A stretch of DNA of 64,000 nucleotides from a virus. The notes below the pieces were generated by a model that was not told the DNA's origin, searched no databases, and worked only from the letters and a program-made list of their open reading frames with translations. Positions 1 through 64,000 of the stretch are shown piece by piece. The stretch lies in the IMG/VR virus record IMGVR_UViG_3300045988_088194. One strand, given 5' to 3'. Numbering within the stretch: position 1 is the stretch's first letter; the number at the start of each line of letters is the position of its first letter. The position numbers were made by a program, and so were the translations under genes.

Positions 1-8
1 ACTCACAC

Positions 9-197
9 TTGAAGATGTGGCAATACTTACAGGAAATGACTCTAAAAAATTATAAGATGAAACAATTTGAATCACGCTCATTACCAACAGAGGAAGTAAA
101 GTACTCTGTGGAATTCCCTAAAGAGCCTAAATATGCTCTTAGAAGAGGAAGACTCTGTATCTTAATGTGTGTTGTAACAAAGACAAAACATGAATAA
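9..197 (+). CDS. hypothetical protein, probably 5'-truncated by the window edge
   Basis: The frame is open back to nt 3. Stop TAA 195-197 overlaps the next start (ATGAATAA). No motif recognised. Confidence 0.3.
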   Translation: MKMWQYLQEMTLKNYKMKQFESRSLPTEEVKYSVEFPKEPKYALRRGRLCILMCVVTKTKHE

Positions 198-342
198 CAT
201 AGAGCTTCTAGATAACCCTTTTGAAGAGATAACATCAGAAGGGTTAGATTGGGAACCAGAATACAGATGTCCTAATTGTGACAGTATGTATGATGGTTGT
301 TACTGTCAATGCTGTGGATACAATAACAATGGAGGAATGTAA
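190..342 (+). CDS. small Cys-rich zinc-ribbon-like protein (50 aa)
   Basis: Hand-translated ORF below the 60-aa track cutoff: MNNIELLDNPFEEITSEGLDWEPEYRCPNCDSMYDGCYCQCCGYNNNGGM. It has CxxC plus a C-rich tail and is tightly packed between its neighbours. Confidence 0.45.
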   Translation: MNNIELLDNPFEEITSEGLDWEPEYRCPNCDSMYDGCYCQCCGYNNNGGM

Positions 343-343
343 T

Positions 344-1090
344 ATGATGAGATTATGTACAGTAGTATTTCCTGAAAGCAGTTCTTCAAGAACAAAGGAA
401 TACACATTCAAAATTCCAAAGATGCTCTATGTAAGAGAAGGAGACATACTAAGAAACATAAATTATGGAGATGCTCCTATGAAAGTGATGAGAGTATTTG
501 ATTATCCTGTAAATAATGTCTACAATGGATATATACTCAAAGAACTACTACCTTTTGAAACTAAGATAGAGTCACCATCAACAAGATTCAACAACAATCA
601 AACAAACAATAATATGGAAAAAAGAAATATCAAAGTCTCTCTTGAAGAGGCAAGGAATTGGTATAATGGCAAAGACCAGACTCTGCATAAGCTGGCTCTT
701 CAGGCATATACTGAAAAGGAACTGAGGGAACCACAGAGCCTCAAGGAGGTTCTTGAAGCTCTTGGAATACAGAGCCTTAATCTGGACATGAAACTGGGTG
801 GAAAGGATGCTTCGAGCACCATGAAACTCTCCAAGGAAATAGGCAATGCACTTGCTCTTCATATGAAACTAGCTTTCACAGCCAAGTATTTCAATGGCAC
901 ATGGAGGCCAGAGATGGACAAAACCAAGTATTTCTTGGCAAGGACTCCCTATTCCTATGATGTTCCTAACAGCACTAAGCTGGATAATGGCTATTATATA
1001 GGTACACATGAAAGAGTGATGTATCCAGGAATAGTATATTTCCAGAAGCAGGAAGATGTCAAAAAGGCATATGAAATGCTGAAGAGATAA
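344..1090 (+). CDS. hypothetical protein
   Basis: Track ORF 278..1090 trimmed to ATG 344, which is preceded by GGAGGAATGT. No motif recognised. Confidence 0.6.
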   Translation: MMRLCTVVFPESSSSRTKEYTFKIPKMLYVREGDILRNINYGDAPMKVMRVFDYPVNNVYNGYILKELLPFETKIESPSTRFNNNQTNNNMEKRNIKVSLEEARNWYNGKDQTLHKLALQAYTEKELREPQSLKEVLEALGIQSLNLDMKLGGKDASSTMKLSKEIGNALALHMKLAFTAKYFNGTWRPEMDKTKYFLARTPYSYDVPNSTKLDNGYYIGTHERVMYPGIVYFQKQEDVKKAYEMLKR

Positions 1091-1093
1091 AAC

Positions 1094-1188
1094 AAAGGGC
1101 TATTGCTGAATAGTGGAGTTACTTCACTGATAATGAAATAAGTTTTTGGGTACTTAATTATACTCCACAAACTGTTGCATAGCCCTTT
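1094..1188 (+). ncRNA. long hairpin carrying the AGTTACTTC element (copy 1, permuted R-X-L form); possibly also the terminator of the upstream gene
   Basis: Outer stem AAAGGGCTAT/ATAGCCCTTT and inner stem GTGGAGT/ACTCCAC. ACTTC lies at 1121-1125, then a 29-nt apical segment, then TAATTAT. A T-run follows. The stems covary with the copy at 7467-7559. Confidence 0.5.
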
Positions 1189-1250
1189 TTATAATACGTT
1201 CATAAAGTTTAATTTGATGTAACAGTTTTAATTGGTGTGACATTGTTCAC

Positions 1251-1284
1251 AGAACTCACACTGCTGTGAAGCACTGTGAGTTCT
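1251..1284 (+). repeat. 10-bp hairpin, possible degenerate L...R copy of the same element
   Basis: AGAACTCACA-14 nt-TGTGAGTTCT followed by TTACTTTG. It shares ACAGAACTC with the L arm at 7531-7539. Confidence 0.3.
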
Positions 1285-1331
1285 TTACTTTGAAAGTATA
1301 TTAGTACTAATCTCAAAAAAAAAGAAAACAA

Positions 1332-1643
1332 ATGAAAGAAAAAGATTTCAAGTCTCTCTCTGTTGATGAACAGAAAGAGAAAATCAATGAGCTTGTTGCC
1401 TCTTGGTGTGGGCAGGATTCACGCAACAGATGTGCAGTAGTCATCCTGGGTGACAGGAAAGATGAAGAGGATGCGGGAAAATCTTCATGTGCCATGTTAG
1501 GTCCAGGAGACCTCATAGCAGTATCCCTTAGAACTGCATTGGACCATGATAAAGACCTTAGGAAGTTTGTAACTTGTGGTCTAATGGGACCTCTTGGAGG
1601 ACTGCTATCTATGTTTAACAACTCAAAAGAAGAGGAGGAATAG
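1332..1643 (+). CDS. hypothetical protein (tandem paralog 1)
   Basis: ORF with an A-rich leader (AAAAAAAAAGAAAACAAATG). It shares the pattern W..(8-10)R.C.V(I/V)...D...(S)C A.(L/I)G...LI..L..A with the next ORF. Confidence 0.6.
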   Translation: MKEKDFKSLSVDEQKEKINELVASWCGQDSRNRCAVVILGDRKDEEDAGKSSCAMLGPGDLIAVSLRTALDHDKDLRKFVTCGLMGPLGGLLSMFNNSKEEEE

Positions 1644-1645
1644 TC

Positions 1646-1927
1646 ATGGAAGAAAGAACACTGACCAAAGGTGAACAGAAGAGAGTAGATGCCTGCCAAA
1701 AGGTAGTTGAATGGGCTTCTGAAAACAAGAAACACAGAGGATGTATAGTCATTGCAACAGATGAGAAATCATCAACATGTGCAGTGATTGGAGAGAGCCA
1801 AGGTCTTATTTCAGCACTTCTGTCAGCCATAAAGAGTACTCCGAATTTTAGAAATATTCTAAGTACTGTGCTGATGCTTGATATGGTCACTGGTGGTTCA
1901 AAGAGTGACACTGACAAGGACAAGTAG
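1646..1927 (+). CDS. hypothetical protein (tandem paralog 2)
   Basis: Starts 3 nt after the previous stop. Similar length and motif order to 1332..1643. Confidence 0.6.
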   Translation: MEERTLTKGEQKRVDACQKVVEWASENKKHRGCIVIATDEKSSTCAVIGESQGLISALLSAIKSTPNFRNILSTVLMLDMVTGGSKSDTDKDK

Positions 1928-1934
1928 TCTGGCA

Positions 1935-2008
1935 GACTCCATAGCATAATTGGTTAATGCACCACCCTTTTAAGGTGGGTTATCTGGGTTCAAGTCCCAG
2001 TGGAGTCA
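1935..2008 (+). tRNA. tRNA-Lys (anticodon TTT)
   Basis: Hand-folded cloverleaf: acceptor GACTCCA/TGGAGTC, D arm GCAT-AATTGGTTA-ATGC, anticodon arm CCACC-CTTTTAA-GGTGG, T arm CTGGG-TTCAAGT-CCCAG, discriminator A. Confidence 0.9.
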
Positions 2009-2117
2009 CTATTTAACCAAAAAAAAAACAATGTCATGTAACAAAAAAAAAAGAAGGGATTTCTCAAGGAGAAAAGCCCTTCACAGTAGTATCAACATTT
2101 AACAAGGAGGTGCTGAA

Positions 2118-2348
2118 ATGAACAATAAAGTCATAAACATCACCTATGTAGTAAGATGTGGGTGTGGTTCCACTGATGAAGCTAAATATCATGCAATAGT
2201 CCCTGAAGACTATCATGATGTAGAAGATGGTGACATTATTAACTTTGACAAGATGGAAGCACTGGAAAAAGTAGCAGGGGAAATATACTGTGATGAGTAT
2301 AGAGGTTCTGTGAAAGACCATAATCCTAATGATTACTATGTCTGGTGA
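2118..2348 (+). CDS. hypothetical protein
   Basis: ORF preceded by AAGGAGGTGCTGAA. No motif recognised. Confidence 0.55.
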   Translation: MNNKVINITYVVRCGCGSTDEAKYHAIVPEDYHDVEDGDIINFDKMEALEKVAGEIYCDEYRGSVKDHNPNDYYVW

Positions 2349-2727
2349 TTGGACTTATATACTGGCTGTAGCATTGTGTGCAGCCAGTATATCCTATACA
2401 ATAAGTGTTACAAGTATATTTGAATGGCTCAGAAATCTTATAGAAGACCACATAGGTGGAAAGATAGAAGAACTCATTCACTGTCCTTATTGTCTGGGTC
2501 ACTATGTAGTGCTGGTGATTATGTTCACCACAAAAGGTCTGAGATACCATCTTATGCCAATATCAGGAAATATAGTATATGATTTCCTGTTTACTTGGTT
2601 CTGCATAGTATGTGTACTCTCACTACTTCATTATTTTATGAACCTTGCTTATAAACCAATAGCAGAGAATGAAGGTTTAAGAGCAAGACTTAAGGCGCAA
2701 AAACAAAGAAAAGATAAACAATTATGA
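2329..2727 (+). CDS. hypothetical membrane protein
   Basis: Three or four hydrophobic segments and a basic C-terminal tail. The start may be ATG 2338. Confidence 0.55.
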   Translation: MITMSGDWTYILAVALCAASISYTISVTSIFEWLRNLIEDHIGGKIEELIHCPYCLGHYVVLVIMFTTKGLRYHLMPISGNIVYDFLFTWFCIVCVLSLLHYFMNLAYKPIAENEGLRARLKAQKQRKDKQL

Positions 2728-2990
2728 GGTGGACAACAAAAGAAGATAGACTTATTGCTGAAGCATTAGTCAGAAGTCATAATGAAAAAACTGTAGCTTT
2801 TCAGGATGTAGCAAATGTACTGGGTATTTCCAGAAAGGCTGTTGAAGGCAGGTATTACAGAAAATTTCCTGACCTGGACTTATTAGCAAAAGATATTCTT
2901 GAAGAGATAGCATACAAGAACTATAAGGCTCATAAGCCTTGGTATGTAAAACTCTGGAATGCTGTTAAAAGCATGTTGAACTTAAAGTAG
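2724..2990 (+). CDS. Myb/SANT-like DNA-binding protein (putative)
   Basis: N-terminal W-T-x-x-E-D...L pattern (RWTTKEDRLIAEAL) followed by a helix-turn-helix-like ISRKAVEGRYYR. Confidence 0.45.
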   Translation: MRWTTKEDRLIAEALVRSHNEKTVAFQDVANVLGISRKAVEGRYYRKFPDLDLLAKDILEEIAYKNYKAHKPWYVKLWNAVKSMLNLK

Positions 2991-2998
2991 AGATTATC

Positions 2999-3406
2999 AT
3001 GAGCTATTGGTCATTTACACTCAGTGTGCTGCTATGGGTGGGATTTGGTATAGTCTGTAGGGCATGCCTCCCACCTTTTGAGAAGGGAGCAGATAAACTG
3101 CTTAAAACCATGAGTTGGGCCCTCACTATAGCCACACTTGGTCTATGTGTGCTTGTTTCTTACGCAAGCATAGAGACAAACATAAACAAGGCTATTATAG
3201 ATTATGACAGAGGCAAGTACAAAGTAGAACTTAAAGTCAGTGTAGACACTGTTAGAACTATCAAATGCCCAAAGTTGTACAAACATACTGTCCCATATGT
3301 GACAGAACCACAGCCCATGAGATTTATACCACTAATAACTTGGGAGAAAGAGCAGGAATTACAAGATTCCTTACTGCCTTATTCACAGTTGGACTCTCTG
3401 AAATAG
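2999..3406 (+). CDS. hypothetical membrane protein
   Basis: Two N-terminal hydrophobic helices. The 3' third overlaps 3265..3492 in another frame. Confidence 0.45.
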   Translation: MSYWSFTLSVLLWVGFGIVCRACLPPFEKGADKLLKTMSWALTIATLGLCVLVSYASIETNINKAIIDYDRGKYKVELKVSVDTVRTIKCPKLYKHTVPYVTEPQPMRFIPLITWEKEQELQDSLLPYSQLDSLK

Positions 3407-3492
3407 ATGGATACAGGGTATGTGAATGTCTGAATTGTGGTAAGAAAAGACCCATTAGTGGGGACAATGAAAATTTAAGGTTTGGTATGTAA
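3265..3492 (+). CDS. zinc-ribbon protein (putative)
   Basis: CPIC...(40 aa)...CLNCG four-Cys pattern. Overlaps the previous ORF by 142 nt. Confidence 0.45.
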   Translation: MPKVVQTYCPICDRTTAHEIYTTNNLGERAGITRFLTALFTVGLSEIDGYRVCECLNCGKKRPISGDNENLRFGM

Positions 3493-3496
3493 AATT

Positions 3497-3529
3497 ATTT
3501 GGTAACATCAATTATTTTACTTACCTTTG
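3497..3529 (+). promoter_or_regulatory. Bacteroidota-type promoter (-33 TTTG / -7 TAnnTTTG)
   Basis: TTTG at 3497-3500, a 21-nt spacer, then TACCTTTG at 3522-3529, 27 nt upstream of ATG 3556. Confidence 0.5.
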
Positions 3530-3555
3530 TTAAACAATTAAAACATTAGTTTACT

Positions 3556-4965
3556 ATGTCTAAGTTGAATCCAACCATTAAGCCAACATCTAAATTTACA
3601 GATGAAAGACTTGCTGGAGGTAGTGGTGCTCTTGCTGCTAAGCAGTCAAACATTGCTCTCCTTAAAAGACTCACCTTGGCTAATCTTCTTTGGGAAGATG
3701 CTGCCTATTGTGATGGCAAGAAGATTGCTGAAGAGATTGAAAGGCTCATACCTCTGTGTAGTGCAGAAGATGTATATACTGTTGCTTTGGCAGCAAGAAC
3801 TCTACAGAAACTCAGGCACACACCTTTGTTTCTGGCATCTGAAATGTGCAAATACCCTGAACACAGGCTATTTGTAAGAGACTTACTGCCAAAGATTATA
3901 ACAAGGGCAGATATGCTGACTGACTTCCTCTCTATATACTGGAAAGAAGAAAAGAAGCCACTGGCTAATCAGGCAAAGAAAGGACTTGCAGCAGCATTTC
4001 ATAACTTCAATGCTTATAAGTTTGCAAAGTATGACAGAGATGCTGCAATAAAACTCAGAGATGTAATGTTTCTTGTTCACCCAAGACCTTGTGATGAAAA
4101 GGAAGCAGAACTCTTCAAGATGATTGCTTCAAGAACTCTTCCTGTACCTGAAACTTGGGAAACAATGCTCTCTGCTGGTAAAGATAAAAAAGAAACCTGG
4201 ACTAAACTTATCACTGAAGATAAGATTGGAGGTTTAGCTTTCTTGAGAAATCTTAAAAACATGAGGGAAGCTGGTGTAGACAAGAAAGTAATAAAATATG
4301 GCTTTGAAAGTCTTAAGGCTTCAATGCTGTTGCCTATGAATTTCTTGCAAGCAGCCAGAATGAATCCTGAGTTTGAGAGGGATATAGAAGATGCTATGAT
4401 AACTTCATGGTCCAATCTTCCTAAAATCCCTGGTAGGACTCTGTTCATACTTGATGCTTCTGGTTCTATGGAGTGGGCTGAAATCTCAAAAAAGTCCAAA
4501 CTCACAAGGTTTGATGCTGCAAAGGCTATGGCTATGCTTGCTGCAAACCAGTGTGAAGACTTTGAGTTGGTGGTAACTGCTGGTGATGACTATGCCAGAA
4601 AGCATAAATCAGAAGTAATCAAATATCCTTCAAAGGGATTCAACCTTCTAAAGCAGATAGATGAAGCAAAGAAGAGGGTTGGAGGTGGAGGAATCTTCAC
4701 AAGACAATGTCTTGAGTGGTCAAGAGAACAGTTTACTGGAGAGTTTGACAGAATAATCATATTCTCAGACTCACAGGACTGTGACTACCCTGAGAAGAGA
4801 GTTCCAAAGCCTTTTGGAAAACACAACTACATCTGTGATGTATCATCTGAACTGCATGGTGTGAACTATAGGGGTGCTTGGGATGCTGAAATAAGTGGCT
4901 TCTCAGAGCATTTCCTAACTTTCATAGCAGCATATGAAGGTATTGAGAATACTTTTAATGAATGA
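3556..4965 (+). CDS. TROVE (Ro60/Rsr-like) domain protein with C-terminal vWA domain
   Basis: N-terminal AGGSGA...LFLASE...ITRADMLTDF...AYKFAKYDRDAAIKLRDVMFLVHPRP matches the TROVE pattern (..yqlaKY...lRDvlrl.HPkP). The C-terminus has a vWA MIDAS motif, LFILDASGSM, then VVTAGDD and IIIFSDSQD. Confidence 0.75.
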   Translation: MSKLNPTIKPTSKFTDERLAGGSGALAAKQSNIALLKRLTLANLLWEDAAYCDGKKIAEEIERLIPLCSAEDVYTVALAARTLQKLRHTPLFLASEMCKYPEHRLFVRDLLPKIITRADMLTDFLSIYWKEEKKPLANQAKKGLAAAFHNFNAYKFAKYDRDAAIKLRDVMFLVHPRPCDEKEAELFKMIASRTLPVPETWETMLSAGKDKKETWTKLITEDKIGGLAFLRNLKNMREAGVDKKVIKYGFESLKASMLLPMNFLQAARMNPEFERDIEDAMITSWSNLPKIPGRTLFILDASGSMEWAEISKKSKLTRFDAAKAMAMLAANQCEDFELVVTAGDDYARKHKSEVIKYPSKGFNLLKQIDEAKKRVGGGGIFTRQCLEWSREQFTGEFDRIIIFSDSQDCDYPEKRVPKPFGKHNYICDVSSELHGVNYRGAWDAEISGFSEHFLTFIAAYEGIENTFNE

Positions 4966-5207
4966 GACAGACAATAGGAAACATTCAGGGATATGATGTA
5001 ATCTATGTCCCTGAGAAAAGAATCCTATTCTGTAAGAACACTGCTGTTCCTTATGACCTTCTTAAGGAGGCTGTCTATGGTGACATGGACAGGTATGACA
5101 TACCTCAAAAGAATCTGGTCATAAGGAAGAGTGGTGAAATTATAGAGTTTGGATGCTTGACAACAACTATAGAAAAGGCCAAGAGCATATTGGCAAGTGT
5201 TTATTAA
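4962..5207 (+). CDS. hypothetical protein
   Basis: ORF overlapping the upstream stop by 4 nt (ATGA). No motif recognised. Confidence 0.5.
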   Translation: MRQTIGNIQGYDVIYVPEKRILFCKNTAVPYDLLKEAVYGDMDRYDIPQKNLVIRKSGEIIEFGCLTTTIEKAKSILASVY

Positions 5208-5219
5208 GAAAAAAAAACA

Positions 5220-6608
5220 ATGGAACAAACAATTATCCAGAGCACAAAGGATGTGCTTAAGAAGAAAGTAAACTTCTTTGAACAGCAACAGAAAGAGCGT
5301 ATTATCACAGCCTGTAAGTCAGACATGAAGTATGCAGAAGTTCTGGCATTCATCAAAAATGAGATAGAAATGTCTGAACAGGATGTATCACTAAACTACA
5401 ACATCAAATGTTGGAAGACTGATGGTGCATTCCAGTTTAACAAGGCTGTTGAAGAGATATTTGGCTCAGTAAAGGCTGAGAAAGATGCAGGTCCTTCAGG
5501 CTCTGGTAATATCAATACTCTTGATGTTGTCCTTGCTGATGGCTCAAGAACAAAAGTACCTTTTGGTAAGATTTCATTGCCTGAACTTGGTGAGAATTCC
5601 TATATAGAGCTGAACTACTCTAATAGTGCTTCAGAACTGGTTATAACAGGAGTATGCAAATCCAAGTATCAGTCCATGATTGATGATATTGTGGACAGGA
5701 CAAGGGAGCTCATTGCTATAAACTCTATCTACAAGAATCAAGCTCTTGAGATAACAGAGAAAGGCAAAGAGCCTAAGAGACTCAATCTCAGCCATATAGA
5801 TGGTCAGTTGATGGTCTTGTCAAAACAGACAGAGTTTGACCTTCAGCCTTTGAGGTCAAGAATCCTGTATCCTGAGAAATGTCTCAAGGCAGGCATTCCC
5901 CTTAAGTATGGATGTCTGTTTGAAGGGAAATATGGTACTGGAAAGACTCTTCTTGCATTTAAACTTGCAAGAGAGGCTACCAAGAACAACTGGACTTTCA
6001 TCTATCTTAAGAATCCTTCTCTTCTTGCAGAGACCTTGAGGATGGTGAAAATCATAGACAGGTCATGCAATGGAGTGATAGTCTTTGTAGAGGACATTGA
6101 CCAGGTTACAAGAGGGGAGAGGGATGCATCTCTTCAGGATATTCTGAACACTCTTGATGGTGGTGATACCAAAGATATGAATGTCATTACTTTGTTCACC
6201 ACCAACCACATAGAACTTATTGAACCTACATTCCTCAGAGGAAAGAGAATTGGTTCAGTGGTTACTATGGACTGTCTTGATAAGGAGACAGCATTGAGGT
6301 TCATCAAAGAGTCCTTCAAAGATGGATATGAGATTGGTGAACTTAAAGAGTCCCTTGACCTCATAGAGGAGATGGAGATAGCACCTGCATTCATGGCAGA
6401 GATAGTTGAATCTATCAAGAGTAAACTTATCTTTGCAGAGACCAACCTTGTAACTGATGATATTCTCAAAGGTGCTGTCAAGGCTTATAACAGACAGGTA
6501 AACCTCTCAAGAAAGAAGGATATGAGCATGACTCCTGAGAAGGAGTTCTACCAGAGTATGCAAACTATAATGGCTGAAGGAATCAAGCAGGTTCTTAGAG
6601 GCAAATAG
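5220..6608 (+). CDS. AAA+ ATPase (classical AAA family)
   Basis: Walker A GKYGTGKTLL, Walker B VIVFVEDIDQV, sensor-1 LFTTNH and a second region of homology, PTFLRGKRIG. Confidence 0.85.
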   Translation: MEQTIIQSTKDVLKKKVNFFEQQQKERIITACKSDMKYAEVLAFIKNEIEMSEQDVSLNYNIKCWKTDGAFQFNKAVEEIFGSVKAEKDAGPSGSGNINTLDVVLADGSRTKVPFGKISLPELGENSYIELNYSNSASELVITGVCKSKYQSMIDDIVDRTRELIAINSIYKNQALEITEKGKEPKRLNLSHIDGQLMVLSKQTEFDLQPLRSRILYPEKCLKAGIPLKYGCLFEGKYGTGKTLLAFKLAREATKNNWTFIYLKNPSLLAETLRMVKIIDRSCNGVIVFVEDIDQVTRGERDASLQDILNTLDGGDTKDMNVITLFTTNHIELIEPTFLRGKRIGSVVTMDCLDKETALRFIKESFKDGYEIGELKESLDLIEEMEIAPAFMAEIVESIKSKLIFAETNLVTDDILKGAVKAYNRQVNLSRKKDMSMTPEKEFYQSMQTIMAEGIKQVLRGK

Positions 6609-6618
6609 GGGGGTTACT

Positions 6619-6888
6619 ATGAAAATACAGGTCAGTCCAAAAGCATCTGAGTGGATATTGAAGCAGCCTTGGCTATCTCAGTTTGTAGATAACTGTGTAG
6701 CAATTAAGACCCCCCCAGATATGATACTTGCCTATCTTCTTGGTACGGAGTCATACAGCACGATTTTTAGTGCTTTCACCTGGAGTAGTACTCCTGAAGG
6801 TGGAGATTTCTGGAGCAAGATTGATGATGAGATATCAGAGGTTAGTGAGGAGGAAAACTGGGATGATATTACCACTATAGAGATATAG
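6619..6888 (+). CDS. hypothetical acidic protein
   Basis: ORF preceded by GGGGGGTTACT. No motif recognised. Confidence 0.5.
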   Translation: MKIQVSPKASEWILKQPWLSQFVDNCVAIKTPPDMILAYLLGTESYSTIFSAFTWSSTPEGGDFWSKIDDEISEVSEEENWDDITTIEI

Positions 6889-6892
6889 TGAA

Positions 6893-6913
6893 AGAGGCAG
6901 CAAGTCTGCCTCT
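6893..6913 (+). other. 8-bp hairpin between the CDS and the tRNA array (terminator or processing stem?)
   Basis: AGAGGCAG-CAAGT-CTGCCTCT. No T-run follows. Confidence 0.35.
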
Positions 6914-6917
6914 ATAT

Positions 6918-7002
6918 GCAGGGATGGCAGAATGGATTATGCACCAGTCTTCTAAACTGGGTTCTGAATGGAACAATGTGAGTTCGAGTCTCACTCCCTG
7001 TA
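6918..7002 (+). tRNA. type-II (long variable arm) tRNA with anticodon TCT; CCA encoded at 7003-7005
   Basis: - Acceptor: GCAGGGA/TCCCTGT (G1-U72).
- D stem: 3 bp, GCA/TGC.
- Anticodon arm: CCAGT-CTTCTAA-ACTGG.
- Variable arm: 17 nt, GTTC-TGAATG-GAAC-AAT.
- T arm: GTGAG-TTCGAGT-CTCAC.
- Discriminator: A73. Confidence 0.7.
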
Positions 7003-7069
7003 CCAAATAAATTCCTTTTTTGGGGGATGAATATGGACAGGTCTGCTGTGAAGTAAACTTGTTCATTAC

Positions 7070-7143
7070 ACTCACATAGCTCAACTGGTCAGAGCAGGAC
7101 TCTTATACAGTCAAGGTTGGGGGTTCAAGTCCCTCTGTGAGTA
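7070..7143 (+). tRNA. tRNA-Ile (anticodon TAT)
   Basis: Acceptor ACTCACA/TGTGAGT, D arm GCTC-AACTGGTCA-GAGC, anticodon arm GGACT-CTTATAC-AGTCA (one G-A mismatch), T arm GGGGG-TTCAAGT-CCCTC. Confidence 0.85.
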
Positions 7144-7223
7144 CTAAAGAAAGAACAGATGGAAAAGTTAAAGGAATATCTTTGGAATGAGTGGAGATAT
7201 AATAATGCTCCTAAATTCCTCAA

Positions 7224-7270
7224 ATACTTTGAAGAGTAGTTTGAAAACCTCACAGATTTGCAGATACTTC
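7224..7270 (+). repeat. degenerate copy of the AGTTACTTC element
   Basis: ATACTTTGAAGAGTAGTTTG...GCAGATACTTC aligns with TTACTTCTGAAGAGATAGTGTT...GAGAGTTACTTC in the tRNA-Met insert. Confidence 0.3.
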
Positions 7271-7321
7271 AGTATACTGCATAATGGAAGGATACAAGAC
7301 CATTTTATAAGACAACATAAA

Positions 7322-7458
7322 GCATTACATAGTGCGGGGTAGAGTTACTTCAGATTAGATAAATGGTTATATCATAAGATTGTGGTTCTTAAATTTGTTG
7401 GTTCGAGTCCAGCATCTGGCTATAAACACTCTATCAATTATTCTTGTAATGCTTTTTT
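7322..7458 (+). ncRNA. long stem structure (permuted R-X-L element, copy 2) enclosing the tRNA-His-like module
   Basis: Outer stem GCATTAC (7322-7328) / GTAATGC (7446-7452) followed by TTTTTT. Inner stem GGTAGAGT (7338-7345) / ACTCTATC (7428-7435). ACTTC lies at 7347-7351 and TATAAAC at 7421-7427. Confidence 0.5.
7349..7421 (+). tRNA. tRNA-His-like (anticodon GTG), atypical acceptor end
   Basis: D arm GATA-AATGGTTA-TATC, anticodon arm TAAGA-TTGTGGT-TCTTA (perfect) and T arm GTTGG-TTCGAGT-CCAGC. The acceptor TTCAGAT/ATCTGGC has a T1-C72 mismatch and a T2-G71 wobble. There is no G-1/C73. Confidence 0.65.
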
Positions 7459-7466
7459 GAAATATA

Positions 7467-7559
7467 GACACTATTGTTGGTATTTAGAGTTACTTCATCC
7501 ATGATTTAAATTATTGCAAATAACTTTTAACAGAACTCTAAAGATTGTTACATAGTGTC
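7467..7559 (+). ncRNA. long hairpin carrying the AGTTACTTC element (copy 3, permuted R-X-L form)
   Basis: Outer stem GACACTAT/ATAGTGTC, a G-U-rich middle helix and a perfect 9-bp inner stem, TTTAGAGTT (7483-7491) / AACTCTAAA (7534-7542). ACTTC lies at 7492-7496, then a 31-nt apical segment, then TAACAG. Confidence 0.5.
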
Positions 7560-7571
7560 TTCAATATAAAC

Positions 7572-7696
7572 TTCCCTGTAGCTCAATTGGTAGAGCATGT
7601 ATAGAACTGTGAAGAATGTTCCCTAATTGTGGTGATGTTTACAGTTACTTCAGATTTGTAATCTCAGGGTTCTTGGTTCAAGTCCAAGCAGGGAAG
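7572..7696 (+). tRNA. tRNA-Thr (anticodon TGT) interrupted by a 52-nt intervening sequence
   Basis: Acceptor TTCCCTG/CAGGGAA, D arm GCTC-AATTGGTA-GAGC and T arm CTTGG-TTCAAGT-CCAAG. Removing 7600-7651 gives the anticodon arm TGAGA-TTTGTAA-TCTCA and a 73-nt canonical tRNA. Confidence 0.75.
7600..7651 (+). other. 52-nt intervening sequence in tRNA-Thr (between positions 28 and 29)
   Basis: TATAG-[AACTGTGAA]-24 nt-[TTTACAGTT]-ACTTC, a 9-bp hairpin. Homologous to 8810-8864. Confidence 0.65.
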
Positions 7697-7741
7697 TTTT
7701 TTAATAGAAACCTTAATACTATTATATATAATAATGGAGGA

Positions 7742-7840
7742 ATGATTATGATTCAGGTTTTTAGGGCACTGGCAGTGGCTTCTTTGGTATTAGCACTGGT
7801 GTTTATTATCTTTATATCGTCTGGCACGGATGATGATTGA
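7742..7840 (+). CDS. small hydrophobic protein (32 aa)
   Basis: Track ORF 7616..7840 trimmed to ATG 7742, which follows GGAGGA. The upstream part of the track ORF overlaps tRNA-Thr. Single TM-like segment. Confidence 0.4.
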   Translation: MIMIQVFRALAVASLVLALVFIIFISSGTDDD

Positions 7841-7889
7841 CTGGGGTGAACCTGTTGAAATTAAATAACTATGAAAACAATTGAAAATC

Positions 7890-8177
7890 ATGACTAACAA
7901 GGAAATTATAAAGTTTTTGAAAGAATATCCATTGGACAGGTATATTATTCTTACAACACTGTTAGAGGATGATACAATTTCAATTGCAGAACTTGTCAAG
8001 CACAAGGAGGACTCCCTTAAGAAAGTAGTAGGGGAAAAGACAGAAGAATTAGCAAATGCATGTGCACTTATTATAAGGTATAAGGATAAAATAAATACCA
8101 ATACCGTTGAAGCTGATGCACAGAATTTTTTAGAGAATTGCAGCTGCACTGCATTTACTGGATATGGCACTAAATAA
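7890..8177 (+). CDS. hypothetical protein
   Basis: The track ORF starts at TTG 7881. The first ATG is at 7890. No motif recognised. Confidence 0.55.
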   Translation: MTNKEIIKFLKEYPLDRYIILTTLLEDDTISIAELVKHKEDSLKKVVGEKTEELANACALIIRYKDKINTNTVEADAQNFLENCSCTAFTGYGTK

Positions 8178-8194
8178 GTGCAGAAAATTATATT

Positions 8195-8371
8195 ATGATG
8201 ACAGTAAAAAATCTTATTGATGAACTTAAAAAGTTTCCTGAAGATGCAGATGTCCTTATGACTGAGTTGAAACATACAAATGGATATCATAGACTCAAGT
8301 ATATTGGAGGAATGAAGGTACAGGACCCTTCAAATGGTTCTGAATCAACCTGTCCAGTTCTTGTGTTTTAG
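8195..8371 (+). CDS. hypothetical protein (58 aa)
   Basis: Hand-translated ORF below the track cutoff: MMTVKNLIDELKKFPEDADVLMTELKHTNGYHRLKYIGGMKVQDPSNGSESTCPVLVF. Confidence 0.5.
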   Translation: MMTVKNLIDELKKFPEDADVLMTELKHTNGYHRLKYIGGMKVQDPSNGSESTCPVLVF

Positions 8372-8377
8372 TGGAAT

Positions 8378-8785
8378 GGGGGTGTTTTGGTTTTGATTAC
8401 ACTCTATTTGGTAGTACCTTATGCAGTAGATGGGCAGTCTACTATAAAAGAGCCCAAAACAATTAAATGCTAACAAAGTTAGAAAATCAGTTAGAAGCCT
8501 TGTAGATTATATTAAATCTGCTATGCAGGCACCAGCAATTTCAGCTTATGCTGTTGCTGCCTAACAAAAGGCTTTAGTATTTGAGCCTTAATCAAGTACT
8601 TGGTGGAAGATGGGTGGATACCCAAATATGACTGCATGGCCTTGTAATTAGCAGAGGAAGAAGGAGTCAAGGGACGGTTTAATGGGACAGATTTCCATCT
8701 ATAGTAATAATCTGTCATCCTAAGCATATAAATAAAGGTATTATTGAAGGTTTGTAAGACACAGGTTCGAGTCCTGTCACCTCCA
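8378..8785 (+). ncRNA. ssrA: tmRNA (transfer-messenger RNA)
   Basis: - 5' end: GGGGGTGTTTTGGTTTTGA.
- 3' end: ACAGG-TTCGAGT-CCTGT-CACCTCC-A.
- Together these form a tRNA-Ala-like acceptor with G3-U70.
- CCTAAGCATATA box near the 3' domain.
- Internal tag frame: GCT ATG CAG GCA CCA GCA ATT TCA GCT TAT GCT GTT GCT GCC TAA (8520-8564), ending ..AYAVAA. Confidence 0.85.
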
Positions 8786-8794
8786 CTAATAAAT

Positions 8795-8922
8795 GGGGAA
8801 GTAGCATAATAAAAAACTCTTAAGCTTTTACTTCTGAAGAGATAGTGTTATTGAGAGTTACTTCAGGTTAATGCATTAGTTTCATAAGCTAAAGATTGTT
8901 TGTTCAAATCAAACCTTCCCCA
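8795..8922 (+). tRNA. tRNA-Met/Ile2-type (anticodon CAT) interrupted by a 55-nt intervening sequence in the D-loop; CCA encoded at 8923-8925
   Basis: Acceptor GGGGAAG/CTTCCCC, D stem GCAT (8804-8807) / ATGC (8871-8874) separated by 63 nt, anticodon arm TTAGT-TTCATAA-GCTAA and T arm GTTTG-TTCAAAT-CAAAC. Confidence 0.75.
8810..8864 (+). other. 55-nt intervening sequence in the tRNA-Met D-loop
   Basis: TAAAA-[AACTCTTAA]-27 nt-[TTGAGAGTT]-ACTTC. Removal leaves the D-loop AAAGGTTA. Boundaries were set by alignment with 7600-7651. Confidence 0.6.
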
Positions 8923-8958
8923 CCATAGAACAAGGCAGTAATAATAATAAGGGTGCTG

Positions 8959-8990
8959 ACCAGGTTCTCAAGGACACTTCAAAATAAGGT
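8959..8990 (+). terminator. rho-independent terminator after the RNA gene array
   Basis: AAGGACAC-loop-GTGTCCTT followed by TTTATTT. Confidence 0.7.
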
Positions 8991-9026
8991 GTCCTTTTTA
9001 TTTGTAAATCATTAAAATCTTATATT

Positions 9027-9410
9027 ATGATAGAGTATAAAGTTATAACTTGGAACTTCAGTACTGACAGAGTAGAGCATTATGATATAATGCCTTATCT
9101 GTACAGAAGACTTGAAGAGAAAAGAAAGAGGAAGCAGATAGCATTGAAAGACCTCACTTTGGAAAGGTTGAAGGAGTTCATTGATACTGAATCAAAGTAT
9201 CAGTTCTGGGCAAGATGCCAGTATGAAGTGATACTTTCTTCATGGCCTCCAAGAGAGAATGGACATAAGCATAAGATGGATGTATATGAACAGATTCATA
9301 TGAATCTTGACAATATAGCCAAACTTATGTATGATGACCTTCAGAAAGGAAAGTCTGCAAGAGCAACTAAGACTAGCAAGCACATAAGAGTTAAAACTTT
9401 AGATAGTTAA
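9027..9410 (+). CDS. hypothetical protein
   Basis: ORF. No motif recognised. Confidence 0.55.
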   Translation: MIEYKVITWNFSTDRVEHYDIMPYLYRRLEEKRKRKQIALKDLTLERLKEFIDTESKYQFWARCQYEVILSSWPPRENGHKHKMDVYEQIHMNLDNIAKLMYDDLQKGKSARATKTSKHIRVKTLDS

Positions 9411-9781
9411 TGAGCAGTCAGCCAAAAATTCTTCTCTCTATACAAGGTATAGAGGGAGGAACCCTAAGACCCATTGGGAAAAAGAGGGTCAATTGGTCCA
9501 TAACCAAAAAGGATTTGGACCCAAAATATCATGGTAAAGATGCATTTAAGCCAATCAGGAAAGGTCATATGGACATTCCTGAGTTTGAGAGTGTATCTTG
9601 CCAGCAGAGCATTAAACTCACACAGGATGCCTATGACTATATGACATCTTCTGAACAGCCTTACTGGTTCAAAGGTCCTTGGAAACTTATGACCAAGAAA
9701 CAGAGACTTGAGGTTCATCTTCAGAGGATATGTGATGATAGGGGAGGCACAAGTTACACCTATTCAATCCTTGAAGATTAA
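9410..9781 (+). CDS. hypothetical protein
   Basis: ORF with a start/stop overlap (TAATG). No motif recognised. Confidence 0.55.
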   Translation: MSSQPKILLSIQGIEGGTLRPIGKKRVNWSITKKDLDPKYHGKDAFKPIRKGHMDIPEFESVSCQQSIKLTQDAYDYMTSSEQPYWFKGPWKLMTKKQRLEVHLQRICDDRGGTSYTYSILED

Positions 9782-9984
9782 TGAAAGTAAGGACAAAGAA
9801 AGTAATTTTATTTGCACTATGGTCTGTAATAGTATTTCCTGTTTTTGGAATACTTCTTTCAGGCTTAAGTGCTCCATCTACCATCACTAATCTTGCCTCA
9901 ATATTGGCAATAGTTGGATTAGTTTTGATTAGTATAAACACAAAATGTTTCACAAACTTTATAAAAACTAAAACAAATGAGTAA
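9781..9984 (+). CDS. small membrane protein
   Basis: Two hydrophobic helices. Start/stop overlap with the upstream ORF. Confidence 0.5.
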   Translation: MKVRTKKVILFALWSVIVFPVFGILLSGLSAPSTITNLASILAIVGLVLISINTKCFTNFIKTKTNE

Positions 9985-10759
9985 ATCTTTCAAATTTATT
10001 ATGGTTATTGCTGCAATAACCATGATGGCAATGTCCTGTACAAGAATCAATGCAGGATATGAAGGTATCAAGGTCAATCTCTATGGAGACAAGAAGGGAG
10101 TAGATGATGTTACTCTTGTGACTGGTATGGTATGGTACAACCCTATCACTACAGCAGTCTATGAGTATCCTACTTTCATTCAGACAGTTGATTACCCAGC
10201 ATTTACTATCAATGCAAAGGATGGTTCTCAGTTCACCATTGACCCTACTATCAACCTTAACATGATTCCAGGTACTTCTTCTAAGGTATTTGTAAAATAT
10301 AGGAGACCTATGGATGAGGTTATTAAGGAAGTACTATTTACACATGTGAAGAATGCCTATAGGATTAAACTCAGCAATTATACTACAGATGAGTTGGTAT
10401 CCAAGAGGGAAGAATTTGAAAAGACTACAGAAGATTATCTCAGGGAAGTACTGTTTAAGGAGAACTTTGAACTTGGAGAAATGACTTCAGGCCTTAAGTA
10501 TCCTGCTTCACTTGAAGCCTCTATTACAGCTAAGAATGAAGCAGTACAAAAAAGCCAGAAAGCTCAAAATGAATTGGAACTTGTAAAGGCAGAGGCAGAG
10601 AAGATGCTTGTTGCTGCAAGAGCAGAGAAAGAGGCCAACTTGCTTAAGACACAGGCTCTCACACCTCAGGTGCTTGAACAGATGTGGATAGAAAAGTGGA
10701 ATGGTGTTCTGCCTGTATATGGTACAGTTCCTACTCTATTCAAAGATATAACTAAGTAG
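9977..10759 (+). CDS. SPFH/band-7 (prohibitin-like) domain lipoprotein
   Basis: Lipobox-like signal peptide AMSC, then an SPFH-like core (GYEGIKVN..VTGMVWYNP..FTINAKDGSQFTIDPTINL) and an Ala/Glu/Lys-rich coiled-coil tail. Confidence 0.65.
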   Translation: MSKSFKFIMVIAAITMMAMSCTRINAGYEGIKVNLYGDKKGVDDVTLVTGMVWYNPITTAVYEYPTFIQTVDYPAFTINAKDGSQFTIDPTINLNMIPGTSSKVFVKYRRPMDEVIKEVLFTHVKNAYRIKLSNYTTDELVSKREEFEKTTEDYLREVLFKENFELGEMTSGLKYPASLEASITAKNEAVQKSQKAQNELELVKAEAEKMLVAARAEKEANLLKTQALTPQVLEQMWIEKWNGVLPVYGTVPTLFKDITK

Positions 10760-10760
10760 T

Positions 10761-11066
10761 ATGTGGTGGGTATTTATATCTATAGTTTTTGCTCTTATAC
10801 TATATGTAAGCACAAGAAACCTTACAGAGTACAGTTATAAGAGTAAAGACTACATACCAATCAGATTTCCTGTTTGGAAAATGCTGTTGGTAATCTTTTT
10901 TCTGCTCACTCCTGGTCTTAACATCCTAATATTTCTTGTATGTATGTTCGGGATTTTTGCAGCAATATCTATAGGAACTAAAGATGCTCATGATGGGTGG
11001 CAACTCCTGGAGGGGAAGAAGAATTGGGTTTACAGTGTAGTGAGGTTTTTACAGAAAGAAATCTAA
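10761..11066 (+). CDS. membrane protein
   Basis: Three hydrophobic segments. Starts 1 nt after the SPFH gene stop. Confidence 0.5.
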   Translation: MWWVFISIVFALILYVSTRNLTEYSYKSKDYIPIRFPVWKMLLVIFFLLTPGLNILIFLVCMFGIFAAISIGTKDAHDGWQLLEGKKNWVYSVVRFLQKEI

Positions 11067-11093
11067 AAAAAAAATACTGTAACAGAACATAAT

Positions 11094-11124
11094 GAGCACC
11101 TTCTTTAAGAGGGTGCTCTTTTAA
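11094..11124 (+). terminator. rho-independent terminator
   Basis: GAGCACC-loop-GGTGCTC followed by TTTTAAT. Confidence 0.65.
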
Positions 11125-11148
11125 TGAATTTCATAATGAATTAAAACT

Positions 11149-12306
11149 ATGGAAATAAAGATTGTATTGGGGCTTCTCTTTGGAGATGAAGGTAAGGGTA
11201 ACACAGTTCAGTGGCTCTGCAAGAAAGCCTTGGAAGAAGGTAAAAGACCTTGTGTAGTGCGTTTTTCAGGAGGTCCTCAGGCAGGACATACTGTAAGGCA
11301 TAATGGTATTACACATGTATGTTCTTCCTATGGCTCTGGTGTTCTTCTTGGAGTTCCTACACTGTATGTAGGAGGTCTTATTGACCCTCTATGTATATGG
11401 AATGAGAAGAAATCATTAGAAGAGAAAGGAGTGACGGTACCTCCTATCTATATAGGTGGAGAGGTTCCCCTGATAACTCCTTATGATGTAGCAGACCAAC
11501 TTGAGTGGTCTAAAGACCACCCTAACAGAACTTGTGGAAAGGGAGTAATGTCTGCTGTCTTGAGACAGAAAACCCGTCTAAGAGATAGATGTGCAGAGGC
11601 AGCAGACTTTTCTTCAAAGTCTTTTATTGAATATAAGTTAGAGCATATAAGAAAATTCTATGCTGAAGAAGGAATAACTGCTGACAAAGAGGTTGTCAAA
11701 GATTGGACAAAGGCAGGGTTGAACCTATGTAAGGACTTCTTCAAGTACAATATAGAGGATTTTGATGTTCTTATCTTTGAGGGAACTCAAGGACTTCTGT
11801 TAGATTCTGAATGTGGATTCTATCCTTATGTAACTTCAACTAAGGTAGGGCTCAATGGTGTCCCTAAAGAGTATCTTAAAGGTGCTGAAATATACCTTGT
11901 AACAAGGACTTATCTTACAAGACATGGAGAGATGGGACCACTTGAGAGGCAGTGGTTTGAGGGGAGAGAGAAGGAAGTACCTACTGATAAGTTAGAGACT
12001 AATGTCTTCAATGAACATCAGGGAGAGTTCCTTACTGCAAAGTATTATCCAGAACCTTACAAATATGCTGTACAAAGGCACTGTCTTGACAACATGCAGA
12101 AGAGGTATAACCTCACGATGAATCTTGTAGTTACTCATACTGATGTAGACTATTCTGAAGCTGGTGTATGTTTCCCTAAAGGAGACTGCTCTTTCTTTAT
12201 AAATAGTATATCAGGAACTCTTAAAGAGTTTCTTGTTCTACAGAACATTTATACCTCAGATAATCCTAACTCAAACTTTGAACTGTATGACACAAGAATT
12301 AACTGA
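11149..12306 (+). CDS. adenylosuccinate synthetase family protein (PurA/PurZ-like)
   Basis: N-terminal P-loop LLFGDEGKGNTVQW and the RFSGGPQAGHT motif are PurA-family signatures. At 385 aa it is shorter than typical bacterial PurA. Confidence 0.75.
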   Translation: MEIKIVLGLLFGDEGKGNTVQWLCKKALEEGKRPCVVRFSGGPQAGHTVRHNGITHVCSSYGSGVLLGVPTLYVGGLIDPLCIWNEKKSLEEKGVTVPPIYIGGEVPLITPYDVADQLEWSKDHPNRTCGKGVMSAVLRQKTRLRDRCAEAADFSSKSFIEYKLEHIRKFYAEEGITADKEVVKDWTKAGLNLCKDFFKYNIEDFDVLIFEGTQGLLLDSECGFYPYVTSTKVGLNGVPKEYLKGAEIYLVTRTYLTRHGEMGPLERQWFEGREKEVPTDKLETNVFNEHQGEFLTAKYYPEPYKYAVQRHCLDNMQKRYNLTMNLVVTHTDVDYSEAGVCFPKGDCSFFINSISGTLKEFLVLQNIYTSDNPNSNFELYDTRIN

Positions 12307-13534
12307 ACAGAAATGCAGATTGCAGAATGAAATGTCAGATTACCTCAATGAAAGGGGTAATCTGGCTTTACAATGGGCTACTGGAGTAGGCAAATCCAGA
12401 GTGGCAGTAAATGCTGTAATGGATTTGTTTGACCAGTATGGAGAAGAGTTCAGGGCTCTCATTGTAGTAGCAGAAGATGCTCATAAGAATAACTGGAGAG
12501 AAGAGTTCAGAAAAGGACTTAACCCTCTGGTATATGACTGGATAATGCCTCATGTTCAGATTATCTGTTATGCTTCTCTCAAGAACTGGAGAGGTACAAA
12601 GTGGGACCTTATTGTGTTTGATGAGGCTCATCACCTTCAGTCTGATATAAGGAAGGACATTCTGCAAAGTCTCAACTCACCAAGAGTGCTTGCTCTGTCT
12701 GCAACTCTCAAGGAAGATGTCCTTGAGGCTCTCACCAGATGTTTTGGAAGATTTAAAGTGAGCAAGATAACTTTGCAGGATGCCATTGATAAGGGCTTTC
12801 TTCCTGAACCAAAGATAGTCTGTATTCCTCTTGAACTTAAAAGATTTGACAGAACTGAGACTATTGAAATGGACTTGAGAACTGTCAAGTCTGGAGATAA
12901 GGGGATTATAGATGACCTTTGGGGCAACAGGTGGAAGTATATGAGGAACAGAAAGGCATACTTGGGATATGTTCTTAGGTTTTCATGTACTCAGAAAGAA
13001 AAGTATGAGTATATAAATGAGCAGTTTGATTACTGGAAAAAGCAGTACTTTAGGAATCAGGGCAACATAAGGCTTAAGAATATGTGGCTTCAATGGGGAA
13101 CTAAGAGAAAGAGATTCCTTGGTGAACTCAAGACAGGAGAAGCAGAAGAACTTTGTATCAAACTCAATGAGGAAGGTAAGAGGTTCATCTGTTTTTGTTC
13201 TTCTATTACACAGGCTGAGTTCCTTGGAGGAGAGAACTGTATTCACTCAAAGAAGAGAGGTGTAAGAGAGATTATCTCTGCATTCAACTCAGGAAAGACC
13301 AACTCAATCTTTGCAGTAGGAATGCTTCAGGAAGGTCAGAACCTGACCAATATACAGGCAGGTATCATTGTGCAGCTTGATGGAGAAGAGAGAGGATTTA
13401 TACAGAAGTTTGGGCGTAGCCTTAGAGCTACTGACCCAGTTCAGTATATTCTTTATTATAGAGGGACAAGAGATGAAGAGTATCTCCAGAAAGCACTTGA
13501 AGGCATAGATGAAGAATATATAGTGGAGGAATGA
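12287..13534 (+). CDS. superfamily-2 DEAH-box helicase
   Basis: Walker A ATGVGKS, DEAH box (IVFDEAHHL) and motif VI QKFGRSLR. The track ORF was trimmed to ATG 12287; an alternative start is ATG 12332. Confidence 0.8.
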   Translation: MTQELTEQKCRLQNEMSDYLNERGNLALQWATGVGKSRVAVNAVMDLFDQYGEEFRALIVVAEDAHKNNWREEFRKGLNPLVYDWIMPHVQIICYASLKNWRGTKWDLIVFDEAHHLQSDIRKDILQSLNSPRVLALSATLKEDVLEALTRCFGRFKVSKITLQDAIDKGFLPEPKIVCIPLELKRFDRTETIEMDLRTVKSGDKGIIDDLWGNRWKYMRNRKAYLGYVLRFSCTQKEKYEYINEQFDYWKKQYFRNQGNIRLKNMWLQWGTKRKRFLGELKTGEAEELCIKLNEEGKRFICFCSSITQAEFLGGENCIHSKKRGVREIISAFNSGKTNSIFAVGMLQEGQNLTNIQAGIIVQLDGEERGFIQKFGRSLRATDPVQYILYYRGTRDEEYLQKALEGIDEEYIVEE

Positions 13535-14136
13535 AATATGTAATTAGTACAAAAGCACTAAGGGATAGAGGAATCAAGGAAGAAGAGGCTCTTGCTGTAC
13601 TTCTTATAACTGCTTGTGACAACATCTCTGAACTGTTTGAAAGACTTATCAAGAAGGGATATATAAGAAGGACTGAAGGAATCTTTGAGCAAGGCTTTGA
13701 AATAAATGAGACCTTTCTCAATAAAGTTCAGGCAGCCCTTCTTTCTAAAGACCCAGATGTCCCTGAAGAGGATAAGTTGGACACTCTTGCTTCTCAACTT
13801 ATGGAGGTATTTCCAAAAGGAAAGAAGGAAGGAACCACTTCATATTGGAGGGGTAACAGGAAGGAGATAAGAGAGAGGTTGCAGAAGTTCTTCAAACTCT
13901 ATGGAAACAAATACACTGATGAACAAATCCTGAAGGCAACACAGGACTATGTGAGTTCCTTCAATGGAAATTATTCCTATATGAGGGTACTCAAGTACTT
14001 TATTCTGAAGGATGAAAGAAAATCTGATGAGGAAGGTAAACTGATAGTGCAGCAAGTCTCTGACTTGGCAACATTCATTGAGAATGCAGAAGACCTTGAC
14101 CCTGTCAGAAATGATTGGACATCTAACTTGAATTGA
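13531..14136 (+). CDS. hypothetical protein
   Basis: ORF overlapping the upstream stop (ATGA). No motif recognised. Confidence 0.55.
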   Translation: MKYVISTKALRDRGIKEEEALAVLLITACDNISELFERLIKKGYIRRTEGIFEQGFEINETFLNKVQAALLSKDPDVPEEDKLDTLASQLMEVFPKGKKEGTTSYWRGNRKEIRERLQKFFKLYGNKYTDEQILKATQDYVSSFNGNYSYMRVLKYFILKDERKSDEEGKLIVQQVSDLATFIENAEDLDPVRNDWTSNLN

Positions 14137-14137
14137 T

Positions 14138-15304
14138 ATGAAGTTTTCAGAAGTGTTGCAGGACCTTCAAAGGAGAAGAGATAGAGTGATGAATGGACTG
14201 TGGAACTGTATTCCACTGCCATTTCCAAGATTTAAACAGTTACTTCCTGGATTTGAACAGGGGAAGTACATAGTGGTTACTGCCAATCAGAAGGTTGGTA
14301 AGTCAAAACTATGTGATTATCTGTTGGTCTATTCTATCATATTCTTTGCTATGGAACATCCAGAGTTCAAGGCAAAGATTCTCTACTTTACTCTTGAGAT
14401 GAGTCCTAAAGAGAAGTATAATGAGTTCTTATGTCATCTTCTGTTCAGACTTGATGGTATAACCATATCTCCTACAGAACTCAAGAGCACTGATAAGGAC
14501 AAGCCAGTTGACCCTCATATCTTTGAACTTCTTAAAAGTGAAAGGTATCAAGCCTATATAAGGAAGTTTGAAGAAATGGTGGAATATATAGATACTGACA
14601 GAAATCCTACTGGAATAAACAAAAAGTGCAGGGCTTATGCAGAAGAGCATGGTCATTACAATTATAAGACAGTCAAGAGCAAGAACAAACTGACTGGTGA
14701 GGAAGAGGAAATAAGGATACTTGACCCTACTGAGCCTTATACTTCTGATGACCCAGAAGAGTACAAGATTGTCATAGTGGATAATGCTTCTAACATATCT
14801 TTGGAAAAGGGTATGGACAAGAGGGAATCCATTGACAAACTTTCAAAGTATGGTATTACTTTAAGAAATCAGATGCAGTTCATATTTGTGCTTATTCAGC
14901 ATCAGGCTCAAGCCCAAGAAGGCATTGAGAACCAAAAACTGAACAGGCTTAAGCCATCATCAGATGGATTGGCTGACTGTAAGACTACCACCAGAGATGC
15001 AAATCTTGTGATTGGTCTGTACTCACCATTCAAGTATGGAATACCTGATTTTGAAGGATATGACATCAGGAAGTTTAGGAACTATATAAGGTTTATGGAA
15101 GTTATTGAAGATAGGGATTATGGTTCAGCAGGAAACATATGTCCATTGTTCTTCAATGGTGCAGTAAGTACATTCAATGAACTTCCTCTACCAACAGACA
15201 GTGCTGGACTTGAGAGTGTCTATGGCTACATAGATAATCTTAACAAACAGAAGATGAGAAGAAAGGCTAAGTCTTTCTTCATGTATTTGAGAAGAATTTT
15301 TTAA
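14138..15304 (+). CDS. DnaB-like replicative DNA helicase
   Basis: RecA-type core with Walker A TANQKVGKSK and Walker B YKIVIVDNAS. The size and its position beside the primase fit a replicative helicase. Confidence 0.7.
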   Translation: MKFSEVLQDLQRRRDRVMNGLWNCIPLPFPRFKQLLPGFEQGKYIVVTANQKVGKSKLCDYLLVYSIIFFAMEHPEFKAKILYFTLEMSPKEKYNEFLCHLLFRLDGITISPTELKSTDKDKPVDPHIFELLKSERYQAYIRKFEEMVEYIDTDRNPTGINKKCRAYAEEHGHYNYKTVKSKNKLTGEEEEIRILDPTEPYTSDDPEEYKIVIVDNASNISLEKGMDKRESIDKLSKYGITLRNQMQFIFVLIQHQAQAQEGIENQKLNRLKPSSDGLADCKTTTRDANLVIGLYSPFKYGIPDFEGYDIRKFRNYIRFMEVIEDRDYGSAGNICPLFFNGAVSTFNELPLPTDSAGLESVYGYIDNLNKQKMRRKAKSFFMYLRRIF

Positions 15305-15317
15305 GAAATAAGTGTAG

Positions 15318-16061
15318 ATGAAAGCATTAGTGCTTGCAAAAAGTGGATTTGGGAAGAGTACCTCAATTGGTGCTATTCCTGAATTGGGACTTAAAGGGCT
15401 TGACCCAGCCAAGACTTATCTGATTAGCTGTGTGAATAAACCTCTTCCTTTTAGAGGTGCTGCTTCTCAGTATAAGATTGCCAAGGTTAAGAGTCAGCCA
15501 ACAGACAAGACTTTCCCTGCTGAGATAGCATCTGGGAACAGACTTATCTCTAATGATGCAAAGACCATTGCAGCAGTAATTGAACTGCTTGCTGATTCCC
15601 CTTATGAGAACATAGTTCTTGATGATATGAACTACATATCTCAGGACTTCTATATGAAGAATGCTCTCAAGGGAGGATGGGATACCCCAAAGCAGATTGG
15701 CTATGGTATGGGACTTATCTTTGATGCAATCAACAAGATTCCTGAAGATAAGAACATGATTTGTCTTGCTCATTATGAGGAGTACAAGGACAAAAATGGT
15801 GATAGTATCTCTTATAGATATAAGAGTACTGGAAACATGGTTGACCAATATATTACTCCAGAAGGTAAGTTTGAGGTAGTCCTTTATGGAAAAGCCTCAT
15901 ATGATGAGAAAGAAAAGAAGTCTATCAGAGAGTTTGTAACCAATGATGATGGACAGTATCCAGCAAAATCTCCTGTGGGAATGTTTCCATTGTATATACC
16001 TAATGACCTTGGGTATGTTGTGGATACCATGAAGGAGTATTACTTTGGAAGTAACAACTAA
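15318..16061 (+). CDS. P-loop ATPase (small RecA-like/Sak4-like phage ATPase)
   Basis: Walker A LAKSGFGKST at the extreme N-terminus and Walker B NIVLDDMNY. Confidence 0.6.
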   Translation: MKALVLAKSGFGKSTSIGAIPELGLKGLDPAKTYLISCVNKPLPFRGAASQYKIAKVKSQPTDKTFPAEIASGNRLISNDAKTIAAVIELLADSPYENIVLDDMNYISQDFYMKNALKGGWDTPKQIGYGMGLIFDAINKIPEDKNMICLAHYEEYKDKNGDSISYRYKSTGNMVDQYITPEGKFEVVLYGKASYDEKEKKSIREFVTNDDGQYPAKSPVGMFPLYIPNDLGYVVDTMKEYYFGSNN

Positions 16062-16073
16062 AAATAAATACAA

Positions 16074-16463
16074 ATGGAATTAAGTAGATATGAACTTGCT
16101 GCTGTCAAGAGGACAGCACAGATTATTAAGCCTAAGAGAGCTAAAATGGCTAAACTTATTGCCAAGAGGGATGCCCTTGACAATGAAATCAATGCTCTCC
16201 AGAATGAGATTGACCTTTGGGAGGCTCCTATCATAACCAAACATGGTTATTCTTCTGAACAGATTCTTTCAGGAGAGGCTGATGAGATAGCCTCACAGAC
16301 TGAGAATATGTCAGGGGTTTCTGTAGAAACTGTTGATGATACAGAGGAGGCTCCTTTGAGAACTGGTTTCTCAAGGGTAGAAGGGGAAGAAACTGCTGAT
16401 ACAGAGATTGCACATACATCAGTATCTGTGGATGAGGACCCATTCAAAGACCCAGAACTTTAA
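16074..16463 (+). CDS. hypothetical acidic coiled-coil protein
   Basis: ORF. No motif recognised. Confidence 0.5.
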   Translation: MELSRYELAAVKRTAQIIKPKRAKMAKLIAKRDALDNEINALQNEIDLWEAPIITKHGYSSEQILSGEADEIASQTENMSGVSVETVDDTEEAPLRTGFSRVEGEETADTEIAHTSVSVDEDPFKDPEL

Positions 16464-16493
16464 CAGTAAATCAACTAAAAACAAACAAAACAA

Positions 16494-17438
16494 ATGAGTA
16501 GAACTAATAAACTGTTTTTTGCAGTAGCAAAAGGTAAAGTATCCTCTGAGGGAGGAGAAGTCAAGAGGTACATTGGTGTAGCACCAGTATTTGTACTTGC
16601 AGTGAATCCAGACAAGAAGAAGCTGGAGGAGCTCTATGGTAATACTCTTGAGAATGACCCAGTATATGTAGGTGAGGCTGAGGTTGGAGAGGACAAGAAG
16701 AAAGTAGCACAGGTAAGGCTTGACTTTATCCTCAAGATAGATGGTACCAAGTGCAAAGACTCTCAGGGAAATCCTATTGATGCTCTTACCAGAGTGTCAT
16801 TCTTCCTCAGAAACCAGTATAGAACCAACAATGCTGGAGATAAAATTCAGGTGATTGACAAGTATGGAAGGACTGCATGGGTAACCAAGGAGCAGTTTGA
16901 GAAGAAGGAGATTCCTGTATATTCCAATGGTCCTGCAAACCTTGACAAGGACTATAGACCATGCTTCTGGGGAGAGGAGCAGCTCACTAACTTCATAAGG
17001 GCATATCTCAACATTCCTAATGTAATGAAGTATGTCAATAAGCAGTGGGTTCTTATTGACAAGCCAGAGGAGGCAGAAGTAAGGTTGGATGAGATTTCCA
17101 ACTATTTCAAGGGTAACTATTCAGAATTGAATGAAATCCTTACTTATCAGCCTCAGAATAAGGTTAAACTCCTCTTTGGAGTAAGGACAACTGATGACAA
17201 CAAGCAGTTCCAGGCTGTATATACTGAGATGTTCCTCAAGAATAGTGTGACTGACTATTCAAGACTTGACAAGGATGTTCAGGAGAGGAAGAATGCAGGA
17301 GCATATCCTACAACTGAGTTTGAGGTATGTGACCTCAAGGTCTATCAGGTAGGTGCAACTGACCTGAGCAATACAGCAGACACTGGTGACATGCCTGATT
17401 TCACAGGTGCTCCAGCCAATCCTTGGGGAAGCAAATAA
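16494..17438 (+). CDS. hypothetical protein (position compatible with an ssDNA-binding protein; unproven)
   Basis: ORF with an A-rich leader. No motif recognised. Confidence 0.5.
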   Translation: MSRTNKLFFAVAKGKVSSEGGEVKRYIGVAPVFVLAVNPDKKKLEELYGNTLENDPVYVGEAEVGEDKKKVAQVRLDFILKIDGTKCKDSQGNPIDALTRVSFFLRNQYRTNNAGDKIQVIDKYGRTAWVTKEQFEKKEIPVYSNGPANLDKDYRPCFWGEEQLTNFIRAYLNIPNVMKYVNKQWVLIDKPEEAEVRLDEISNYFKGNYSELNEILTYQPQNKVKLLFGVRTTDDNKQFQAVYTEMFLKNSVTDYSRLDKDVQERKNAGAYPTTEFEVCDLKVYQVGATDLSNTADTGDMPDFTGAPANPWGSK

Positions 17439-17465
17439 AGAACAAACTACAAATAATATATCCAT

Positions 17466-18443
17466 ATGGTAGCAAGAGGTTCAGACAGTACTTCCATTGA
17501 GAAGGTCAATGACCTATATTCAGACTTTGATATTGCACACAAGTATTTAGGTATTACTTGTGTTCCCGAAGTAATCAATTCCCCACTCAGACAGGACAAT
17601 AACCCTTCATTGGGATTGTTCATAAACAACAAGACCAATGGTCTGTGGTTCAAAGATTTTGGAAGTGGAGAAAAAGGAAGTCTGTATGACCTTCTTGCCA
17701 AAATGTGGAATGTCTCCAAAGACAAGGTGTATGATAGAATCCTTAAAGATATGCCTGCTCCAGCCCTCATAAGAAAGCATGGAGCAAAAGTGTACAGGAA
17801 GTCAGCAGGCAAAGTTGAAGTCAGAGTCAGAGAATGGAAGGACTATGATATTGCCTATTGGGATTCCTATGGAATATCACTTCCTTGGCTTAAATTTGGA
17901 GAAATATATCCCATATCTCATATTATCTTTACCAAGAATGGACACTCTTATCCTATTCCAGCAGAGAAGTATGCTTATGTATATGTAGAAAGGAAAGATG
18001 GTATAGTCTCATTCAAGATTTACCAGCCTTACTCAAAAGAGTATAAGTGGATGTCTAAGCATGACTCTTCTGTATGGGATTTATGGACTAAGATTCCAGA
18101 GAAAGGTGATAAACTGATTATCACTTCATCAAGAAAAGATGCCCTTGCTATATGGTCCAATACAGGTATTCCTGCCCTTAGCTTGCAGGGGGAAGGTTAT
18201 ATACCAAAGGAGCATGTAGTCCAACAGTTGAAAGACAGATATAATAAGGTTTATGTACTTTATGATAATGACTTTCAAAGTGAAGAGAATCATGGAAGGA
18301 TGTATGGTAAGATGATTGCTGAGAGATTTAATATTACTCAGATTGAAATACCTGAGAAGTGGGGGAGCAAGGACCCTTCAGACTTAGTAAAAAATCATGG
18401 AAGAGAAGTTCTGAGAGAGGTCATAAATGAATTAGTAAACTAA
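17466..18443 (+). CDS. DnaG-like DNA primase (TOPRIM)
   Basis: Degenerate zinc-finger region NPSLGLF..WFKDFGSGEKGSLYDLL. TOPRIM-like LIITSSRKDALA and VYVLYDNDF acidic motifs. Confidence 0.65.
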   Translation: MVARGSDSTSIEKVNDLYSDFDIAHKYLGITCVPEVINSPLRQDNNPSLGLFINNKTNGLWFKDFGSGEKGSLYDLLAKMWNVSKDKVYDRILKDMPAPALIRKHGAKVYRKSAGKVEVRVREWKDYDIAYWDSYGISLPWLKFGEIYPISHIIFTKNGHSYPIPAEKYAYVYVERKDGIVSFKIYQPYSKEYKWMSKHDSSVWDLWTKIPEKGDKLIITSSRKDALAIWSNTGIPALSLQGEGYIPKEHVVQQLKDRYNKVYVLYDNDFQSEENHGRMYGKMIAERFNITQIEIPEKWGSKDPSDLVKNHGREVLREVINELVN

Positions 18444-18455
18444 AAAAAAGAAACA

Positions 18456-19118
18456 ATGAGTAGAAAAGTTACTGTGCTTGTAGAGAGCACACAGAGCAAA
18501 GTTGTGTTTGAGTCAAATGCTACCACCCTTGGTGAGCTTAAGAATGAACTGAGAGAGAGACAGGTAAGGTATGACTCAGATTGTGTATTCAAGGAGGCTG
18601 CTTCAAAGACCATCCTTACATCTGATGAGTCCATCCTTCCTTCTAACATTCCTTGGAAGGGTCAGGTAACTAATGACCTTGTGTTCATGGTTACTGCACC
18701 TCAGAAGAAAATCAGGTCTGGTGCTATGGACAGGAAGGAAGCCTATACAAGAGTTAAGGAGCTTGGTCTTCAGGGGAAGATTCAGGAACATGAGGGAAAG
18801 AACTTCACTCAGTGTTCAACTGCTATTCTTATCTCCTATATAGAGGATGAGAAGAAAAAGGCAGTCAAGAAGACTCCTAAACATACTCCTGCTCCTATAG
18901 CAAAGGAGAAAGTAGTTAAAGCAGATGCCTACACTATGCCAGCATCAGGAAAAGAAATGGTGTCTAATCTTAGAAACCTTCTTGATGAGATGGTATCTAA
19001 GGGAGTTCTCATGCAGCATGATGCTAATAACATCTGGGGTGTTGCCAATGGTCAGCCTGCTCTTCCTGTAGAAAGGGAGCAGTCCTATGATGAACTTGCT
19101 GAACAGTTTAACTTCTAA
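18456..19118 (+). CDS. hypothetical protein with N-terminal ubiquitin-like (beta-grasp) pattern
   Basis: The first ~88 aa (KVTVLVES..SKVVFES..TLGELKNELRERQ..LVFMVTAPQKKIRSG) mimic the ubiquitin strand/helix order and end in R-S-G. A 130-aa extension follows. Confidence 0.35.
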   Translation: MSRKVTVLVESTQSKVVFESNATTLGELKNELRERQVRYDSDCVFKEAASKTILTSDESILPSNIPWKGQVTNDLVFMVTAPQKKIRSGAMDRKEAYTRVKELGLQGKIQEHEGKNFTQCSTAILISYIEDEKKKAVKKTPKHTPAPIAKEKVVKADAYTMPASGKEMVSNLRNLLDEMVSKGVLMQHDANNIWGVANGQPALPVEREQSYDELAEQFNF

Positions 19119-19122
19119 TAAT

Positions 19123-19171
19123 GAGGGATAAGGGTCAGGATGAACTTCCTCTCCCTTATCCCCTTTTTTTA
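19123..19171 (+). terminator. rho-independent terminator
   Basis: GAGGGATAAGGG-loop-CCCTTATCCCC followed by TTTTTTT. Confidence 0.7.
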
Positions 19172-19176
19172 TAGGG

Positions 19177-20352
19177 ATGAATATGACAGATGAACAGAAA
19201 AAAGAATGGGAAAATCTGTATGACAGCCTGATGGAGAAACCAAGAAGAATCCTTGAAATATTCAGTGATTATTTTGGAGAAGATAAAGTGGATATGCAAG
19301 GATTCCGCACTAAGGAGGACTTCTGTAAAAATAAATCATTAGGGAAGGGTAATACAGATGCTATATTACTCCCAAGTGGTATATTTATACTTGTATGGTT
19401 TCCTCAAGTGAGAGTCACTAATGAGTATAACAGGTCTGTAGATATACAGGACCTTTATGCTAAAGTGAAGATTGATACAGAGGGACAACTCATAGGAAAG
19501 TTCTATCTCAATAGAGCTACTTATCCATTAAGTCATATGAGGGCTGGATATATGCATTCCCATATTCCAGGAATAAATACCCGTGACTTCTCAGACTTTC
19601 TTACACCTTGTACTGGAAGTGGACCCATCAATGCTACTATTGGAGGTCTTAACAGGGAGTTTGATGAAGATATGTGGCAGTTATTCTGTAGTGAACTTGA
19701 AGACTTTACTCAAGTAGAGTCAGTTGTAGGGGTTCCTTATAGAAGACTTGAGAATATAGGTGCCAGCCAGTCTTGTAGTGTGACACAGAAGTTCTTTTAT
19801 GTAGTCAGAGGATTTTATGGAAAGGTAGCAAGACCTCCATATGAATCAAGGAGTGTAGACCTTGGAATCATACCAGATTTTACAAGATACCTACTTAAGA
19901 ATGTCTCTCTTCCTATGGAATACTCAAATGGAACATACTGTCTTGGAATGTCTTATTATGATGCTACCATCTTGATTAGTAATAAGTTCATAGAATGGTT
20001 CAATCTTGAAGACAATCCATATAGGAGATTGTATGATTTTCAGTATTTGAAGAACAGGAGAATCCTTGGAGAGTATATAGTAGTTGATGGTAAAATCTAT
20101 ACTATTGGGGATGCTGAAAGTATCAATAGTTATAGGGACTATGAGGGTAAATTTGTATGTAAATTCAAAGGAAAAGAAATTAGATTACATATAGATAATG
20201 GTCTTTCCTCTGAACAGTATCCAGCTACCCTATTGGAAGAAAATGTTTTAAAGGATATAGTATCAGCTATCTGTAAAGTTGTAAATTTAAGATATGGAAG
20301 AAAAGAAGGAGAAGAAGAGTCTGAGCTTGATAGACAGACATTCTATGTATAA
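19177..20352 (+). CDS. hypothetical protein, possible E2/UBC-like fold
   Basis: A helix, then four predicted strands, then MHSHIPGI...(15 aa)...TPCTGSG. This resembles the HPN-flap plus catalytic Cys layout of E2 enzymes. Weak evidence. Confidence 0.3.
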   Translation: MNMTDEQKKEWENLYDSLMEKPRRILEIFSDYFGEDKVDMQGFRTKEDFCKNKSLGKGNTDAILLPSGIFILVWFPQVRVTNEYNRSVDIQDLYAKVKIDTEGQLIGKFYLNRATYPLSHMRAGYMHSHIPGINTRDFSDFLTPCTGSGPINATIGGLNREFDEDMWQLFCSELEDFTQVESVVGVPYRRLENIGASQSCSVTQKFFYVVRGFYGKVARPPYESRSVDLGIIPDFTRYLLKNVSLPMEYSNGTYCLGMSYYDATILISNKFIEWFNLEDNPYRRLYDFQYLKNRRILGEYIVVDGKIYTIGDAESINSYRDYEGKFVCKFKGKEIRLHIDNGLSSEQYPATLLEENVLKDIVSAICKVVNLRYGRKEGEEESELDRQTFYV

Positions 20353-21439
20353 ACTTATAATACCTGATTCAGTTCAGAGAAAGATAAGGGAGTGGTGTTA
20401 TCATTTCCCTACCAAAGAGTGGTCTGGAACACTGTTCTATACAGTAGAGGGTTCTTTTGAGGATGGTTCTTTGGTTATTACCTGTAAGGATATTTATGTA
20501 TCTGACATAGGTTCTGCTACCTATACAGAGTTTGACCATAGTGCTGATATTGTTACTTATCAGGCAATGAATGACCTGCTTGACTGCTATACGGGACTTA
20601 TCCACTCACATAACCAAATGGCAACATTCTTCAGTGGAACAGATAGAAACACTCTTATAGAGGAAGGTATGGATATGCCTCATTTCCTCTCTCTTATAGT
20701 GAATAATGCAGGTGTATATACTGCCAAGATTACCAGAAGGGTGAGTCTTCAGACCTCTAAGATAACCTATCCTACCTTTGGTGGAGAAAGTAAGTCTGAG
20801 GAAGTGGAATCTACTGTCAATGAATATCTTGAGGCATTTCCTCTTGAGATAGATGTACAGGAAGATACATCTATCAGGGATGAGGTTGCTCAGAGAATCA
20901 AAGAGATAGAAGCAGAGAAGACCGCTGTAAGAAGAACTAACTTTCTTTCTTATACCAAGAAGGAAGATGCACCCTTTAAAAGAGAAGAGGAAGTATCATT
21001 TACTAAGGAGTTCCCCTCACAGAGAACACCAGTACAGCCAACATTGTTCCCTGCTGACAGAATATCCCCTTCAGAAACAGATGGGAGTTGGGTCAATATT
21101 GAAGTCCCTCAAGAGTTGGCTCAGAAACTACTTGTACAGTTAGTAACTGGCTCTATCACAACTGGTTATAGTGACAAGTTTGATATAGAGAAGTGGTGTT
21201 CATCTATGATGGAGAAGGCTTTCCTCAGAAGGTTCCCTAACCCTCAGGACCTTGAGAACTGGCTTGACCTCTATACAGAGTTCCTTACATGGTACACTTG
21301 CTGGAAGGAAGTTGAAGATGAGGATTGTGATGTGATAGCCCAGGCTGTGGCAGCTAAATTGCTTAGTATGTGTGAGCAATTACCTGATAACAAGATACTT
21401 GATGTTATCAAGTCTAAACTTGAGGAGATAATGGCATGA
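20345..21439 (+). CDS. JAB/MPN (JAMM) metalloprotease domain protein
   Basis: EWSGTLFY...HSHNQMATFFSGTD matches the JAMM motif E...HxH-x7-S-xx-D. Track ORF trimmed to ATG 20345, which overlaps the upstream stop. Confidence 0.75.
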   Translation: MYKLIIPDSVQRKIREWCYHFPTKEWSGTLFYTVEGSFEDGSLVITCKDIYVSDIGSATYTEFDHSADIVTYQAMNDLLDCYTGLIHSHNQMATFFSGTDRNTLIEEGMDMPHFLSLIVNNAGVYTAKITRRVSLQTSKITYPTFGGESKSEEVESTVNEYLEAFPLEIDVQEDTSIRDEVAQRIKEIEAEKTAVRRTNFLSYTKKEDAPFKREEEVSFTKEFPSQRTPVQPTLFPADRISPSETDGSWVNIEVPQELAQKLLVQLVTGSITTGYSDKFDIEKWCSSMMEKAFLRRFPNPQDLENWLDLYTEFLTWYTCWKEVEDEDCDVIAQAVAAKLLSMCEQLPDNKILDVIKSKLEEIMA

Positions 21440-22395
21440 CACAGAATATACAACAGGCTGTACAACAGGATATAGCACTTAGACTGACTGAGGCAATTAA
21501 TGGTCTTGTAGACCAGGTCAGTGTTGAGCATACTGGGGCTGCTGTTTCAGAGAATACTTCTGAAGAGATAGAAGAGCAGGCTGCATATCCGGAGTATCCA
21601 AGTATAAGCAGTGAAACTACTGTTCCTGAGCAGGCTCATGATAGGATTCCTACCAACTCTGAGACTATTACCATTGACATGAGCACTTCAAGGTTTAGTG
21701 GTGCAGTGTGGTATAATAAAGTGCAGGAGAAGACAATCACTCTTGCAGGTTTGGGTGGTATAGGTTCTTATGTGGCTTTCCTTCTCTCAAGAATGAAGCC
21801 TAATCACATAAGACTCTATGATGATGATACTGTAGAATTGGCAAATATGTCAGGGCAGTTCTACAGTGTTCTTGACATCAACAAGACTAAGGCTCAAGCC
21901 ATGACTGACATGATGCACAATTACAGTAATTATTGTTCCATAACCTCTGTCAATGAGAGGTTCACAACAGATTCCCCTGCTACTGACATCATGATTTGTG
22001 GATTTGACAATATGACTGCCAGAAGGATATTCTACAGTGTATGGAAACACCATGTGATGAGTATACCTGAAGAACTAAGAAAGCATTGCCTGTTCATAGA
22101 TGGAAGGCTTGCAGCAGAGGAGTTTCAGGTTCTGTGTATACAGGGTGGTGACAGTTATAATATGAAGAGGTATGAGAAAGACTGGCTGTTCTCAGATGAT
22201 GAGGCTGATGCCACACTCTGTAGTTATAAGCAGACAACCTTCATGGCTAATATGATTGGCTCTATCATGACTAATCTCTTTGTGAACTTTTGTGCCAATG
22301 ACCTTGAAGGTGATGAAAAGCCTATGATAGATAGGAGTCTTCCATTCCTTACATCATATGATGCTTCTTTGATGATGTTTACTACGGAGGCTTGA
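21436..22395 (+). CDS. ThiF/MoeB/E1-like adenylyltransferase
   Basis: Rossmann motif TLAGLGGIGSYVAFLL followed by IRLYDDDTVELANMSGQFY, matching the E1 pattern GxGGxG...D.D.V..sNl.RQ. Confidence 0.75.
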   Translation: MTQNIQQAVQQDIALRLTEAINGLVDQVSVEHTGAAVSENTSEEIEEQAAYPEYPSISSETTVPEQAHDRIPTNSETITIDMSTSRFSGAVWYNKVQEKTITLAGLGGIGSYVAFLLSRMKPNHIRLYDDDTVELANMSGQFYSVLDINKTKAQAMTDMMHNYSNYCSITSVNERFTTDSPATDIMICGFDNMTARRIFYSVWKHHVMSIPEELRKHCLFIDGRLAAEEFQVLCIQGGDSYNMKRYEKDWLFSDDEADATLCSYKQTTFMANMIGSIMTNLFVNFCANDLEGDEKPMIDRSLPFLTSYDASLMMFTTEA

Positions 22396-23159
22396 TTATG
22401 GTTGCAACAATTTACAATGACCTCATTACTCATCCCTTCAATACCGTGTATGCAAGTACAGGTATGTTTATTGCATATTCCTCCTGTCTTGAAGAGCATG
22501 ATATACTGAATGGATACATATGTACAGATGTGAATCATACTGGTTCATTTGAAGTACCTATGGTTATGCTTCCTTATCTTGAGACCATCTTGATACAGCC
22601 AGAGATAAAGTGGAAGCAGATTGCTATGCCTCTATATTATGGAAATACTGCTGTAAAGAACACTTCTGATGCTATCATAAAACATTTCTTCAGAAACATT
22701 CAAGCAGGTTGTGAAAGACTCTCTAAGATTGTGACAAAGAAAGGAGAGGTTTATTATGGGGGAAATGGGATGATATTTGACCAACATATGAAACCTCTTG
22801 TCCTGTATACTGCTACTGTTACAGGTATGACTCCTGTAACTGTTCCTCACAGGCCAGTAAGAATGAAGACAACCATTTCTGCCCTTAATGTGAGAGTGTC
22901 CCCTCAGGTGCTTCTTAAGGATGATATGCTCAAGAAGAATATAATCTCCAAGGTTATACCTTCACTTGTATCAAGGAGTTTTACAAGTATAAGAGGTGTA
23001 GTGTTTGATAAGCCTATAACTCCTAAGATTATCATTGAGGACCTTTCAGAGTGGATTAAAAGACCTGCAAAAGTAGGCAGTCCTCAGACCTTCAAGGAGG
23101 ATATGCAGAAGTTCTTGTCAAGAGAGGATATTATTCAGGATATAGTAGAATGCCTATGA
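22392..23159 (+). CDS. hypothetical protein
   Basis: ORF overlapping the E1-like stop (ATGA). No motif recognised. Confidence 0.55.
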   Translation: MIMVATIYNDLITHPFNTVYASTGMFIAYSSCLEEHDILNGYICTDVNHTGSFEVPMVMLPYLETILIQPEIKWKQIAMPLYYGNTAVKNTSDAIIKHFFRNIQAGCERLSKIVTKKGEVYYGGNGMIFDQHMKPLVLYTATVTGMTPVTVPHRPVRMKTTISALNVRVSPQVLLKDDMLKKNIISKVIPSLVSRSFTSIRGVVFDKPITPKIIIEDLSEWIKRPAKVGSPQTFKEDMQKFLSREDIIQDIVECL

Positions 23160-23794
23160 CTTGGAGTGGCATAGTATCAACAGATAGTATGGCTATTCCT
23201 TGGTCTAAGGTCATGAAATCTGGAAGACCTTTTTGTCCTGATAAGAATGACATTTTCAAGGCATTCTCATACTGTAGTCCTGATGACTGCAAGGTGGTAT
23301 TTCTTGGACAAGACCCATATCCTCAGAAGGGTGTTGCAACTGGTATACTGTTTGCAAATAAGTCAGAAACTTTGCCTGAACAACTATCTCCTTCATTGAA
23401 GGTTATCAAAAATTCTTTGTTTGAAGATTTGCATATTTCAGAAAAAGACTTTAACTTTGACCCTTCATTAATATCCTGGGCAGAACAGGGGATACTTATG
23501 ATTAACTCTGCACTTACTGTAGAGGTGAACAAGATAGGTTCTCATGTTATGATATGGAGACCTTTCATATCAAAACTTCTGAGGAATCTGTCTCTGTACA
23601 ATCCAGATATACTGTTTGTTTTGTTTGGTTCACAAGCAGGCACATTCAGACCTTATATCAACAAGGAGAGTACTGTTCTTGAGATACCTCACCCTGCATA
23701 TAGTGCAAGAACTGGAGAAAAGTTTCCTCTTATCTTCAATGCAATAAATGAAATTCTTGCAAAGAAAGGTAAGAAGAAGATACATTGGATTTAA
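23150..23794 (+). CDS. uracil-DNA glycosylase-like protein
   Basis: VVFLGQDPYPQKGVATGILF (UNG motif GQDPY) and IPHPAYSA (HPSPLS-like). Confidence 0.7.
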   Translation: MPMTWSGIVSTDSMAIPWSKVMKSGRPFCPDKNDIFKAFSYCSPDDCKVVFLGQDPYPQKGVATGILFANKSETLPEQLSPSLKVIKNSLFEDLHISEKDFNFDPSLISWAEQGILMINSALTVEVNKIGSHVMIWRPFISKLLRNLSLYNPDILFVLFGSQAGTFRPYINKESTVLEIPHPAYSARTGEKFPLIFNAINEILAKKGKKKIHWI

Positions 23795-23808
23795 CATTTT
23801 ATTTAATT

Positions 23809-24366
23809 ATGGGAATTAAATTTATAACTAAAGAAGGAAAAAAGGTTTCTCTTGGAGAACCTATTAGTATTACTGCTACTCTAGAGAAGGAGGGAGTGAA
23901 GACAACCTATATATTCAGGAGTGACAGGCTTACTTCCTCACAGGCAAAAATGCTTGTAATGAAGGGAATACTAAAGGAAGAGAAGCCTCTTGACAAGGTA
24001 GAGAAAAAACCTAAGGTTCCTACCACTGATGAGGTATTTGCTCTTGTAAGTACATGGCTTATGGGCACTCCTCATGAAAAGGATACAGCAAGAGAGTTCC
24101 TTGCTGCAATGCCTGACTATGCAAGGTTCTCAGTTATACTCAGAGCTCTTGCAGTTTTGATAGACAGGAAATATCCTGACCACATCAACAATGCTGATGT
24201 TGATAAGTATTTCACTATTGACATGACTAATGGAAGAGTATGTGAAGTTCCTAAAGGTAAAATCAAGAACTTTAGAAACTTTGCTGCATTCAGAAGCATT
24301 GATGACATCAAGATTGCCACTAAGATTCTGAGACCTTTCATTAAGGAACTGTGGCCTAATGAATAA
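23809..24366 (+). CDS. hypothetical protein
   Basis: The track ORF starts at TTG 23785. The first ATG is at 23809. Confidence 0.5.
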   Translation: MGIKFITKEGKKVSLGEPISITATLEKEGVKTTYIFRSDRLTSSQAKMLVMKGILKEEKPLDKVEKKPKVPTTDEVFALVSTWLMGTPHEKDTAREFLAAMPDYARFSVILRALAVLIDRKYPDHINNADVDKYFTIDMTNGRVCEVPKGKIKNFRNFAAFRSIDDIKIATKILRPFIKELWPNE

Positions 24367-24778
24367 GAAAGTAGTCAATGCTACAGCTGTACTTAGGGAC
24401 AATATAAAGTTCAGAAGTAAGGCTGAAGCAAAGATGTATGAACTGTTGAAGGATTCAGGGCTCTGGTTTGAATATGAACCAGACCCTATAGTCCTTCAAG
24501 AAAGTTTCTATCCTATGGGATGGTATGAAGGTACAAAGTACAGGGAAGACAAGATTAGGGCCATTACCTATACACCTGACTTTATTGTAAAGGTTCCAGA
24601 TAAAAACTGGTTCTTTATAGTGGAAGTAAAAGGTTTTATTACTGACAGATACCCTCTCAAAAGGAAGATGCTTATCAATCACATAGATAATTCAGAGAAT
24701 AATTATGTGTTTGCAGAGGTTCATACCAAAAGAGATATGGAGTTTATAATAGCAGAAATAAAGAAGTTTTCAAGATGA
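24359..24778 (+). CDS. PD-(D/E)XK endonuclease (DUF1064-like, putative structure-specific nuclease or resolvase)
   Basis: FRSKAEAKMYELL...YTPDFIV...FIVEVKG...KRKML matches the S.E..y..L...YtPDF...EvKG...K pattern. Confidence 0.6.
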   Translation: MNKKVVNATAVLRDNIKFRSKAEAKMYELLKDSGLWFEYEPDPIVLQESFYPMGWYEGTKYREDKIRAITYTPDFIVKVPDKNWFFIVEVKGFITDRYPLKRKMLINHIDNSENNYVFAEVHTKRDMEFIIAEIKKFSR

Positions 24779-25047
24779 GTACACCCGTCCAAAGAATCAA
24801 ACAGTTGCTTTCCTGTGTACCAGAGAAAGACATTCCTTATGCAAATAAGTTCATTAAGGAGAGAGATTTTGAAGCCCTTAGAGATTTAGTCAAGTCTGAT
24901 ATACAGATACTTCTTAAGAAGAAGGATGAGTCCCTTGAGGAGCAGATAGACAATCTGAGACTTCTTAAAACTGAGATAGACTCCTATCTGCTTTTGTTAG
25001 GTCTTGAAGATGATGATGAAATTGAAACAGATTTTTGGGAAGGATGA
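24775..25047 (+). CDS. hypothetical protein
   Basis: ORF. No motif recognised. Confidence 0.5.
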   Translation: MSTPVQRIKQLLSCVPEKDIPYANKFIKERDFEALRDLVKSDIQILLKKKDESLEEQIDNLRLLKTEIDSYLLLLGLEDDDEIETDFWEG

Positions 25048-25671
25048 TAATGAAATCATTGAAAGACATATCATGGAATGTAACAGAAGACCAGTATAGG
25101 GCTGATTCAGCATTGTCTTATTCTACTCTTTCAAGATTCAATAGAGAGGGGTTTGACAATCTTGTTCATCTGTTTGATAAGACAGAAAGTCCTTCACTTC
25201 TTTTTGGTAGTGTAGTTGATACTCTACTTACAGGAACCAAGGAGGAATTTGATGAGAGGTTTTTCATAGCAGATTTTCCTGAACTGCCTGATAAACAGAA
25301 GGAAGTAGTCACTGTACTGTTTAATGCTGTGGGAGGTAGAGTCTCTTGGAAGGACTTGCCAGATGGACCACTTATTACTGCTATAGAAGCAGTTAATTAT
25401 CAACCTAACTGGAGAGATGATACCAGAGTGAAGGTCATTAGGGAGGTAGGTGGGGAATATTATGACTTACTTACACTTGCTGATGGAAAGACAGTGGTAT
25501 CACAGAAATTGTATCAGGATGCTCTGGATTGTGTAGAGATATTGAGAAAGTCTGAAAGCACCAAGTGGTATTTTGAAGTAGACAATCCTTTCAACAAGAC
25601 TATTGAAAGACTGTATCAATTGAAGTTCAGAGGAAGTTATGAGGGCATAGACCTCAGATGTATGGCGGATT
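25035..25671 (+). CDS. PD-(D/E)XK (RecB/Cas4-like) exonuclease, exon 1
   Basis: The ORF ends ..GIDLRCMAD at an in-frame TAA created by the intron. The nuclease core motif continues in exon 2. Confidence 0.7.
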
Positions 25672-25711
25672 AACAAAAAATAATAATTATTTATAAATAT
25701 TTTCTTAACTT

Positions 25712-25743
25712 TATTGTATTTTTAATCAATTATTATTACCTTT
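25712..25743 (+). promoter_or_regulatory. Bacteroidota-type promoter inside the intron, upstream of the homing endonuclease gene
   Basis: ATTG at 25712-25715, a 20-nt spacer, then TACCTTTG at 25736-25743, 22 nt before ATG 25765. Confidence 0.45.
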
Positions 25744-25764
25744 GCCCATATAACTATATGTAAT

Positions 25765-26550
25765 ATGAGTAAAAAATTAGGAATAAAAATTGATGAAATT
25801 GTTACTTTATATAATCAAGGTAACACTCCAGCACAAATAGCAGAGAGATACGGATGTTGTACTTCTAATATAACAAGAAGGCTTAAAAAAGTAGGAATAG
25901 AGTTTAAAAGAGACTACTTAAAAACTCGTCACAATAGAAATGGTAGACACAAAATAGATACAGATTTCTTTAAATGTATAAATACAGAAGAGAAAGCTTA
26001 TTTTTTAGGTATTATGTATTCTGATGGAAGTGTATCTGATAATCAATTCTATTTAAAACTTAAAGATGAGGATGTTGTAGTTAAATTTAAAAAGGCTTTA
26101 AAGTGTGATTATCCAATAATACATAATGAAAGTCCTTATTATAACTATATTTTACAAGTAAGTAGTAAAGAAATGTGTAGAGATTTAATAAATTTAGGTT
26201 GCTATAAAAATAAAACTAGAATTATTAAATTTCCAGATATTGACCCTTCTTTATTTAAGCATTTTATTAGAGGATTCTTTGATGGTGATGGTTGTGTAAG
26301 AGTTGGTAAAACTAAAGGAACTTGTATGTTTGATATAACATCTGCTTCTTACACTTTTATAATGCAGTTAAAAACCATTTTAACACCTATAGCTTATCAT
26401 ATAGGTATATCTAAAGAATCTAAATATGATGTATGGCATCTTAGGTGTGGAGGAAAGCAAGTACAACAAATTTTAGATTGGTTATATGAAGGTAGCACAG
26501 TCTATATGCAAAGAAAATATTTTAAATATCAATTATTAAGTTCGCTTTAA
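25765..26550 (+). CDS. LAGLIDADG homing endonuclease (double-motif) with N-terminal HTH
   Basis: Two LAGLIDADG motifs, YFLGIMYSDGSV and FIRGFFDGDGCV. N-terminal HTH-like TPAQIAERYGCCTSNITRRL. Confidence 0.85.
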   Translation: MSKKLGIKIDEIVTLYNQGNTPAQIAERYGCCTSNITRRLKKVGIEFKRDYLKTRHNRNGRHKIDTDFFKCINTEEKAYFLGIMYSDGSVSDNQFYLKLKDEDVVVKFKKALKCDYPIIHNESPYYNYILQVSSKEMCRDLINLGCYKNKTRIIKFPDIDPSLFKHFIRGFFDGDGCVRVGKTKGTCMFDITSASYTFIMQLKTILTPIAYHIGISKESKYDVWHLRCGGKQVQQILDWLYEGSTVYMQRKYFKYQLLSSL

Positions 26551-26760
26551 ATTGGGTTAAAAAGGGGAAGCCTTAGTTGGTAATCCTTTGCCAAGCTATA
26601 ATTTAAATGATTATAGAAGGCCAAACGACTAATAGGTGAAACTACTGTATAGTAGAATATAATCCTAACACGAAATCCCAATACTAGAAATAGTAAAGAT
26701 ATAGTCTGAACTACAGATATAAAATGAAACTGTAGAATAAGAGGATAAACAGCCTCTTAG

Positions 26761-27182
26761 ATAACAAAATGTTAATTATAGTAGACCATGAGAAGAAGAT
26801 AGTATATCCTTGTGACCTTAAGACTTCTTTCAAACCTGAATGGAGATTCTACAAGTCCTTCATGGAATGGGGATATTGGATTCAAGCCCAACTGTACTGG
26901 TATCTTATCAGGCAGACTATGGATAAAGATGAATACTTCAAGGACTTCAAACTGGCAGATTACAGGTTTATTGTCATAAGTAACAGGACAAGAAAACCTC
27001 TTGTGTGGGAATTTCCACAGACTCAGGCTATTACTGACCTTAAACTTGGGGAACATAAACTCAGGAACTGGAGAGGTATAGCAAAAGAACTTTATACTTA
27101 CCTTATCAAGGACTATGAAGTTCCAGTGGATATTAACATGAATTTAATCAACAATATAAGCAAGTGGTTGGAGAATGAATGA
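26761..27182 (+). CDS. PD-(D/E)XK (RecB/Cas4-like) exonuclease, exon 2
   Basis: IIVDHEKKIVYPCDLKTS...WIQAQLYWY matches D-x(n)-(D/E)xK plus the QxxxY motif. It is in frame with exon 1 when T25671 is joined to A26761 (..MAD-Y-NKMLIIVD..). Confidence 0.7.
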
Positions 27183-29340
27183 GCATAAAGTAGTTAAGAG
27201 AGATGGCACCCTTGCAGAGTTTGATGAAGAAAAGATTATCAATGCAGTTGCTGCTGCATTTGAATCAGTGGGACAGACTCTGCCACCAAGACTTATGAGG
27301 TCTTTTATCAAGGCAATTGGAGTCAATCTCCCTAATCCTGTAGGAGTAGAGGAGATACAGAATAGGGTTGAAAGATACCTTATGGACAACAAATATTTTC
27401 AGGCAGCAAAATCTTTCATTCTATATAGAGAGAAGCATAAGGAGGATAGGATACTTAAGGATAGACTGTCCTATATGATGCAATATGTTAATTCAAAAGA
27501 GAATGCTGCAACTTCTTCTGAAGAGGATTCAAATGCCAATGTTTCAGTAAAGAATGTTGCCAATCTCAATGGAGAGACATATAAGAACACCAATAGAAGG
27601 CTTCAGAGAATGTGGATGAGAAACAAACTTAAGGAAATGTTTCCTGAAGTTGCTTCTCAATATGAGAAAGACTTGGAAAGTCACATCATATATACGCATG
27701 ATGAAAGTTCTTTCCCTGTTCCTACCAACTATTGTGAGGCAGTATCACTCTACCCTCTTCTTATGGATGGAACATCTTCTATGGATGGATTGAGAACTAC
27801 TCCTCCTCATAACCTGAACTCTTTCTGTGGACAGTTAATTAACCTTACATTCCTGCTTGCAGCACAATGCAAAGGAGCAGTTGCCTTTGGAGAGTTCTTC
27901 AACTTCTTTGACTATTTCTGTGTTAAAGAATGGGGACCAAAGTGGCACATGAAGTTGGGACTGAGTGCTACTACAGAAGTCTGTGAGAAGCAGAGGACTG
28001 TCAGAGACATTATCATTCAGGCATTTCAGCAGATTGTATATTCATGGAATCAGCCTGCTGGAAACAGAAGTTACCAAAGTCCTTTTATCAACATATCATA
28101 TTTTGATTCAAACTACTGGAAGGCTCTCTTTGAAGATTTTGTCTTCCCAGATGGTTCAAAGCCTGAGTGGGAAAGAGTGGATGTACTTCAAAGAATGTTT
28201 CTTGACTGGTTTAACTCTGAAAGGAAGAAAACTCTTCTTACATTCCCTGTTGAGACAATGTCTCTTCTTACAGATGGAGAGGATGTGATTGATAAAGATT
28301 ATAAGAAACTCACCTGTGAGATGTGGGCTAAAGGACATTCATTCTTCCTCTATAACTCAGATAGTCCTGATAACCTTGCTTCATGTTGCAGATTGAGGAA
28401 TGAACTTGGTAAGAATGAGTTCAGTTTCACCAATGGTCTTACTGGGATAAGAACTGGAAGCTGTAATGTCATTACCCTTAATCTCAGTAGGATAATCCAG
28501 AATTTTGTAAGAGAGAAATATGGAGTCCCAAGAGTCCATCTTTCTTCAGAGGTATATCCTGAAATGAAAGAATATCTTGGTGAGATACTTGACAGGGTGT
28601 ATAAGTATCATACTGCCTACAAGACTATGCTCTATGAACTCGAGGAGGCAGGTATGCTTACTGCAAGTAAAGCAGGGTACATATATATGCAGGATTTATT
28701 CTCTACAATAGGTATCAATGGTCTCAATGATGCAGCAGAGTTCATAGGTCTGGAGTGTAATGACAACCCTGATTATGAGTTGTTTGTTCAGACTATCACT
28801 GGATTTATTTCTGAGCAGAACAGAGCTCATAGTTCTAAGAAGTTCAGATTCAATCAGGAGTTTGTACCTGCTGAACAGTTAAGTTCAAGAAACTATAACT
28901 GGGATAAGGAAAATGGGTATTGGGTTAATCCAAACAGAAATCTCTATAACTCATATATCTATCTTGCAGATGATGAGAAAACCTCTATTCTTGACAGGAT
29001 AAGACTTCATGGAAAGAGGTACACTGGACTTATGGATGGAGGTGTAGGCTGTCACAACAATCTTAGTGAACACTTATCTGAAGAACAGTATGCCAAAGTT
29101 CTTGAATATGCTATCAAGGAAGGATGTTCATACTATACATTCAATGTTCCAAACACTGAGTGCCTAAGTTGTGGACATATAGAGAAGATACCTGTGGAGA
29201 AGTGCCCTGTCTGTGGAAGTACTAACCTTACACATTGGGTCAGAGTGATTGGATATTTGAGACCGGTCAGGTTCTTTGACAAGTATAGAAGAGAGGAAGA
29301 AAAGACAAGAGTATATCATTCTAAAGAGAATCTATCATGA
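27175..29340 (+). CDS. nrdD: anaerobic ribonucleoside-triphosphate reductase (class III)
   Basis: N-terminal ATP-cone (VVKRDGTLAEFDEEKIINAV), C-terminal Zn site CLSCGH...CPVCGS and glycyl-radical motif RVIGYLRPV. Confidence 0.9.
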   Translation: MNEHKVVKRDGTLAEFDEEKIINAVAAAFESVGQTLPPRLMRSFIKAIGVNLPNPVGVEEIQNRVERYLMDNKYFQAAKSFILYREKHKEDRILKDRLSYMMQYVNSKENAATSSEEDSNANVSVKNVANLNGETYKNTNRRLQRMWMRNKLKEMFPEVASQYEKDLESHIIYTHDESSFPVPTNYCEAVSLYPLLMDGTSSMDGLRTTPPHNLNSFCGQLINLTFLLAAQCKGAVAFGEFFNFFDYFCVKEWGPKWHMKLGLSATTEVCEKQRTVRDIIIQAFQQIVYSWNQPAGNRSYQSPFINISYFDSNYWKALFEDFVFPDGSKPEWERVDVLQRMFLDWFNSERKKTLLTFPVETMSLLTDGEDVIDKDYKKLTCEMWAKGHSFFLYNSDSPDNLASCCRLRNELGKNEFSFTNGLTGIRTGSCNVITLNLSRIIQNFVREKYGVPRVHLSSEVYPEMKEYLGEILDRVYKYHTAYKTMLYELEEAGMLTASKAGYIYMQDLFSTIGINGLNDAAEFIGLECNDNPDYELFVQTITGFISEQNRAHSSKKFRFNQEFVPAEQLSSRNYNWDKENGYWVNPNRNLYNSYIYLADDEKTSILDRIRLHGKRYTGLMDGGVGCHNNLSEHLSEEQYAKVLEYAIKEGCSYYTFNVPNTECLSCGHIEKIPVEKCPVCGSTNLTHWVRVIGYLRPVRFFDKYRREEEKTRVYHSKENLS

Positions 29341-29825
29341 GATATGCAGATGCTAAAGTAGTATTCTCTGAAGTCCCTGATGAAATCACTCTTGCAGTGA
29401 GTATCTCAGGATGTCCTGGTACATGTGAAGGATGTCACTCCCCTTGGCTTAGAGAAGATAAGGGGGAAGAGCTTGATAAGACATCACTACATAAACTTAT
29501 AGAGGATAACCCTGGAATATCATGTATCTGTCTTATGGGAGGAGACCAGAATACAGCTTATCTTATGACTATGTTCCATTGGCTGAAGACCAAACATCCT
29601 GAACTCAAGACAGCATGGTATAGTGGATTGGATAAACCTGATGATACCAGCATACTCAAGTATCTTGATTATCTGAAGGTTGGACCCTATAGAAAGAATT
29701 TAGGTCCTTTGAATAGCCCTACCACTAATCAGAGATTCTATAAGATAATACATACTTCTGTACCTTCTACACTGTTAGTAGACCAAACACATCTATTTTG
29801 GAAAAAAGATTCCTCAGAAAAGTAA
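29337..29825 (+). CDS. nrdG: anaerobic RNR activating protein (radical SAM)
   Basis: CPGTCEGC (CxxxCxxC) cluster motif. Overlaps the nrdD stop. Confidence 0.85.
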   Translation: MRYADAKVVFSEVPDEITLAVSISGCPGTCEGCHSPWLREDKGEELDKTSLHKLIEDNPGISCICLMGGDQNTAYLMTMFHWLKTKHPELKTAWYSGLDKPDDTSILKYLDYLKVGPYRKNLGPLNSPTTNQRFYKIIHTSVPSTLLVDQTHLFWKKDSSEK

Positions 29826-30013
29826 TTGGGGAGAAGACATTCCCAAGATGCCATTATACAAGAAAGAAGCACAGATGGAAGCCTAAAGTTCCTTATGTCT
29901 CTATGCAAGCAGCTGAACTCTTTATTGAAGAGAGAAAGTTAGAGAATTATGAGGCTTACAAATGTCCTATATGTGGTAAATGGCATATTGGATTTCATAA
30001 AAGAGAAGAGTAG
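29798..30013 (+). CDS. small basic zinc-finger-like protein
   Basis: ..C-H...CPICGKWH pattern. Overlaps the nrdG 3' end by 28 nt. Confidence 0.4.
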   Translation: MEKRFLRKVIGEKTFPRCHYTRKKHRWKPKVPYVSMQAAELFIEERKLENYEAYKCPICGKWHIGFHKREE

Positions 30014-30017
30014 AACA

Positions 30018-30043
30018 AGCCCTCAGAAATGAGGGCTTTTATT
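30018..30043 (+). terminator. rho-independent terminator
   Basis: AGCCCTCA-GAAA-TGAGGGCT followed by TTTTATT. Confidence 0.75.
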
Positions 30044-30053
30044 ATGTAGTGTT

Positions 30054-30272
30054 ATGAAAATAGAAACAAGATTTAATATTGATGATGGAGTCTGGGTTAT
30101 CTCTAATAATCAGGTGAAAAAAGGTTACATTAATGAGATTACCTTCAAATGTAAATCTGTAATTGGAGAAAATGAGATACTCTATAATGTGGCTGTTGGT
30201 TCTTCCCTAAGTTGTACAAGAACAGAAGGTCAGGTGTTTGCATCTAAAGAAGAACTTCTTAAATCATTATGA
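30054..30272 (+). CDS. hypothetical protein
   Basis: ORF. No motif recognised. Confidence 0.5.
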   Translation: MKIETRFNIDDGVWVISNNQVKKGYINEITFKCKSVIGENEILYNVAVGSSLSCTRTEGQVFASKEELLKSL

Positions 30273-30739
30273 AACTGAAGATAAAAGTAAAAACATTTGC
30301 AGGTCAGGTACTTCCTAAAATCATAGACAAGGGAGACTGGATAGATTTGAGAGCAACAGCAGACTACAATCTTAATCCAGGAGAATATAGACTTCTCAAT
30401 TTGGGTGTAGCAATGGAACTTCCTAAAGGTTTTGAAGCCATAGTGGTTCCAAGAAGTTCTACATTCAGGAATTATGGCATCCTATGTGCCAACTCCTTTG
30501 GTGTGATAGACTATAGTTACAATGGAGATATGGATGAGTGGAAATTCCCAGCATTTTCTCCTAAGGGAAGTATGATACTGGCTGGAGACAGAATATGCCA
30601 GTTTAGAATACAGTTGTCACAGAAGGCAACAGTTTGGCAGAAGATTAAATGGTTCCTGAGCAATGGAATAAAGATTGAAAAAGTAGAAAGATTGAATACC
30701 ATTAACAGAGGTGGGGTTGGAAGCACAGGAAAGAGATAA
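30269..30739 (+). CDS. dut: dUTP diphosphatase (trimeric dUTPase)
   Basis: Motifs PRSS, GVIDYSYNG, DRICQFRI and C-terminal RGGVGSTG. Confidence 0.85.
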   Translation: MKLKIKVKTFAGQVLPKIIDKGDWIDLRATADYNLNPGEYRLLNLGVAMELPKGFEAIVVPRSSTFRNYGILCANSFGVIDYSYNGDMDEWKFPAFSPKGSMILAGDRICQFRIQLSQKATVWQKIKWFLSNGIKIEKVERLNTINRGGVGSTGKR

Positions 30740-30774
30740 CCTGTGCTATTGTTGGACAGAAAATAAAAAAGAAA

Positions 30775-31269
30775 ATGGTATTGACTTTAATAATTTGTTT
30801 CTTAGTTGCAGTAATAATAGCATTCAGTAGGGATGCACTTAACCTATGGCTATCTAAAAAGGTAGGGTTTTCTCTTAAGGAGACTATGACTGATATAGGT
30901 GTTCCCATAGTTACCCTGAAGAACGGGGAAAAAGAATTTAACTTCATTCTTGATACTGGAAGTGATATATCTCATATAGACTCTAATATTAAGGACTCTC
31001 TATCTAATATAGAGGAGGTTGAAGGTGATAATCTTACTGTTACTACTGCAAATGGTTCAGTTGAAGGTAACAACAACTGGATTAGAGTTCCTCTGAACTA
31101 TAAGAAACAGAGCTTTATTGAGGATTTCATGCCTTTGGACTTGCATGATTCCTTTGAGGTCCTAAGAGAAGATACAGGAATACAGTTGCATGGTATTCTT
31201 GGTGGTACCTTCCTTAGAAAGTACAGATATGTACTTGACTATGTTGATTTAGTTGCATATACAAAATGA
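30775..31269 (+). CDS. membrane-anchored retropepsin-like aspartic protease
   Basis: N-terminal TM helix. LDTGSD active-site motif and a GILGGTFL flap-like motif. Confidence 0.6.
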   Translation: MVLTLIICFLVAVIIAFSRDALNLWLSKKVGFSLKETMTDIGVPIVTLKNGEKEFNFILDTGSDISHIDSNIKDSLSNIEEVEGDNLTVTTANGSVEGNNNWIRVPLNYKKQSFIEDFMPLDLHDSFEVLREDTGIQLHGILGGTFLRKYRYVLDYVDLVAYTK

Positions 31270-33590
31270 ATAATATCTATCTTGTATCACAGCAGATATT
31301 GCCTCCCTCAGATACTTACAAAAGGATAAGTGTTGAGGAGTCTCTACAGTTGCTTGAAACTATCTCTGTTGTGGGTCTTGATACTGAGACTATGGGCTTT
31401 GACCCATATACAAAACAACTCCTTATGCTTCAGTTGGGCTGTTATGACTTTCAAGTAGTCATAGACTGTACCACAGTAAGTCTTGAACTCTACAGAAGTT
31501 ATCTTGAATCTGATAGGCTGTTCATTGGATGGAATATAAAGTTTGACTTGAAGTTCCTGTTCCATCAGAGAATAGTACTTAAGAATGTCTATGATGGGTT
31601 CCTTGCAGAGAAACTCATGTGGTTGGGTTATCCTGCTGGTACTCATTCTATGAGTCTTAAGGCAGCAGGGGAGAGATATTGTGGGGTTGAACTTGACAAG
31701 ACAGTCAGAGGCCAGATTATGTGGGCAGGACTTTCAGATGCAGTCATTGACTATGCTGCAAATGATGTAAAGTGGCTGTCTATGATTATGGAGAAGCAGG
31801 CTATAGAACTTGAGAAACAAGGTCTGGCAAATGCTCTTGTTTATGAGAATAAGTCTGTTATCTGGCTTGCCTATACTGAGTATTGTGGAGTGCTTCTTAG
31901 TAGAGAAAGATGGAGGAGAAAGATGGACTTGGACAGAATGAATGTCCAAGTGTTTGAAGATGCTCTCAATAAGTGGGTAATAAGTTCTTATAAAGGAGAA
32001 GAGTACTCCTATCATTATCTTCAGACAGAAGGTATTCCAGAAGATGACCTTAATAAGATGAGGTCTAAAATGGAAGGGGAGAGAGCACCAGAGGCTGATA
32101 TAAAAGGAGAAAAGAGAGGCTATTATGAAGCATATAAAGTTCCTATAGGAGTTAAGGTTCCTGAAGATTTTGTCATTGATGACCCTCAAGGAGACCTATT
32201 CTCTGGTTGGGACAATGCTGTTCAGTGTAATATAAACTGGAACAGTCCTATGCAGGTGATAAGACTTTTCAAGTTCCTTGGATTCAATCTGTTGGTTCAA
32301 GACCCTGAGACTGGTGAAATGAAGGATAGTATTGAGTCAAAAGTGATAGAGCCTCAGAAAGAGAGGTCTACTTTGGCTTATCTATATCTTCAGTATAAGG
32401 CTGCCACAAAGGTTACTTCTACCTATGGAGAGAATGTACTCAGGCAGATTAATGAGACCAGTGGAAGGCTTCATACCAACTTCAATCAGTTAGGAACTGA
32501 TACAGGAAGATTGAGTTCTGGAGGAAAGGATAAGAAGGCAGGACTTGAGTACCTGAACTTTCAGAACTTTCCTGCTGACCCTGAGACCAGAGCCTGTTTT
32601 ATATCTGGTCCTGGAATGAAGTGGATTAGCTGTGACTACAGTGGACAGGAGTCAAGGATTATAGCAGACATAACCAATGATGCTGCTATGCTTGACCTGT
32701 TCAACAATGGTTGTGGAGACATTCATTCTCTGGTAGCAAAGATGGCATATCCAGAAATTATTGGAGATTGCCCTATTGAGGAAATCAAACACAAGTTCAA
32801 GCATTGGAGAAGTGAGGCAAAGGGTGTTGAGTTTGCCATAAATTATGGTGGAGATGCCAACACTATCAAGTCAAATAAAGGTCTGCCTATACAAGAGGCT
32901 CAGAAGATATATGACAGTTATATGAAAGGTTTCAAGGGTATGAAGGCATATCAGGACAGACAGAGAAAGTTTGTCATGGAAAATGGCTTTATCATCCTTA
33001 ACCCAATAAGCCAACATAAGGCATATATCTATGACTATGACCTTCTGATGAAACTTAAGTCCAAGTTTACATCAGACTTTTGGTCTGATTATAGACTGTG
33101 TAAGGGTAAAGAGACCAAGAATCTGCCAAAAGTAGTGAAGCAGGAGCTCTATAAGAGGTTTGCTGAATGTACTGATATAAGGCAGGTTACAGGGCAATAT
33201 CCTTATACAAAGAAGGTAGGACAGAAGGAAGAACATTGTACAGCAGTAGTTACTCTGGAAGATGCCTATGTACATCCTGTCAAGCATTTCTTCAAAAGAA
33301 AGGCTGCTTCTGAAAAGCAGGCAATCAACTATCCTTGTCAGGGTACAGGAGCTGTCATGTTCAAGACAGCCTCATGTTTCTTGTGGGATTATCTTGTTAA
33401 ACATGACTTAGTATTCAAAGTCAAACTCTGTATTCCAGCACATGATGAATGGAATATAGAGGTTCCAGAGGAACTTGCTGATGAAATGACCAAAGTATTG
33501 CAGGACTGTATGGCTAAAGCAGGAGGATATTTCTGTAGAAAGCTTGAACTTCCAGCAGATGCGGAGGTAAACACATATTGGATACATTAA
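31266..33590 (+). CDS. family A DNA polymerase with 3'-5' exonuclease domain
   Basis: ExoI VGLDTET, motif A ISCDYSGQESRI, motif B RSEAKGVEFAINYGG and motif C IPAHDEW. Confidence 0.9.
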   Translation: MNNIYLVSQQILPPSDTYKRISVEESLQLLETISVVGLDTETMGFDPYTKQLLMLQLGCYDFQVVIDCTTVSLELYRSYLESDRLFIGWNIKFDLKFLFHQRIVLKNVYDGFLAEKLMWLGYPAGTHSMSLKAAGERYCGVELDKTVRGQIMWAGLSDAVIDYAANDVKWLSMIMEKQAIELEKQGLANALVYENKSVIWLAYTEYCGVLLSRERWRRKMDLDRMNVQVFEDALNKWVISSYKGEEYSYHYLQTEGIPEDDLNKMRSKMEGERAPEADIKGEKRGYYEAYKVPIGVKVPEDFVIDDPQGDLFSGWDNAVQCNINWNSPMQVIRLFKFLGFNLLVQDPETGEMKDSIESKVIEPQKERSTLAYLYLQYKAATKVTSTYGENVLRQINETSGRLHTNFNQLGTDTGRLSSGGKDKKAGLEYLNFQNFPADPETRACFISGPGMKWISCDYSGQESRIIADITNDAAMLDLFNNGCGDIHSLVAKMAYPEIIGDCPIEEIKHKFKHWRSEAKGVEFAINYGGDANTIKSNKGLPIQEAQKIYDSYMKGFKGMKAYQDRQRKFVMENGFIILNPISQHKAYIYDYDLLMKLKSKFTSDFWSDYRLCKGKETKNLPKVVKQELYKRFAECTDIRQVTGQYPYTKKVGQKEEHCTAVVTLEDAYVHPVKHFFKRKAASEKQAINYPCQGTGAVMFKTASCFLWDYLVKHDLVFKVKLCIPAHDEWNIEVPEELADEMTKVLQDCMAKAGGYFCRKLELPADAEVNTYWIH

Positions 33591-33603
33591 AATGTTTGGG
33601 AAA

Positions 33604-33701
33604 AAGGGGCTGTAGTACCTTAAGCCTTACCTGAGCCCCTGAACCTTTCAGGTGACAGACCATTGGGTAATTCCATAGGAGTGCAGTAGTAAGGCTTTTT
33701 A
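33604..33701 (+). terminator. structured intergenic region ending in a terminator-like stem plus T-run
   Basis: The helices AGGGGCT (33605-33611) / AGCCCCT (33634-33640) and AAGCCTTAC (33622-33630) / GTAAGGCTT (33689-33697) interleave. TTTTAT follows. Confidence 0.4.
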
Positions 33702-33714
33702 TAAAGAAAAAAAA

Positions 33715-34017
33715 ATGAATGAAACGAGCAATGCTATAATTGATAATATACTCAGCCAGTATACAAAGCCAATAGAAGAAGTTCTCCATGGTTGGATTAT
33801 TCTTATAGATGGTCAGGTATGGAAATCTCCTGCAAGAGGTTTTATATTTAACTCAAGGAAACAGGCAGTTGCTGCTTTTTATAATGGGATGAGGTGGAGA
33901 GTAACAAGCTCTATGGGAAGAGCTGAAGGCAATGACCACTATTGGAGTGACACTTCAATGTATTGGGCAAGGTTTAAGGAAGCCTTGAAAGATAGAATGG
34001 AAATAAGACAGATTTAA
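33715..34017 (+). CDS. hypothetical protein
   Basis: ORF with an A-rich leader. No motif recognised. Confidence 0.55.
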   Translation: MNETSNAIIDNILSQYTKPIEEVLHGWIILIDGQVWKSPARGFIFNSRKQAVAAFYNGMRWRVTSSMGRAEGNDHYWSDTSMYWARFKEALKDRMEIRQI

Positions 34018-34018
34018 C

Positions 34019-34300
34019 ATGGAAACAAGAGAATATCTATTGAATCGGGGAGAAAAGGCAGAGAAAGATATGGTTAATCATCCAGACCATTATAATATCA
34101 ATGGCATGGAATGTATTGATGTTATGGAAAAACTGTTTGGTATAGATTGGACATATCATTTCTGTGTACTTAATGCTTTCAAATATCAGTTTAGGTTTAA
34201 TAATAAAGGCAAGGCTCAGGAAGATTTGAGAAAGGCTGCATGGTATAATACTAAGGCAGCAGAACTTCTTGAGAAGATGGAGGGAGAAGACAATGGCTGA
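34019..34300 (+). CDS. DUF3310-like phage protein
   Basis: HPDHYN..MECIDVMEK...LNAFKYQFR...DLRKAAWY matches the DUF3310 pattern HP.HY...E.idv...KY..R...DL.KA. Confidence 0.6.
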   Translation: METREYLLNRGEKAEKDMVNHPDHYNINGMECIDVMEKLFGIDWTYHFCVLNAFKYQFRFNNKGKAQEDLRKAAWYNTKAAELLEKMEGEDNG

Positions 34301-34982
34301 ATACCAGAAAATACAGACACTATTTCTCAGGGATGATAAGAACATTATCATTCCTGACCAGTTCACTTATCCAGAGTTTGAGTATCTTAAAGATAATAAA
34401 TGGGAGTGTACTGAGAAGATTGATGGAACCAACATTAGAATAGAACTTGACTTCTATGTCCATGATGATGGAGTAAAAGAGGTAAATGTCAATTTCAGAG
34501 GAAGAACTGATAAGGCTAATATACCTGAACATTTGTACAGAAAGCTTAAAGAACTGTTTGACAATGTTGATTGGTTTAAGATATTTGATATCACAGGTAC
34601 CACATCCATTACCCTCTATGGTGAAGGCTATGGAGCCAAGATTCAGAAAGGAGGTAACTACATAAGTTCTGATGTAGATTTTATCCTCTTTGATGTTAAA
34701 GTTGGTAAATGGTGGCTGCAAAGGGATGCTGTTGAAGATATTGCAGATGAACTCAACATCAAAGTAGTCCCTCTTATAGGATATATGACTATCCCTGAGG
34801 CAATTGAGTATGTCAAGAAAGGCTTTAAGTCTACTATTGCAGAGAATGAGGATTATGATGCTGAAGGTCTTGTTCTTAAGACTCCTACAGGACTCCTGAG
34901 AAGGAATGGAGAAAGGCTTGTAACCAAAATCAAGACAGTTGACTTCAGAAAATACAGAGATAGTCAAGTGATGAAATCATGA
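34293..34982 (+). CDS. ATP-dependent RNA ligase (nucleotidyltransferase superfamily)
   Basis: Motif I EKIDGTN, motif III TLYGEGYG, motif IV FILFDV and motif V EGLVLK...KIK. Track ORF trimmed to ATG 34293. Confidence 0.75.
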   Translation: MAEYQKIQTLFLRDDKNIIIPDQFTYPEFEYLKDNKWECTEKIDGTNIRIELDFYVHDDGVKEVNVNFRGRTDKANIPEHLYRKLKELFDNVDWFKIFDITGTTSITLYGEGYGAKIQKGGNYISSDVDFILFDVKVGKWWLQRDAVEDIADELNIKVVPLIGYMTIPEAIEYVKKGFKSTIAENEDYDAEGLVLKTPTGLLRRNGERLVTKIKTVDFRKYRDSQVMKS

Positions 34983-35167
34983 AGCAGTGGACATCAAGAG
35001 AGTTTCTAAGGATGCTTAGAAAGAATGGATATACTTACAGCAGACATAATGGGGACCATCATATCTATGTAAGTGAGGGAGGAAGGCATATATCTGTACC
35101 TCAGAAACTTGAGTGTGTCATTGCAAGAAGACTAATTAAAGAATATAATTTGAATATTGAACTATGA
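34979..35167 (+). CDS. hicA: HicA-like mRNA interferase (toxin-type RNase)
   Basis: The 62-aa sequence TSREFLRMLRKNGYTYSRHNGDHHIYV..GRHISVPQK...ARRLIKEYNL matches the HicA/YcfA pattern, including the G(S/D)HH motif. Confidence 0.7.
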   Translation: MKQWTSREFLRMLRKNGYTYSRHNGDHHIYVSEGGRHISVPQKLECVIARRLIKEYNLNIEL

Positions 35168-35406
35168 GTTTAGGAGGATACCCATTGGGAGCTGACCAGG
35201 ACCCAAGAGCTCCCTGGAAAGAAAAAGATGTCTTTGTAGATGCTACAGTAAGTATCACATATCATAAGACTATAAGGGTCAAACTTAATGAGCATTATGA
35301 TACTCCTGACCTCTACAATGCTGCACAGGATGAGGTCTATGATGATGTAAAAGCACTTTCTGACAATGGCTGGTATGAGGATGAATTTGAAGTGGTAGAA
35401 GAGTAA
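35164..35406 (+). CDS. hypothetical acidic protein (positional candidate HicA partner)
   Basis: Overlaps the hicA-like stop. No HicB motif recognised. Confidence 0.4.
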   Translation: MSLGGYPLGADQDPRAPWKEKDVFVDATVSITYHKTIRVKLNEHYDTPDLYNAAQDEVYDDVKALSDNGWYEDEFEVVEE

Positions 35407-35987
35407 TGGCAACAGTTTATTTCATATCAGATGCTCACTTTGGACATAAGAACTTGAGTGAGAGATTTAGAGGAATGTCTGTTGAAGAGTCAGATGAATT
35501 GTTAATCAGGAATTGGAATAACAAGGTAAAGAAGAAAGATGATATTGTCTATTATCTTGGTGACTTTTCAATGGATGCTCCTGAACTTCTTGAGAAGTAT
35601 CTTGACAAATTGAATGGAAAGATATACATCATAGGAGGAAACCATGATACAAGAAGAGTGTGTACCAAATTCAAAGAGTTAGGCATTACTGTACTTGGAT
35701 GTATGGAATATAAGGGCTATATGCTCACTCATATGCCTGTAGATAGAAGGATGATTAAGGAAGGTCCATTCAGAAGATATAGAGGAAACATACATGGGCA
35801 TATCCATGCTTATGAACTTGTTTCCCCAGACTATATTTCTGTGGCTGCTGACCTCAATAATCTTACTCCTATGACTTTTGAGGAGATTATTGAGAAGCAG
35901 AAGAAGAAACATCAATTGAAAGTCAAACTCAAGAACTTCCTTATGTATGTTACCTTTTTGTTTAACAAAACTTTTAAGAAGAAATGA
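35406..35987 (+). CDS. calcineurin-like metallophosphoesterase
   Basis: Motifs SDAHFGH, LGDF, GGNHD and HGHIH. Confidence 0.8.
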   Translation: MATVYFISDAHFGHKNLSERFRGMSVEESDELLIRNWNNKVKKKDDIVYYLGDFSMDAPELLEKYLDKLNGKIYIIGGNHDTRRVCTKFKELGITVLGCMEYKGYMLTHMPVDRRMIKEGPFRRYRGNIHGHIHAYELVSPDYISVAADLNNLTPMTFEEIIEKQKKKHQLKVKLKNFLMYVTFLFNKTFKKK

Positions 35988-36670
35988 GAATATTGGTTAT
36001 AGGTGACATACATGGTCACAATGGCTGGGATAAAATAGTCTTCAAGGAGGATTGGGATAAAGTAGTCTTCCTTGGAGATTATTTTGACAATTATAAGAAT
36101 ACTCCTGGAAAAGAGCAAGTTACTAACTTCAAGGAGATACTTGCAATGAAGGCTACTCACCCTGATAAGGTAGAACTTCTTTATGGAAATCATGACCATT
36201 CCTATCTTAACAAGGAGATGTGCAGTGGTTATAAATGGCAAAATCAACTTATTTATGAAGAAGTACTTAAGGGAGCTAAGGATAAAGGTTGGCTTAAACC
36301 TGTGTATATTCATGATGACATTATCTTCTCTCATGCAGGAGTGTCTTCATATTGGCTCAAAGAGGTAGCCCAATTAGCACATCCTCAGGATATTACTTGG
36401 GAGAATGTTCCTCTTGATAAGTTCAACTTCAATGGACTTACTGGATACAATTCATTTGGAGATACACCTTCACAGAGTCCTATCTGGATTAGACCTACAT
36501 CTCTTCTGCAATACCCTATTGATGGATACAGGCAGGTAGTAGGACATACTCATATGGGGGCTCCTGTGAATAGAGATGGAGTATGGTTCAATGATATGAT
36601 GCCTAAGTATTATATCATTATTGAAGATGGCAACATAGAATTTAAGGAGAATAAATATGAGATTAATTAA
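35984..36670 (+). CDS. metallophosphoesterase (lambda-phosphatase-like)
   Basis: Motifs IGDIHGH, LGDYFD, YGNHDH and VGHTH. Confidence 0.8.
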   Translation: MRILVIGDIHGHNGWDKIVFKEDWDKVVFLGDYFDNYKNTPGKEQVTNFKEILAMKATHPDKVELLYGNHDHSYLNKEMCSGYKWQNQLIYEEVLKGAKDKGWLKPVYIHDDIIFSHAGVSSYWLKEVAQLAHPQDITWENVPLDKFNFNGLTGYNSFGDTPSQSPIWIRPTSLLQYPIDGYRQVVGHTHMGAPVNRDGVWFNDMMPKYYIIIEDGNIEFKENKYEIN

Positions 36671-37499
36671 ACCTTCTTATGAAATATGGGAGCAGGAGTC
36701 TGGTCTTGAAGGTGTCTATAAGATGATAGAGAAGGTAGGTAGAGTCTGTTATAAATCAGAAGATAAGATAGCAGAAGGAACTGCAAAGTCTTTTGTAGAC
36801 AGACTTATGAAATCAGGACATGGTGCTATGTTGGAACATGGTACTATATATCTGATGATTCCAAATGACCACCAAGCATATAATTTCTTCGGAGATAATT
36901 GGGTAAGAGACACCTATGGTGCATCTCCTTATTCTTCAGTAGTTTGGGATAGTGATAAAATTTACATTACAACTAACTTAAGAGTGCTGGTGGAGAATGG
37001 TTGGCTTGATGACTTGAAGTATCTTTGTGAACCTACTGAGTATCATGTTAAGAGAGTTACTGTACACTTTGTATGTGATAGAGGAGTATCCCATGAATTT
37101 GTAAGACATAGAGTGTTTAGCTTTGCTCAGGAGAGTACAAGATATTGCAATTATTCTAAGGATAAGTTTGGTAATGAAGTTACTTTCATTGAACCTTGCT
37201 GGTACAATACCTCTAAATCAAATGACCTTGCTGATGAGTATTTTATTAATAGTTTAAAAGATGCTGAACGGTTATATTTTAATCTATTAGACAATGGGTG
37301 GAAACCTCAGGAAGCAAGAGCAGTATTACCTAATGCTTTGAAGACAGAACTTGTAATGACAGGTTTTGTGGATGAATCTGGATGGATAAACTTCTTTAAT
37401 CTTAGAGCATTGGGGACTACAGGTGCACCACATCCTCAGGCTAAAGAACTTGCTGAACCACTCTTTGAAGAGTTTAAAGCCAAAGGGCTTATTAAATAA
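36657..37499 (+). CDS. thyX: flavin-dependent thymidylate synthase
   Basis: ThyX signature RHRVFSFAQESTRY (RHRxxSxxxxSxR). Confidence 0.9.
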   Translation: MRLIKPSYEIWEQESGLEGVYKMIEKVGRVCYKSEDKIAEGTAKSFVDRLMKSGHGAMLEHGTIYLMIPNDHQAYNFFGDNWVRDTYGASPYSSVVWDSDKIYITTNLRVLVENGWLDDLKYLCEPTEYHVKRVTVHFVCDRGVSHEFVRHRVFSFAQESTRYCNYSKDKFGNEVTFIEPCWYNTSKSNDLADEYFINSLKDAERLYFNLLDNGWKPQEARAVLPNALKTELVMTGFVDESGWINFFNLRALGTTGAPHPQAKELAEPLFEEFKAKGLIK

Positions 37500-37516
37500 T
37501 CACTAAAAAAAAAACA

Positions 37517-38149
37517 ATGACAACATTTATGAATAGGGATAAATTAAAAGTTGGTAATATACTTTCTGAGACAACTCACTACAAGGTAGTAGCAAAGTTT
37601 GGAGACCATATTGACTGTATTCTTCAGGAAAGTGGAGATAAAGTAAGTCTTGGAAATGACTATGCCTTGAAGTATTGTTCTTCAGGAGATGTCTATGAAG
37701 AAATCAAGGAGGTAACCAAGGAGGATAAGGCTGATGGAACTCCAGGTATAAGGTCTATCTTTGAGAACATCCATTCTTCTGAGGTATTTACAGTGGTATT
37801 CAAAAAGCAGGATAAAAAGAAGACCAGAAAGCAGATAGCAGAGGAGAAGAACTCTCAGATAAATGAGGCTATTGCTATGATTAACAGAGCCAAAGAGCAG
37901 AAGAAGTCTATGGCTGTAGCCTATACTGAAGCTCTTCAGTTCATTCAGAACAATCCTGTTCAGGATTATATTGAAGGAGAGAGTAGAACTCTCAGAGGAT
38001 ACAAGATTCAGTTCCAATCAAGAGATGGAAGATATGACTGTGTGGATATGGACATTGAAAGAACTGATACTGAGAGTGGTATAAGACCAGTTAATATCAA
38101 CACCATCAGCTCTTTAATCTATAAAGGTGTAAAATATGTAGTGAAATAA
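37517..38149 (+). CDS. hypothetical protein
   Basis: ORF with the leader AAAAAAAAAACAATG. No motif recognised. Confidence 0.55.
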   Translation: MTTFMNRDKLKVGNILSETTHYKVVAKFGDHIDCILQESGDKVSLGNDYALKYCSSGDVYEEIKEVTKEDKADGTPGIRSIFENIHSSEVFTVVFKKQDKKKTRKQIAEEKNSQINEAIAMINRAKEQKKSMAVAYTEALQFIQNNPVQDYIEGESRTLRGYKIQFQSRDGRYDCVDMDIERTDTESGIRPVNINTISSLIYKGVKYVVK

Positions 38150-38192
38150 AAATATACATAGAAATTCACTTACGGAATAATTAGATTTATTG

Positions 38193-38225
38193 GGGAGACT
38201 AATAAAGTCTCCCTTATTTTTTCTT
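38193..38225 (+). terminator. rho-independent terminator
   Basis: GGGAGAC-TAATAAA-GTCTCCC followed by TTATTTTTT. Confidence 0.7.
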
Positions 38226-38274
38226 TATAAAATTAGTAATCAAATTAGAGAGTATGTAGATTAATACTTAATAA

Positions 38275-38306
38275 CTTGGTTAATTAAAATTAAATACTTA
38301 TCTTTG
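38275..38306 (+). promoter_or_regulatory. Bacteroidota-type promoter upstream of the giant ORF
   Basis: CTTG at 38275-38278, a 20-nt spacer, then TATCTTTG at 38299-38306, 27 nt before ATG 38333. Confidence 0.5.
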
Positions 38307-38332
38307 TCCTAAATCTAAATTATTATAATAAT

Positions 38333-41300
38333 ATGGCTTGTGTAAACACAAAGGAAAAAAGTTTTAAAGAGCTAGTTTCTAAATATGGTGCTTCATCAGG
38401 AACTGTAGAAAATGCCATTAAAATTTATATGGATAAAAATAATCTTGAGACCTATGATACTAATTCTCAAGATTTCATAGACCATATGGATTCTTATTTT
38501 CAGCTTAAAAGCAGTAATTTCTACTCTTCTAAAGGTAAGTACAATAGAGCTCATGCTCTTTGGGAAAAAATAAATCCTACACAAAATGTAGCAGATATAA
38601 AGACTGCTACTAAAGAGTATAATGCTCTTGTTGAAATATTTGGAGAAAATAATGTTACTGTTTTTGAAACTTCAGATGGAGGATTTAGAGTTAGGGCAGC
38701 TGAGCCTATATTTGGTGACGGTATTACTTCAGATAAGAAATTATTGAAGGAAATGTCTGACATTCTTTCTAAAGCTCCTAGAGATAAAAATGGTAATCTA
38801 TTAGCTCCTAATGGTAAAAAGTCTAATTTAACTGAAAGACAATATGCTCAAGTAAGAACTAAAGCTTTTAAAGAGTGGTTTGGTGATTGGGAAACATTAG
38901 CAGAAGGACATAATAAAAAACTTAATTTACCTGATAAACCATCTGGTCTTACTGATACTTGGATAAAAGATAATATAGTAGAATTTAAAGGTTTATCTAC
39001 GGGAACTAAATATAATATAGGCTATTCTGGTGGAAGATATTTTATCGTTATAAATATTAATGGAATTAATGTTCCATTCTATAAATCCTCAGGTTTAGGT
39101 GGAAAAAAGAATGTTGAAGCAGGTAAATGGTATCCATTTTTTGGGATATCTAAAAAAGGATGGTTAAATAAGACTACTGAGGAGGAAATAAACAACTACT
39201 ATAATAGTCAAGTACTTGAATTAATTTCTAATAAACTAGATTCATTATTTAATAATGAAGACTATGGTATAGAAATAGTAAATGGTATTCCAGTAAAGAA
39301 GGGTAAACAAGCTAATAACGCTATAGATTTAAACTTTACAGACGGAGAAAAAGTCATAAATAAAGACCTTAATCCTACTGAAAATCATAAAGATAATACT
39401 GTAAATATAGTAAATAGTAATATTGAAAAAGTTAAAAGGAGTATATCTTATACTACTTTAAATAATAAAGTCTCAAAAGTAGTAGATGAAAATGGTGAAC
39501 CTTTGGTTGTTTATCATTATACAGATAATGAAAGTCTGACTAAATTTAGTACAGAGTTTGATAATTATTTCTCAAAGGAAGGTGGTACTAAGAAAGCTAT
39601 ATTCTTTACAACAGATAATGTTGTACCTGGTAGTGAAGATAACTTCTTAACTAATAGAAAAGCTAAGCTGGCATTATTCTTAAATATAAAAAACTTAGAA
39701 GAGTTTCATGGTACTAAAGAAGATTTGCATAAACAAGGAACTTCTTATAGAGAAATAGTAAATAAATCTTCTGAAAGAGCAGGTCTTGAAAATGGTATAG
39801 TATTTACTGGTTTTGATGATAACAAGAAGGAGAATCAAACTATATATGTTGTTCATAATCCAAATCAAATTAAATCAGCTACTAGTAATACAGGAGCTTT
39901 TTCTAAAATTAATGATAGAATAGACGATTTTGAAAGTAATGTAAAAGTTACTGTTGAATATACTCCTATAGGAAAAAGTAGACAAACTTATACTATTAGA
40001 GGGAACAAAATCTTTAATAAAGAAGGTAAAGAAGTCTTTAAGACAGACAGTGTAGATAGAAACAAGATTTTTGCCAATCTTGCAGTACAGCAAGGTAGAG
40101 CAGTAGTAGTAAATCATAAGAATAAAGAGTATGTTGTAAACAACAGAAATCAGATTATCTCTGTTACTACTGGTAAAATGATGCAGTGGGATGAAAAGAA
40201 TGGAGATAGAAATGCAATCATTAAAGCTGCTCAGGAAAAGTTTAGTAAAAACAAACCCTCTGAAAGTATTCAAAAATCTGCGTCTTTTAATTGGGGAAGA
40301 ACTTCAGATAATAATTATGAAGTATCTTCAAAAGGAGATAAAAGATTTTCTGCTCTTAATGCTACCTTTAAGAAAGGTACTGTTATAGATGGAGTAGATG
40401 TAGGAGGAATGACCATTGAAGATGTATATCAGAAGGTCATTAAAAAGAGTGGTAAAGGTAAAGCTCCTGCTGTAGATAGTAAGTTAAATATTTCTTACAG
40501 AGTAAGTACCGAAGGAATTACTAAGCAATATGGAGTAGTAATAGATAAAAATTTAAAAAGAAATTATAGTGAATGGCAAAATGCTAATCCAAATGGTATA
40601 GTTGCGTATAGAGTTAATTATAGTAAATACAATACCCCTGAAGAAGCACAAGCTGGTAGAATAGGTAATCCATTTTCTGAAGGTATAGGACAAGCTAATA
40701 AAGGGGAAGATACTGTACAAAAGTTCTTTATTTGGCTTACTACTGGAAATAACTTTGGTAATCCAAAAGCTACTGAAGAATATAGACAAGCCATTCTTCA
40801 TAAACTAATTAGTACTCCAAAAGGAACTAATATATTATATTATACTGAACTCAATAGACCATCTCATGCAACTGTATTAGGTTATTTAATTAATCATAAG
40901 GAATTTATAACAAACTATAAAGATAGTGCAGAAGATTTCTCTTATACTGAAGGTTATTTACCATTGTGGCAAGAATGGGCTAAACAAAACCCTGAATTAA
41001 TAGAGGAACTAAGAACTAAAGCAGCAGGTAAAACTCTTACTGACCAGTTTGCTAATACAAGAGTAAGTCAGGCAAGAGCTTTGGCTGATATTCTTAATTC
41101 TACTAATACTAAGTCAGAAACTATAGAAGAAGCTCCTATATTTGAAGAAGAAAATAATAATATGCAATCTGCTAAAGAACTTGTAGATAGGATGATAGCA
41201 GATTCAAGAGAGCATATTAAATTTAACAAAGAGGACCATTCCTATATAGTAGATGGAAAAAAGGCTGATACCAGTGTTACTCAGTTTATACATGGTAAGA

Positions 41301-44300
41301 AAGACCTTGGTCAATGGGGAACAGCAGCCTCTGCCATAGGTACAACAGCAGACAGTGTCACAAGAGACTTCTTCAAAGGTGAGCTGAAAGATGAATATCC
41401 AAACTTGTCAGATAAGGACCTTTCCTTTCTCAAGCATGACTTGAAGAGCCTTAGGAACTTCTTTGACAAGAAGTTTGGAAAGGACAAATATACAGTAGTG
41501 ACTGAAGAGTTCCCAATAGCCTCAAAGTATACATACACTGACAAGGATGGAAAACTTAAGGGAGGTGTAATGGCAGGAACTATGGATATGCTTATCTATG
41601 ATAATGAAGGTAACTTCTATATCTATGATATGAAGACTTCAAGAAGTGGTCTCAATGAGAACAAGGTTGCTGGATATGCAAAGCAGCTGACACTCTATAA
41701 GGCTATTCTTGAGGCCAATTATCCAGAGCTGAGAGGCAAGATAAAGGAGCTTAAACTTATTCAGTTTAGGGTAGGTTATCCACAACCTGGAGCTGACTTC
41801 ATCTATTCAGCAACTGATGGTCAGTTATATCTTAATAATGTTCCTATTCAGGAGACTGAAGACTACTATGCACCTCACTTGGATTTTACTGGAAACAGTC
41901 TTGACAATCAGGTGCTTGTTCCAGTAGAACCTGTAAGTATGGATATTCACTTTGAAGGTATGACTGAAGATGAGGTAGAATCAATGAGGGAGGAAACAAG
42001 AGAGCCAGAGAGTACTGAGTTCTCACAGAATGAAGTAGATAGCCAGAGAGATAACCTCTATGGAAACCCTCTGCTTTCAGCTACAGAGAGAACATTCCTT
42101 GCTAACAATGTAATGAGTCTTACTTCCTTTATTGTTACTCACTTACAGACAAATCCTGAGGCTAATCAGTTCTATTTTGGAGACCAATTCAGTAGGCTCA
42201 ACTTTACTAAGATGTCAAGAGAAGACATCATAAGTACTGTTGGGGTAACAAAGATATTTGAGTATATAAAGGAAAGATGGTATAATCCTGATAACAGGAC
42301 TGACATTGATGATTTTGATACTCTTGACAAGTTACAGATAGCCTATGACAACTGGGCAGCCCTTGTGAAGTCTGCCTATGCAAAACTTATAACTCTTGAA
42401 GGTGTTACAGTAGTTGCTGCAAGACCTGATGAAATAAGTAGAGAGGATATTGAGACCTCTTTTCAAGAACAGATAGATGCTGGTGAACTTGAAGAGAAAG
42501 AAAGGGAGTATTGGCAGCTTGGTATAAGAAACATATCAGCAAGGTCAAGTCTTAGTGGTGATATAAGAAGGTCATTTGAAAGGCTCTTTGCCATAGACTC
42601 CAATGGAAATCCTATAAAGGACAAGTTTGGTTTCAATTTTGATACTTTTGTAGATTCTGGTGTTGCTGTAAATAGTATCCTTGAATGGACCAGAACTGCT
42701 ACAACTGTAGAAGAGATGGAGGAGATACTTGATGGAATGAAGGACTCTTATCCTTGGCTTAACTCTATCCTCAATAAGATAAAGGAAGAACCTTTCAGGT
42801 CTCAATTCTTTCAGAATTTCAGAAAGGACTTTACACAGTATAGTATTGTAACTGTGGAAAGGGATGAGAAAGGAAATAAGGTATATCAGACTCAAATAAT
42901 TAACACTAAGGGAGCATCACAGTCTGTACTTGATGAGATTACTACCTATTATAATTCAGGACTTATGCAGAACATCATAATCACTGCTGATGGTATTGAA
43001 GGTAAGGGTAGGGTTAATGTCAAGAATGTTGAGGCTCTTAAGGCTGAGAAGGACAAAATAGTATCTGACCTTAAGGGTGCATTCACTGCTGTGAGAAAGG
43101 AAGTATATAATAACACTCTCAAGAACTCTGTACCTAAGATTACAAAACTCCTAAATGAGTTAGGAATAAGAGTAGATGCCAAGACAGTCTCTAATACCAT
43201 AGTTGGTAAAGAAAGACCTAAGGACATTAATAACTCCCCAGTAATGAAACTTCTGAGTGAAATGTCCTATATGTTTGATGCCTTGCTATCAAAGAAGGAC
43301 TCTACCTCATATAATCCTCTTCTTAAAGGGGAGGAGAAGAACATCTATGGAAATTATAAATCTATAGTTGGACTTATGAGCAAGTATATTCAGGACAGTA
43401 TTGAGTCATCATCCTATGAGAATGGCAAGATGCACTACTCTTTTGTAACTCCTTCTTATATGGGAAAACTTATTCTCAATCTGAAAGATGCCATTGGCAA
43501 TCCAAGCAAGTTCAATTCATTTATGGAAGAGAATTATGGGTCATATAGATGGTTCAGGGAAGAGGATGGAACTTGGAATAATGCATGGCTTGAGTTGATT
43601 TCTGAAAGTAAGGATGCAAGACAAGGCTTGGAACATAAAGTTCAGTTGTCATTTGATGGAACTCCTTACACTGATTTGAGTGAGTTGGGATATACTCTAT
43701 CTCTTATGAGTGAGTACTTCTATGATAAGGGAAGTAGAGGAAAAGGTCCTCAGTGGGCATGGTACAGAGTTCCTATGCTTTCAAATAAACCTTCTTCCGA
43801 ATTTATAAGGTTCAAGAGATACTCAGGTTCTGAATATAAGAGAAGAATCAAGAGGGGACTCAAAATGGTTCTCAATCAGGAAGTTCTTAGGTTCAGAGCT
43901 GTACTTGAAAGAAGTGTGAATGCAAACATTGAACCTATCTCAAACTTTGATATAAGTTCTAAAGTCCTGAAGAAGAATCCTCAGATTGAGGCTAAGATGA
44001 GAGCTGGAGAACCTCTTACTCATGATGACCTTGTGAAGAATGGAAAACTTATAACTGCTGCAAGTGGAGCTTCCTTTAAGTTCCTTGAAGCTTTCAATCA
44101 AAATATAGTTGAAGGTGATGAGCTTGGAATGATGCTTATAGACAAGATAAATGGTGTCAGTGTAAATGAGGATTCTTTTGACAAGTTAGTCAATCAGAAC
44201 CTTGATTCTTACATGGACATTATAGTAAGCAAGGAGATTTCACAGTGGGAGAAGATTGGTCTATTTGATACAGAGGAAGTCAGAAGGGGCGAAGATGTTG

Positions 44301-47300
44301 AAACAAGATATAAGTACATATCTAATCTTACAAGGTCATACTCAACTATAAAGAAAGAACTGTTTGGAAAGGAGAGAAGACTCTCCAAGGAACAGAAGTC
44401 TGAGATAATGCAGGTTATGGAGTCTGAGGCTAAGGCTAATCTTGAAGAGTATGTATGGAATGATATGTTTGCAACTATAAACATAATCCAACTTACTGCT
44501 ACAGACCTTGCCTATTACAAGAATGTAGAGGACTTCCAGAAGAGGTATGCTCAAGTCCATTCTCCTGCAATGAGATTGAATATAACTGCAAGGGATTCAA
44601 AGGGTAGACTCTATTCTGCTGATGGAATGGAAAGAACCATGTACATTACAGATTATGAGGTAGAGTCTGACATAATTCCTAATGTTGAAGAGATATTTGA
44701 CCAGAGGATTTCTTCAATCTCTGACCCTTCTGAAAAGGCTAACATGAAAATGATGAAGGACCTCATAGTTGATTCTTTCAGGAAGATTAATGTAGCAGAT
44801 GCTCAGGGGTATTCATCACCTACTTCATACAGAAAGAAGATGGGTATGATGGGTAAGTGGTCTGATGAAATGGAAGAGGCTTATAATAGAATCAAGAGAG
44901 GAGACTTCAATGTCAATGACCTTGGTGTTGTCTGGCAGCCCTTAAAACCTTTTGTCTATTCCCAGATTAGGAAACCAGGAGGTTCAGATGCTCTTTCTGA
45001 ACTTAAGGTTCCTGTTCAGAACAAGAACTCTGAATATCTTCTCCTCCTTGCAGATGCACTTATGAGAGGGGGAAAGAAGCAGAGCAAACTTGCTGCTATC
45101 TTTGATTTCATGGAGGAATCTGCCTATGATGGCAGAGAGACCCAATTCAATCCAAAGACCAACACTTATGAGGTTGTAAAGGAAGGTACATACAATGGAA
45201 AGGGTATTGATACTGTCCAGTTTGAATCATCTGTGAAGTCAGGAAAGTCTGGAGTTGTGAACATAAATAAGGTAGAATCATATGAGGAAATTAAGAATAT
45301 CCTTAATGAGGCTACATATATCAATTCTGACAGAACTGCTTCTTCTGATAATAATAATGACAGATATAATGTCAATTACATCCATACAATCCCTTTTGAA
45401 GATTATGGCATTCAGCAGGAAGTTCCTGCCCACTTGGTAGACCATGAGCAGCTCATGGGTTCTCAGATGAGAATACTTAGTATAAGTGACATTACCCCAG
45501 GTACTGAGTTCCAGATAGGAGATGAACATCTTAAGAGTGATGAACTTATCAGTGAGTATCAGAATCTTATAAAAGAAAACATTGAGCAGAGTTTTGAAAG
45601 ACTGTGTAAAGATTTCAAGGTCAGAGGAACAAGGCTTGAAAGGAATAAGGCACTTGAGAAAATACTTCAGGAAGCTATTGAAAAGGACCAGAGGTATGGT
45701 GCTGATATACAGAGAGCTTGTTCTCTTGATAAGAATGGAGAATTTATAATCCCACTTAGTGACCCTATACAGTCTATCAGAATACAGCAACTTCTCAATT
45801 CTATTATAAAGAGCAGGATAAACAAGCAGAAGGTAACTGGTGGTCCAGTAGTTCAGGCTTCAGTATTTGGTATGTCAGATGACCTTTCAATAAGATTCAA
45901 GGACAAAGATGGAAATCTCATTGAAACTTATAGTGAGTTTGTAGAGAAGAGGGGTTTCTCAAAGGATAAATCTTCAGCAGCTAAATATAAGAAGTTCATT
46001 AATGACAAACAGGCTTCTGTGGCATACTTTGAGTGCTATATGCCTATTCCTTCTTCTGAACTTGAAGAAGCTCTTACAAGATATGATAAGGATGGACATG
46101 CATACATAATATCAATGGAAGAAGCAGTTAAGGAAGGTATAATTCCTGAAGAAATGAGAAAGGCTATTGGATATAGAATTCCTACAGAGGATAAGTATTC
46201 TATGGCTCCTCTCTATATAAAAGGATTTCTTCCTAAAGCAGCTGGAGAGGCAGTGATGCTCCCTAAAGAGATTACTCTTCTTTCAGGTTCTGACTTTGAT
46301 ATTGACAAGCTGTATGTGATGCTTAAGACTTTCACTCTCAAGAGGAGAACTGATTGGGGTAAACTTGAAAAAGATATTCTCAAATCAAGCAAGGCTAAAG
46401 GAGAAGAGAGAAAGAAGAGAAAGGAAGCCTTGAGGATAGTCATTGAGCAGATTAAGGCTGGAATGGAGTTTAGTGAAGGCACCTTTGAAATGGCTGTGCA
46501 TGACTATTATTATGACCATAGAGACAGGTATGATAGAGCTTCTTTTGAACTGTCTGATGGTGGTACTGATAGAAGGAACAACAGGATATTTGACCTTCAG
46601 TGGGCTGTTCTCACTAACCCTGACACAATGAGCAAGATGTTTAATCCTGGTTCATTTGATGTACAGAAGAAGACTGCAAGAATTGTAAGGATACTTCAGG
46701 AGACAAAGGGTCATACCTATCAGGAGTTGAGCAAGCTTAATCTTGACCAGCTTGATGAAATACTTGACTCTTCAACTGACAGGAATATCATCTACTCAAC
46801 TTCTCAGGTGTACTTCCATAAGCAGAATATGACTGCTGGCAAGTTGATTGGTATATTTGCTAATAATAACACCAGTCACGCATTTATTTCTATGCAGGGA
46901 ATAGACTTAAAGTTAGGAGATGACCTTAAGTTTACATTTGATGGAGTCACAGTAGATGAGAATCAAAATAATAGATTGGACCCACTGAAAGGAAAAAATG
47001 GTAGTTTAATTAGTAAAACTATTGCAGGTTTTCTTGCAGCCTCTGTGGATGCTGTGAAGGACCCAGTACTTAACTTTATGAATCTTAATACATTTACTTC
47101 TGGACCAGCAATGGTTCTGGCAAGACTTGGTTTTGATTCTGACAGTATAGGTCTGCTTCTCTCTCAGCCTATTATAAGAAGGGTGACTGATGAATACTTC
47201 AGGAGGAACAATGAGGGTTACATCTCAGCTGAGGACCTAATTGATGAGTTTCTTGAACAGGACAAGAATGCAAAGGGTTATGAAAAGACTCTTACTCTAA

Positions 47301-48856
47301 CTAACTTCTCTAAAGAAGAACTTGCTCAGGGTATATCACTTAATAGTGATAAAGGAGACTTTCAGACAAGAGCACTTATTTTGTTCAAGAGGTTGTCAAA
47401 AATATCACAGGACTTTGGCACACTTACATTCCTTACTAAGTTCAACTCAGTAACCAATGCTGTTGGTCCAACCATTGCAGATACCCTTGTAATGAAGCAG
47501 AGATATAAGAAGTTCCTTGACAAGTTTGAGGATGGCAATGCAATCTTCTCAGATAATGCAAAGAATGTCATTCAGAACTCTCCTATTCTTGATGCCTTCT
47601 ATACAACCACAGTATCTGATACTGGGGCTTCTCAGTTGATATTCCAGGGATATTTCCCTCAGTACTCTGATAAATTCAATCAGGTTCTTGGAAAGTTCAG
47701 AGAAACCACAAAGGCAAATGTAGATAGCAAGACTATCAATTCCCTTGTCAGTGACTTTGTTCTTTACAAACTTACTGGAGGACCAAACCCAGTTCTTAAT
47801 TCAGATGGAAAGGTAAGAGAAGAGTTCATCCATGACTTTATAGTAGAGTTTAAGGAGAAGGCTGCTGGAATAGTAGATAATGAACTTATCAAGATTATAA
47901 CTGTTAAACCTTCTACTGGAAAATGTCCTGTTCCAACTTTGGAAGCAAAGACTGGTGGATATACTCAGGATGTTCAAGAGAGAGTAAGAGATGCTTGGAC
48001 AAATCTTATAACAAATGAAAGTACAAGAGACCTTGGAGTCAAACTATTCTTCTACAATATGTACAGAACAGGACTTTCATTCAGTCCTAAGACTTTCCTT
48101 CACCTTGCTTCAACTGATGTGAAACTTGCAATTCCAGGATATGTTGAAAGTATTAGGGATATCAATTATAATGACTCCTTTGATGTGAATGACTTCCTTC
48201 TTCAGTATAGAAGGAATCATACAGACAACTTCAGGGTTGTTCCTCATATAACACAGAGAAAGGGAATTGCATCTTCTATCACTGAAGATAGAGCTGGTAA
48301 CAGGAAGATAACCTTCACATTTGCTTCAGACAGTGCTTCTTCACAGTTCATTGTCAAGAAGGTAAAAAGGGGAAGTGGAAAAGTATCTACTAAAGAGACA
48401 ATAGCTGCTCCTGTTATCCTCTATAATGATAAGGTGTATTTCAATCCTGAAATCAACTCAGATGGTTCTATTACTTATACTGAAACAACAACTCTTGGTA
48501 ATACCAACAACTTCCTTGAATATGATATGAATGAATCTGGAAGTGAGATAAGAACTTCTATTCAGAGAACTTCTGAAGAAGATGTACATGAGAAGGAGGT
48601 TCAGGAGTCTCCAGCAAGAGAAGTTCCTGAGGATGATGGAGAGACTGAAGCAGTAGAGCTCTCAGAGACTGATATTGAGAATATACTCAGTGAGATATTT
48701 GATGAGGGTGAACTGGACAGTCTTATGACATCTCTTGTCAAAGGACAATCAAAGAAGGTAGACAAGTATAAGAGTATGATTGAAGAGCACACAGACTCTG
48801 AGACTGCTTCTAAGGTTATGAAGAAAATGATAGATATTGTAAAGGGAATTTGCTAA
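38333..48856 (+). CDS. giant virion-RNAP-like protein (crAss-type) with a fused N-terminal polyvalent-protein-like module
   Basis: - Uninterrupted 3507-aa ORF.
- GSDFDIDK (DFDID at nt 46292-46306) resembles the DxDxD metal loop of double-psi-beta-barrel RNAPs described for crAss-like virion RNAPs.
- PD-(D/E)XK-like MDMLIYD..IYDMKTS..QLTLYKAIL at nt ~41577-41710.
- The N-terminal 943 aa are AT-rich and carry WFGDWE, VVYHYT..FFTT..QIKSA and GNPF motifs. Confidence 0.75.
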   Translation: MACVNTKEKSFKELVSKYGASSGTVENAIKIYMDKNNLETYDTNSQDFIDHMDSYFQLKSSNFYSSKGKYNRAHALWEKINPTQNVADIKTATKEYNALVEIFGENNVTVFETSDGGFRVRAAEPIFGDGITSDKKLLKEMSDILSKAPRDKNGNLLAPNGKKSNLTERQYAQVRTKAFKEWFGDWETLAEGHNKKLNLPDKPSGLTDTWIKDNIVEFKGLSTGTKYNIGYSGGRYFIVININGINVPFYKSSGLGGKKNVEAGKWYPFFGISKKGWLNKTTEEEINNYYNSQVLELISNKLDSLFNNEDYGIEIVNGIPVKKGKQANNAIDLNFTDGEKVINKDLNPTENHKDNTVNIVNSNIEKVKRSISYTTLNNKVSKVVDENGEPLVVYHYTDNESLTKFSTEFDNYFSKEGGTKKAIFFTTDNVVPGSEDNFLTNRKAKLALFLNIKNLEEFHGTKEDLHKQGTSYREIVNKSSERAGLENGIVFTGFDDNKKENQTIYVVHNPNQIKSATSNTGAFSKINDRIDDFESNVKVTVEYTPIGKSRQTYTIRGNKIFNKEGKEVFKTDSVDRNKIFANLAVQQGRAVVVNHKNKEYVVNNRNQIISVTTGKMMQWDEKNGDRNAIIKAAQEKFSKNKPSESIQKSASFNWGRTSDNNYEVSSKGDKRFSALNATFKKGTVIDGVDVGGMTIEDVYQKVIKKSGKGKAPAVDSKLNISYRVSTEGITKQYGVVIDKNLKRNYSEWQNANPNGIVAYRVNYSKYNTPEEAQAGRIGNPFSEGIGQANKGEDTVQKFFIWLTTGNNFGNPKATEEYRQAILHKLISTPKGTNILYYTELNRPSHATVLGYLINHKEFITNYKDSAEDFSYTEGYLPLWQEWAKQNPELIEELRTKAAGKTLTDQFANTRVSQARALADILNSTNTKSETIEEAPIFEEENNNMQSAKELVDRMIADSREHIKFNKEDHSYIVDGKKADTSVTQFIHGKKDLGQWGTAASAIGTTADSVTRDFFKGELKDEYPNLSDKDLSFLKHDLKSLRNFFDKKFGKDKYTVVTEEFPIASKYTYTDKDGKLKGGVMAGTMDMLIYDNEGNFYIYDMKTSRSGLNENKVAGYAKQLTLYKAILEANYPELRGKIKELKLIQFRVGYPQPGADFIYSATDGQLYLNNVPIQETEDYYAPHLDFTGNSLDNQVLVPVEPVSMDIHFEGMTEDEVESMREETREPESTEFSQNEVDSQRDNLYGNPLLSATERTFLANNVMSLTSFIVTHLQTNPEANQFYFGDQFSRLNFTKMSREDIISTVGVTKIFEYIKERWYNPDNRTDIDDFDTLDKLQIAYDNWAALVKSAYAKLITLEGVTVVAARPDEISREDIETSFQEQIDAGELEEKEREYWQLGIRNISARSSLSGDIRRSFERLFAIDSNGNPIKDKFGFNFDTFVDSGVAVNSILEWTRTATTVEEMEEILDGMKDSYPWLNSILNKIKEEPFRSQFFQNFRKDFTQYSIVTVERDEKGNKVYQTQIINTKGASQSVLDEITTYYNSGLMQNIIITADGIEGKGRVNVKNVEALKAEKDKIVSDLKGAFTAVRKEVYNNTLKNSVPKITKLLNELGIRVDAKTVSNTIVGKERPKDINNSPVMKLLSEMSYMFDALLSKKDSTSYNPLLKGEEKNIYGNYKSIVGLMSKYIQDSIESSSYENGKMHYSFVTPSYMGKLILNLKDAIGNPSKFNSFMEENYGSYRWFREEDGTWNNAWLELISESKDARQGLEHKVQLSFDGTPYTDLSELGYTLSLMSEYFYDKGSRGKGPQWAWYRVPMLSNKPSSEFIRFKRYSGSEYKRRIKRGLKMVLNQEVLRFRAVLERSVNANIEPISNFDISSKVLKKNPQIEAKMRAGEPLTHDDLVKNGKLITAASGASFKFLEAFNQNIVEGDELGMMLIDKINGVSVNEDSFDKLVNQNLDSYMDIIVSKEISQWEKIGLFDTEEVRRGEDVETRYKYISNLTRSYSTIKKELFGKERRLSKEQKSEIMQVMESEAKANLEEYVWNDMFATINIIQLTATDLAYYKNVEDFQKRYAQVHSPAMRLNITARDSKGRLYSADGMERTMYITDYEVESDIIPNVEEIFDQRISSISDPSEKANMKMMKDLIVDSFRKINVADAQGYSSPTSYRKKMGMMGKWSDEMEEAYNRIKRGDFNVNDLGVVWQPLKPFVYSQIRKPGGSDALSELKVPVQNKNSEYLLLLADALMRGGKKQSKLAAIFDFMEESAYDGRETQFNPKTNTYEVVKEGTYNGKGIDTVQFESSVKSGKSGVVNINKVESYEEIKNILNEATYINSDRTASSDNNNDRYNVNYIHTIPFEDYGIQQEVPAHLVDHEQLMGSQMRILSISDITPGTEFQIGDEHLKSDELISEYQNLIKENIEQSFERLCKDFKVRGTRLERNKALEKILQEAIEKDQRYGADIQRACSLDKNGEFIIPLSDPIQSIRIQQLLNSIIKSRINKQKVTGGPVVQASVFGMSDDLSIRFKDKDGNLIETYSEFVEKRGFSKDKSSAAKYKKFINDKQASVAYFECYMPIPSSELEEALTRYDKDGHAYIISMEEAVKEGIIPEEMRKAIGYRIPTEDKYSMAPLYIKGFLPKAAGEAVMLPKEITLLSGSDFDIDKLYVMLKTFTLKRRTDWGKLEKDILKSSKAKGEERKKRKEALRIVIEQIKAGMEFSEGTFEMAVHDYYYDHRDRYDRASFELSDGGTDRRNNRIFDLQWAVLTNPDTMSKMFNPGSFDVQKKTARIVRILQETKGHTYQELSKLNLDQLDEILDSSTDRNIIYSTSQVYFHKQNMTAGKLIGIFANNNTSHAFISMQGIDLKLGDDLKFTFDGVTVDENQNNRLDPLKGKNGSLISKTIAGFLAASVDAVKDPVLNFMNLNTFTSGPAMVLARLGFDSDSIGLLLSQPIIRRVTDEYFRRNNEGYISAEDLIDEFLEQDKNAKGYEKTLTLTNFSKEELAQGISLNSDKGDFQTRALILFKRLSKISQDFGTLTFLTKFNSVTNAVGPTIADTLVMKQRYKKFLDKFEDGNAIFSDNAKNVIQNSPILDAFYTTTVSDTGASQLIFQGYFPQYSDKFNQVLGKFRETTKANVDSKTINSLVSDFVLYKLTGGPNPVLNSDGKVREEFIHDFIVEFKEKAAGIVDNELIKIITVKPSTGKCPVPTLEAKTGGYTQDVQERVRDAWTNLITNESTRDLGVKLFFYNMYRTGLSFSPKTFLHLASTDVKLAIPGYVESIRDINYNDSFDVNDFLLQYRRNHTDNFRVVPHITQRKGIASSITEDRAGNRKITFTFASDSASSQFIVKKVKRGSGKVSTKETIAAPVILYNDKVYFNPEINSDGSITYTETTTLGNTNNFLEYDMNESGSEIRTSIQRTSEEDVHEKEVQESPAREVPEDDGETEAVELSETDIENILSEIFDEGELDSLMTSLVKGQSKKVDKYKSMIEEHTDSETASKVMKKMIDIVKGIC

Positions 48857-48857
48857 T

Positions 48858-51800
48858 ATGGTTAAATCTTGTGTTTATGTTCCTACAGTGAAAGTAGGAA
48901 ACCAGGAAGTGGATAGCCAGCTCTTTAGGGAGCTGGTTACCTACACTGGTAATAGAGAATCAGCAAAGTACATTTGGGGACTTACTCAGGTTCCTGAGTT
49001 CATGAGTTCTCTTAAGGGTATTGAGAAGGATAAGAATGGAGAACCTACTCTTTCTTCTCTCACTAAGGCTATTGATATAGACAGTCTATTAGATGAAGGT
49101 ATATCAATAGAAGGTGCTAAGAAAGAACTTGGTGCTATAAATAGTAAAGGGGAACCTGTTATACATTCTTCTACTGATGAGATTATCAACTCAGTAGTTA
49201 AATTCAATAAGAACCATCCAAAGATGGTTGCTGATATTGGAAGTAAAGATGGAGGATATGTAATAAATGTTGAGCCTAAGACTCCTCAGAATGCAACCTC
49301 TCCTGAAAAGCTTGTATTCAACAGTTCTCTTAACAATCAGTTGAGGGGTATCCTTAGAAGGCTTGGGTTTGATGTTGAGGTACTCAGTACTCCAAGATTC
49401 AATGCTATGTTCAGTCCTGAGAATGCAAGAACAAATGCAGAAGGATTAAAGACAGTCATACAGATAGCCAAAGGTCAGAGAGGGGAAGATGCCTTTCCCG
49501 AAGAGTTCAGCCATCTTATGATAGAAGGACTTATCAACCAGCCTTTAGTTCAGAGGCTTGTAAATTCTGTAGGTTCTTATGAAGTCCTAAAGGAAATTCT
49601 TGGTGAAAACTTTGATACCTATGTAAGGCTTTATAAAGGAGATATGGAATCTCTCCAGAAGGAAGCTGCTGGACAACTGCTTCAGAAGTATATCACTGGT
49701 GAGAGTCTTCCTGTAAGTAGGCCTTCTCTGCTTGAAAGACTTTGGAATTGGATTAAGTCCAAGTTTGGCAGTATGTCTGAAGATGATGTTGATAATATCA
49801 TACTACAGGCCAATAGAGACGCTTCTCAGGTAGCAAGTTCTATCCTTGATGAGTCTATACTTCCATTAGTAGATAAAGACCTTATAGTTAATGCAAAGAC
49901 CTTGTACAATGTAGAGAGGTCTGTATCTGGAATGGAGGAACTGGCTCAGAAGGCTCTTGAGGTTGCAAGTAAGAGACTTGAGATTTTAAGATTAAGAAGT
50001 AGAAGTGGTAGATATAGTGAAGATGACCTTAAGTCAATAAAGAATCTTCAGGACCTTATTGAAAAGAAGAAATACTCCAAGAGCTGTCTTGCTTTTCTTT
50101 CAGATAGCCTTCAACAGTTAGAACAACTGAATACCAACTTAAGTAAACTTGATGCTAACAACCTTAGTGAAGAGTCAGACTTGAACAGAATCAGAAAGAT
50201 TAGTTCTACTCTAAGGAAAATTAAGGAGTTCTCAGATGCATATGAGCCTATCATCAAACAGATGATGAGTATAGATGCTATGAAGGAGAGAGGAGAGGTT
50301 GAACTGTCTGCTGAAGATGCTGCTACTATTGCAGACAAGGCTTCCTCTGTATTCAGAATAATCACCAAGATTAACTCTGGGTATAAGAGCATGAGGTTCA
50401 ATACTCTTTACAGCTTCCTTAAGATGTACTGGGGGGAGGATAAGATTATTGATTCTGGAAAAGATAAGGGCAAGAGAATTACTCTTGAAATGATAATGAA
50501 GATGGCTGATAAGGATATTAACTTCCTTGACAGATATATCAGTTCAATGAGTGATGCATCAGACCCAATGCTGTCTCTTGTAGATAAGGTAGTCAAATCT
50601 ACACAGTCTAAGAGGGATTCAGTGCTTGAGGAGGTTCTTGCAGGAGTGAGAAGTGCCCATACTAAACTTTCACAGGCTGGATATACTACAGACTTTATGT
50701 ATGAGAGAGACAAGAATGGAAAGCTTACTGGAAGAATAATAAGTGATATTGACTTTGTTAAGTTTAAGGAGGAGTATGATGCTGAGAAGAAGAGACTTAT
50801 GGATGAAAAACTTCCTTACTATACAGTCAAGTCAAAACTTGATGCATGGGAAAGAAGACATACTGAAACTGTTCTTATAGATGCAGACTCAGGTAGAAAG
50901 GAAGAACTTCCTAAGAAGAGTCTTTATGGTGTTGACAGAATAAGTAAACTTGCACCTGCACAGAGAGAGTATTACAACACTATGATTAACCTTAAGGCTA
51001 CTCTTGACTCTCTAATACCAGCAAGGTTTGCAAATACTTTCAATGCAGTCCAGATAAGGAATGATGTTACTGAAGCCATCATGGATAATGTGACCAATCC
51101 TAAGAAGTCTGGGAAGATGGTTATAGAGAACCTCAAGGACAGTTTCCTCAGAAGAAGTGATGACACTGACTGGGGAGATACAACAGTTCTTGGTGATGGA
51201 GAATCCCCTATTCTTACTAAGGCAAAGAAGATAGGTCTGGATTTCTCAGGTAATCCTATACAGAAACTGCCAGTGTACTATACAACTCCTCTTGAAGATA
51301 TGGAGAGGCTGAGTACAGATTTCACCTCATCTATTATGGCATACGCATCTATGGCAATAAACTATAATGAGATGAGTAAAGTGATTGATGTACTTGAACT
51401 TACAAGAGACCTTATCAAAGAGAGGGAAGTTCAGCAGATGTCTGGAGACTCAAAACTGATAGATGCTTTCAAGGTTGTCCATAAGAAGTTCAGTAAGAAC
51501 TATACCAAGTCTGGAGAAAGAACTAACATTGGAGAGAGAATAGATGATTATTATGCTTCTGTTCTGTATGGTCAGCATAAGAAAGATGAAGGAGCTTGGA
51601 ATGTTTTTGGTAAGGAGATAGATAAAGCCAAGACTATGGATGCTTTGAAGAGTTATACAGGAGCACTTGGACTTGGTCTTAACCTGTTCTCTGCTATAAG
51701 CAATGTCACTATGGGTAAGATGCAGTTGTTCATAGAGGCTATGTCTGGAGAATACTTCAATATGAAAGACTCAGCCATAGGTAAGAAGAACTACTATGCA

Positions 51801-52937
51801 CTTCTTCCACAGTATATGGCAGAACTTAACTCTACAAAGAAAACAAGTAAGCTTGGTCTCCTTATAGACAAGTTTGATGCTCTTGAAGAGTTCTATGGAA
51901 ACCTTAAATCACAAGGGTATTACAAAGGACCTTTGTCAAGAATTATAGGTTCTGCAAATATATTCTTCCTTAACAACATGGGAGAGCACTATCTTCACAG
52001 TAGGAATATGCTGGCTATGCTCAATAATGTCAAAGTAAAGGACAGAAGTGGAAAAGAGATGAGCCTGTTTGATGCTTTTGAAGTAAAGACAGACCCTGAA
52101 GGGGCATCAAAGATAGTCCTTAAGGAGGGAACAAAAGACCTTGATGGTAATCTTCTTTCTACAGAAGGGCTTGACAGGAACTCTGAATTGTATGAAGAAG
52201 TGGAGAAGAGATATGATGACTTCATTACAAACCAGAAACTAAGGATTGGAAAGGTCAATCAATCTCTTAATGGTGCATTCAATGAGACTGACAAAGGAGC
52301 TATCCATAGATATTCTCTTGGAAGACTTGCTATGCAGTTTAGACAGTGGATGCCTGCCCATTACTCAAGAAGGTTCTCAAGTGCAAGTTATGATGCCAAA
52401 CTTGACCATTGGAGAGAAGGTTATTACAGAACTATAGCAAGATTTGCTATAAACCTTATGAAAGATATAGGCAGAGCAAAGTTTGACCTTGCAACCAACT
52501 GGAACAGTCTTAGCACCCATGAGAAGGCAAACATAAGAAGGGCTTTAACAGAACTTGGAATGTTTGCTACACTTTCAGCACTTATTGCCATGATAGGACC
52601 TGAGAAGGATAAGAAAGGCAGATGGGGCGAGAGAATGATTGTATATCAGCTTAAGAGAATGCAACTTGAGACTGGTGCCTCTATACCTTGGTTCTCAGCC
52701 ATTGAGAATGCATGGACCATATTACAAAGTCCAGCAGCAGCCATAAACAGTTTCAATGGACTGCTTGATTTGGTTAAGTTCTGGAACATGTTTAATGAAC
52801 TTGAATCTGGAAGATACAAGGGGTGGAGTGAGTGGGAGAGAGATGCTTCACAGGCAATTCCTCTTTATGGTCAGCTTAGGAAGATAGCAGACCTCTCTGA
52901 GGAAGATTATATGTACACTATATTTGCTGATAGATAA
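48858..52937 (+). CDS. large virion-associated protein (RNAP partner or ejection protein?), function unknown
   Basis: 1359-aa ORF starting 1 nt after the giant ORF stop. It has C-terminal hydrophobic segments (LGLGLNLFSAISNV, MFATLSALIAMIG). The call is positional only. Confidence 0.5.
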   Translation: MVKSCVYVPTVKVGNQEVDSQLFRELVTYTGNRESAKYIWGLTQVPEFMSSLKGIEKDKNGEPTLSSLTKAIDIDSLLDEGISIEGAKKELGAINSKGEPVIHSSTDEIINSVVKFNKNHPKMVADIGSKDGGYVINVEPKTPQNATSPEKLVFNSSLNNQLRGILRRLGFDVEVLSTPRFNAMFSPENARTNAEGLKTVIQIAKGQRGEDAFPEEFSHLMIEGLINQPLVQRLVNSVGSYEVLKEILGENFDTYVRLYKGDMESLQKEAAGQLLQKYITGESLPVSRPSLLERLWNWIKSKFGSMSEDDVDNIILQANRDASQVASSILDESILPLVDKDLIVNAKTLYNVERSVSGMEELAQKALEVASKRLEILRLRSRSGRYSEDDLKSIKNLQDLIEKKKYSKSCLAFLSDSLQQLEQLNTNLSKLDANNLSEESDLNRIRKISSTLRKIKEFSDAYEPIIKQMMSIDAMKERGEVELSAEDAATIADKASSVFRIITKINSGYKSMRFNTLYSFLKMYWGEDKIIDSGKDKGKRITLEMIMKMADKDINFLDRYISSMSDASDPMLSLVDKVVKSTQSKRDSVLEEVLAGVRSAHTKLSQAGYTTDFMYERDKNGKLTGRIISDIDFVKFKEEYDAEKKRLMDEKLPYYTVKSKLDAWERRHTETVLIDADSGRKEELPKKSLYGVDRISKLAPAQREYYNTMINLKATLDSLIPARFANTFNAVQIRNDVTEAIMDNVTNPKKSGKMVIENLKDSFLRRSDDTDWGDTTVLGDGESPILTKAKKIGLDFSGNPIQKLPVYYTTPLEDMERLSTDFTSSIMAYASMAINYNEMSKVIDVLELTRDLIKEREVQQMSGDSKLIDAFKVVHKKFSKNYTKSGERTNIGERIDDYYASVLYGQHKKDEGAWNVFGKEIDKAKTMDALKSYTGALGLGLNLFSAISNVTMGKMQLFIEAMSGEYFNMKDSAIGKKNYYALLPQYMAELNSTKKTSKLGLLIDKFDALEEFYGNLKSQGYYKGPLSRIIGSANIFFLNNMGEHYLHSRNMLAMLNNVKVKDRSGKEMSLFDAFEVKTDPEGASKIVLKEGTKDLDGNLLSTEGLDRNSELYEEVEKRYDDFITNQKLRIGKVNQSLNGAFNETDKGAIHRYSLGRLAMQFRQWMPAHYSRRFSSASYDAKLDHWREGYYRTIARFAINLMKDIGRAKFDLATNWNSLSTHEKANIRRALTELGMFATLSALIAMIGPEKDKKGRWGERMIVYQLKRMQLETGASIPWFSAIENAWTILQSPAAAINSFNGLLDLVKFWNMFNELESGRYKGWSEWERDASQAIPLYGQLRKIADLSEEDYMYTIFADR

Positions 52938-52980
52938 AAAAAAGAGGAAGTAGTTATTCTACTTCCTCTTTTTTTTTCTT
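52936..52980. terminator. bidirectional terminator at the convergence point
   Basis: A-run, AGAGGAAGTAG-TTATT-CTACTTCCTCT, T-run. Confidence 0.8.
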
Positions 52981-52992
52981 TTTGTAGTATCT

Positions 52993-55900
52993 CTATCTAC
53001 AATTCTTTATAGTGTCAATAAGACTGTTGAATGCTTCTGCTGAGGTTATAGTCTCAGGACTTGGAAGATTATTCTCTGGATTTCTTATGAAGTCCATAAA
53101 CTCTTCAACATTCTTAAATCCAAGCTCTCTGAGAACTCCCCTATTTCCTCTTATATAAGATGAAATCTGTAGTTTGGTTTCATCAGATATTGGAGTGAAG
53201 GATTCAGTAAGAGTAAATGTAGGTTTTGACACTTTGGTTTCTGGTGCTTTCTTTACTGGCTTTGAAGCTTCTTCTCCTCCAAGGATAGCCATAGCAAGTT
53301 CATCAGATATAGTCTCCATTGAGATTCCATCTTCAGAGTCTGCTGGTTCTTCCTTTGCTATTTCCTGCTTTGGAACTTTGTCAGAAACTCCATACTGAGA
53401 TTCAAGATATGAAAGATTAGCACCTTCAGCAGCTTCCATTGCAAGTGCAGTTTCCCCTACTTTCCTGTTCTGAAGTTCTTTCTTATGAAGCTTCTCTGCC
53501 TTACTCTTAAGTTCCTTCAGAGAGTTTCCTGTCTTGACAACTCCATTGACTATACCAAACTCTGTACTATCATTGGTATAAACTCCTAAGTAAAGTCTCT
53601 TACTACCTGAAACTGGATTTATCAAGCCTTGGTTTATCTTGGAAAGTAAGGTGAGTTCATCTATACTATTCTGATTTGAAACTACCTCTCCCTTATCATC
53701 ATAGATATTACCTTCTGAATCTATACTATAACTCTTGCTGTTAAGAGTCAATGTAGTCCTATTGAGAACATTCTGTATTCCCCTCTTTCCAGTATGACCT
53801 TTAAGAGCAATCTCACCTCCTTTAACAGATGGCTTACCTTCTGAATCAACTGGTGCAATATCAAAACTTGCATTAACATTACCAGGCTGATATAAATCAG
53901 TGGTAAGTATGCCAGACTTGAGTATATCCTCTTGATACTGAGGGTCAGTAAGTTCTGAAGTAACTACATTGAATCTTAATCCAAGTTCATCACTTTGGAG
54001 TGCCTGAACCAGAAGTGCTGTTGCTTCATCCAAAGAGGTTGCTCCCCCAGTTATATTCTCTATAATTCCTGGTATAGATACAATATTTCCCTTCTTTGAG
54101 AAGGCTATATCAATCCCTTCTGGAAAATGCAGAACTTCCTTAAGGTCATACTTGGCAAGAGACTTCTGATATTGAGTGCTTTCTGGATTTACAAGAACTT
54201 CAGCATCCCTTCCTATCCTTTCAACTATTGGGGAGTCTCCCCATACATCAAGTGGATATTCAGTTTCTGTGAACCTCTTTGCCCTTAGATGTTTAGGATA
54301 CCACCTTCCATCAGCCTCCTTGGTCATGAGCCATATAGAACCAGCCCTTGGATTCTGATTATTAGTATTAAGTGGAACTATTTCAACATTATCAAGACCT
54401 GGAGTTTCAAATCTTGTATTATTGTAATAGATACCAATCCTAAGAGGTCTTCCTCTAAGAAACTCCTTTGTGAGGTCTTTATTCTCAACTGGTGAGTCTT
54501 CTGTAGACTTGACCATTCTTCCACTGTATATGTGGGTTACCTTAGTATAATAGGATGAAACAAATGCACTTCCTTCATTACTTTCAGAAGCAGAATACTC
54601 ATCATTTACTGCATCCACTATATCATTGTAGTTCTTTATGGACTCCTTATTATTCTTATTGAAACCAAGGACTCCTACTACCTGATACCTCTTTCCATCA
54701 CTTCCCTCTATTGGATTCAGAGATTTGTCTTTTTCTCCTATTTCTACAGCAAGCAGTATATGACTGTTAAGTCTGCTATCTGAAGATATGATAAGATGTA
54801 TTGGCAAATCTTCATTTGCATCAACTCTATCTGCAAGATAGCCTTCATCCACATACTGAAAAGCTCCTAATTCCTGTAAGGCATTCACTATTGGATTGTT
54901 CCTTAATACAGCCTTTCTCTCTCTTCTATTCTTAAGAGGATTAAATTCATACTCAGTCTCAACCCAGCTTCTAAGTCCCTGTGTAATACCACTATCTTCA
55001 GGAGATGCATTATCCTCAACTTCCACATTACTCTCCTCACCAGCAGCAGGAAGAAGTCTGTTGTCATGTATCTTTGCAGCAAGTCTTCTTAGAGCAGTAT
55101 TATCTTCCTTTGGAAGGGAAGCATCACCCTTCTTGGCTATATCTACAAGCTCATCCTGACTCTTTTCTTCAAGTCTTCCCTCAAGACTTTCTGGTTCTTC
55201 CTTAGAAGGTTTTTCTTTACCTTCCTTCTCACCTTCAGCTTCTTCCTCAGATAGAGCATCCTTAACATCTGGAGAATCAGACAACATATCAAAGAACCCT
55301 TTCTTTCCAGCTTTCTTAGGCTTGTTCTTTGATTTCTTTGTATCCTTTCTTGAAGTTTTCCCTGACTTCTTCTGCTCTATGAACTTATCAACTATCTCTT
55401 GAAGAGTAGCCTTTACTTCTTCTGGTATAGAAGAGTCCTGTGCTTGGTCAAGAGTGGTAAGTATATCATCAAGTGATTCAGCATTCTCAAGAGCATCCTG
55501 TATGATGTTCTTAGCTGATATTACTTCGGGAGAAGGCTCTGTAGCAGACAGAATATCTGTGAATATAGCAGAAGACTCATCAAGGTCTTCATAAGTCTCT
55601 GCCAACTTCTTGAGAGTGTCATTACCACCATTCTTCAATGATTCTATTATATCCTTCTTTTGTTCAGGATAATTAGAGAATATTTCCCTAAGGTCATTAA
55701 CTGAAGTTGCTGAGTCTGCTTTAAGTTTTGCTTCATCAAGAATCCTCTTCACATTATCTTCCTTGACAGCTTTTATAGAATCCTGTACCTGCTGTGAGAA
55801 GAGCTCTGGATTCTTTGAAAGTGCAGTGTACTTATCAATGAACTCATTTCTTGCTTCATATATTTTAAGCATATCAGATAAGTCCATGAAAAGTTTCATG

Positions 55901-58299
55901 TTCCTTAATGATTTATCCTTATCTTTATCAGCAAGAACTTTCTCATCAGATAGAGCATCCCTGACTGCCTTTCTATTGAGAGTATTCAGCAAAGATTCAG
56001 CTGTAATATCAGTCAGTTCTCCTATCTTCTGGTTTGCATTTGCTCCAAAGAACCTTTTATCCCTATCCCCAATAACCTGAGAAGCTCCCTTCTTCACTTC
56101 TTCAAAGAGGGACTTGAATCTTGACTCCCAATCATCAATTTGAGTCATCATCCAAGTCATCTCCTCAAGATAGTCATCAGCCATATCTTCTCCATAGAGT
56201 GTCTTGAGGTTAGTAGAGATTTCAGAATACTTCTGAAGTTTGGTCTTTGCATCCCTGACCTGCTTATTAACATGGTCAATTACTTCCTGGTCTGACTTAC
56301 CTTCAAAGATTGACTTCCCTGTATTCTTATCAACTGCAAGATTTCTTATATCATCTACATCATCCTGAGTTACATTTCCTGCCTCCTCTATAATGTCATA
56401 TAAGTCCTGCAATCTTCCAGCCTTTTCAAACATTATAGCATCTGAAATAAACTGGGAATGCTCTGCATTCTTATAATCAAAGTTACTTCCATTTGCAAGG
56501 GCAGCCTCCATATCATTCTGATATTTCTGATGCCTTATGAAGCCTTGATAATAGTTTAGGAACTCTGGACTTTGTACTCTCTGATTAAGGGCATCTACAA
56601 GGGATTGTGCCTGCTTCTTCTCTTCTCTGACATCAGAGATTCCTTCCCACAGTTCACCTTCCAGAGATAGTTTTACTTTCTTCTTACCATTTTCTCCCTT
56701 CACTCTTGAGAGTTTAGGTATTCCAAGAAGTCCTGTAAGACCTCCTATGAAACCTTCCTCCCAGTTATCAGCATCTCCATATATATTAGAGAACCCCTTG
56801 ACCATTGAGTTGAGGAATGTTGAAGTCTCTTCCTCAGCTTCAGGATTAACCTTTGCTCCATAGAAACTGTTGAGTTTTGAAGATTGCTGTAATCCTGTTC
56901 CCTCTGAGAACCAAGACTGCATCATCTCCTCATTCATCTCAGCCAGTGGGTTTGAAAGGGCTCTTGCCCATTTCTTTGCTATATTACCCTTTGATATAGA
57001 GAAACCATCCTTTGCACTTCCTTTTATAATACCATTGGCAAGCTTTCCTGTGTTATAACCTCCAGATAGGAACCTTCCAAACTGCCATATGTTTGAGGCA
57101 GAAAGCATTACAGTATTAAGTCCAAAGTCAGCATTAGCCATAGCAGCTCTATACTCAGCAAGCTTGGCTATTGAGTCATTGTATCTTGTATCAATCTGGT
57201 TCTTTATATTAGCCCACTCAGCTTGTCCTTCAGGAGATACAAGTCTTCTTTCATACCTTATACCTGTCTCAGGTGAACCAGTCTGAACAAAAGAGAACCA
57301 CTCTGGGTGTTCCTCAAACAAGGCATTCTCAATATTTGAAATATCCTTTTGATATTGGTCATTAAGGAGTTGCCTATGATATGTTTCCCATTCCTTACTA
57401 TTTCCAATGGCCTCAATTCTTCCCTCACCCATAGCTGCATTTACTGCACCTACAGTCTTAAGAGTCCATTCAGCATTCCTCAACTGCTTGGCAGCCTTTC
57501 CTAAGTCTTCAGTGAGCTTTATTCCATCCATGAAGGCATCTCCAGACTTATAGGCCTTTGCTATCTCTGAAGCTGTATTCAGGGTTCTTCCTGATGCTGT
57601 AGTAACAGCTCCCTTGAAGGCATCCCTCACACCTTTCAGTCCCATAGCCTTTGACACTGCACCTGCTGTGAGTTTACCTGAATATGCAGCACCTACGGTA
57701 AATCCAAGGTTCTTGAGGAACTTGTCTCCTATGAAGTTTGCTGAGAATATATGTTCCCACCATGGGTCTTCTTGTTCTGCTTTTGTATAGTAGTTTGGAA
57801 GGGCTGACTCAACCTTCTCATTGATGTCCTGCATAAGTACACTGAATGGGTTACTTATGAACAAGTTACCAATCTCCCTCATAGGACTGTCACTTTCAGA
57901 AATCTTGTCTGTGTTCCCAAGAATGTTCAATGCTCCAGCTATAGTTCCAAGGACTCCATCAGCAAAGGTAGTGGCAGCAAGGACAGAGCCTTTAAGTATG
58001 CCTGCACCTATCTGGTCATACCAAGGCTGTATGTTGGCTCTTGATTCATTCAGGTCTGCAAGCTCCCCAAGCTGGGTCATCCTCTTATCATACCTACTTT
58101 CTCCAAAATCCTCAACTCCAACATTTTCAACTGGACCTCTTTGAATGAGGTCCAGTTTCCTTGCTGTATTATCTCTCCAGTCTGGTCTGAAGTTCTGGAA
58201 CATTGACACATAATCTGTACCATCTGCTGACTTGGTATTCAAGCCTTTAAGTCCAGATACACCCATCTTTCTTGGGTCCTTTATTTCATTTTCTCCCAT
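52993..58299 (-). CDS. large virion/tail-associated protein, function unknown
   Basis: 1768-aa ORF with an ATG start at 58299. Acidic and Lys-rich central linker. No catalytic motif recognised. Confidence 0.6.
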   Translation of the reverse strand: MGENEIKDPRKMGVSGLKGLNTKSADGTDYVSMFQNFRPDWRDNTARKLDLIQRGPVENVGVEDFGESRYDKRMTQLGELADLNESRANIQPWYDQIGAGILKGSVLAATTFADGVLGTIAGALNILGNTDKISESDSPMREIGNLFISNPFSVLMQDINEKVESALPNYYTKAEQEDPWWEHIFSANFIGDKFLKNLGFTVGAAYSGKLTAGAVSKAMGLKGVRDAFKGAVTTASGRTLNTASEIAKAYKSGDAFMDGIKLTEDLGKAAKQLRNAEWTLKTVGAVNAAMGEGRIEAIGNSKEWETYHRQLLNDQYQKDISNIENALFEEHPEWFSFVQTGSPETGIRYERRLVSPEGQAEWANIKNQIDTRYNDSIAKLAEYRAAMANADFGLNTVMLSASNIWQFGRFLSGGYNTGKLANGIIKGSAKDGFSISKGNIAKKWARALSNPLAEMNEEMMQSWFSEGTGLQQSSKLNSFYGAKVNPEAEEETSTFLNSMVKGFSNIYGDADNWEEGFIGGLTGLLGIPKLSRVKGENGKKKVKLSLEGELWEGISDVREEKKQAQSLVDALNQRVQSPEFLNYYQGFIRHQKYQNDMEAALANGSNFDYKNAEHSQFISDAIMFEKAGRLQDLYDIIEEAGNVTQDDVDDIRNLAVDKNTGKSIFEGKSDQEVIDHVNKQVRDAKTKLQKYSEISTNLKTLYGEDMADDYLEEMTWMMTQIDDWESRFKSLFEEVKKGASQVIGDRDKRFFGANANQKIGELTDITAESLLNTLNRKAVRDALSDEKVLADKDKDKSLRNMKLFMDLSDMLKIYEARNEFIDKYTALSKNPELFSQQVQDSIKAVKEDNVKRILDEAKLKADSATSVNDLREIFSNYPEQKKDIIESLKNGGNDTLKKLAETYEDLDESSAIFTDILSATEPSPEVISAKNIIQDALENAESLDDILTTLDQAQDSSIPEEVKATLQEIVDKFIEQKKSGKTSRKDTKKSKNKPKKAGKKGFFDMLSDSPDVKDALSEEEAEGEKEGKEKPSKEEPESLEGRLEEKSQDELVDIAKKGDASLPKEDNTALRRLAAKIHDNRLLPAAGEESNVEVEDNASPEDSGITQGLRSWVETEYEFNPLKNRRERKAVLRNNPIVNALQELGAFQYVDEGYLADRVDANEDLPIHLIISSDSRLNSHILLAVEIGEKDKSLNPIEGSDGKRYQVVGVLGFNKNNKESIKNYNDIVDAVNDEYSASESNEGSAFVSSYYTKVTHIYSGRMVKSTEDSPVENKDLTKEFLRGRPLRIGIYYNNTRFETPGLDNVEIVPLNTNNQNPRAGSIWLMTKEADGRWYPKHLRAKRFTETEYPLDVWGDSPIVERIGRDAEVLVNPESTQYQKSLAKYDLKEVLHFPEGIDIAFSKKGNIVSIPGIIENITGGATSLDEATALLVQALQSDELGLRFNVVTSELTDPQYQEDILKSGILTTDLYQPGNVNASFDIAPVDSEGKPSVKGGEIALKGHTGKRGIQNVLNRTTLTLNSKSYSIDSEGNIYDDKGEVVSNQNSIDELTLLSKINQGLINPVSGSKRLYLGVYTNDSTEFGIVNGVVKTGNSLKELKSKAEKLHKKELQNRKVGETALAMEAAEGANLSYLESQYGVSDKVPKQEIAKEEPADSEDGISMETISDELAMAILGGEEASKPVKKAPETKVSKPTFTLTESFTPISDETKLQISSYIRGNRGVLRELGFKNVEEFMDFIRNPENNLPSPETITSAEAFNSLIDTIKNCR

Positions 58300-58311
58300 A
58301 AAATTTCATCT

Positions 58312-60120
58312 TTATAAAGGAAATGTTGAAACCTTTGAACTTGTCTTTGATGCTTCTGGTGCTGCACCATTGTATGAATTATACAATGCCCCATAGAAGG
58401 TATTCAACATATTGTCCATAGCCATCTTTGCCTCATTGCTGTTGGTGTCATATTGAGAAGACTGTGCAAAGTTTGTAATCATCTCCAGGAACTCATCTCC
58501 AGGAATTACCCCAACAGGTGTTGGAACTCCTATGTTATGGAATGCTGCTGAGTTATCTATTTCATAACTTCCATAGGAACCTTCTATAATGGACTTTCCA
58601 GTGACAGGATTAAACTGTATTGTTGCAGCACTGTCATTGAATATCTTGGACAGGGTTTCTTCATCAGGAGCAGCCTTACTGTCTCCTAACTTATGAATCC
58701 TCTTTCTGACTTCCTTCTTATCTGACCTATCCTCTATTCCAGACAGAATAGCTGCTCTCAGTTCCCTCATTGCAAGGTCAGATTGAGTAGTCTTGAACTT
58801 TGCATACTTATTTACAGCTACAGCCTTCTTCAATGATAATTCCTGTTCTTTTATAAGAGAGTCAATATCATCTGTTCCATACTGTTTAGAGAGGTTAGTA
58901 TAAGAGTTATATACAGGGTTTTCAGTCCTATACTCCTTATCCATCTTTGGAGTACTCCCTCCAACCATAGCGTATGAATCAAGGCTCCTCTTTAAGTCAG
59001 CTTGTAGATTCTTAAGTCCTATATCAGTATCAGGATTCCATTCTGGATTTTCATTCTGCCTTTTTGCTATATAGCTCTCAATTCTCTTTGCCTTGTCATC
59101 CAATACCCTGTTGGCATAGCCCATCCTTGATGTATAAGGAGATACAGTCTCTCCTCTATCTATTGAGTCTTTATATGCCCTAAGATTCTTAAGGTCCTCA
59201 TTCAGTTGTTTAGCATTGGCATCCCTGTCAATATTAAGCTCAGTTCCTACATAATCATAGAAGATAGGCTGCTGAGAATCTTTTTCTCTCATCTTCCACC
59301 TTTCATAAGGTGAAAGGAAGTTTCTATCCTGTAGGGTATCATACTTAGTAGTACCAATAGCATTATAGAGACCACTTGTTATATAGTCTATTGCTCTCTT
59401 CTTTGTACTATTATCAGCCCAAGAATCAATTCCTGAAGACTCATAAACCTGCTTTATTATATTTCTGAGTTCCTCCGGAGCATCCTTGTTAAATTGAGAA
59501 GCAAGGACTATCTCTTCAGGAGTATATCCTGATTTTTCCATAGTCTGCCAGTATTGTCCACCAAGTATGTGTTCCCACTTCCTTGGGTCTGACCTCATAG
59601 ATTTAGCAAGATTAGAAGCCATATCTCCAGCCTGCTTAGCAAGTACTGCTCCTGAATAGGATGCTCCATAATCAATCTCTGGATTTGCAATGAAGTCATC
59701 AAGACTCATAGTAGAAGCATCCCTCTGATACATGAGGGTAGGATTCTCAGCAAGTGCCTTTCTTTGCTCATCAGCAAGCTGTCTCCTTCTTGTATAAGCC
59801 TGCTCTATTGGAGTTATCTCCTGAGAATATCTGCCCTTCATTTTCAGAAGGTTCTGTCTGCTTACCTGAGTAAGTCCTTGACTGGCAAGAGCATCAGCCT
59901 GACTCTTAAGGTCTTCAGAGTATCTCTTGTACATCTGATAGGCTTTAGGGTCAGTCTGCTCATTTGCTATATTCTCCCATACACTTGCTTTAGTATCAAG
60001 GTCTGCATATTCAGTCTCAAGAGCCTGATGTGCTACTGTAGCTTCCTGCAAGGGTCTTACCAACTCATCATAAGAGAATGGTCTGAACTTACTTCCTATA
60101 GTTACATATGATGTTGCCAT
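58312..60120 (-). CDS. virion structural protein, function unknown
   Basis: 602-aa ORF. Its start overlaps the upstream stop (TAATG on the minus strand). Confidence 0.6.
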   Translation of the reverse strand: MATSYVTIGSKFRPFSYDELVRPLQEATVAHQALETEYADLDTKASVWENIANEQTDPKAYQMYKRYSEDLKSQADALASQGLTQVSRQNLLKMKGRYSQEITPIEQAYTRRRQLADEQRKALAENPTLMYQRDASTMSLDDFIANPEIDYGASYSGAVLAKQAGDMASNLAKSMRSDPRKWEHILGGQYWQTMEKSGYTPEEIVLASQFNKDAPEELRNIIKQVYESSGIDSWADNSTKKRAIDYITSGLYNAIGTTKYDTLQDRNFLSPYERWKMREKDSQQPIFYDYVGTELNIDRDANAKQLNEDLKNLRAYKDSIDRGETVSPYTSRMGYANRVLDDKAKRIESYIAKRQNENPEWNPDTDIGLKNLQADLKRSLDSYAMVGGSTPKMDKEYRTENPVYNSYTNLSKQYGTDDIDSLIKEQELSLKKAVAVNKYAKFKTTQSDLAMRELRAAILSGIEDRSDKKEVRKRIHKLGDSKAAPDEETLSKIFNDSAATIQFNPVTGKSIIEGSYGSYEIDNSAAFHNIGVPTPVGVIPGDEFLEMITNFAQSSQYDTNSNEAKMAMDNMLNTFYGALYNSYNGAAPEASKTSSKVSTFPL

Positions 60121-62393
60121 TATCTTCTCCTCCTGTTCCTCTTAGTAAGCATTCCACCTCTCTTATTCTTATATCCTACTGTTCCCCTACCATTGGTATA
60201 ATAGTAGAGCAGACTTGGGTTAGAGGCTATCTGATTCATTATGAAGTTCTCTTGTCCAACAGCACCAAGGTTGTCAAAGAAATTAGTAAGGTTCATACTC
60301 TTTGAATTGGCAAGAGCTGTATCTGTTGCCTCCCTCATTCCAGCAGCAGAAGTTATACCTGCAAGTCTCATCCTGTCTCTCATAGATGCTAATTGTGCAT
60401 TTTGTGCAGCAGCCTTCATGGCAGCCTGTGAGTTATACTGGTTAGTTCCTCTATTGAACTGTTCCACTGCCTGTCTCTGCTGCTCATTATACATATCCAT
60501 CTTCATAAGAGTGTCTCCTACAGCATTCTGAGCATTATAGTCTGCTGCAAGAAGTCCAGCCATAACTTGTCCAGGATTACTTCCTGAATTTCTCAGTGCT
60601 GCTCTTGTTGCACCAGCCTGTCCTTGAAGTTTGCTAAGGTAATAATTCCTGTCAAGAGGTTTATAAGTGAGGTAGTTGTTTATAGGTCTGCTACTTACCC
60701 TATCTCTTGAAAGGTTATTTACTACATTAAGTATGAGGTCAGAGTTAGTATAATCTGGTTTCTCAAATACACTTGAGAGTGCTCCAATTGCTGAACCAAC
60801 TATAGGAGCATATCTTGCAAAAGTAGATAATGGTTTTTGTTTTGGGTCTGTATCTGTAGAAGATTTAATAGATTTATGAGGAGTAGGAACTTGTAAGGTT
60901 CCAGCTCTTTCAGCCTCTATTATATCTGGGTTAATTCCAGTTTTAGCATCATCTATTAACTGTTGTTCATGCAGCATTTCATCCACTACATCTGGATTCC
61001 ATCCTTTATACTCAGGGGGATTATTTAAGCCTTCTATATCCCAAGGACCTGCATACTTCCTACCACCAAATGCCATCATCTGTTGGGTTCCTTTCTTTCC
61101 TTTCTTCATTCTCTGCTGTTCCTGTAGAAGTGCAAGCTTCCCAAGTGAATCCTGTAGCCCCCTTTGACTTATAGGGTCATTAGGTCTTTCTGAGGACTCC
61201 TTGCTCATATCTTCTGCTATGAGTGCAAAAGTATATCCCCTATATTTGTTAGGAAGTCTTGACTCCTTAAGTTGCTTATCTGAAGGGTGAAGCCTATTTG
61301 AAAATACATAATCATTGAAAATTACTTCTCCCTCTTCTACAAGATTTGGTTGTCCATCTGGAGCAATCCCCATAGGAACTCCTTCATGTGGATTATCTTC
61401 ATGTGTTCCACCAGCTCCTACCATAGTTACTCCATTGAGAAAGTCTCCTCCATGAGTCTGATAGGCAGGAATGTCTGAATATAGATTACCTCCATCTTCA
61501 AACATATATCCCCCTAATGAGTGCTTCCATTTGCTTGCATTCCTTGCAAAGTTTGCTCTCTTTACCAAGGTAGAACTGTAGTCATCCTTATTGGCTAACA
61601 CATGTCTTGCAAACTCCTGTACTCCCATTCCAGCTCTCTTTGCTGAGGCAGTAAACTTCCCTCTATTACTCTTCTTTATATGAATGGCTCCTCCATCTTT
61701 TGCATAGGCAGCCATCATTGCATTTCTTGCATTATCTTTCATAACACTATCTGCTTGATAATCAAAGGCATCAATAGCTCTATTATTAGCATCTTTTGCT
61801 GCTAAATTGAGCATTTTTGCTTTCTTTCTTGCCTTACTGTTACCTGTGAATATCCCAGCAAGAGCACCGCCAAGACCTACAGCAGCACCTGCTACAGCAC
61901 CCCAAGGACCTCCAACAGAAGCACCAGCAGAAGCACCTGAGCCAATTGCTGATAGAGTGTTCATAGCCATTTCCCCTCCAGATACTCCTCTAATATCCTT
62001 CATAGAGTAGTTATCCTTCTGGAAGTTTATACTATTGTAAGCATCAAGAAGTGAATCACTGTCTGTGGCTTCAGAGAAAGTCTCATCCTTAAGTTCCTGT
62101 ATATTACTTTCTATTCCAGTGGTATCAGCAGTCTGAGCATTTTTCATGGCAGAGTCTACTATGGAAGTAACTCCTCCAACTACAGACCCAACACTATTAA
62201 TAGCACTTCCTACATTAGAGAAGGAACTTTTCAAAGCATCTCCAGATGCCTTATTCCAGCCTAATCCCTTCTCCTTGCCATTATAGTCTAATATACCACC
62301 AAAATCTAATCTTCTTGATAATGGTCTATACCTTATTCCTGTAGAAAGGTCAAGTGTTTTACTATGCCTTCTTTTAATATTATACTTAGCCAT
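60120..62393 (-). CDS. virion protein with a Gly/Ala-rich hydrophobic segment (ejection or tape-measure-like?), function unknown
   Basis: The track ORF starts at TTG 62441. The first ATG is at 62393 (MAKYNIKRR). It contains GSGASAGASVGGPWGAVAGAAVGLGGALAGIFTG. Confidence 0.55.
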   Translation of the reverse strand: MAKYNIKRRHSKTLDLSTGIRYRPLSRRLDFGGILDYNGKEKGLGWNKASGDALKSSFSNVGSAINSVGSVVGGVTSIVDSAMKNAQTADTTGIESNIQELKDETFSEATDSDSLLDAYNSINFQKDNYSMKDIRGVSGGEMAMNTLSAIGSGASAGASVGGPWGAVAGAAVGLGGALAGIFTGNSKARKKAKMLNLAAKDANNRAIDAFDYQADSVMKDNARNAMMAAYAKDGGAIHIKKSNRGKFTASAKRAGMGVQEFARHVLANKDDYSSTLVKRANFARNASKWKHSLGGYMFEDGGNLYSDIPAYQTHGGDFLNGVTMVGAGGTHEDNPHEGVPMGIAPDGQPNLVEEGEVIFNDYVFSNRLHPSDKQLKESRLPNKYRGYTFALIAEDMSKESSERPNDPISQRGLQDSLGKLALLQEQQRMKKGKKGTQQMMAFGGRKYAGPWDIEGLNNPPEYKGWNPDVVDEMLHEQQLIDDAKTGINPDIIEAERAGTLQVPTPHKSIKSSTDTDPKQKPLSTFARYAPIVGSAIGALSSVFEKPDYTNSDLILNVVNNLSRDRVSSRPINNYLTYKPLDRNYYLSKLQGQAGATRAALRNSGSNPGQVMAGLLAADYNAQNAVGDTLMKMDMYNEQQRQAVEQFNRGTNQYNSQAAMKAAAQNAQLASMRDRMRLAGITSAAGMREATDTALANSKSMNLTNFFDNLGAVGQENFIMNQIASNPSLLYYYTNGRGTVGYKNKRGGMLTKRNRRRR

Positions 62394-62409
62394 TATATAA
62401 TCATTTGCT

Positions 62410-62442
62410 GCAAATGTAAGAAAAATAATTGACTTAAACAAT
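62410..62442 (-). promoter_or_regulatory. Bacteroidota-type promoter (minus strand)
   Basis: Minus strand: ATTG (62442-62439), a 21-nt spacer, then TACATTTG (62417-62410), 17 nt upstream of ATG 62393. Confidence 0.45.
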
Positions 62443-62450
62443 AAGGTATA

Positions 62451-62491
62451 TAAAATGATAAAAGAGTAGTAAGTAAATTACTTACTACTCT
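62451..62491 (-). terminator. rho-independent terminator (minus strand)
   Basis: Perfect 13-bp palindrome AGAGTAGTAAGTA-AAT-TACTTACTACTCT, followed on the minus strand by TTTATCATTTTA. Confidence 0.7.
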
Positions 62492-62496
62492 CTTAA

Positions 62497-64000
62497 CTAT
62501 TCAAAATATCTTACTGCCAAATCATGGAACTCCATTCTTTCATTAGAAAGAGTTGGAGTCTTGGACAGTTTAAGATATATCCAAGGGTTTCTTATTCTGT
62601 TCAATCCATAAGGATTGTCAGGACCTTTCTTATCTCTTGGAATATCCATTCTCCATATTCTGAACTTCCTTCTTACATCAGGATATTTATCCCTTACATT
62701 AAAAGAATATAGAGGAGAAGTAGAGTCACCTATAGAAATCTTGTTTCCCTGATATTCATTCCATACTTCAAGAGTATCAAAGGTATCTCCTGTAAGTTTT
62801 CCCTCACCAGGCATATAAGGATTATAATCTGGGTCACTCATATCAAACATGTCAGCCCTATATTCAAGACAACTGAATGTTTTGTCTCCATAAGGGTCAG
62901 GAGTAATTCTGTATAACATATGATAGCCTTGCAGGTTTCCAAACAGATTATTAAACTCTCCTTCACCCTGTATCCACAATTTATTTACTCCCTTGTTATC
63001 CTCTTTGAATGCTACAAATTTATCCTGAATATTAACCATCATTGGGACTTTTCCATAACTGAAGAATGATGTAAATTGTCCAAGCATTTCATTATAGCAC
63101 AGCACATCCTGTTGTTCCTCTTCATTCCCTCTAAGGAAGTAGACATCATCATTCACCCTATCCCAGTAAGCAACAAAGTTATTGAAGTCCGCAGGATTCC
63201 ATAAATCAGTAGAATTGTTTCTTCCTATCCAATCCTTGAACCCCTTCTCATCAGAGAGAGATTTCACAGTTCCTGTAAACAGACTAAGTGAACTATTGAT
63301 ATTATCTATGAAGTAGATACCATTCTTGGTTTCAACTATAGACCACTTGTTGATACATCCAGCCTTGTCAGTAATATACCTCTTTCCATCAACCTTACCT
63401 GAGTTGGCAATCTCAATAGGTACTCCTTGCTGGGTTCCAATCTGAGTTCTTGAATTAAAGAGTATCTCAGCAATACCCTTATCCTGGAATGCTATAAGTG
63501 AGTTCTGGAACCTTCTTATGGCTCTAAGTGGTCCCTTATCACCATCAAGAGACTCTATTGATGCTAAAGTCAGATTAGTCCAAGTATCAATCTGCTCCCC
63601 TAAAGTCTTAGTTTTGGTCCAAGTGAACTGAGTAGGATACAGAGAATCAGTGCTACTACTATCAATTACAGCAGAAGTATTGAATGAATCTTGTCTGGTG
63701 TATAACTCATTTATACTGTTAAAGGTTTTAGTATTTATAAGAGTATAGTCAGAAGTAAACATATTCTTGTCTGTTTTACCATTCAGATTTATTCTACTTT
63801 CAACCATTCCAGAGAATATTTCAATAATACTGTTCTCCTTATTTTCTGCATAAGGCATAGTCTTCAAGACATCATACCTTTGATAATATGAATCTCCTTC
63901 AACTCCATAGAGAAGGTTAGTCTGTGTAATGTCTGTAACAACTCCACAGTCTACAAAGATATTCTTCTTGAGAGCATCTTCTTCTATACCTCCATATCTG
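62497..64000 (-). CDS. tail/virion structural protein, 5'-truncated by the window edge
   Basis: The frame stays open from 63867 to nt 64000 (..RYGGIEEDALKKNIFVDCGVVTDITQTNLLYGVEGDSYYQRYDVLKT..). The track start at 63867 is a TTG, so the true start is probably beyond the window. Confidence 0.6.
   Translation of the reverse strand, partial: RYGGIEEDALKKNIFVDCGVVTDITQTNLLYGVEGDSYYQRYDVLKTMPYAENKENSIIEIFSGMVESRINLNGKTDKNMFTSDYTLINTKTFNSINELYTRQDSFNTSAVIDSSSTDSLYPTQFTWTKTKTLGEQIDTWTNLTLASIESLDGDKGPLRAIRRFQNSLIAFQDKGIAEILFNSRTQIGTQQGVPIEIANSGKVDGKRYITDKAGCINKWSIVETKNGIYFIDNINSSLSLFTGTVKSLSDEKGFKDWIGRNNSTDLWNPADFNNFVAYWDRVNDDVYFLRGNEEEQQDVLCYNEMLGQFTSFFSYGKVPMMVNIQDKFVAFKEDNKGVNKLWIQGEGEFNNLFGNLQGYHMLYRITPDPYGDKTFSCLEYRADMFDMSDPDYNPYMPGEGKLTGDTFDTLEVWNEYQGNKISIGDSTSPLYSFNVRDKYPDVRRKFRIWRMDIPRDKKGPDNPYGLNRIRNPWIYLKLSKTPTLSNERMEFHDLAVRYFE

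Follow-up and report, generated by a model that had tools for sequence, protein, structure and literature searches.

A complete tmRNA (ssrA) gene lies in the 64-kb stretch of viral DNA analysed here (64,000 nucleotides, referred to below as the window). Quite probably this is a functional tmRNA gene of the standard one-piece type, carried by a crAss-like phage whose host probably belongs to the Bacteroidales. The tmRNA observation is genuine and the gene is complete. It has the anatomy of a one-piece tmRNA, it is conserved among relatives, and it resides in a phage genome.

Among the viruses of the human gut, crAss-like phages are the most abundant, and to our knowledge little is understood of the way in which they take over translation in Bacteroides. 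The window gene belongs to a whole crAss-like subgroup with its own tmRNA, ameliorated to the base composition of the phage. The tmRNAs of crAss-like phages have tags of 8 to 31 residues, sometimes contain a group I intron, and lie beside tRNA arrays and a Ro60-like gene. Given this subgroup-wide arrangement, these phages seem to draw repeatedly on ribosome rescue and RNA quality control as an accessory function. The gene leaves our knowledge of how tmRNA works unchanged, and phage tmRNAs were already known, those of crAss-like phages included. What is added here is a family absent from GenBank phages, with an unusually long tag.

Anatomy and conservation of the tmRNA gene

ARAGORN predicts a full-length one-piece tmRNA, the only one in the window (Table 1), and the Rfam model RF00023 matches positions 8378-8788 over model positions 1-374, with a score of 82 bits where the gathering cutoff is 47 (E 2.8e-30), a match well outside what chance would give. 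The original prediction, which had proposed this architecture, named ARAGORN and the tmRNA covariance model as the means of checking it, and both call a tmRNA at full length and above threshold. The discriminator is A8785 and the 3' end reads ACTA, so that CCA is not encoded.

All seven pairs of the acceptor stem are invariant across ten relatives, and the third is G·U in every one of them (10/10); G3·U70 is the alanine identity pair. This pairing of the two ends had been predicted together with a T arm and a CCTAAGCATATA box, and each was recovered. Helix 2 consists of 25 pairs that are 99-100% paired in the ten sequences. PK1 is an H-type pseudoknot whose stem b is paired in all relatives (100%), with pair 56/77 being U-A in six and G-C in four, a compensatory change. 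The 8-bp stem of PK2 is likewise 100% paired, and the two pairs that vary do so between A-U and G·U only, that is, by one-sided changes.

The structure that we tested comprised the acceptor stem, helix 2, PK1, a 3-bp core at the stop codon, PK2 and the T arm. Its 63 proposed pairs were scored in ten distinct relatives (630 cells), of which 97.8% hold standard pairs, as against 39-49% in a control in which the partner strand was slid by 1-3 columns. Compensatory double changes were found in six pairs (four of the five T-arm pairs, plus one each in PK1 and helix 2); the relatives are close, with 86% mean column identity, and both this covariation and the coding signal described below come from few events. 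The original prediction had named the pseudoknots and the tag frame as points on which it could fail: the tRNA-like domain and PK1, which are the key elements, are in place, and the tag lies in the sole open frame.

Two regions are less well defined. The distal 123 nt fold into minimum free energy (MFE) hairpins without covariation and exist as two versions, set apart by a block of 52 nt; about 52 nt of the window tmRNA (8661-8712) are missing from 355-359-nt variants of the same family, and the two versions are not comparable by covariation. The second is helix 5, which is the helix that usually presents the tmRNA stop codon. The Rfam placement of this helix within the tag (8502-8523) was rejected as an artefact of the long tag. 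An alternative helix 5 around the stop codon, with an invariant 3-bp core and outer pairs that are broken in several relatives, is weakly supported.

Table 1. Coordinates of the tmRNA gene, its parts and neighbouring features in the window
Feature	Position	Strand	Basis or remark
TROVE/Ro60-like RNA-binding protein gene, in RNA-gene-rich block	3556..4965	+	PHROG 850 E 8.5e-35; Pfam TROVE E 7e-14
tmRNA (ssrA) gene, complete, one-piece	8378..8786	+	ARAGORN, RF00023
Acceptor stem, 5' strand GGGGGTG	8378..8384	+	pairs with CACCTCC 8778-8784
D-loop analogue TTTTGGTTTTGA, with GG	8385..8396	+	first 19 nt of gene as in Bacteroidales L104
Helix 2, 5' strand	8397..8424	+	partner 8724-8757
PK1, AGTAGA/TCTACT interleaved with TGGGC/GCCCA	8425..8456	+	alignment of 10
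Tag frame: resume GCT 8469-8471, 31 sense codons ANKVRKSVRSLVDYIKSAMQAPAISAYAVAA, stop TAA 8562-8564	8469..8564	+	ARAGORN, Rfam
PK2, GGCT/AGCC interleaved with AGTATTTG/CAAGTACT	8570..8600	+	alignment of 10
Distal variable region, PK3/PK4 position	8601..8723	+	MFE hairpins, alignment
CCTAAGCATATA box	8719..8730	+	aligned to consensus GACUAAGCAUGUA
T arm ACAGG / TTCGAGT / CCTGT	8761..8777	+	covariation
tRNA-like gene: acceptor GGGGAAG/CTTCCCC, anticodon loop TTCATAA, encoded CCA	8795..8924	+	partial tRNA match, 23.5 bits
Terminator-like hairpin then T run, 3' of the tmRNA and tRNA-like pair	8970..8996	+	weak: 1 site vs 1.7 expected by chance

The phage and its relatives

Open reading frames of the window match DNA polymerase A, NrdD, a replicative helicase, a PurZ-like adenylosuccinate synthetase, a virion structural protein and a TROVE/Ro60-like protein, and a further one of 3507 aa encodes a virion-RNAP-like protein. 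The DNA polymerase shares 71% amino acid identity with those of the Bacteroides phages PhiCrAssBcn and cr106_1, and the TROVE protein 68% with gp96 of crAss001; the genes around TROVE (an SPFH protein, a helicase and others) follow the same sequence as in crAss001. The phage reading frames and this shared gene order place the window in a crAss-like phage (Crassvirales, Steigviridae-like), of a lineage outside the GenBank phage set. The host is probably a member of the Bacteroidales, and the cultured relatives of the phage infect Bacteroides. Long reading frames are obtained with the standard genetic code, and there is accordingly no recoding.

The surroundings of the gene agree with the original prediction, in which a phage-encoded tmRNA shared a block with a Ro60-like gene and stood 9 nt upstream of an interrupted tRNA-Met. 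The tRNA-like gene is probably co-transcribed with the tmRNA. A scan for sigma-70 promoters returned 16 sites against 10.9 expected, for a promoter type that is wrong for Bacteroides and for crAss-like phages. The original prediction connected the tmRNA with host RNA-targeting defence or with a HicA-like RNase of the phage. The connection with defence is a reasonable conjecture, and a domain scan of 20 reading frames around the RNA block revealed no HicA or other RNase domain.

Comparison of the tmRNA by blastn with 50,697 GenBank phage records gave no match, and the family is therefore absent from GenBank phages. Relatives were found by DNA patterns and by searching loci anchored on TROVE, the first viral pattern scan having yielded a single one. 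The same tmRNA is present on four IMG/VR contigs (L001, L003, L004 and L005) and on eight human-gut metagenome contigs (L287-L294), one of which, of 98.5 kb (L291), carries an identical copy. In all, at least 12 independent crAss-like contigs have it at this one locus; ten distinct sequences make up the alignment (A3) used for structure and coding.

More widely, many crAss-like IMG/VR contigs have a tmRNA, and on remoter ones other tmRNAs are found near the TROVE gene, with tags that include DNTYRVAA, GNNSFVPVYDAAVARIAA, DNTIQFVPDYSRAEVRLAA and GNTINFVPDYSRAEIRLVA. The GenBank record of cr106_1 (MT774378) annotates a "transfer-messenger RNA, SsrA" at 29657-29960, and Kehishuvirus 'tikkala', cultured on B. 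cellulosilyticus, holds an unannotated copy that is 97.6% identical to it; no isolate is known to carry the window family. There is no tmRNA near the TROVE gene of crAss001, so that presence among crAss-like phages is patchy. Annotation pipelines should expect tmRNAs in these phages, some copies being missed by ARAGORN or unannotated in GenBank. The tmRNA of cr106_1 (Mahstovirus faecalis) and 'tikkala' comes from the same phage order and family group as that of the window and resembles it in lying within a tRNA-rich TROVE block, in its GAUU...GUAAGAC helix 2a and in the lack of an SmpB hit. The cr106_1 gene differs, however, in its length of 304 nt, in its 8-residue tag DNTYRVAA and in its position upstream of TROVE rather than downstream, and a 34-nt stretch alone can be aligned between the two by blastn.

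Not every copy maintains a canonical tRNA-like function. L003, the closest relative by TROVE identity, keeps the same body but has other sequence in each half of the tRNA-like domain; the GG of the D-loop has become AG and the T-loop has become GGCAGAG. This T-loop is non-canonical, and ARAGORN rejects it.

Four relatives (L004, L287, L289 and L294) carry a group I intron of 694-849 nt (Rfam RF00028, 76 bits) in the tmRNA T-loop. It sits after GGTT, behind the second base of the loop, and splicing with boundaries after U on the 5' side and after G on the 3' side would rebuild GGTTCGAGTCC. This T-loop position, subsite 3, has been reported for tmRNA introns only in the class Bacteroidia (PMC11915505), a further pointer to the host. 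The four relatives thus share a TψC-loop group I intron at subsite 3 with the published intron-form tmRNA genes (PMC11915505); the window copy has none, and the intron-bearing relatives stand in phage contigs and not in bacterial genomes.

Knowledge of phage tmRNAs goes back to the Bxz1-type mycobacteriophages and Bacillus phage G (PMC4131195), and huge phages have also been reported to carry them (PMC7162821). ARAGORN found one in 402 of 18,146 phage genomes, about 2.3% (PMC9004378). The view taken in the original prediction that only some large phages carry tmRNAs is too narrow in the light of that count, of cr106_1 at about 100 kb and of the many crAss-like contigs in IMG/VR. In the literature that we searched no discussion of crAss-like tmRNAs was found, mentions being confined to methods sections. 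The genes of the Bxz1 group, Bacillus phage G, the huge phages and Melnitz and other pelagiphages are, like the window gene, virus-encoded tmRNAs and are presumed to sustain translation (PMC4131195, PMC7162821, PMC9004378). Their host phyla and phage families differ from those of the window; some huge phages also encode SmpB, unlike the window, and the Melnitz/pelagiphage tmRNA is two-piece, permuted and riboswitch-linked, whereas that of the window is one-piece.

The tag and the point of resumption

ARAGORN reads the tag as ANKVRKSVRSLVDYIKSAMQAPAISAYAVAA* from gene positions 92-187, and the Rfam alignment sets its consensus resume region GCaAACgA on 8469. The GCT at 8469 stands 13 nt 3' of PK1 and the GCT at 8520 stands 64 nt 3' of it; the distance from PK1 to the resume codon is usually about 10-15 nt. 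The context UAAAU before GCU 8469 agrees with the consensus at -5, -4, -3 and -1. Cellular tmRNAs have U at -5 in 40 of 44 copies and A at -4 in 44/44, viral ones have each of the two in 51 of 52, and pooling of the 96 gives U at -5 in 91 and A or G at -3 in 93, although the comparison is partly circular because ARAGORN picks resume codons partly by their upstream context. In E. coli the corresponding bases U85 and A86 (-5/-4) set the frame, and U85A impairs frame choice (PMC2481249).

The frame from 8469 is the sole open frame, it is open in all ten relatives, and the tag is kept in every one of them with point changes that are synonymous or conservative. There are eight such changes: four in third positions, all synonymous (K6, Y14, I24 and A28), three in first positions, all conservative (S7A, I24V and V29I), and one in a second position, Y>F, which adjoins a 3-nt deletion that is the sole indel. 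Codons 1-17 form the least variable stretch of the tmRNA (3 variable columns out of 51). In its substitution pattern the frame resembles a coding sequence, the events being few and all in one direction.

Taken together, the tag is most likely of 31 residues, with resumption at 8469. The tag in the original prediction would then be the C-terminal 14 residues of a longer one: its end of the frame (GCT TAT GCT GTT GCT GCC TAA, giving ..AYAVAA) is as predicted, and its resume codon, GCT 8520, marked there as uncertain, is probably wrong, GCT 8469 being favoured by ARAGORN, by the Rfam alignment and by the upstream context alike.

It is very unlikely that the same tmRNA resumes at GCT 8520, adding the 14-residue tag AMQAPAISAYAVAA and using the preceding 51 nt as structural RNA only. 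This codon is in the same frame, the sequence before it (...UUAAAUCU) has A at -4, a tag of 14 residues is nearer the usual length, and the Rfam helix-5 columns fall on a hairpin, GTAGAT/ATCTGC at 8502-8523, directly before it. Its distance from PK1 speaks against it, however, as does the upstream AAUCU, where A at -5 and U at -3 are off consensus; in E. coli, U85A disturbs the choice of frame (PMC2481249). Nor does it account for a frame that is open from 8469 in 10/10 relatives, for the two of three changes within codons 1-17 that are synonymous third-position changes, or for the choice of 8469 by both ARAGORN and the Rfam alignment.

The 31-residue tag is longer than all 96 tags sampled, among which cellular tags have 9 residues in 38 of 44 cases and viral ones range from 8 to 28. 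It contains an in-frame 12-nt tandem duplication (GTTAGAAAATCA/GTTAGAAGCCTT, encoding VRKS/VRSL), which suggests that the tag may have grown by duplication. A scan of IMG/VR with GTAAGACNNNGGTTCGANNCC returned at least about 50 viral tmRNAs with the GAUU...GUAAGAC helix 2a; of the 52 viral tags sampled, 22 are 21-28 residues long, and ADYAVAA is the ending of many. On this evidence it is a general trait of phage tmRNAs to carry a long, idiosyncratic tag whose end is hydrophobic and canonical.

The original prediction had called the tag divergent and proposed comparing it with the tag of the host. The tag as a whole does diverge from host-type tags; its C-terminus, on the other hand, stays host-like, YAVAA (YAIAA or FAVAA in relatives) fitting the host pattern [YF]A[LVIM]AA. 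As YAVAA fits the end of Bacteroidales host tags, tagged products would probably still be sent to host proteases and degraded. The 22 extra N-terminal residues (NKVRKSVRSLVDYIKSAMQAPA) are phage-specific, strongly conserved, basic and amphipathic. We consider it rather unlikely that they form a phage-specific functional module by which the phage reprograms trans-translation beyond supplementing it. Were this so, truncated proteins might meet another fate (handling by a second adaptor or protease, or else being sequestered or protected), and the tmRNA might act jointly with the Ro60-like protein and the tRNA-scaffolded RNAs in an RNA-damage counter-defence island. The tag also offers a handle for mass spectrometry of phage-driven tagging.

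Host factors, origin and neighbouring RNA genes

Ribosome rescue is the default function to be expected from the anatomy of the gene; charging, use of SmpB, tagging and a benefit to the phage are inferred. The RNA would be transcribed together with the adjoining tRNA-type genes and processed at both ends, and the CCA, because it is not encoded, would be added by the host enzyme. Host AlaRS would charge the tmRNA with alanine through G3·U70. It would then be bound by host SmpB and EF-Tu, enter ribosomes stalled on broken or non-stop mRNAs and resume at GCU 8469 to add ANKVRKSVRSLVDYIKSAMQAPAISAYAVAA, with termination at UAA freeing the ribosome. The phage could gain by keeping ribosomes free while mRNA is being cut or while the host supply of tmRNA fails.

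No SmpB was detected in the 64-kb window of the ~98-kb genome by tblastn with the E. coli and B. subtilis proteins (best E 0.049, 14 aa), and a phage module of tmRNA plus SmpB is thus lacking within the window. SmpB hits occur in 68 phage records of GenBank, none of them from a crAss-like phage. Since no phage smpB was found in the window, use of the host protein would be expected, and the most likely partners of the tmRNA are the SmpB, AlaRS and EF-Tu of the host; the processing nucleases and the CCA-adding enzyme of the host would also be used. Such use of host factors would be allowed by a tRNA-like domain that resembles that of the Bacteroidales.

An RNA that must compete for host SmpB could in principle serve as a decoy, titrating the protein or occupying stalled ribosomes and so shutting down host trans-translation. 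There is a precedent in mycobacteriophage DS6A, whose mini-tmRNA is reduced to the tRNA-like domain and has been proposed to inhibit trans-translation (PMC4131195, PMC11915505), and L003 keeps the body of the molecule with an aberrant T-loop and D-loop. Both the DS6A RNA and the window gene are phage-borne, the former as a tmRNA derivative, but DS6A has neither a tag frame nor pseudoknots, whereas the window gene has all parts. A decoy would need the tRNA-like domain only, yet conservation extends to PK1, the resume context, a coding-type frame of 31 codons, the stop codon and a C-terminus that is degron-like. As conservation of a coding type runs through the entire mRNA-like part, a decoy appears highly improbable, and we retain the reading of a functional tmRNA.

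To place the origin of the gene, its 5' pattern GGGGNTGNNNTGGTTTTGA was scanned over one genome per species of bacteria and archaea, which gave more than 120 matches. Among those listed are 44 tmRNA 5' ends, and the titled ones belong almost all to Bacteroidales or other Bacteroidota; the set was chosen by this pattern, so it is the taxonomic skew and not the 5' identity itself that counts as evidence. These cellular tmRNAs are 370-413 nt long and have tags such as GENNYALAA, GNNNYALAA, GETNYALAA and ANNNYALAA. That of the Bacteroidales MAG L104 is identical to the window gene in its first 19 nt and in the acceptor sequence.

Bacteroidales and other Bacteroidota tmRNAs share with the window gene the acceptor stem with G3·U70, the T-loop GGTTCGAGTCC, the 5' motif GGGG-TG---TGGTTTTGA (19/19 nt in L104), PK1 followed by a UA-N3-G resume context and a tag ending in [YF]A[LVIM]AA; CCA is not encoded in most of their copies, as in the window. 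The host tags, in contrast, have 9 residues of the form G/A-x-N-N-YALAA (38 of 44 cellular copies) where the window has 31, and helix 2a reads GACAGC...UUUGGAC in cellular Bacteroidota and GAUUAC...GUAAGAC in the window. The GC content is 38.9% in the window tmRNA, which is phage-like, against a median of 52% in the 44 cellular ones. Outside the tRNA-like domain no similarity to the 44 cellular tmRNAs sampled is detectable, the pseudoknot and mRNA regions included, and the window tmRNA, unlike Bacteroidota SsrA, is virus-encoded. The lack of similarity beyond the tRNA-like domain and the low GC content fit a gene that was taken from a Bacteroidota host long ago and has since resided in phages for a long time.

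That the gene is a mere passenger (a host ssrA fragment acquired through imprecise excision, a partial copy of attP type, a contaminant of the assembly or a functionless pseudogene in decay) is extremely improbable: although ssrA is a common integration site whose fragments occur in prophages (PMC9004378), and although the gene is patchy among crAss-like phages, it is full length and no 3' fragment, it has the phage-like composition and the restricted cellular similarity just described, its locus is constant on the independent contigs with compensatory changes preserved, and the introns of four relatives have splice boundaries that rebuild the T-loop. Full length, phage composition, conserved position and preserved pairing together exclude a host fragment or an attP remnant.

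A separate observation concerns the neighbouring tRNA-like genes. The D-loop of the gene that follows the tmRNA holds a conserved, structured insertion of about 55 nt ending in GAGTTACTTCA, and the "interruption" of this tRNA-Met-like gene is thus a conserved, structured RNA module, which ends in GAGUUACUUCA. The module folds into a two-stem hairpin; in 14 instances from the window and crAss-like relatives, compensatory changes occur in 8 of 13 pairs as determined by RNAalifold, a simple search for the 5' strand that pairs with GAGTT having proved too permissive. The Ro-binding motif GNCGAAN0-1G (PMC4201824) was considered for these RNAs and rejected, as it is not their conserved part. The module matches no Rfam family, and the neighbouring tRNA-like RNAs gave no Rfam hit to the YrlA and Y RNA families. 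The module is located in the D-loop, or in place of the anticodon arm, of tRNA-like genes, with two to four copies in every crAss-like TROVE locus searched for the motif, and it may serve the Ro60-like protein of the phage as a ligand or, alternatively, act as a processing or promoter signal.

Structured RNA module and tRNA-like genes

The window carries a conserved structured RNA module of ~55 nt, the 3' terminus of which is the invariant GAGTTACTTCA. Four exact copies and one near-exact copy of GAGTTACTTCA occur in the 64-kb window, where ~0.03 exact copies would be expected by chance. The module folds as a two-stem hairpin in which 8 of 13 pairs show compensatory changes (RNAalifold, n = 14, drawn from the window and crAss-like relatives), and a search of Rfam with it returned no match. 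Every crAss-like locus searched around TROVE, the Ro60-like RNA-binding protein gene, holds two to four copies of the motif, in all cases on the TROVE strand.

Two of the window's modules are inserted in tRNA-like genes, both of which retain pairing of their acceptor halves despite the insertion. Neither gene received an at-threshold call from ARAGORN or Rfam. Two analogous tRNA-like genes are found in crAss001 directly downstream of its own TROVE (positions 6084-6227 and 6339-6480 of its locus, L002). The module may be a Ro60 ligand, analogous to a Y RNA, or else a processing signal or the 'middle promoter' motif of Drobysheva et al., which reportedly lies upstream of tRNA genes.

Coordinates of RNA features in the window and in related phage sequences
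Feature	Location	Strand	Details
tRNA-like gene	window 8795-8924		CAT anticodon loop; CCA encoded; module inserted in D-loop
tRNA-like gene	window 7571-7696		acceptor halves pair; module inserted between them
Structured RNA module	window 8810-8865	+	ends in GAGTTACTTCA
Structured RNA module	window 7597-7652	+	ends in GAGTTACTTCA
Further motif copies of module	window 1116, 7342, 7487	+	
Group I intron in tmRNA T-loop	L004 16915-17763		Rfam RF00028, 76 bits
tmRNA copy	L003 15755-16165		tRNA-like domain replaced
tmRNA copy related to cr106_1 gene	OQ198717.1 87750-88041		Kehishuvirus 'tikkala'
tmRNA copy related to cr106_1 gene	MT774392 7824-8253		cr128_1
crAss-like tmRNA	L024 8496-8815		ARAGORN tag ASGGLC
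crAss-like tmRNA	L045 7218-7538		ARAGORN tag ASGGLC
crAss-like tmRNA	L010 3639-3946		ARAGORN tag AEPHLLGNRKVYSHKQRFLA

Variation within the tmRNA family

The tag frame of the window's tmRNA holds an in-frame 12-nt tandem duplication at 8478-8501 (GTTAGAAAATCA / GTTAGAAGCCTT, encoding VRKS / VRSL), which suggests that the long tag grew by duplication. The family occurs in two length forms, 411 nt and 355-359 nt (the latter in, for example, L005, L001, L288 and L292); the shorter form lacks 52 nt of the distal pseudoknot region (window 8661-8712). The variants form mosaics, with the PK1, tag, distal and T-arm types recombining freely between contigs.

In L003, the closest relative of the window by TROVE identity, the mRNA and pseudoknot body matches that of the window save for one substitution, whereas both halves of the tRNA-like domain have been replaced in a coordinated manner. 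The D-loop TGG is changed to TAG and the T-loop TTCGAGT to GGCAGAG, with helix 2a compensated, and ARAGORN made no call on this tmRNA copy. This copy may have arisen by recombination, represent an escape variant, or be in decay.

Four contigs with same-family tmRNA (L004, L287, L289 and L294) have the gene split by a T-loop group I intron of 694-849 nt, located after the GGTT of the T-loop, with U at position -1 and a terminal G. This T-loop subsite has been reported solely from tmRNA genes of Bacteroidia (PMC11915505). AT-rich inserts in the longer introns may code for a homing endonuclease on the opposite strand.

Other crAss-like tmRNA genes and a PurZ-like ORF

Copies related to the annotated tmRNA gene of the crAss-like phage cr106_1 lie in two GenBank records (OQ198717.1 and MT774392) that have no RNA annotation for them; in 'tikkala' the stretch is overlain by two 'hypothetical protein' CDS. 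The odd tags called in L024, L045 and L010 are probably due to miscalled resume codons, or belong to tag-degenerate copies.

Elsewhere in the window, the ORF at 11149-12306 matches PHROG 1211, '2-aminooxy adenylosuccinate synthetase' (PurZ-like; E 1e-41), and Adenylsucc_synt in Pfam. The PurZ-like ORF may be a sign that the DNA of the window's crAss-like phage contains 2-aminoadenine (Z).

What the first reader, a model, noticed from the sequence alone, without database searches (positions are those of the whole stretch)
8795..8925. tRNA-Met(CAU) gene split in the D-loop by a homologous 55-nt intervening sequence
**What is seen**
- Every arm is canonical, with the CCA end encoded.
- The two D-stem strands, GCAT and ATGC, are 63 nt apart.
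- The insert aligns end to end with the tRNA-Thr insert: TAAAA-[AACTCTTAA]-loop-[TTGAGAGTT]-ACTTC versus TATAG-[AACTGTGAA]-loop-[TTTACAGTT]-ACTTC.
- The helix shows compensatory changes between the two copies (C:G versus G:C, and U-G versus G-U).
- Removing 8810-8864 leaves the 8-nt D-loop AAAGGTTA. The His gene here has AATGGTTA and the Lys gene has AATTGGTTA.

**Why it matters**
The same element sits at different tRNA positions, 28/29 in Thr and the D-loop in Met. That argues for a mobile or structure-recognised element rather than a position-specific intron.
Basis: seen in the sequence. Interest (0 to 1): 0.8.

Follow-up and report, generated by a model that had tools for sequence, protein, structure and literature searches.

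The report
Ro60-binding Y RNA module inside tRNA
The 55-base "insert" in this phage tRNA-Met-like gene is most likely not an intron but the binding handle of a Y RNA, the partner RNA of the Ro60 protein encoded 4 kb upstream. The locus is therefore probably a new tRNA-shaped kind of Y RNA in crAss-like gut phages.

Summary
Deleting 8810-8864 gives a canonical tRNA-Met(CAU), and deleting the homologous 52 nt at 7600-7651 gives tRNA-Thr(UGU).

The insert is one of five copies in the window of a structured module. Each copy has a covarying helix followed by the invariant GUUACUUC, usually preceded by a (U)RGYG block. The other three copies are two stand-alone hairpins and a stem that encloses the tRNA-His-like gene.

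The module is tied to the phage Ro60/TROVE gene (3556-4965):
- The two-block motif occurs 86 times in 39 Ro60-encoding phage loci. Every copy is on the Ro60 strand and most lie within 1 kb of the gene.
- It never occurs in 625 kb of Ro60-less relatives.
- In distant phages the same block reads GGCGAAG-N6-GUUACUUC and leads into the permuted tRNA-like domain of YrlA. Rfam's YrlA model aligns full length there, and the published YrlA host, mycobacteriophage ET08, has GUUACCUC.
- A covariance model built only from other phages finds the Met insert at E=4e-6.

The best reading is a YrlA-family Y RNA whose Ro60-binding stem is grafted into the D-loop of a native-order tRNA body. That is a new topology. 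Whether the insert is ever excised remains untested.

The parts
8795..8809 (+). 5' part of the tRNA-shaped body: acceptor 5' strand GGGGAAG, U8 A9, D-stem 5' strand GCAT, A14 A15
   Evidence: Read directly from the sequence. ARAGORN calls the tRNA once the insert is removed.
8810..8814 (+). Single-stranded A-rich linker (TAAAA), variable in length among alleles
   Evidence: Alignment of 10 alleles shows 5-9 A.
8815..8823 (+). Module helix, b strand (AACTCTTAA). It corresponds to the 3' strand of the Y RNA stem.
   Evidence: Pairs with 8851-8859. Covariation across paralogues and across phages. Matched by covariance model R1.
8824..8850 (+). Distal part of the module. It includes the TAGTG block (8843-8847), the degenerate counterpart of the GNCGAAG / GGUG Ro60-site motif, placed 9 nt before GUUACUUC.
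   Evidence: Two-block motif hit at 8844. Family consensus. Rfam YrlA alignment of a distant homologue.
8851..8859 (+). Module helix, a strand (TTGAGAGTT). It corresponds to the 5' strand of the Y RNA stem.
8857..8864 (+). Invariant GTTACTTC block. It contains the YUAY of YrlA and overlaps the end of the a strand.
   Evidence: Invariant in all alleles. Present next to Ro60 genes in 32 of 39 loci. The published YrlA host phage ET08 has GUUACCUC.
8865..8925 (+). 3' part of the tRNA-shaped body: rest of the D-loop with G18 G19, D-stem 3' strand, anticodon arm (loop UUCAUAA), variable loop, T arm, acceptor 3' strand, A73, and an encoded CCA that is not conserved
   Evidence: Partial Rfam tRNA match of 23.5 bits.
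7572..7697 (+). Sister chimera: a tRNA-Thr(UGU)-shaped RNA with the homologous 52-nt module (7600-7651) inserted between positions 28 and 29 of the anticodon stem
   Evidence: Rfam tRNA 42 bits across the insert. R1 46.7 bits, E=1e-7.
7319..7455 (+). Module in open topology. The stem strands (AAAGCATTACA...TAGTG...GTAGAGTTACTTC and ACTCTA...TGTAATGCTTT) enclose a tRNA-His-like domain (7349-7421) that lacks G-1/C73 and has a mispaired 1:72.
   Evidence: Inverted repeats I7 and I3. Fold. Two-block motif at 7331. His comparison.
7466..7560 (+). Stand-alone module hairpin without a tRNA-like domain (YrlB-like): AGACACTAT / TTTAGAGTT-ACTTCA ... AACTCTAAA / ATAGTGTCT
   Evidence: Nested perfect 9-nt inverted repeats I15 and I16. 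Fold.
1094..1188 (+). Stand-alone module hairpin: AAAGGGCTAT ... GTGGAGTTACTTCA ... ACTCCAC ... ATAGCCCTTT
   Evidence: Fold z = -2.7. nhmmer hit.
3556..4965 (+). Ro60 orthologue (TROVE + vWA), the presumed protein partner of the modules
   Evidence: Pfam TROVE 7e-14. PHROG 850. Full-length match to the solved Thermus phage phiLo Ro60, 9KOP/9L5Y, E=3e-15. Present only in the clade that has the modules.

Best explanation
The 55-nt insert is a Y RNA-type, Ro60-binding stem-loop of the YrlA family, grafted into the D-loop (between nucleotides 15 and 16) of an otherwise native-order tRNA body. The locus therefore encodes a Y RNA whose effector domain is a tRNA-Met-shaped fold. It is not a broken tRNA gene waiting to be spliced.

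Proposed working:
1. The RNA is made from the early, Ro60-containing operon that ends at the terminator at 8970-8996.
2. Its ends are matured like a tRNA, by RNase P and 3' trimming or CCA addition.
3. The projecting stem-loop, through its conserved 5'-strand blocks UAGUG-N9-GUUACUUC, binds the phage Ro60 ring.
4. The tRNA-shaped body recruits or mimics a substrate for host tRNA-binding or RNA-decay factors, as proposed for YrlA and for RYPER-type Ro60/Y RNA/PNPase complexes.

Shown here: the motif, its covarying helix, its homology to Ro60-adjacent modules of other phages, and its exclusive genomic linkage to Ro60.

Inferred: Ro60 binding, retention of the insert in the mature RNA, and the role of the tRNA body.
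For: 1. **Family in the window.** There are five copies of helix + GUUACUUC, in three topologies. The helix covaries: covariation score 0.45 against 0.11 in shuffles, reached by 0 of 500 shuffles. Across phages it is 0.62 against 0.19, with 54 doubly changed cells.
2. **Linkage to Ro60.**
 - The Ro60 gene is present in 9 of 9 clade loci and in none of the other relatives that share the neighbouring AAA gene.
 - The motif [AGT]G[CT]G-N8-10-G[CT]TACTTC has 86 hits in 39 Ro60 loci. All are on the Ro60 strand and most lie within 1 kb of the gene. There are 0 hits in 625 kb of Ro60-less loci.
3. **Identity with YrlA.**
 - Distant copies read GGCGAAG-N6-GUUACUUC, then V loop, T arm, closed acceptor hairpin, D arm, ending in ...UGUUCC. 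This matches the published YrlA description: GNCGAAN0-1G, YUAY, only the 5' strand conserved, and location within 4 kb of Ro60 on the same strand (PMC4201824 and bioRxiv 10.1101/312249).
 - Rfam RF02553 YrlA aligns full length to L218 7833-7959 (37 bits, E=1e-6).
 - It also matches the ET08 element, which carries GUUACCUC.
4. **Independent homology test.** Covariance model R1 was built from 12 modules of other phages. In the window it finds the Thr insert (46.7 bits, E=1e-7) and the Met insert (38.8 bits, E=4e-6) as its top hits. It finds nothing in the Ro60-less controls.
5. **Signs of a mimic rather than a decoder.** Homologous chimeras in crAss001-like phages keep the body but have loops UGG, AGG, GAU, GUA or GGU, loops of 8-9 nt, or 3-5-nt mini-hairpins. 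In L209 and L210 the module replaces the anticodon arm altogether.
6. **No sign of a splicing system.**
 - There is no insert-less allele.
 - The 5' linker is hypervariable.
 - There is no bulge-helix-bulge motif and no group I or ribozyme core.
Against: - In this clade both chimeras have perfectly canonical 7-nt anticodon loops (U33, A37). The CAU anticodon is invariant in 10 alleles. Nearly all Thr exon substitutions avoid the stems. These features also fit functional tRNAs.
- An insert in the anticodon stem (Thr) should be incompatible with decoding unless it is removed.
- The phage encodes an RNA heal-and-seal set, kinase-like, Rnl2-type RNA ligase and two phosphoesterases at 34019-36670, which could join exons.
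- The window copies lack the literal CGAA motif.
- The Met insert lacks a clear UGUUC block and scores weakly with a sequence-only profile (E=0.29).
- Rfam YrlA never reaches its gathering score (37 bits against 69).
- Ro60 binding is not tested.
Confidence: 0.72

Rival explanations
1. It is a genuine tRNA-Met gene with a protein-dependent intervening sequence. An endonuclease cuts after ...GUUACUUC. The 5' fragment is cut or trimmed back to the tRNA body, possibly by Ro60-recruited 3'-5' exonucleases. The phage kinase, phosphoesterase and Rnl2-type ligase then seal the nick, giving a decoding tRNA. The Y-like module serves as the processing handle.
For: - Precise deletion gives canonical tRNAs.
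- Anticodon loops are canonical and conserved in this clade, and the stems are under purifying selection.
- An RNA ligase, two phosphoesterases and a kinase-like ORF are encoded at 34019-36670.
- The invariant 3' junction combined with a sloppy 5' linker would suit a 'one cut plus exonuclease trimming' scheme.
- Thr(UGU) and Met(CAU) are part of the usual tRNA set of related phages.
Against: - No endonuclease candidate was found.
- There is no bulge-helix-bulge motif.
- The 5' site has no conserved sequence or fixed distance: the Thr linker is 5 or 10 nt.
- The same module occurs where nothing needs splicing, in the stand-alone hairpins and in canonical YrlA.
- Homologous chimeras in sister phages have non-decoding loops.
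- The ligase cassette is a common phage tRNA-repair and replication-module feature.
Confidence: 0.17
2. It is a small mobile, MITE-like element that has inserted into and inactivated tRNA genes, making them pseudogenes.
For: There are several copies in a 9-kb region, at different positions in different tRNAs. The same tRNA array is invaded by a mobile group I-type intron in one relative (L124).
Against: - No presence/absence polymorphism was seen in 18 alleles.
- There are no target duplications and no conserved terminal repeats.
- The helix changes by compensatory substitutions and uses G-U pairs that work on one strand only, so selection acts at the RNA level.
- The chimeras are conserved across phages with 65-70% Ro60 identity, and even 41%.
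- The tRNA stems stay intact.
Confidence: 0.03
3. The conserved UAGUG-N9-GUUACUUC(A/G) is a phage-specific promoter or a punctuation site for an RNase in the polycistronic tRNA transcript. It happens to lie inside two tRNA genes.
For: There are five same-strand copies confined to the early region. A purine always follows the motif. Some copies lie just before or after tRNAs.
Against: - The 6-9 nt before the motif always have a covarying complementary partner, including G-U pairs. A DNA promoter would not need this.
- The motif follows Ro60 genes across unrelated phage groups with different transcription systems.
- It aligns to the stem of YrlA.
Confidence: 0.04
4. The insert is a new small self-cleaving ribozyme that cuts at its own 3' end.
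For: The interior of the insert and the 3' block are strongly conserved, while the flanking linker is free to vary.
Against: - No known ribozyme family matches, even at E<=10.
- Only the Met copy has a hammerhead-like CUGANGA.
- The HDV-like topology cannot be drawn.
- The conservation is fully accounted for by the YrlA/Ro60 motifs.
Confidence: 0.02

Closest known systems
YrlA-class bacterial and phage Y RNAs (Chen et al. 2014, PMC4201824; Rfam RF02553; structure 6CU1)
   Same: - Encoded near a Ro60/TROVE gene on the same strand, in several paralogues, some with and some without a tRNA-like domain.
- A stem in which only the 5' strand is conserved: the GNCGAAG-type block, then about 14 nt on, YUAY within GUUACUUC.
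- The 3' strand carries UGU(U/C)C.
- The effector domain mimics tRNA, with D and T arms.
   Different: - In canonical YrlA the RNA ends lie in the Ro60 stem. The tRNA-like domain is circularly permuted (T arm, closed acceptor hairpin, D arm) and has no anticodon loop.
- Here the gene order is that of a real tRNA with free acceptor ends. The Ro60 stem is an internal, closed hairpin in the D-loop (Met) or the anticodon stem (Thr), and a full anticodon arm is kept.
- The CGAA core has degenerated to UAGUG or GUGGUG.
- The Rfam gathering score is not reached.
M. smegmatis YrlA after RNase P cleavage and CCA addition (PMC4201824)
   Same: A Y RNA that ends up with a tRNA-like free acceptor end while still carrying the Ro60-binding stem.
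   Different: In M. smegmatis this state arises by cleaving the closed acceptor hairpin, which gives a two-piece RNA. Here it is encoded directly, as one piece.
Thermus phage phiLo Ro60 with Yrl1 and Yrl2 (PMC12135203; PDB 9KOP, 9L5Y)
   Same: A phage-encoded Ro60 with neighbouring Y-like hairpins. The window protein matches this structure's sequence over its full length (E=3e-15).
   Different: The phiLo Yrl RNAs are simple stem-bulge-stem hairpins with CGAA. No tRNA bodies are reported.
Archaeal and red-algal tRNA introns at non-canonical positions (bulge-helix-bulge, EndA or Sen endonuclease)
   Same: A short hairpin-forming insert at the D-loop or anticodon stem. The same motif is used both inside tRNAs and in leader-trailer stems.
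   Different: - There is no 3-4-3 bulge-helix-bulge.
- Only one junction is conserved.
- The hosts are bacterial.
- No EndA homologue was seen.
Group I introns in tRNA anticodon loops (present in relative L124 tRNA-Leu(UAA))
   Same: They interrupt phage tRNA genes in the same array.
   Different: They are 200-700 nt ribozymes, often with a homing-endonuclease ORF. They sit in the anticodon loop and are polymorphic for presence. The 55-nt module has none of these traits.
Theta (HDV-like) ribozymes next to gut-phage tRNAs (PMC10879173)
   Same: Small structured RNAs associated with tRNAs of gut phages.
   Different: They have a nested double-pseudoknot fold and cleave at their own 5' end. That topology cannot be drawn on the insert, and Rfam gives no match.

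Membership tests
YrlA-type Y RNA | Encoded close to (published: within 4 kb of) a Ro60/TROVE gene, on the same strand | tested here: met
   - Ro60 lies at 3556-4965 on the + strand. The Met chimera starts 3.8 kb downstream on the same strand.
- In 39 other Ro60 loci all 86 motif copies are on the Ro60 strand, mostly within 1 kb of the gene.
- There are none in the Ro60-less relatives.
YrlA-type Y RNA | GNCGAAN0-1G motif on the 5' strand of the stem (the presumed Ro60 site) | tested here: inconclusive
   - The window has no CGAA anywhere in 6880-9030. The Met copy has AUAGUG and the Thr copy has GUGGUG at the equivalent place, 9 nt before GUUACUUC.
- Homologous modules in other phages grade from GGCGAAG through GGUGAAG to UAGUG at the same spacing.
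YrlA-type Y RNA | Conserved YUAY about 14 nt downstream of the first motif, at the top of the stem | tested here: met
   - UUAC within the invariant GUUACUUC (8857-8864).
- ET08 YrlA has GUUACCUC.
- In the Rfam YrlA alignment, the consensus CUAc falls on this block in L218.
YrlA-type Y RNA | Base-paired stem in which the 5' strand is conserved and the pairing is maintained | tested here: met
   The helix 8815-8823 / 8851-8859 has 84-88% of cells paired and 6-7 pairs with compensatory change. None of 500 shuffles reached the observed covariation. The strands were registered by hand.
YrlA-type Y RNA | tRNA-like effector domain with D and T arms | tested here: met
   The full cloverleaf is recovered by ARAGORN after deleting the module. 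U8-A14, A15-U48 and G18 G19 can be read from the sequence.
YrlA-type Y RNA | Permuted order (T arm, closed acceptor hairpin, D arm), with the RNA termini in the Ro60 stem and no anticodon loop | tested here: not met
   The window chimeras have native tRNA order, free acceptor ends, a closed Ro60 stem and an anticodon arm. This is the respect in which they are a new variant. The canonical order is present in distant relatives (L211, L218, L214, L220).
YrlA-type Y RNA | Reaches the Rfam RF02553 gathering score (69 bits) | tested here: not met
   There is no YrlA hit in the window at E<=5-10. Even the published ET08 element and L218 reach only 37 bits, so the model is too narrow to decide the question.
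YrlA-type Y RNA | Binds Ro60 | not testable with these tools
   Needs EMSA or RIP with the protein encoded at 3556-4965, or with crAss001 gp96.
tRNA intron of the bulge-helix-bulge type | Two 3-nt bulges separated by a 4-bp helix at the two junctions | tested here: not met
   The linkers UAAAA and ACUUC (Met), and UAUAG and ACUUC (Thr), form at most 1-2 isolated A-U pairs. This was read from the sequence and from the folds.
Group I intron in tRNA | Ribozyme core of at least ~200 nt, inserted in the anticodon loop | tested here: not met
   The insert is 55 nt and sits in the D-loop. Rfam gives no match.
Known small self-cleaving ribozymes (hammerhead, HDV-like/theta, twister, pistol, hairpin, hatchet) | Match to the family covariance model or to the conserved core | tested here: not met
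   No such family appears at E<=10 in 8785-8935 or 7285-7710. The CUGANGA in the Met copy is absent from the Thr copy.
Canonical decoding tRNA-Met | Contiguous cloverleaf detectable by tRNA finders, with an anticodon identity that is stable among orthologues | tested here: inconclusive
   - The locus is not detected unless the insert is removed.
- CAU is invariant within the clade.
- Homologous chimeras in sister phages carry UGG, AGG, GAU or GUA, or loops of odd length.

The most novel reading that the evidence does not exclude
The chimeras are real, chargeable tRNAs that carry a Ro60 handle. Either the phage Ro60 RNP escorts or protects aminoacylatable tRNA-Met and tRNA-Thr, linking Ro60 to synthetases, EF-Tu or the ribosome. 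Or the Y module is a new kind of tRNA intervening sequence, removed by Ro60-recruited exonucleases together with the phage kinase, phosphoesterase and Rnl2-type ligase. That would be a bacterial-virus tRNA splicing pathway with no relation to bulge-helix-bulge or group I introns.
Probability: 0.15. Interest if true: 0.9.

Novelty: new variant of a known kind. Interest (0 to 1): 0.66.

Why it matters
- **What this family adds.** It shows that the Ro60-binding stem is a portable module. It can be plugged into a tRNA at the D-loop, the anticodon stem, the acceptor end, or in place of the anticodon arm. That argues the tRNA shape itself is the selected feature.
- **A testable system.** The family puts Y RNAs and Ro60 into crAss-like phages, the most abundant viruses of the human gut. 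These include the cultured phage crAss001, where the elements lie in an unannotated 900-nt gap next to the early TROVE gene and can be tested directly.
- **A practical warning.** tRNA finders miss these loci. Some Y RNA domains are annotated as tRNAs (Pro, Gln, Tyr, Ile, 'Pyl' calls in relatives), which distorts phage tRNA and recoding inventories.

Tried and rejected
1. **First IMG/VR scan.** A loose pattern for the hairpin returned only chance matches. It wasted a scan.
2. **Uninterrupted orthologues.** BLAST of all phage tRNAs in 55 related loci for split hits found inserts only in the window's own clade. A T-arm and acceptor scan with deletion scanning found other oddities (group I introns, tmRNAs, an 18-nt anticodon loop) but no further module-bearing tRNAs in the Ro60-less loci.
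3. **Promoter reading.** Considered because of five same-strand copies and a purine after the motif. Rejected because of the covarying RNA helix and the cross-phylum Ro60 linkage. The sigma-70-like scan showed nothing at the copies.
4. **Known introns and ribozymes.** Bulge-helix-bulge, hammerhead, HDV-like/theta, pistol, hairpin and Cas6-like site readings were checked by hand and with Rfam at E<=10. None fits both the Met and the Thr copy.
5. **'Insert is a decayed duplicate of exon 1'.** This was suggested by TTCCCT...AATTG in the Thr insert and GAAG...TAGTG in the Met insert. Local alignment is not better than shuffles, p about 0.3.
6. **GAAGAGATA over-representation.** It is just Glu-Glu-Ile coding sequence.
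7. **Search for an endonuclease.** Small ORFs were scanned with Pfam and PHROGs and nothing convincing turned up.
8. **Automatic alignment of the modules.** MAFFT followed by RNAalifold failed with ragged ends and gave 0 pairs. Trimming at the helix start fixed the register.
9. **Supplement of Chen et al. 2014.** It is not held in the library, so the published YrlA alignment could not be read. ET08 was re-examined directly instead.
Full report
**1. The observation**

The region 8795-8925 reads as follows:
- GGGGAAG TA GCAT AA, the 5' part of the tRNA body.
- A 55-nt insert, TAAAA-AACTCTTAA-...-TTGAGAGTT-ACTTC.
- AGGTTA ATGC A TTAGT TTCATAA GCTAA AGATT GTTTG TTCAAAT CAAAC CTTCCCC A CCA, the 3' part.

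ARAGORN and Rfam at the gathering score find Lys, Arg, Ile and His tRNAs and a tmRNA. They find neither this locus nor the Thr locus. Deleting 8810-8864 gives a 76-nt tRNA-Met(cat). Deleting 7600-7651 gives tRNA-Thr(tgt). The unspliced RNA folds as a cloverleaf with a hairpin emerging from the D-loop (MFE -32.8 kcal/mol, z = -3.3). The pattern shared by the two inserts occurs only at these two places, with none expected by chance. The encoded CCA is not conserved in relatives.

**2. The insert belongs to a larger family in the window**

- The 10-mer (G)AGTTACTTCA occurs five times on the + strand, all in the first 9 kb: at 1117, 7343, 7488, 7643 and 8856.
- In every copy the 6-9 nt before TACTTC pair with a complementary stretch.
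  - In the Met and Thr inserts the partner lies upstream.
  - In the other three copies it lies downstream. These are two stand-alone hairpins with nested perfect inverted repeats (1094-1188; 7466-7560) and a long stem that encloses the tRNA-His-like gene (7319-7455).
- On a hand-registered two-strand alignment the helix covaries strongly. The covariation score is 0.45 against 0.11 in shuffles, reached by 0 of 500 shuffles, and slid controls stay at or below 0.15.
- G-U pairs are used, so the pairing works on the + strand RNA only.

**3. Alleles**

IMG/VR and the one metagenome scan gave 10 distinct Met alleles and 8 Thr alleles, all from human gut. Every one carries the insert.
- Changes in the tRNA body are compatible with the structure. 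For Thr, about nine variable sites are all in loops except one A-U to G-U change.
- Inside the inserts the 3' block ...GTTACTTC and the interior are invariant.
- The 5' linker is hypervariable: TATAG, TACAG, TGCAA, TGTAA or ATGTAAAAAG in Thr, and an A-run of 5-9 in Met.
- There is no fixed 5' boundary and no bulge-helix-bulge. No known intron or ribozyme family matches, even at E<=10.

**4. The turn: Ro60**

- The ORF at 3556-4965 is a TROVE + vWA protein (Pfam 7e-14; PHROG 850). It matches the solved Ro60 of Thermus phage phiLo over its full length (E=3e-15).
- Among 62 related loci, the gene is present only in the narrow clade that has the modules.
- Fetching 43 viral loci through this protein (36-97% identity) showed GTTACTTC directly beside the Ro60 gene in almost all of them.
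- The two-block motif [AGT]G[CT]G-N8-10-G[CT]TACTTC has 86 hits in 39 loci. All are on the Ro60 strand and nearly all lie within 1 kb of the gene. There are no hits in 625 kb of Ro60-less crAss-like loci.

**5. Identity with YrlA**

- In the distant phages the block reads GGCGAAG, GGUGAAG or UAGUGAAG, then 6-9 nt of a covarying helix strand, then GUUACUUC. Next come a variable region, a T arm, a closed acceptor hairpin and a D arm. The element closes with the partner strand and UGUUCC.
- Rfam's YrlA model aligns end to end with one such element, L218 7833-7959 (37 bits, E=1e-6). That is below the gathering score.
- Mycobacteriophage ET08 is a published YrlA host. Three elements lie upstream of its Ro-like gp220. 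They read GCCGAGAG-UUUGUCG-GUUACCUC..., GGCCGAAGG-CUCGUCG-GUUAUCAAC... and similar, and they end in AUGUCU plus the basal strand. Rfam YrlA matches the middle one.
- GUUACUUC is therefore the YUAY block of YrlA. The window's UAGUG and GUGGUG are degenerate versions of the Ro60-site motif at the same spacing. The literal CGAA is absent from the window.

**6. Independent homology tests**

- A 25-nt profile trained only on phages with at most 60% Ro60 identity ranks the window's Thr, His, 1118 and Met copies as its four best hits in 128 kb. The Met hit alone is weak, E=0.29.
- Covariance model R1 was built from 12 closed-hairpin modules of crAss001-like phages and L209, none from the window's clade. 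With filters off, its top hits are the Thr insert (46.7 bits, E=1e-7), the Met insert 8815-8865 (38.8 bits, E=4e-6) and 7427-7497 (E=0.002).
- R1 finds nothing in the Ro60-less controls.
- Helix covariation across 22 modules from many phages is 0.62 against 0.19, with 54 doubly changed cells.

**7. Topologies, and what they say about function**

The same module is joined to a tRNA body in four ways:
- Canonical YrlA, where the stem replaces the anticodon loop of a permuted body.
- Native order with the module replacing the anticodon arm (L209, L210).
- Native order with the module in the anticodon stem (window Thr; crAss001 L226 6090-6230).
- Native order with the module in the D-loop (window Met; crAss001 L226 6340-6480).

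There is also a variant with the stem on the acceptor end (window His), and there are hairpins with no tRNA body at all.

Among homologous D-loop and anticodon-stem chimeras of sister phages, the body and the module are kept. The 'anticodon' loop wanders through UGG, AGG, GAU, GUA and GGU, through 8-9-nt loops, and down to 3-5-nt mini-hairpins. This is the behaviour of a tRNA mimic, not of a decoder.

The D-loop insertion sits between nucleotides 15 and 16, in the length-variable, outward-facing part of the loop. U8-A14, A15-U48 and G18 G19 are left intact, so an L-shaped fold with a projecting stem is plausible. That last point is inference.

In crAss001 the TROVE gene belongs to the early operon (PMC8375218). 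The elements sit in an unannotated 900-nt gap. No paper in the library links crAss-like phages to Y RNAs.

**8. What remains open**

- In this particular clade both chimeras have canonical, conserved anticodon loops.
- The phage encodes a kinase-like ORF, an Rnl2-type RNA ligase and two phosphoesterases.
- Excision of the module to give working tRNAs therefore cannot be excluded. I give it about 0.17. It would be a new kind of tRNA splicing.
- Mobile-element, promoter or RNase-site, and ribozyme readings are each unlikely, for the reasons given under the rival explanations.

**9. Verdict**

But the element is best explained as the Ro60-binding module of a YrlA-family Y RNA, built into a native-order tRNA body. 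That makes it a new topological variant of a known RNA class, in the most abundant group of human gut phages.

Caveats:
- The two-strand alignments were registered by hand.
- E-values from R1 are rough.
- The Rfam gathering score is not reached.
- Ro60 binding and the mature RNA form are untested.

Noticed in passing
window 8378-8788: A phage tmRNA (tag ANKVRKSVRSLVDYIKSAMQAPAISAYAVAA) ends 6-8 nt before the Met chimera. tmRNAs also lie beside the Ro60 and Y RNA cluster in many relatives (e.g. L189 6751-7156, L201 2437-2790, L191, L195, L197, L204). This suggests a conserved Ro60 / Y RNA / tmRNA / tRNA neighbourhood.
   Followed up: partly
window 7349-7421: The gene called tRNA-His(GTG) has U1-C72 and U2-G71 at the top of the acceptor stem, C at -1 and U73. 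Other phage tRNA-His genes in related loci have G-1:C73. Its first three bases are the TTC of the conserved GTTACTTC block, and it is enclosed by a Y RNA stem. It may be a tRNA-like domain rather than a working tRNA-His.
   Followed up: partly
window 34019-36670: A cluster of a nucleotide-kinase-like ORF (34019-34300), an RNA ligase (PF09414, 34269-34982) and two metallophosphoesterases (35406-35987, 35984-36670). This is an RNA heal-and-seal set of the kind phages use to repair cleaved tRNAs. ORFs 33715-34017 and 34019-34300 may be one kinase gene split by a frameshift.
   Followed up: partly
L124 7906-8700 (IMGVR_UViG_3300045988_082301): In this relative, tRNA-Leu(UAA) carries an insertion of about 690 nt in the anticodon loop, with an HNH-like ORF. 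It looks like a group I-type intron. The insertion is absent from the otherwise near-identical L123 and L125.
   Followed up: partly
L167 4365-4666: A class II tRNA-like gene with an insertion of about 215 nt in the anticodon loop, probably a group I intron.
   Followed up: no
window 6918-7005; L149 7674-7762; L128 2901-2984; L167 12501-12596: Class I tRNAs with long extra variable arms. Arg(TCT) is 88 nt in the window but 73 nt in L123. In relatives, Pro(TGG) is 89 nt, Thr(TGT) is 84 nt and Lys(TTT) is 96 nt. crAss-like phage tRNAs seem unusually tolerant of inserted arms.
   Followed up: partly
L128 about 11950-12030 (and about 20 sister loci): A tRNA-like gene (GCGGTTG...CAGCCGC) with an 18-nt 'anticodon' loop, AATTTTAGTATGCGCACA. 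ARAGORN does not call it, but it is conserved across the 63%-identity group.
   Followed up: no
L226 5810-6716 (Bacteroides phage crAss001, MH675552 about 95964-96870): The 900-nt gap downstream of the TROVE gene gp96 has no annotation. It holds two stand-alone Y-like hairpins and two tRNA-order chimeras.
   Followed up: yes
L189 9823-9896, L193 3074-3147, L195 9749-9823, L197 10065-10139, L202 2058-2134, L214 1978-2044, L221 5301-5370: ARAGORN calls 'tRNAs' (Pro, Gln, Tyr, Ile, Pyl/CTA) that start 6 nt before GTTACTTC. These are parts of Y RNA chimeras miscalled as tRNAs, and one of them is an apparent amber suppressor.
   Followed up: partly
window 25765-26550: An ORF with a LAGLIDADG homing-endonuclease domain and an N-terminal HTH, lying between unrelated genes. 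It may mark an intron or a free-standing homing endonuclease.
   Followed up: no
window 5220-6608 and 4962-5207: An AAA+ ATPase sits just downstream of the vWA-containing Ro60. AAA/vWA pairs of the MoxR type often work together. However, the ATPase is also present in relatives that lack Ro60.
   Followed up: no
window 11149-12306, 20294-22395: A PurA-like adenylosuccinate synthetase and a JAB/ThiF pair. Mycobacteriophage ET08, which also has Ro60 and YrlA, likewise encodes PurA-like, RNA ligase, polynucleotide kinase and ThyX genes.
   Followed up: no
module consensus compared with human Y RNAs: Human Y1 and Y3 contain GGUAGUGAG / GCAGUGGUGUUUAC near the 5' end and UUGUUC(U/C) near the 3' end. 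Those fragments were confirmed from primer sequences in PMC13382184. They resemble the phage blocks UAGUG / GUGGUG and UGUUCC. A GUUAC in the Y1 and Y3 loops is recalled from memory only. This is a lead, not a test.
   Followed up: partly

Follow-up and report, generated by a model that had tools for sequence, protein, structure and literature searches.

A conserved E1 and JAMM cassette in the replication module of crAss-like phages that may activate a ubiquitin-like modifier

The ISG15-like anti-phage system Bil (BilABCD) is a host defence comprising a modifier, a Cys-containing partner, a JAB peptidase and an E1. BilB is a UBC-fold E2, the JAB (BilC) pre-processes the ubiquitin-like (Ubl) precursor and thereby exposes a C-terminal Gly (PMC10557695), and BilD is a multidomain E1 of IAD-AAD-CYS architecture (PMC11601596). 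In type I Bub systems (6E.1), a JAB cuts the Ubl-E2 fusion BubAB right after a conserved Gly (PMC11601596). Type II CBASS has an E1-type adenylation domain and a JAB in Cap2 and Cap3, with Cap2 being an E2-E1 fusion that conjugates the C-terminus of a CD-NTase. The archaeal SAMP/UbaA/JAMM1 and Thermus TtuB/TtuC systems have a small Ubl of the ThiS/MoaD family with a Gly-Gly end, a single-domain ThiF-like E1 and a JAMM but no UBC E2, and their E2-independent conjugation doubles as sulfur transfer. A Gly-Gly end is also found in CysO-Mec+-MoeZ and QbsCDE, which further include a defined biosynthetic enzyme and a partner that is a rhodanese or sulfurtransferase. Both combine a ThiF-like E1 with a Ubl whose short extension is removed by a JAB (PMC1779556). 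The only phage pairing of a Ubl-like domain with a JAB described earlier is that of the lambda/T1 tail proteins TAPI and gpK, the latter a JAB-NlpC/P60 protein (PMC1779556).

We analysed a locus in a 64,000-nucleotide stretch (the window) of the IMG/VR virus record IMGVR_UViG_3300045988_088194, the genome of a Steigviridae-like crAss phage of the gut. Four ORFs had been reported in a preliminary description and lie on the + strand where it placed them; a fifth gene and a conserved terminator after ORF1 are also part of the locus. The features are as follows.

18456-19118, + strand: ORF1, 220 aa
18456-18722, + strand: candidate Ubl-like module, ORF1 residues 1-89, ending K84-K-I-R-S88-G89
18717-18722, + strand: S88-G89 codons of ORF1
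18723-19118, + strand: lineage-variable C-terminal module, ORF1 residues 90-220
19125-19170, + strand: intrinsic-terminator-like hairpin between ORF1 and ORF2
19177-20352, + strand: ORF2, 391 aa, crAss001 gp78 family, two-domain protein
about 19513-19737, + strand: codons of the ORF2 core kept in all lineages (R113, Y125, S128-H129, C145-x-G147, E181-S182-x-x-G185-x-P187)
20294-21439, + strand: ORF3, 381 aa, crAss001 gp77 family, predicted JAMM/MPN+ metallopeptidase
20417-20419 (E42) and 20603-20644 (H104...D117), + strand: catalytic sites of the predicted JAMM/MPN+ domain of ORF3 (about aa 20-160)
21436-22395, + strand: ORF4, 319 aa, crAss001 gp76 family, predicted E1/ThiF-type adenylation domain
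21748-21765 (GxGGxG) and 22219-22221 (C262), + strand: key sites, with D191, of the predicted single adenylation domain of ORF4
22392-23159, + strand: ORF5, crAss001 gp75 family, fast-evolving

The gene order is identical to that of Bacteroides phage crAss001 from gp80 (primase) to gp74 (UDG), with ORF1 to ORF4 syntenic with gp79 to gp76, which bears out the crAss-like origin and the replication-module setting proposed earlier. Genes for a DnaB-like helicase, a Sak4-like ATPase and primase lie upstream, and those for UDG, a DUF1064 nuclease, NrdD and PolA lie downstream. ORF3 overlaps ORF4, the start of ORF5 overlaps the stop of ORF4, and the end of ORF5 overlaps the start of UDG. Among 80 IMG/VR loci, essentially all of sufficient length have the order primase-ORF1-ORF2-ORF3-ORF4. 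It is also found in GenBank loci of crAss-like and Flavobacterium phages, and distant marine and freshwater contigs keep the order ORF1-ORF2-JAB-E1. This recurrence exceeds chance and supports the reading of E1, JAB and their two upstream neighbours as one conserved, functional cassette. The order was kept in settings ranging from the human gut and the faeces of rodents and lemurs to fish pathogens, the ocean and lakes. The GenBank phages in which searches found the cassette were all crAss001-like Bacteroides phages, uncultured crAss-like phages or Flavobacterium phages. We propose, tentatively and with a little less than even confidence, that it encodes an E1- and JAMM-driven system that activates a ubiquitin-like modifier.

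The JAMM motif noticed earlier in ORF3 was recovered as E42 and H104-S-H106-x7-S114-x2-D117, and none of these catalytic residues varies among 15 non-redundant relatives. The remaining C-terminal region of about 220 aa is poorly conserved. Pfam Prok-JAB matched with E=1.2e-4 and 22.4 bits, under its cutoff of 25, and the ORF3 family profile retrieved only JAMM/MPN+ proteins from the PDB, all of deSAMPylase or DUB type: CSN5, Rpn11-like proteins and, as the best sequence relative, Pyrococcus furiosus JAMM1 of the SAMP type (5lda, E=0.004). Judged from its sequence, ORF3 is a real JAMM/MPN+ peptidase.

The ThiF/E1-type domain of ORF4 was likewise borne out, with Pfam ThiF matching at E=6.4e-19 (68.5 bits against a cutoff of 28.1). 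Its motifs are G105-L-G-G-I-G-S and D129-D-D-T-V-E-L-A-N-M-S-G-Q141, and its PDB relatives are Uba5, TcdA, ThiF, PaaA, Uba1 and MccB. Behind a variable N-terminal tail (aa 1-84), R86, GxGGxG, D129, K152, D191, R196 and C262 are invariant, even at about 30% identity, all of which marks ORF4 as a genuine ThiF/E1 adenylation domain. Canonical adenylation is in doubt because the NxxRQ ATP-binding motif of the family lacks its Arg, with G140 at the position of the Arg in Uba5; Bub offers a precedent for non-canonical catalytic residues. Unlike the multidomain BilD, ORF4 has one adenylation domain, with environmental relatives of only 221-255 aa, and unlike Cap2 it has no fused E2. No CD-NTase family matched the cassette ORFs or the scanned neighbours.

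ORF1 had been described as beginning with a Ubl-like pattern that ends in KKIRSG and precedes a removable extension, and the comparative evidence supports that layout. Of 79 unique homologs, 78 carry the motif K-x-[IV]-x-S-G; most distant members retain the S-G, and a few have A-G or L-G instead. Stand-alone homologs of 75-83 aa, found in at least four independent environmental lineages among marine and freshwater relatives, stop 1-3 residues past the Gly (...KSGLN, ...KSGK or ...KSGNKN), and each of their genes is directly followed by ORF2-like, JAB and E1 genes. In the close relative L163, an HNH homing-endonuclease gene splits ORF1 exactly after ...KKIKSG, and cr106_1 is annotated with a like arrangement. 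The N-terminal module is the part of ORF1 common to all lineages, while the C-terminal module differs in sequence by lineage or is a separate small ORF in some. In the present phage, the latter is predicted to contain helices at 93-137 (pLDDT 73-84), a Lys/Pro/Ala-rich linker and helices at 165-197, and it ends in an acidic-aromatic tail of the type S-x-x-E-[IL]-x-x-[ML]-F-x-F (SYDELAEQFNF). These alignments place a domain boundary at Gly89 and suggest that the N-terminus behaves as a Ubl-like precursor module with an extension removable after SG. No other protein of the cassette was seen with a conserved Gly-terminal tail.

The Ubl pattern itself fared less well, since Pfam, a PDB profile search and hhalign against ubiquitin and ThiS/MoaD placed ORF1 in no Ubl family. 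Its AF2 model is poor (pLDDT 52 overall and <50 in the N-terminal domain), with a predicted, beta-grasp-like beta-beta-alpha-beta...beta order for residues 1-89 (strands at 5-10, 15-20, 45-47 and 76-79; helix at 25-34). Beta-grasp proteins made up about 29 of the top 50 Foldseek matches to this model, but the best E-value was 0.04 and none reached E<=0.001; given the low-confidence model, these matches are statistically not meaningful. Hence, the beta-grasp fold is only a candidate for this module.

ORF2 contains the reported motif H127-S-H129-I-P, 15 residues, P-C145-T-G, and C145, the one Cys that is invariant in every lineage, lies sixteen residues after S128-H129. The same motif had been read as part of a UBC-like order of elements. 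The E2 reading was not supported: the confident structure model (pLDDT 80) had no PDB fold match at E<=0.001, to UBC or otherwise, no E2 family was found in Pfam, NCBIfam, PADLOC or PDB-sequence profiles, and hhalign against canonical E2s was negative. The model's BFVD matches were all uncharacterised crAss-like phage proteins, and the family comprises 2847 clusters (50% identity, E<=1e-3). Because ORF2 failed every E2 test, the claim of a complete E1/E2/JAB/Ubl set was overstated. ORF2 instead looks like an enzyme with a fold matching nothing in the PDB and an invariant Ser-His...Cys...Glu-Ser core.

Where Ubl, JAB and E1 are known to occur together and a UBC E2 is absent, the system is mostly of the sulfur-carrier type (Iyer et al. 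2006, PMC1779556), and ORF4's best-scoring named HMMs are ThiF-type sulfur-carrier adenylyltransferases (PRK08644, 1e-17; thiF_fam2, 5e-15). Together with the non-UBC nature of ORF2 and a setting amid nucleotide-metabolism and DNA genes, this raises an alternative modelled on ThiS/ThiF, CysO-Mec+-MoeZ, QbsCDE and TtuB/TtuC. ORF4 would adenylate the JAMM-processed ORF1(1-89), whose C-terminus would become a thiocarboxylate, and ORF2, through its invariant Cys/His/Glu/Ser core, would insert the sulfur into a nucleotide or other small molecule, a tRNA or a base in DNA. We consider this unlikely, though worth keeping in view. The ThiF and MoeB HMM scores for ORF4 are far under curated cut-offs and cover the generic Rossmann half only. 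ORF4 has no conserved CxxC zinc motif or rhodanese domain, C262 being its sole invariant Cys, and a scan of the cassette and about 20 neighbouring proteins turned up no cysteine desulfurase, rhodanese or PP-loop ATPase. Neither the rhodanese/sulfurtransferase nor the defined biosynthetic enzyme of the CysO and Qbs systems was found in the cassette, nor their Gly-Gly end. The Ser-Gly end of ORF1 departs from that of sulfur carriers, and it also counts against the modifier reading.

Evolutionary rates bear on this alternative and on a further one. ORF5, which matches nothing in Pfam, NCBIfam, PHROGs or PADLOC, follows the E1 in most Steigviridae-like loci and was not detected in several lineages. 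Its pairwise dN/dS is 0.71-1.12, compared with 0.11-0.18 for primase, and values for ORF2 and ORF5 together span 0.5-1.1, with ORF2 evolving less fast. Such rates would be unusual for a biosynthetic enzyme and are consistent with an arms race. In this further reading, the JAMM and E1 might disturb host Ubl immunity, with ORF1 serving as a decoy or as a competing Ubl, by deconjugating host Ubl or CD-NTase adducts or by titrating or mis-modifying their enzymes. ORF4 matches the PADLOC models for the E1 parts of Cap2 (best, 1.3e-12) and BilD (weak, 6e-7), the Cap3-type JAB model gives a weak match to ORF3, a Bil-type operon is listed for B. thetaiotaomicron (Iyer et al., PMC1779556), and the cassette is accessory, found in the GenBank-phage searches only in the phage groups named above. 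We nonetheless regard counter-defence as improbable. The cassette lies strictly in the replication module and its four-gene order is constant over very different hosts and habitats, which is easier to reconcile with a core phage process than with a response to sporadically distributed defences. The cassette does not closely resemble BilA, BilB or BilC, and a pure anti-defence DUB would need no E1 and modifier of its own.

The hairpin after ORF1 pairs GGGAUAAGGG (19125-19134) with CCCUUAUCCC (19153-19162), followed by U7 (19164-19170), with a dG of -24.7 kcal/mol and z of -2.6. Nearly all related lineages have a strong hairpin and T-run at this position, with differing stem sequences. Since this conserved terminator separates it from ORF2, ORF1 could have its functional partner in the primase unit and not in ORF2-5. 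ORF1 is also under stronger constraint than ORF2-5 and tracks primase, and its C-terminal tail resembles protein-recruiting acidic tails. One could therefore imagine a replisome accessory or DNA-binding protein with a helical module and SSB-like acidic tail, unrelated to ORF3 and ORF4, which would act on another substrate, for instance tRNA in the manner of TcdA or, in the manner of MccB and PaaA, the C-terminus of a peptide or protein, in keeping with TcdA, PaaA and MccB being among the PDB relatives of ORF4. We find this distinctly improbable: what is conserved in ORF1 is the Ubl-sized N-terminal module, which occurs alone, ends just past Gly and adjoins ORF2-JAB-E1, and ORF1 has the only conserved Gly-terminal tail seen in the cassette.

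Under our preferred reading of a phage-encoded modifier system, ORF1 would be a precursor made in excess, a proposal based on the conserved terminator or attenuator directly after it. The ORF3 JAMM would cut after Gly89, freeing the C-terminal module, or trim only 1-3 residues from the stand-alone relatives, and would probably also reverse later modification. BilC and BubAB processing are precedents. The single-domain E1 would adenylate the exposed Gly carboxylate and probably move the modifier onto Cys262. From there it would most likely reach a protein amino group, either directly from the E1, as in the E2-less SAMP and TtuB systems, or via Cys145 of ORF2, which on the latter route would be a functional E2 analogue and not a UBC-fold homologue. 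Targets may be phage replication proteins or host proteins, with specificity perhaps set by ORF5 and, to a lesser degree, ORF2.

Each described system differs from this scheme. The SAMP and TtuB modifiers belong to a known Ubl family and end in Gly-Gly, whereas ORF1 has a Ser-Gly end and is matched by no Ubl HMM; the phage cassette also always has a large ORF2, is viral and lies in a replication module. In Bub, the fusion partner is an E2, the JAB is fused to the E1, oxyesters are formed and a DUF6527 protease takes part, and neither these domains nor these fusions were found in the cassette. TAPI shares with ORF1 a Ubl-like domain, a C-terminal Gly, an extra C-terminal domain and an associated JAB peptidase, but TAPI/gpK has no E1, belongs to the tail module and acts in assembly. 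Literature searches found no published description of the phage cassette. Comparable Ubl systems are otherwise known from bacteria, where they defend against phages, and the carriage of such a cassette by a phage is what makes the locus notable.

The five consecutive genes beside the primase, here ORF1 to ORF5, and their immediate surroundings are arranged as follows:

18456-19118, + strand: ORF1, proposed ubiquitin-like (Ubl) precursor (220 aa)
19125-19170: GC-rich, intrinsic-terminator-like hairpin with a U-run, between ORF1 and ORF2 (dG -24.7)
19177-20352, + strand: ORF2, proposed earlier as an E2 (391 aa)
20294-21439, + strand: ORF3, JAMM peptidase gene (381 aa)
21436-22395, + strand: ORF4, E1-type adenylation domain gene (319 aa)
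22392-23159, + strand: ORF5, translationally coupled to the ORF1-ORF4 set
23150-23794: uracil-DNA glycosylase (UDG) gene, next after ORF5

The coordinates of ORF1 to ORF4, all on the + strand, were exactly those of the preliminary description, which had proposed a Ubl/E2/JAB/E1 conjugation cassette in the replication module of a crAss-like phage. That placement also proved correct. The gene order was the same as in crAss001, and replication genes lay on both sides, with a DnaB-like helicase, a Sak4-like ATPase and a Toprim primase upstream and a DUF1064 nuclease, NrdD, PolA, ThyX and others downstream. Megablast against GenBank returned no near-identical phage. The matching crAss001 genes were gp80 (primase), gp79, gp78, gp77, gp76, gp75 and gp74 (UDG), among which gp77 is annotated as a 'metalloprotease' and gp76 as a 'thiamine biosynthesis protein ThiF'. 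The identical order occurred in Bajarodcaudo virus, DAC15, Dulem virus 41 and cr111_1, and Flavobacterium phage Fpv2 kept it with small rearrangements. In a tblastn comparison of 80 IMG/VR loci, primase-ORF1-ORF2-ORF3-ORF4-(ORF5)-UDG was found in essentially all sufficiently long contigs. The cassette is fixed beside the primase, and its existing labels are only 'thiamine biosynthesis protein', 'metalloprotease' and hypothetical proteins.

ORF4 was confirmed as a ThiF/E1-type adenylation domain. It passed the Pfam threshold for ThiF (PF00899; 68.5 bits, E = 6.4e-19, cutoff 28.1), and its G105-x-G107-G108-x-G loop was invariant among relatives. Matches in the PDB were to Uba5, TcdA, ThiF, PaaA, Uba1 and MccB, and those in PADLOC to the E1 portions of the bacterial defence proteins Cap2 and BilD. 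We assign ORF4 to no named E1 subfamily because its NCBIfam equivalog scores were far under the cut-offs (42-65 bits for ThiF/MoeB equivalogs against cut-offs of 152-449) and covered only residues ~92-202. Positions unchanged down to ~30% identity were R86-F87, GxGGxG, D129, N137, Q141, K152, D191-x-M-x-x-R196, D222-G-R224 and C262. The catalytic-Asp region (D191-N-M-x-x-R196), K152 and R86 were invariant over 12 deep lineages; we take D191, K152 and R86 to be the equivalents of D130, K86 and R14 of MoeB. The Arg of the NxxRQ motif, which binds ATP phosphate, was missing throughout the family. ORF4 reads N137-M-S-G140-Q, with G140 aligned to the Arg of the Uba5 'NMNR'. At this position all 14 sequences of one set and 10 of the 12 in a second set had Gly; the rest had Asn or Cys, and Arg never occurred. 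C262, the single invariant Cys and a candidate for thioester or persulfide formation, lies ~70 residues past D191 in the motif C-[ST]-x-K-[QA]-T. Neither a conserved CxxC pair nor a rhodanese domain was present in the family, the shortest members of which measure only 221 aa.

The JAMM protease call for ORF3 likewise held, with the E...HxHx7Sx2D motif complete and invariant in the family (E42, H104-S-H106-x7-S114-x2-D117). The single sequence scored just under the Pfam cutoff for Prok-JAB (22.4 bits against 25; E = 1.2e-4), and all 13 PDB matches of the family profile were JAMM/MPN+ proteins, including CSN5 and Rpn11-like proteins, with P. furiosus JAMM1 the best (E = 0.004). Several aquatic and Flavobacterium phage lineages carry split JAB genes, at 8010-10421 in related locus L097, 7607-9922 in L106 and 6857-9149 in L003 (Fpv2). 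In Fpv2 the gene is broken ahead of the S-G-T-D stretch of the motif, with an endonuclease gene between the halves, and the halves in L097 are separated by a group I intron (RF00028, 79.6 bits, 9220-9477).

ORF1 had been described as a Ubl-like start followed by a removable extension. No known Ubl family was matched, either by Pfam (12 ORF1 members, E ≤ 10) or in a PDB profile search. Comparison of the N-terminal domain by hhalign with Ub/NEDD8/SUMO/ISG15 and ThiS/MoaD was non-significant (P = 0.1-0.4), and the short aligned segment covered the same helix region. All sequences returned by two homolog searches were at least 89% identical, and because only such near-identical sequences entered structure prediction, the AF2 model of the domain was of low confidence (pLDDT < 50). 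In this model the predicted order of elements, b-b-a-b...b, was compatible with a beta-grasp, and ~29 of the top 50 Foldseek matches were beta-grasp proteins, among them FAF1 UBL, FERM F1, SUMO, ferredoxin, protein G and Mth1743, all non-significant (best E 0.04). The order of elements and the dominance of beta-grasp matches fit a beta-grasp fold, and neither is proof.

The evidence on ORF1 that we regard as decisive is comparative. All but one of the 79 unique homologs carried the motif K-x-[IV]-x-S-G, and the Gly, usually with the Ser, was retained in the most distant ones. A metagenome scan recovered marine and freshwater relatives with stand-alone homologs of 75-83 aa, in at least four independent lineages, ending ...KQMKSGLN, ...KVKSGK or ...KVKSGNKN, that is, KSG plus one to three residues; in those contigs the small gene was followed by ORF2-like, JAB and E1 genes in the same order. 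What followed SG differed by lineage: some have a helical part with an acidic tail, others a tail rich in Lys, Ala and Pro, a different domain, or a small ORF of its own. In L163, a close relative of the window, an HNH homing-endonuclease gene stood right after ...KKIKSG-KN-stop and split ORF1 into 91-aa and 167-aa ORFs; the annotation of cr106_1 (MT774378) shows the same split at the domain boundary. Since Rfam detected no intron around the insertion in L163, the HNH gene looks like a free-standing endonuclease gene (location of the HNH/NUMOD-type split: 2478-3750 in L163 and around 43382-43684 in cr106_1).

Because the motif is kept, stand-alone homologs exist, the parts after SG vary and the HNH split falls at SG, residues 1-89 of ORF1 form an autonomous, ubiquitin-sized module that is bounded by an invariant Gly and always encoded beside a JAMM peptidase and an E1. 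The earlier claim survives as a Gly-bounded module with varying extensions, and its assignment to the Ubl group finds no family match. We think it very unlikely that the genes are unrelated neighbours, with ORF1 not functionally tied to ORF3 or ORF4. JAB peptidases are known to act at such boundaries: BilC trims a Ubl precursor to expose a C-terminal Gly (PMC10557695), and a JAB cut in the BubAB fusion does the same (PMC11601596). At the C-terminus of ORF1 (window 19068-19115), homologs end with an acidic-aromatic tail, S-x-x-E-[IL]-[DN]-x-M-F-x-F (for example YSDDEIDDMF and SRSEINKMFDF), reminiscent of tails that recruit other proteins, as the C-terminus of SSB does. Marine relatives have a small acidic-helix ORF after the stand-alone Ubl-like gene in place of this tail.

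The proposal that ORF2 is a UBC-like E2 failed in every comparison made, namely Foldseek, Pfam, NCBIfam, PADLOC, PDB-sequence profiles and hhalign. An AF2 model built from a 23-sequence alignment (pLDDT 80) had an N-terminal domain of a long helix and a sheet of three 13-residue strands, an H127-S-H129...C145 loop and then helices, with a predicted second domain at residues 231-373. Foldseek of this model against the PDB gave nothing at E ≤ 0.001, none of its 50 best hits was an E2, and matches in BFVD were solely uncharacterised crAss-like homologs. No E2 family (UQ_con, Prok-E2_A-E; Cap2, BilB) was matched in Pfam (n = 23 members), PADLOC (n = 77), NCBIfam or the PDB profile search, and hhalign against UBE2D2/I/N/L3 gave P = 0.2-0.7. 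We discarded as noise the Foldseek themes TnsB, EndoG, RAD52/Erf/Bet and GTP cyclohydrolase I (E 0.1-4, TM ≤ 0.2), and dropped a JAMM-like HxH...S..D reading because the Ser and Asp positions vary. We also rejected a hidden E2 in the N-terminal part of ORF4, in the C-terminal part of ORF3 or in ORF5, none of which has a conserved Cys or His.

The ORF2 family is large (2847 clusters at 50% identity, E ≤ 1e-3), and R113, Y125, S128-H129, C145-x-G147 and E181-S182-x-x-G185-x-P187 were constant across all lineages; conservation of C171 and E173 was limited to closer relatives. C145, with S128-H129 sixteen residues upstream, was invariant in every lineage, including Fpv2 and the marine contigs. A conserved Cys with an upstream His is necessary for E2 membership but not sufficient. 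Given these invariant residues and the lack of any fold or E2-model match, ORF2 is enzyme-like, has a single Cys that is kept in all lineages and cannot be filed under the UBC family. It may nevertheless work in an E2-like manner, as acceptor of the activated modifier. All contigs in which the family was found were phage or phage-like. A scan of genome contigs for cellular homologs yielded just five from MAGs, three with a length typical of crAss-like phages (29-111 kb) and two short ones (1-4 kb); these probably represent phage DNA that was binned into the MAGs.

The hairpin between ORF1 and ORF2 was missed by a simple terminator scan because its loop is 18 nt. A hairpin with a T-run occupied the same intergenic position in nearly all lineages (including L001-L086 and L097-L131 of the related loci), with unrelated stems and the same shape. 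We interpret it as a putative conserved terminator or attenuator, which would raise the abundance of ORF1 over that of the enzymes; alternatively, it may place ORF1 in one transcription unit with the primase. Pairwise dN/dS between the window and three close relatives was 0.11-0.18 for the primase, 0.23-0.29 for ORF1, 0.28-0.33 for UDG, 0.30-0.40 for ORF4, 0.37-0.41 for ORF3, 0.51-0.57 for ORF2 and 0.71-1.12 for ORF5. All five genes are maintained, and ORF2 and especially ORF5 are fast-evolving. ORF5 had no family match in any library scanned (Pfam, NCBIfam, PHROGs, PADLOC).

The best-supported reading of the cassette, one that in our judgment falls a little short of probable, is a phage Ubl-type activation system. 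In such a system ORF3 would expose Gly89 of ORF1 and ORF4 would adenylate it, with a thioester on C262 probable; the modifier would then be handed to proteins, directly or via Cys145 of ORF2, and ORF5 and ORF2 would possibly confer specificity. Of the complete E1/E2/JAB/Ubl set claimed in the preliminary description, the E1, the JAMM peptidase and the Gly-bounded ORF1 module stand; the E2 does not, as ORF2 matches no E2 fold or model. A fuller version, which we consider doubtful, is self-contained Ubl conjugation in Crassvirales-like phages of Bacteroidota from gut, ocean and freshwater. A Ser-Gly modifier of ~75-89 aa would be released by the JAMM peptidase, activated by a minimal E1 lacking the Arg and transferred by a catalytic-Cys, non-UBC 'E2' (the ORF2/gp78 family, a previously unseen fold), marking replication proteins or host factors during infection.

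The main rival, sulfur-carrier chemistry with ORF2 as a sulfur-using enzyme, would account for the ThiF-like HMM matches and for the failure to find a true E2. It fits poorly with a modifier ending in Ser-Gly rather than Gly-Gly and with how fast ORF5 and ORF2 evolve, and no rhodanese, desulfurase or PP-loop family was matched in the cassette and the ~20 neighbouring proteins scanned; we judge it unlikely. A Gly-Gly end, a sulfurtransferase partner and an equivalog-level E1 mark known sulfur-carrier systems (ThiS/ThiF, MoaD/MoeB, CysO/MoeZ), and none of these was found in the cassette and the neighbours scanned. The Bil system (BilABCD) has an IAD-AAD-CYS E1 and a UBC E2, BilB, whereas the cassette offered one 26.5-bit BilD match on the Rossmann segment; PADLOC matched no BilA, BilB or BilC among the cassette ORFs. 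A counter-defence role of the cassette seems to us very unlikely.

Several other genes of the window deserve mention. The gene at 11149-12306 (+) is a homolog of adenylosuccinate synthetases of the PurA/PurZ kind (Pfam Adenylsucc_synt 1.4e-31). Genes of mycobacterial, Vibrio and Rhizobium phages, labelled PurA-like or '2-aminooxy adenylosuccinate synthetase', are ~26-33% identical to it, and no Bacteroides or cultured crAss-like phage was among the GenBank matches listed. Its presence could be a sign of modified purines or DNA bases, for example 2-aminoadenine. A full-length tmRNA (8378-8788, +; Rfam RF00023, 82 bits, E = 4.5e-30) stands beside the tRNA gene cluster, the tRNAs of the window being at 1935-2008, 6918-7002, 7070-7143 and 7349-7421. 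Near this cluster, and upstream of an AAA ATPase gene, is a gene for a TROVE/Ro60-like protein with a vWA domain (3556-4965, +; Pfam TROVE 7.3e-14). An exonuclease-like gene at 25035-27182 (+) is apparently interrupted, with a LAGLIDADG homing-endonuclease ORF (25765-26550; Pfam LAGLIDADG_3 2.3e-10) between its ORFs 25035-25673 and 26769-27182; Rfam called no intron there at the gathering threshold.

The E1 and metalloprotease labels are already known from GenBank annotations. Relative to SAMP, TtuB, Bil, Bub, Cap2/Cap3, CysO/QbsE and lambda TAPI/gpK, what is new is that the cassette is phage-borne and located in a replication module, with a Ser-Gly modifier, a minimal Arg-less E1 and an obligatory partner without a known fold. 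A literature search found no paper linking crAss-like phages or the cassette with ThiF, JAB or ubiquitin-like systems. To our knowledge, prokaryotic Ubl conjugation has so far been characterised as an anti-phage host weapon (CBASS Cap2/Cap3, Bil, Bub) or as sulfur chemistry. In the cassette this enzymology, an E1, a JAMM peptidase and a Gly-terminated small modifier, is encoded by phages of a gut group and its aquatic relatives, and crAss-like phages rank among the most abundant viruses in the human gut. ORF2 represents a very large family with an invariant Ser-His/Cys/Glu-Ser core and no detectable fold relative. If protein conjugation is true, these viruses would have a Ubl pathway of their own that relies on a novel kind of transfer enzyme, directly testable since crAss001, DAC15 and Flavobacterium Fpv phages are cultured. 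If the sulfur-carrier reading is true, it would point to an unknown thio-modification by these phages. Either way, five conserved 'dark' genes acquire a concrete, testable biochemical hypothesis.
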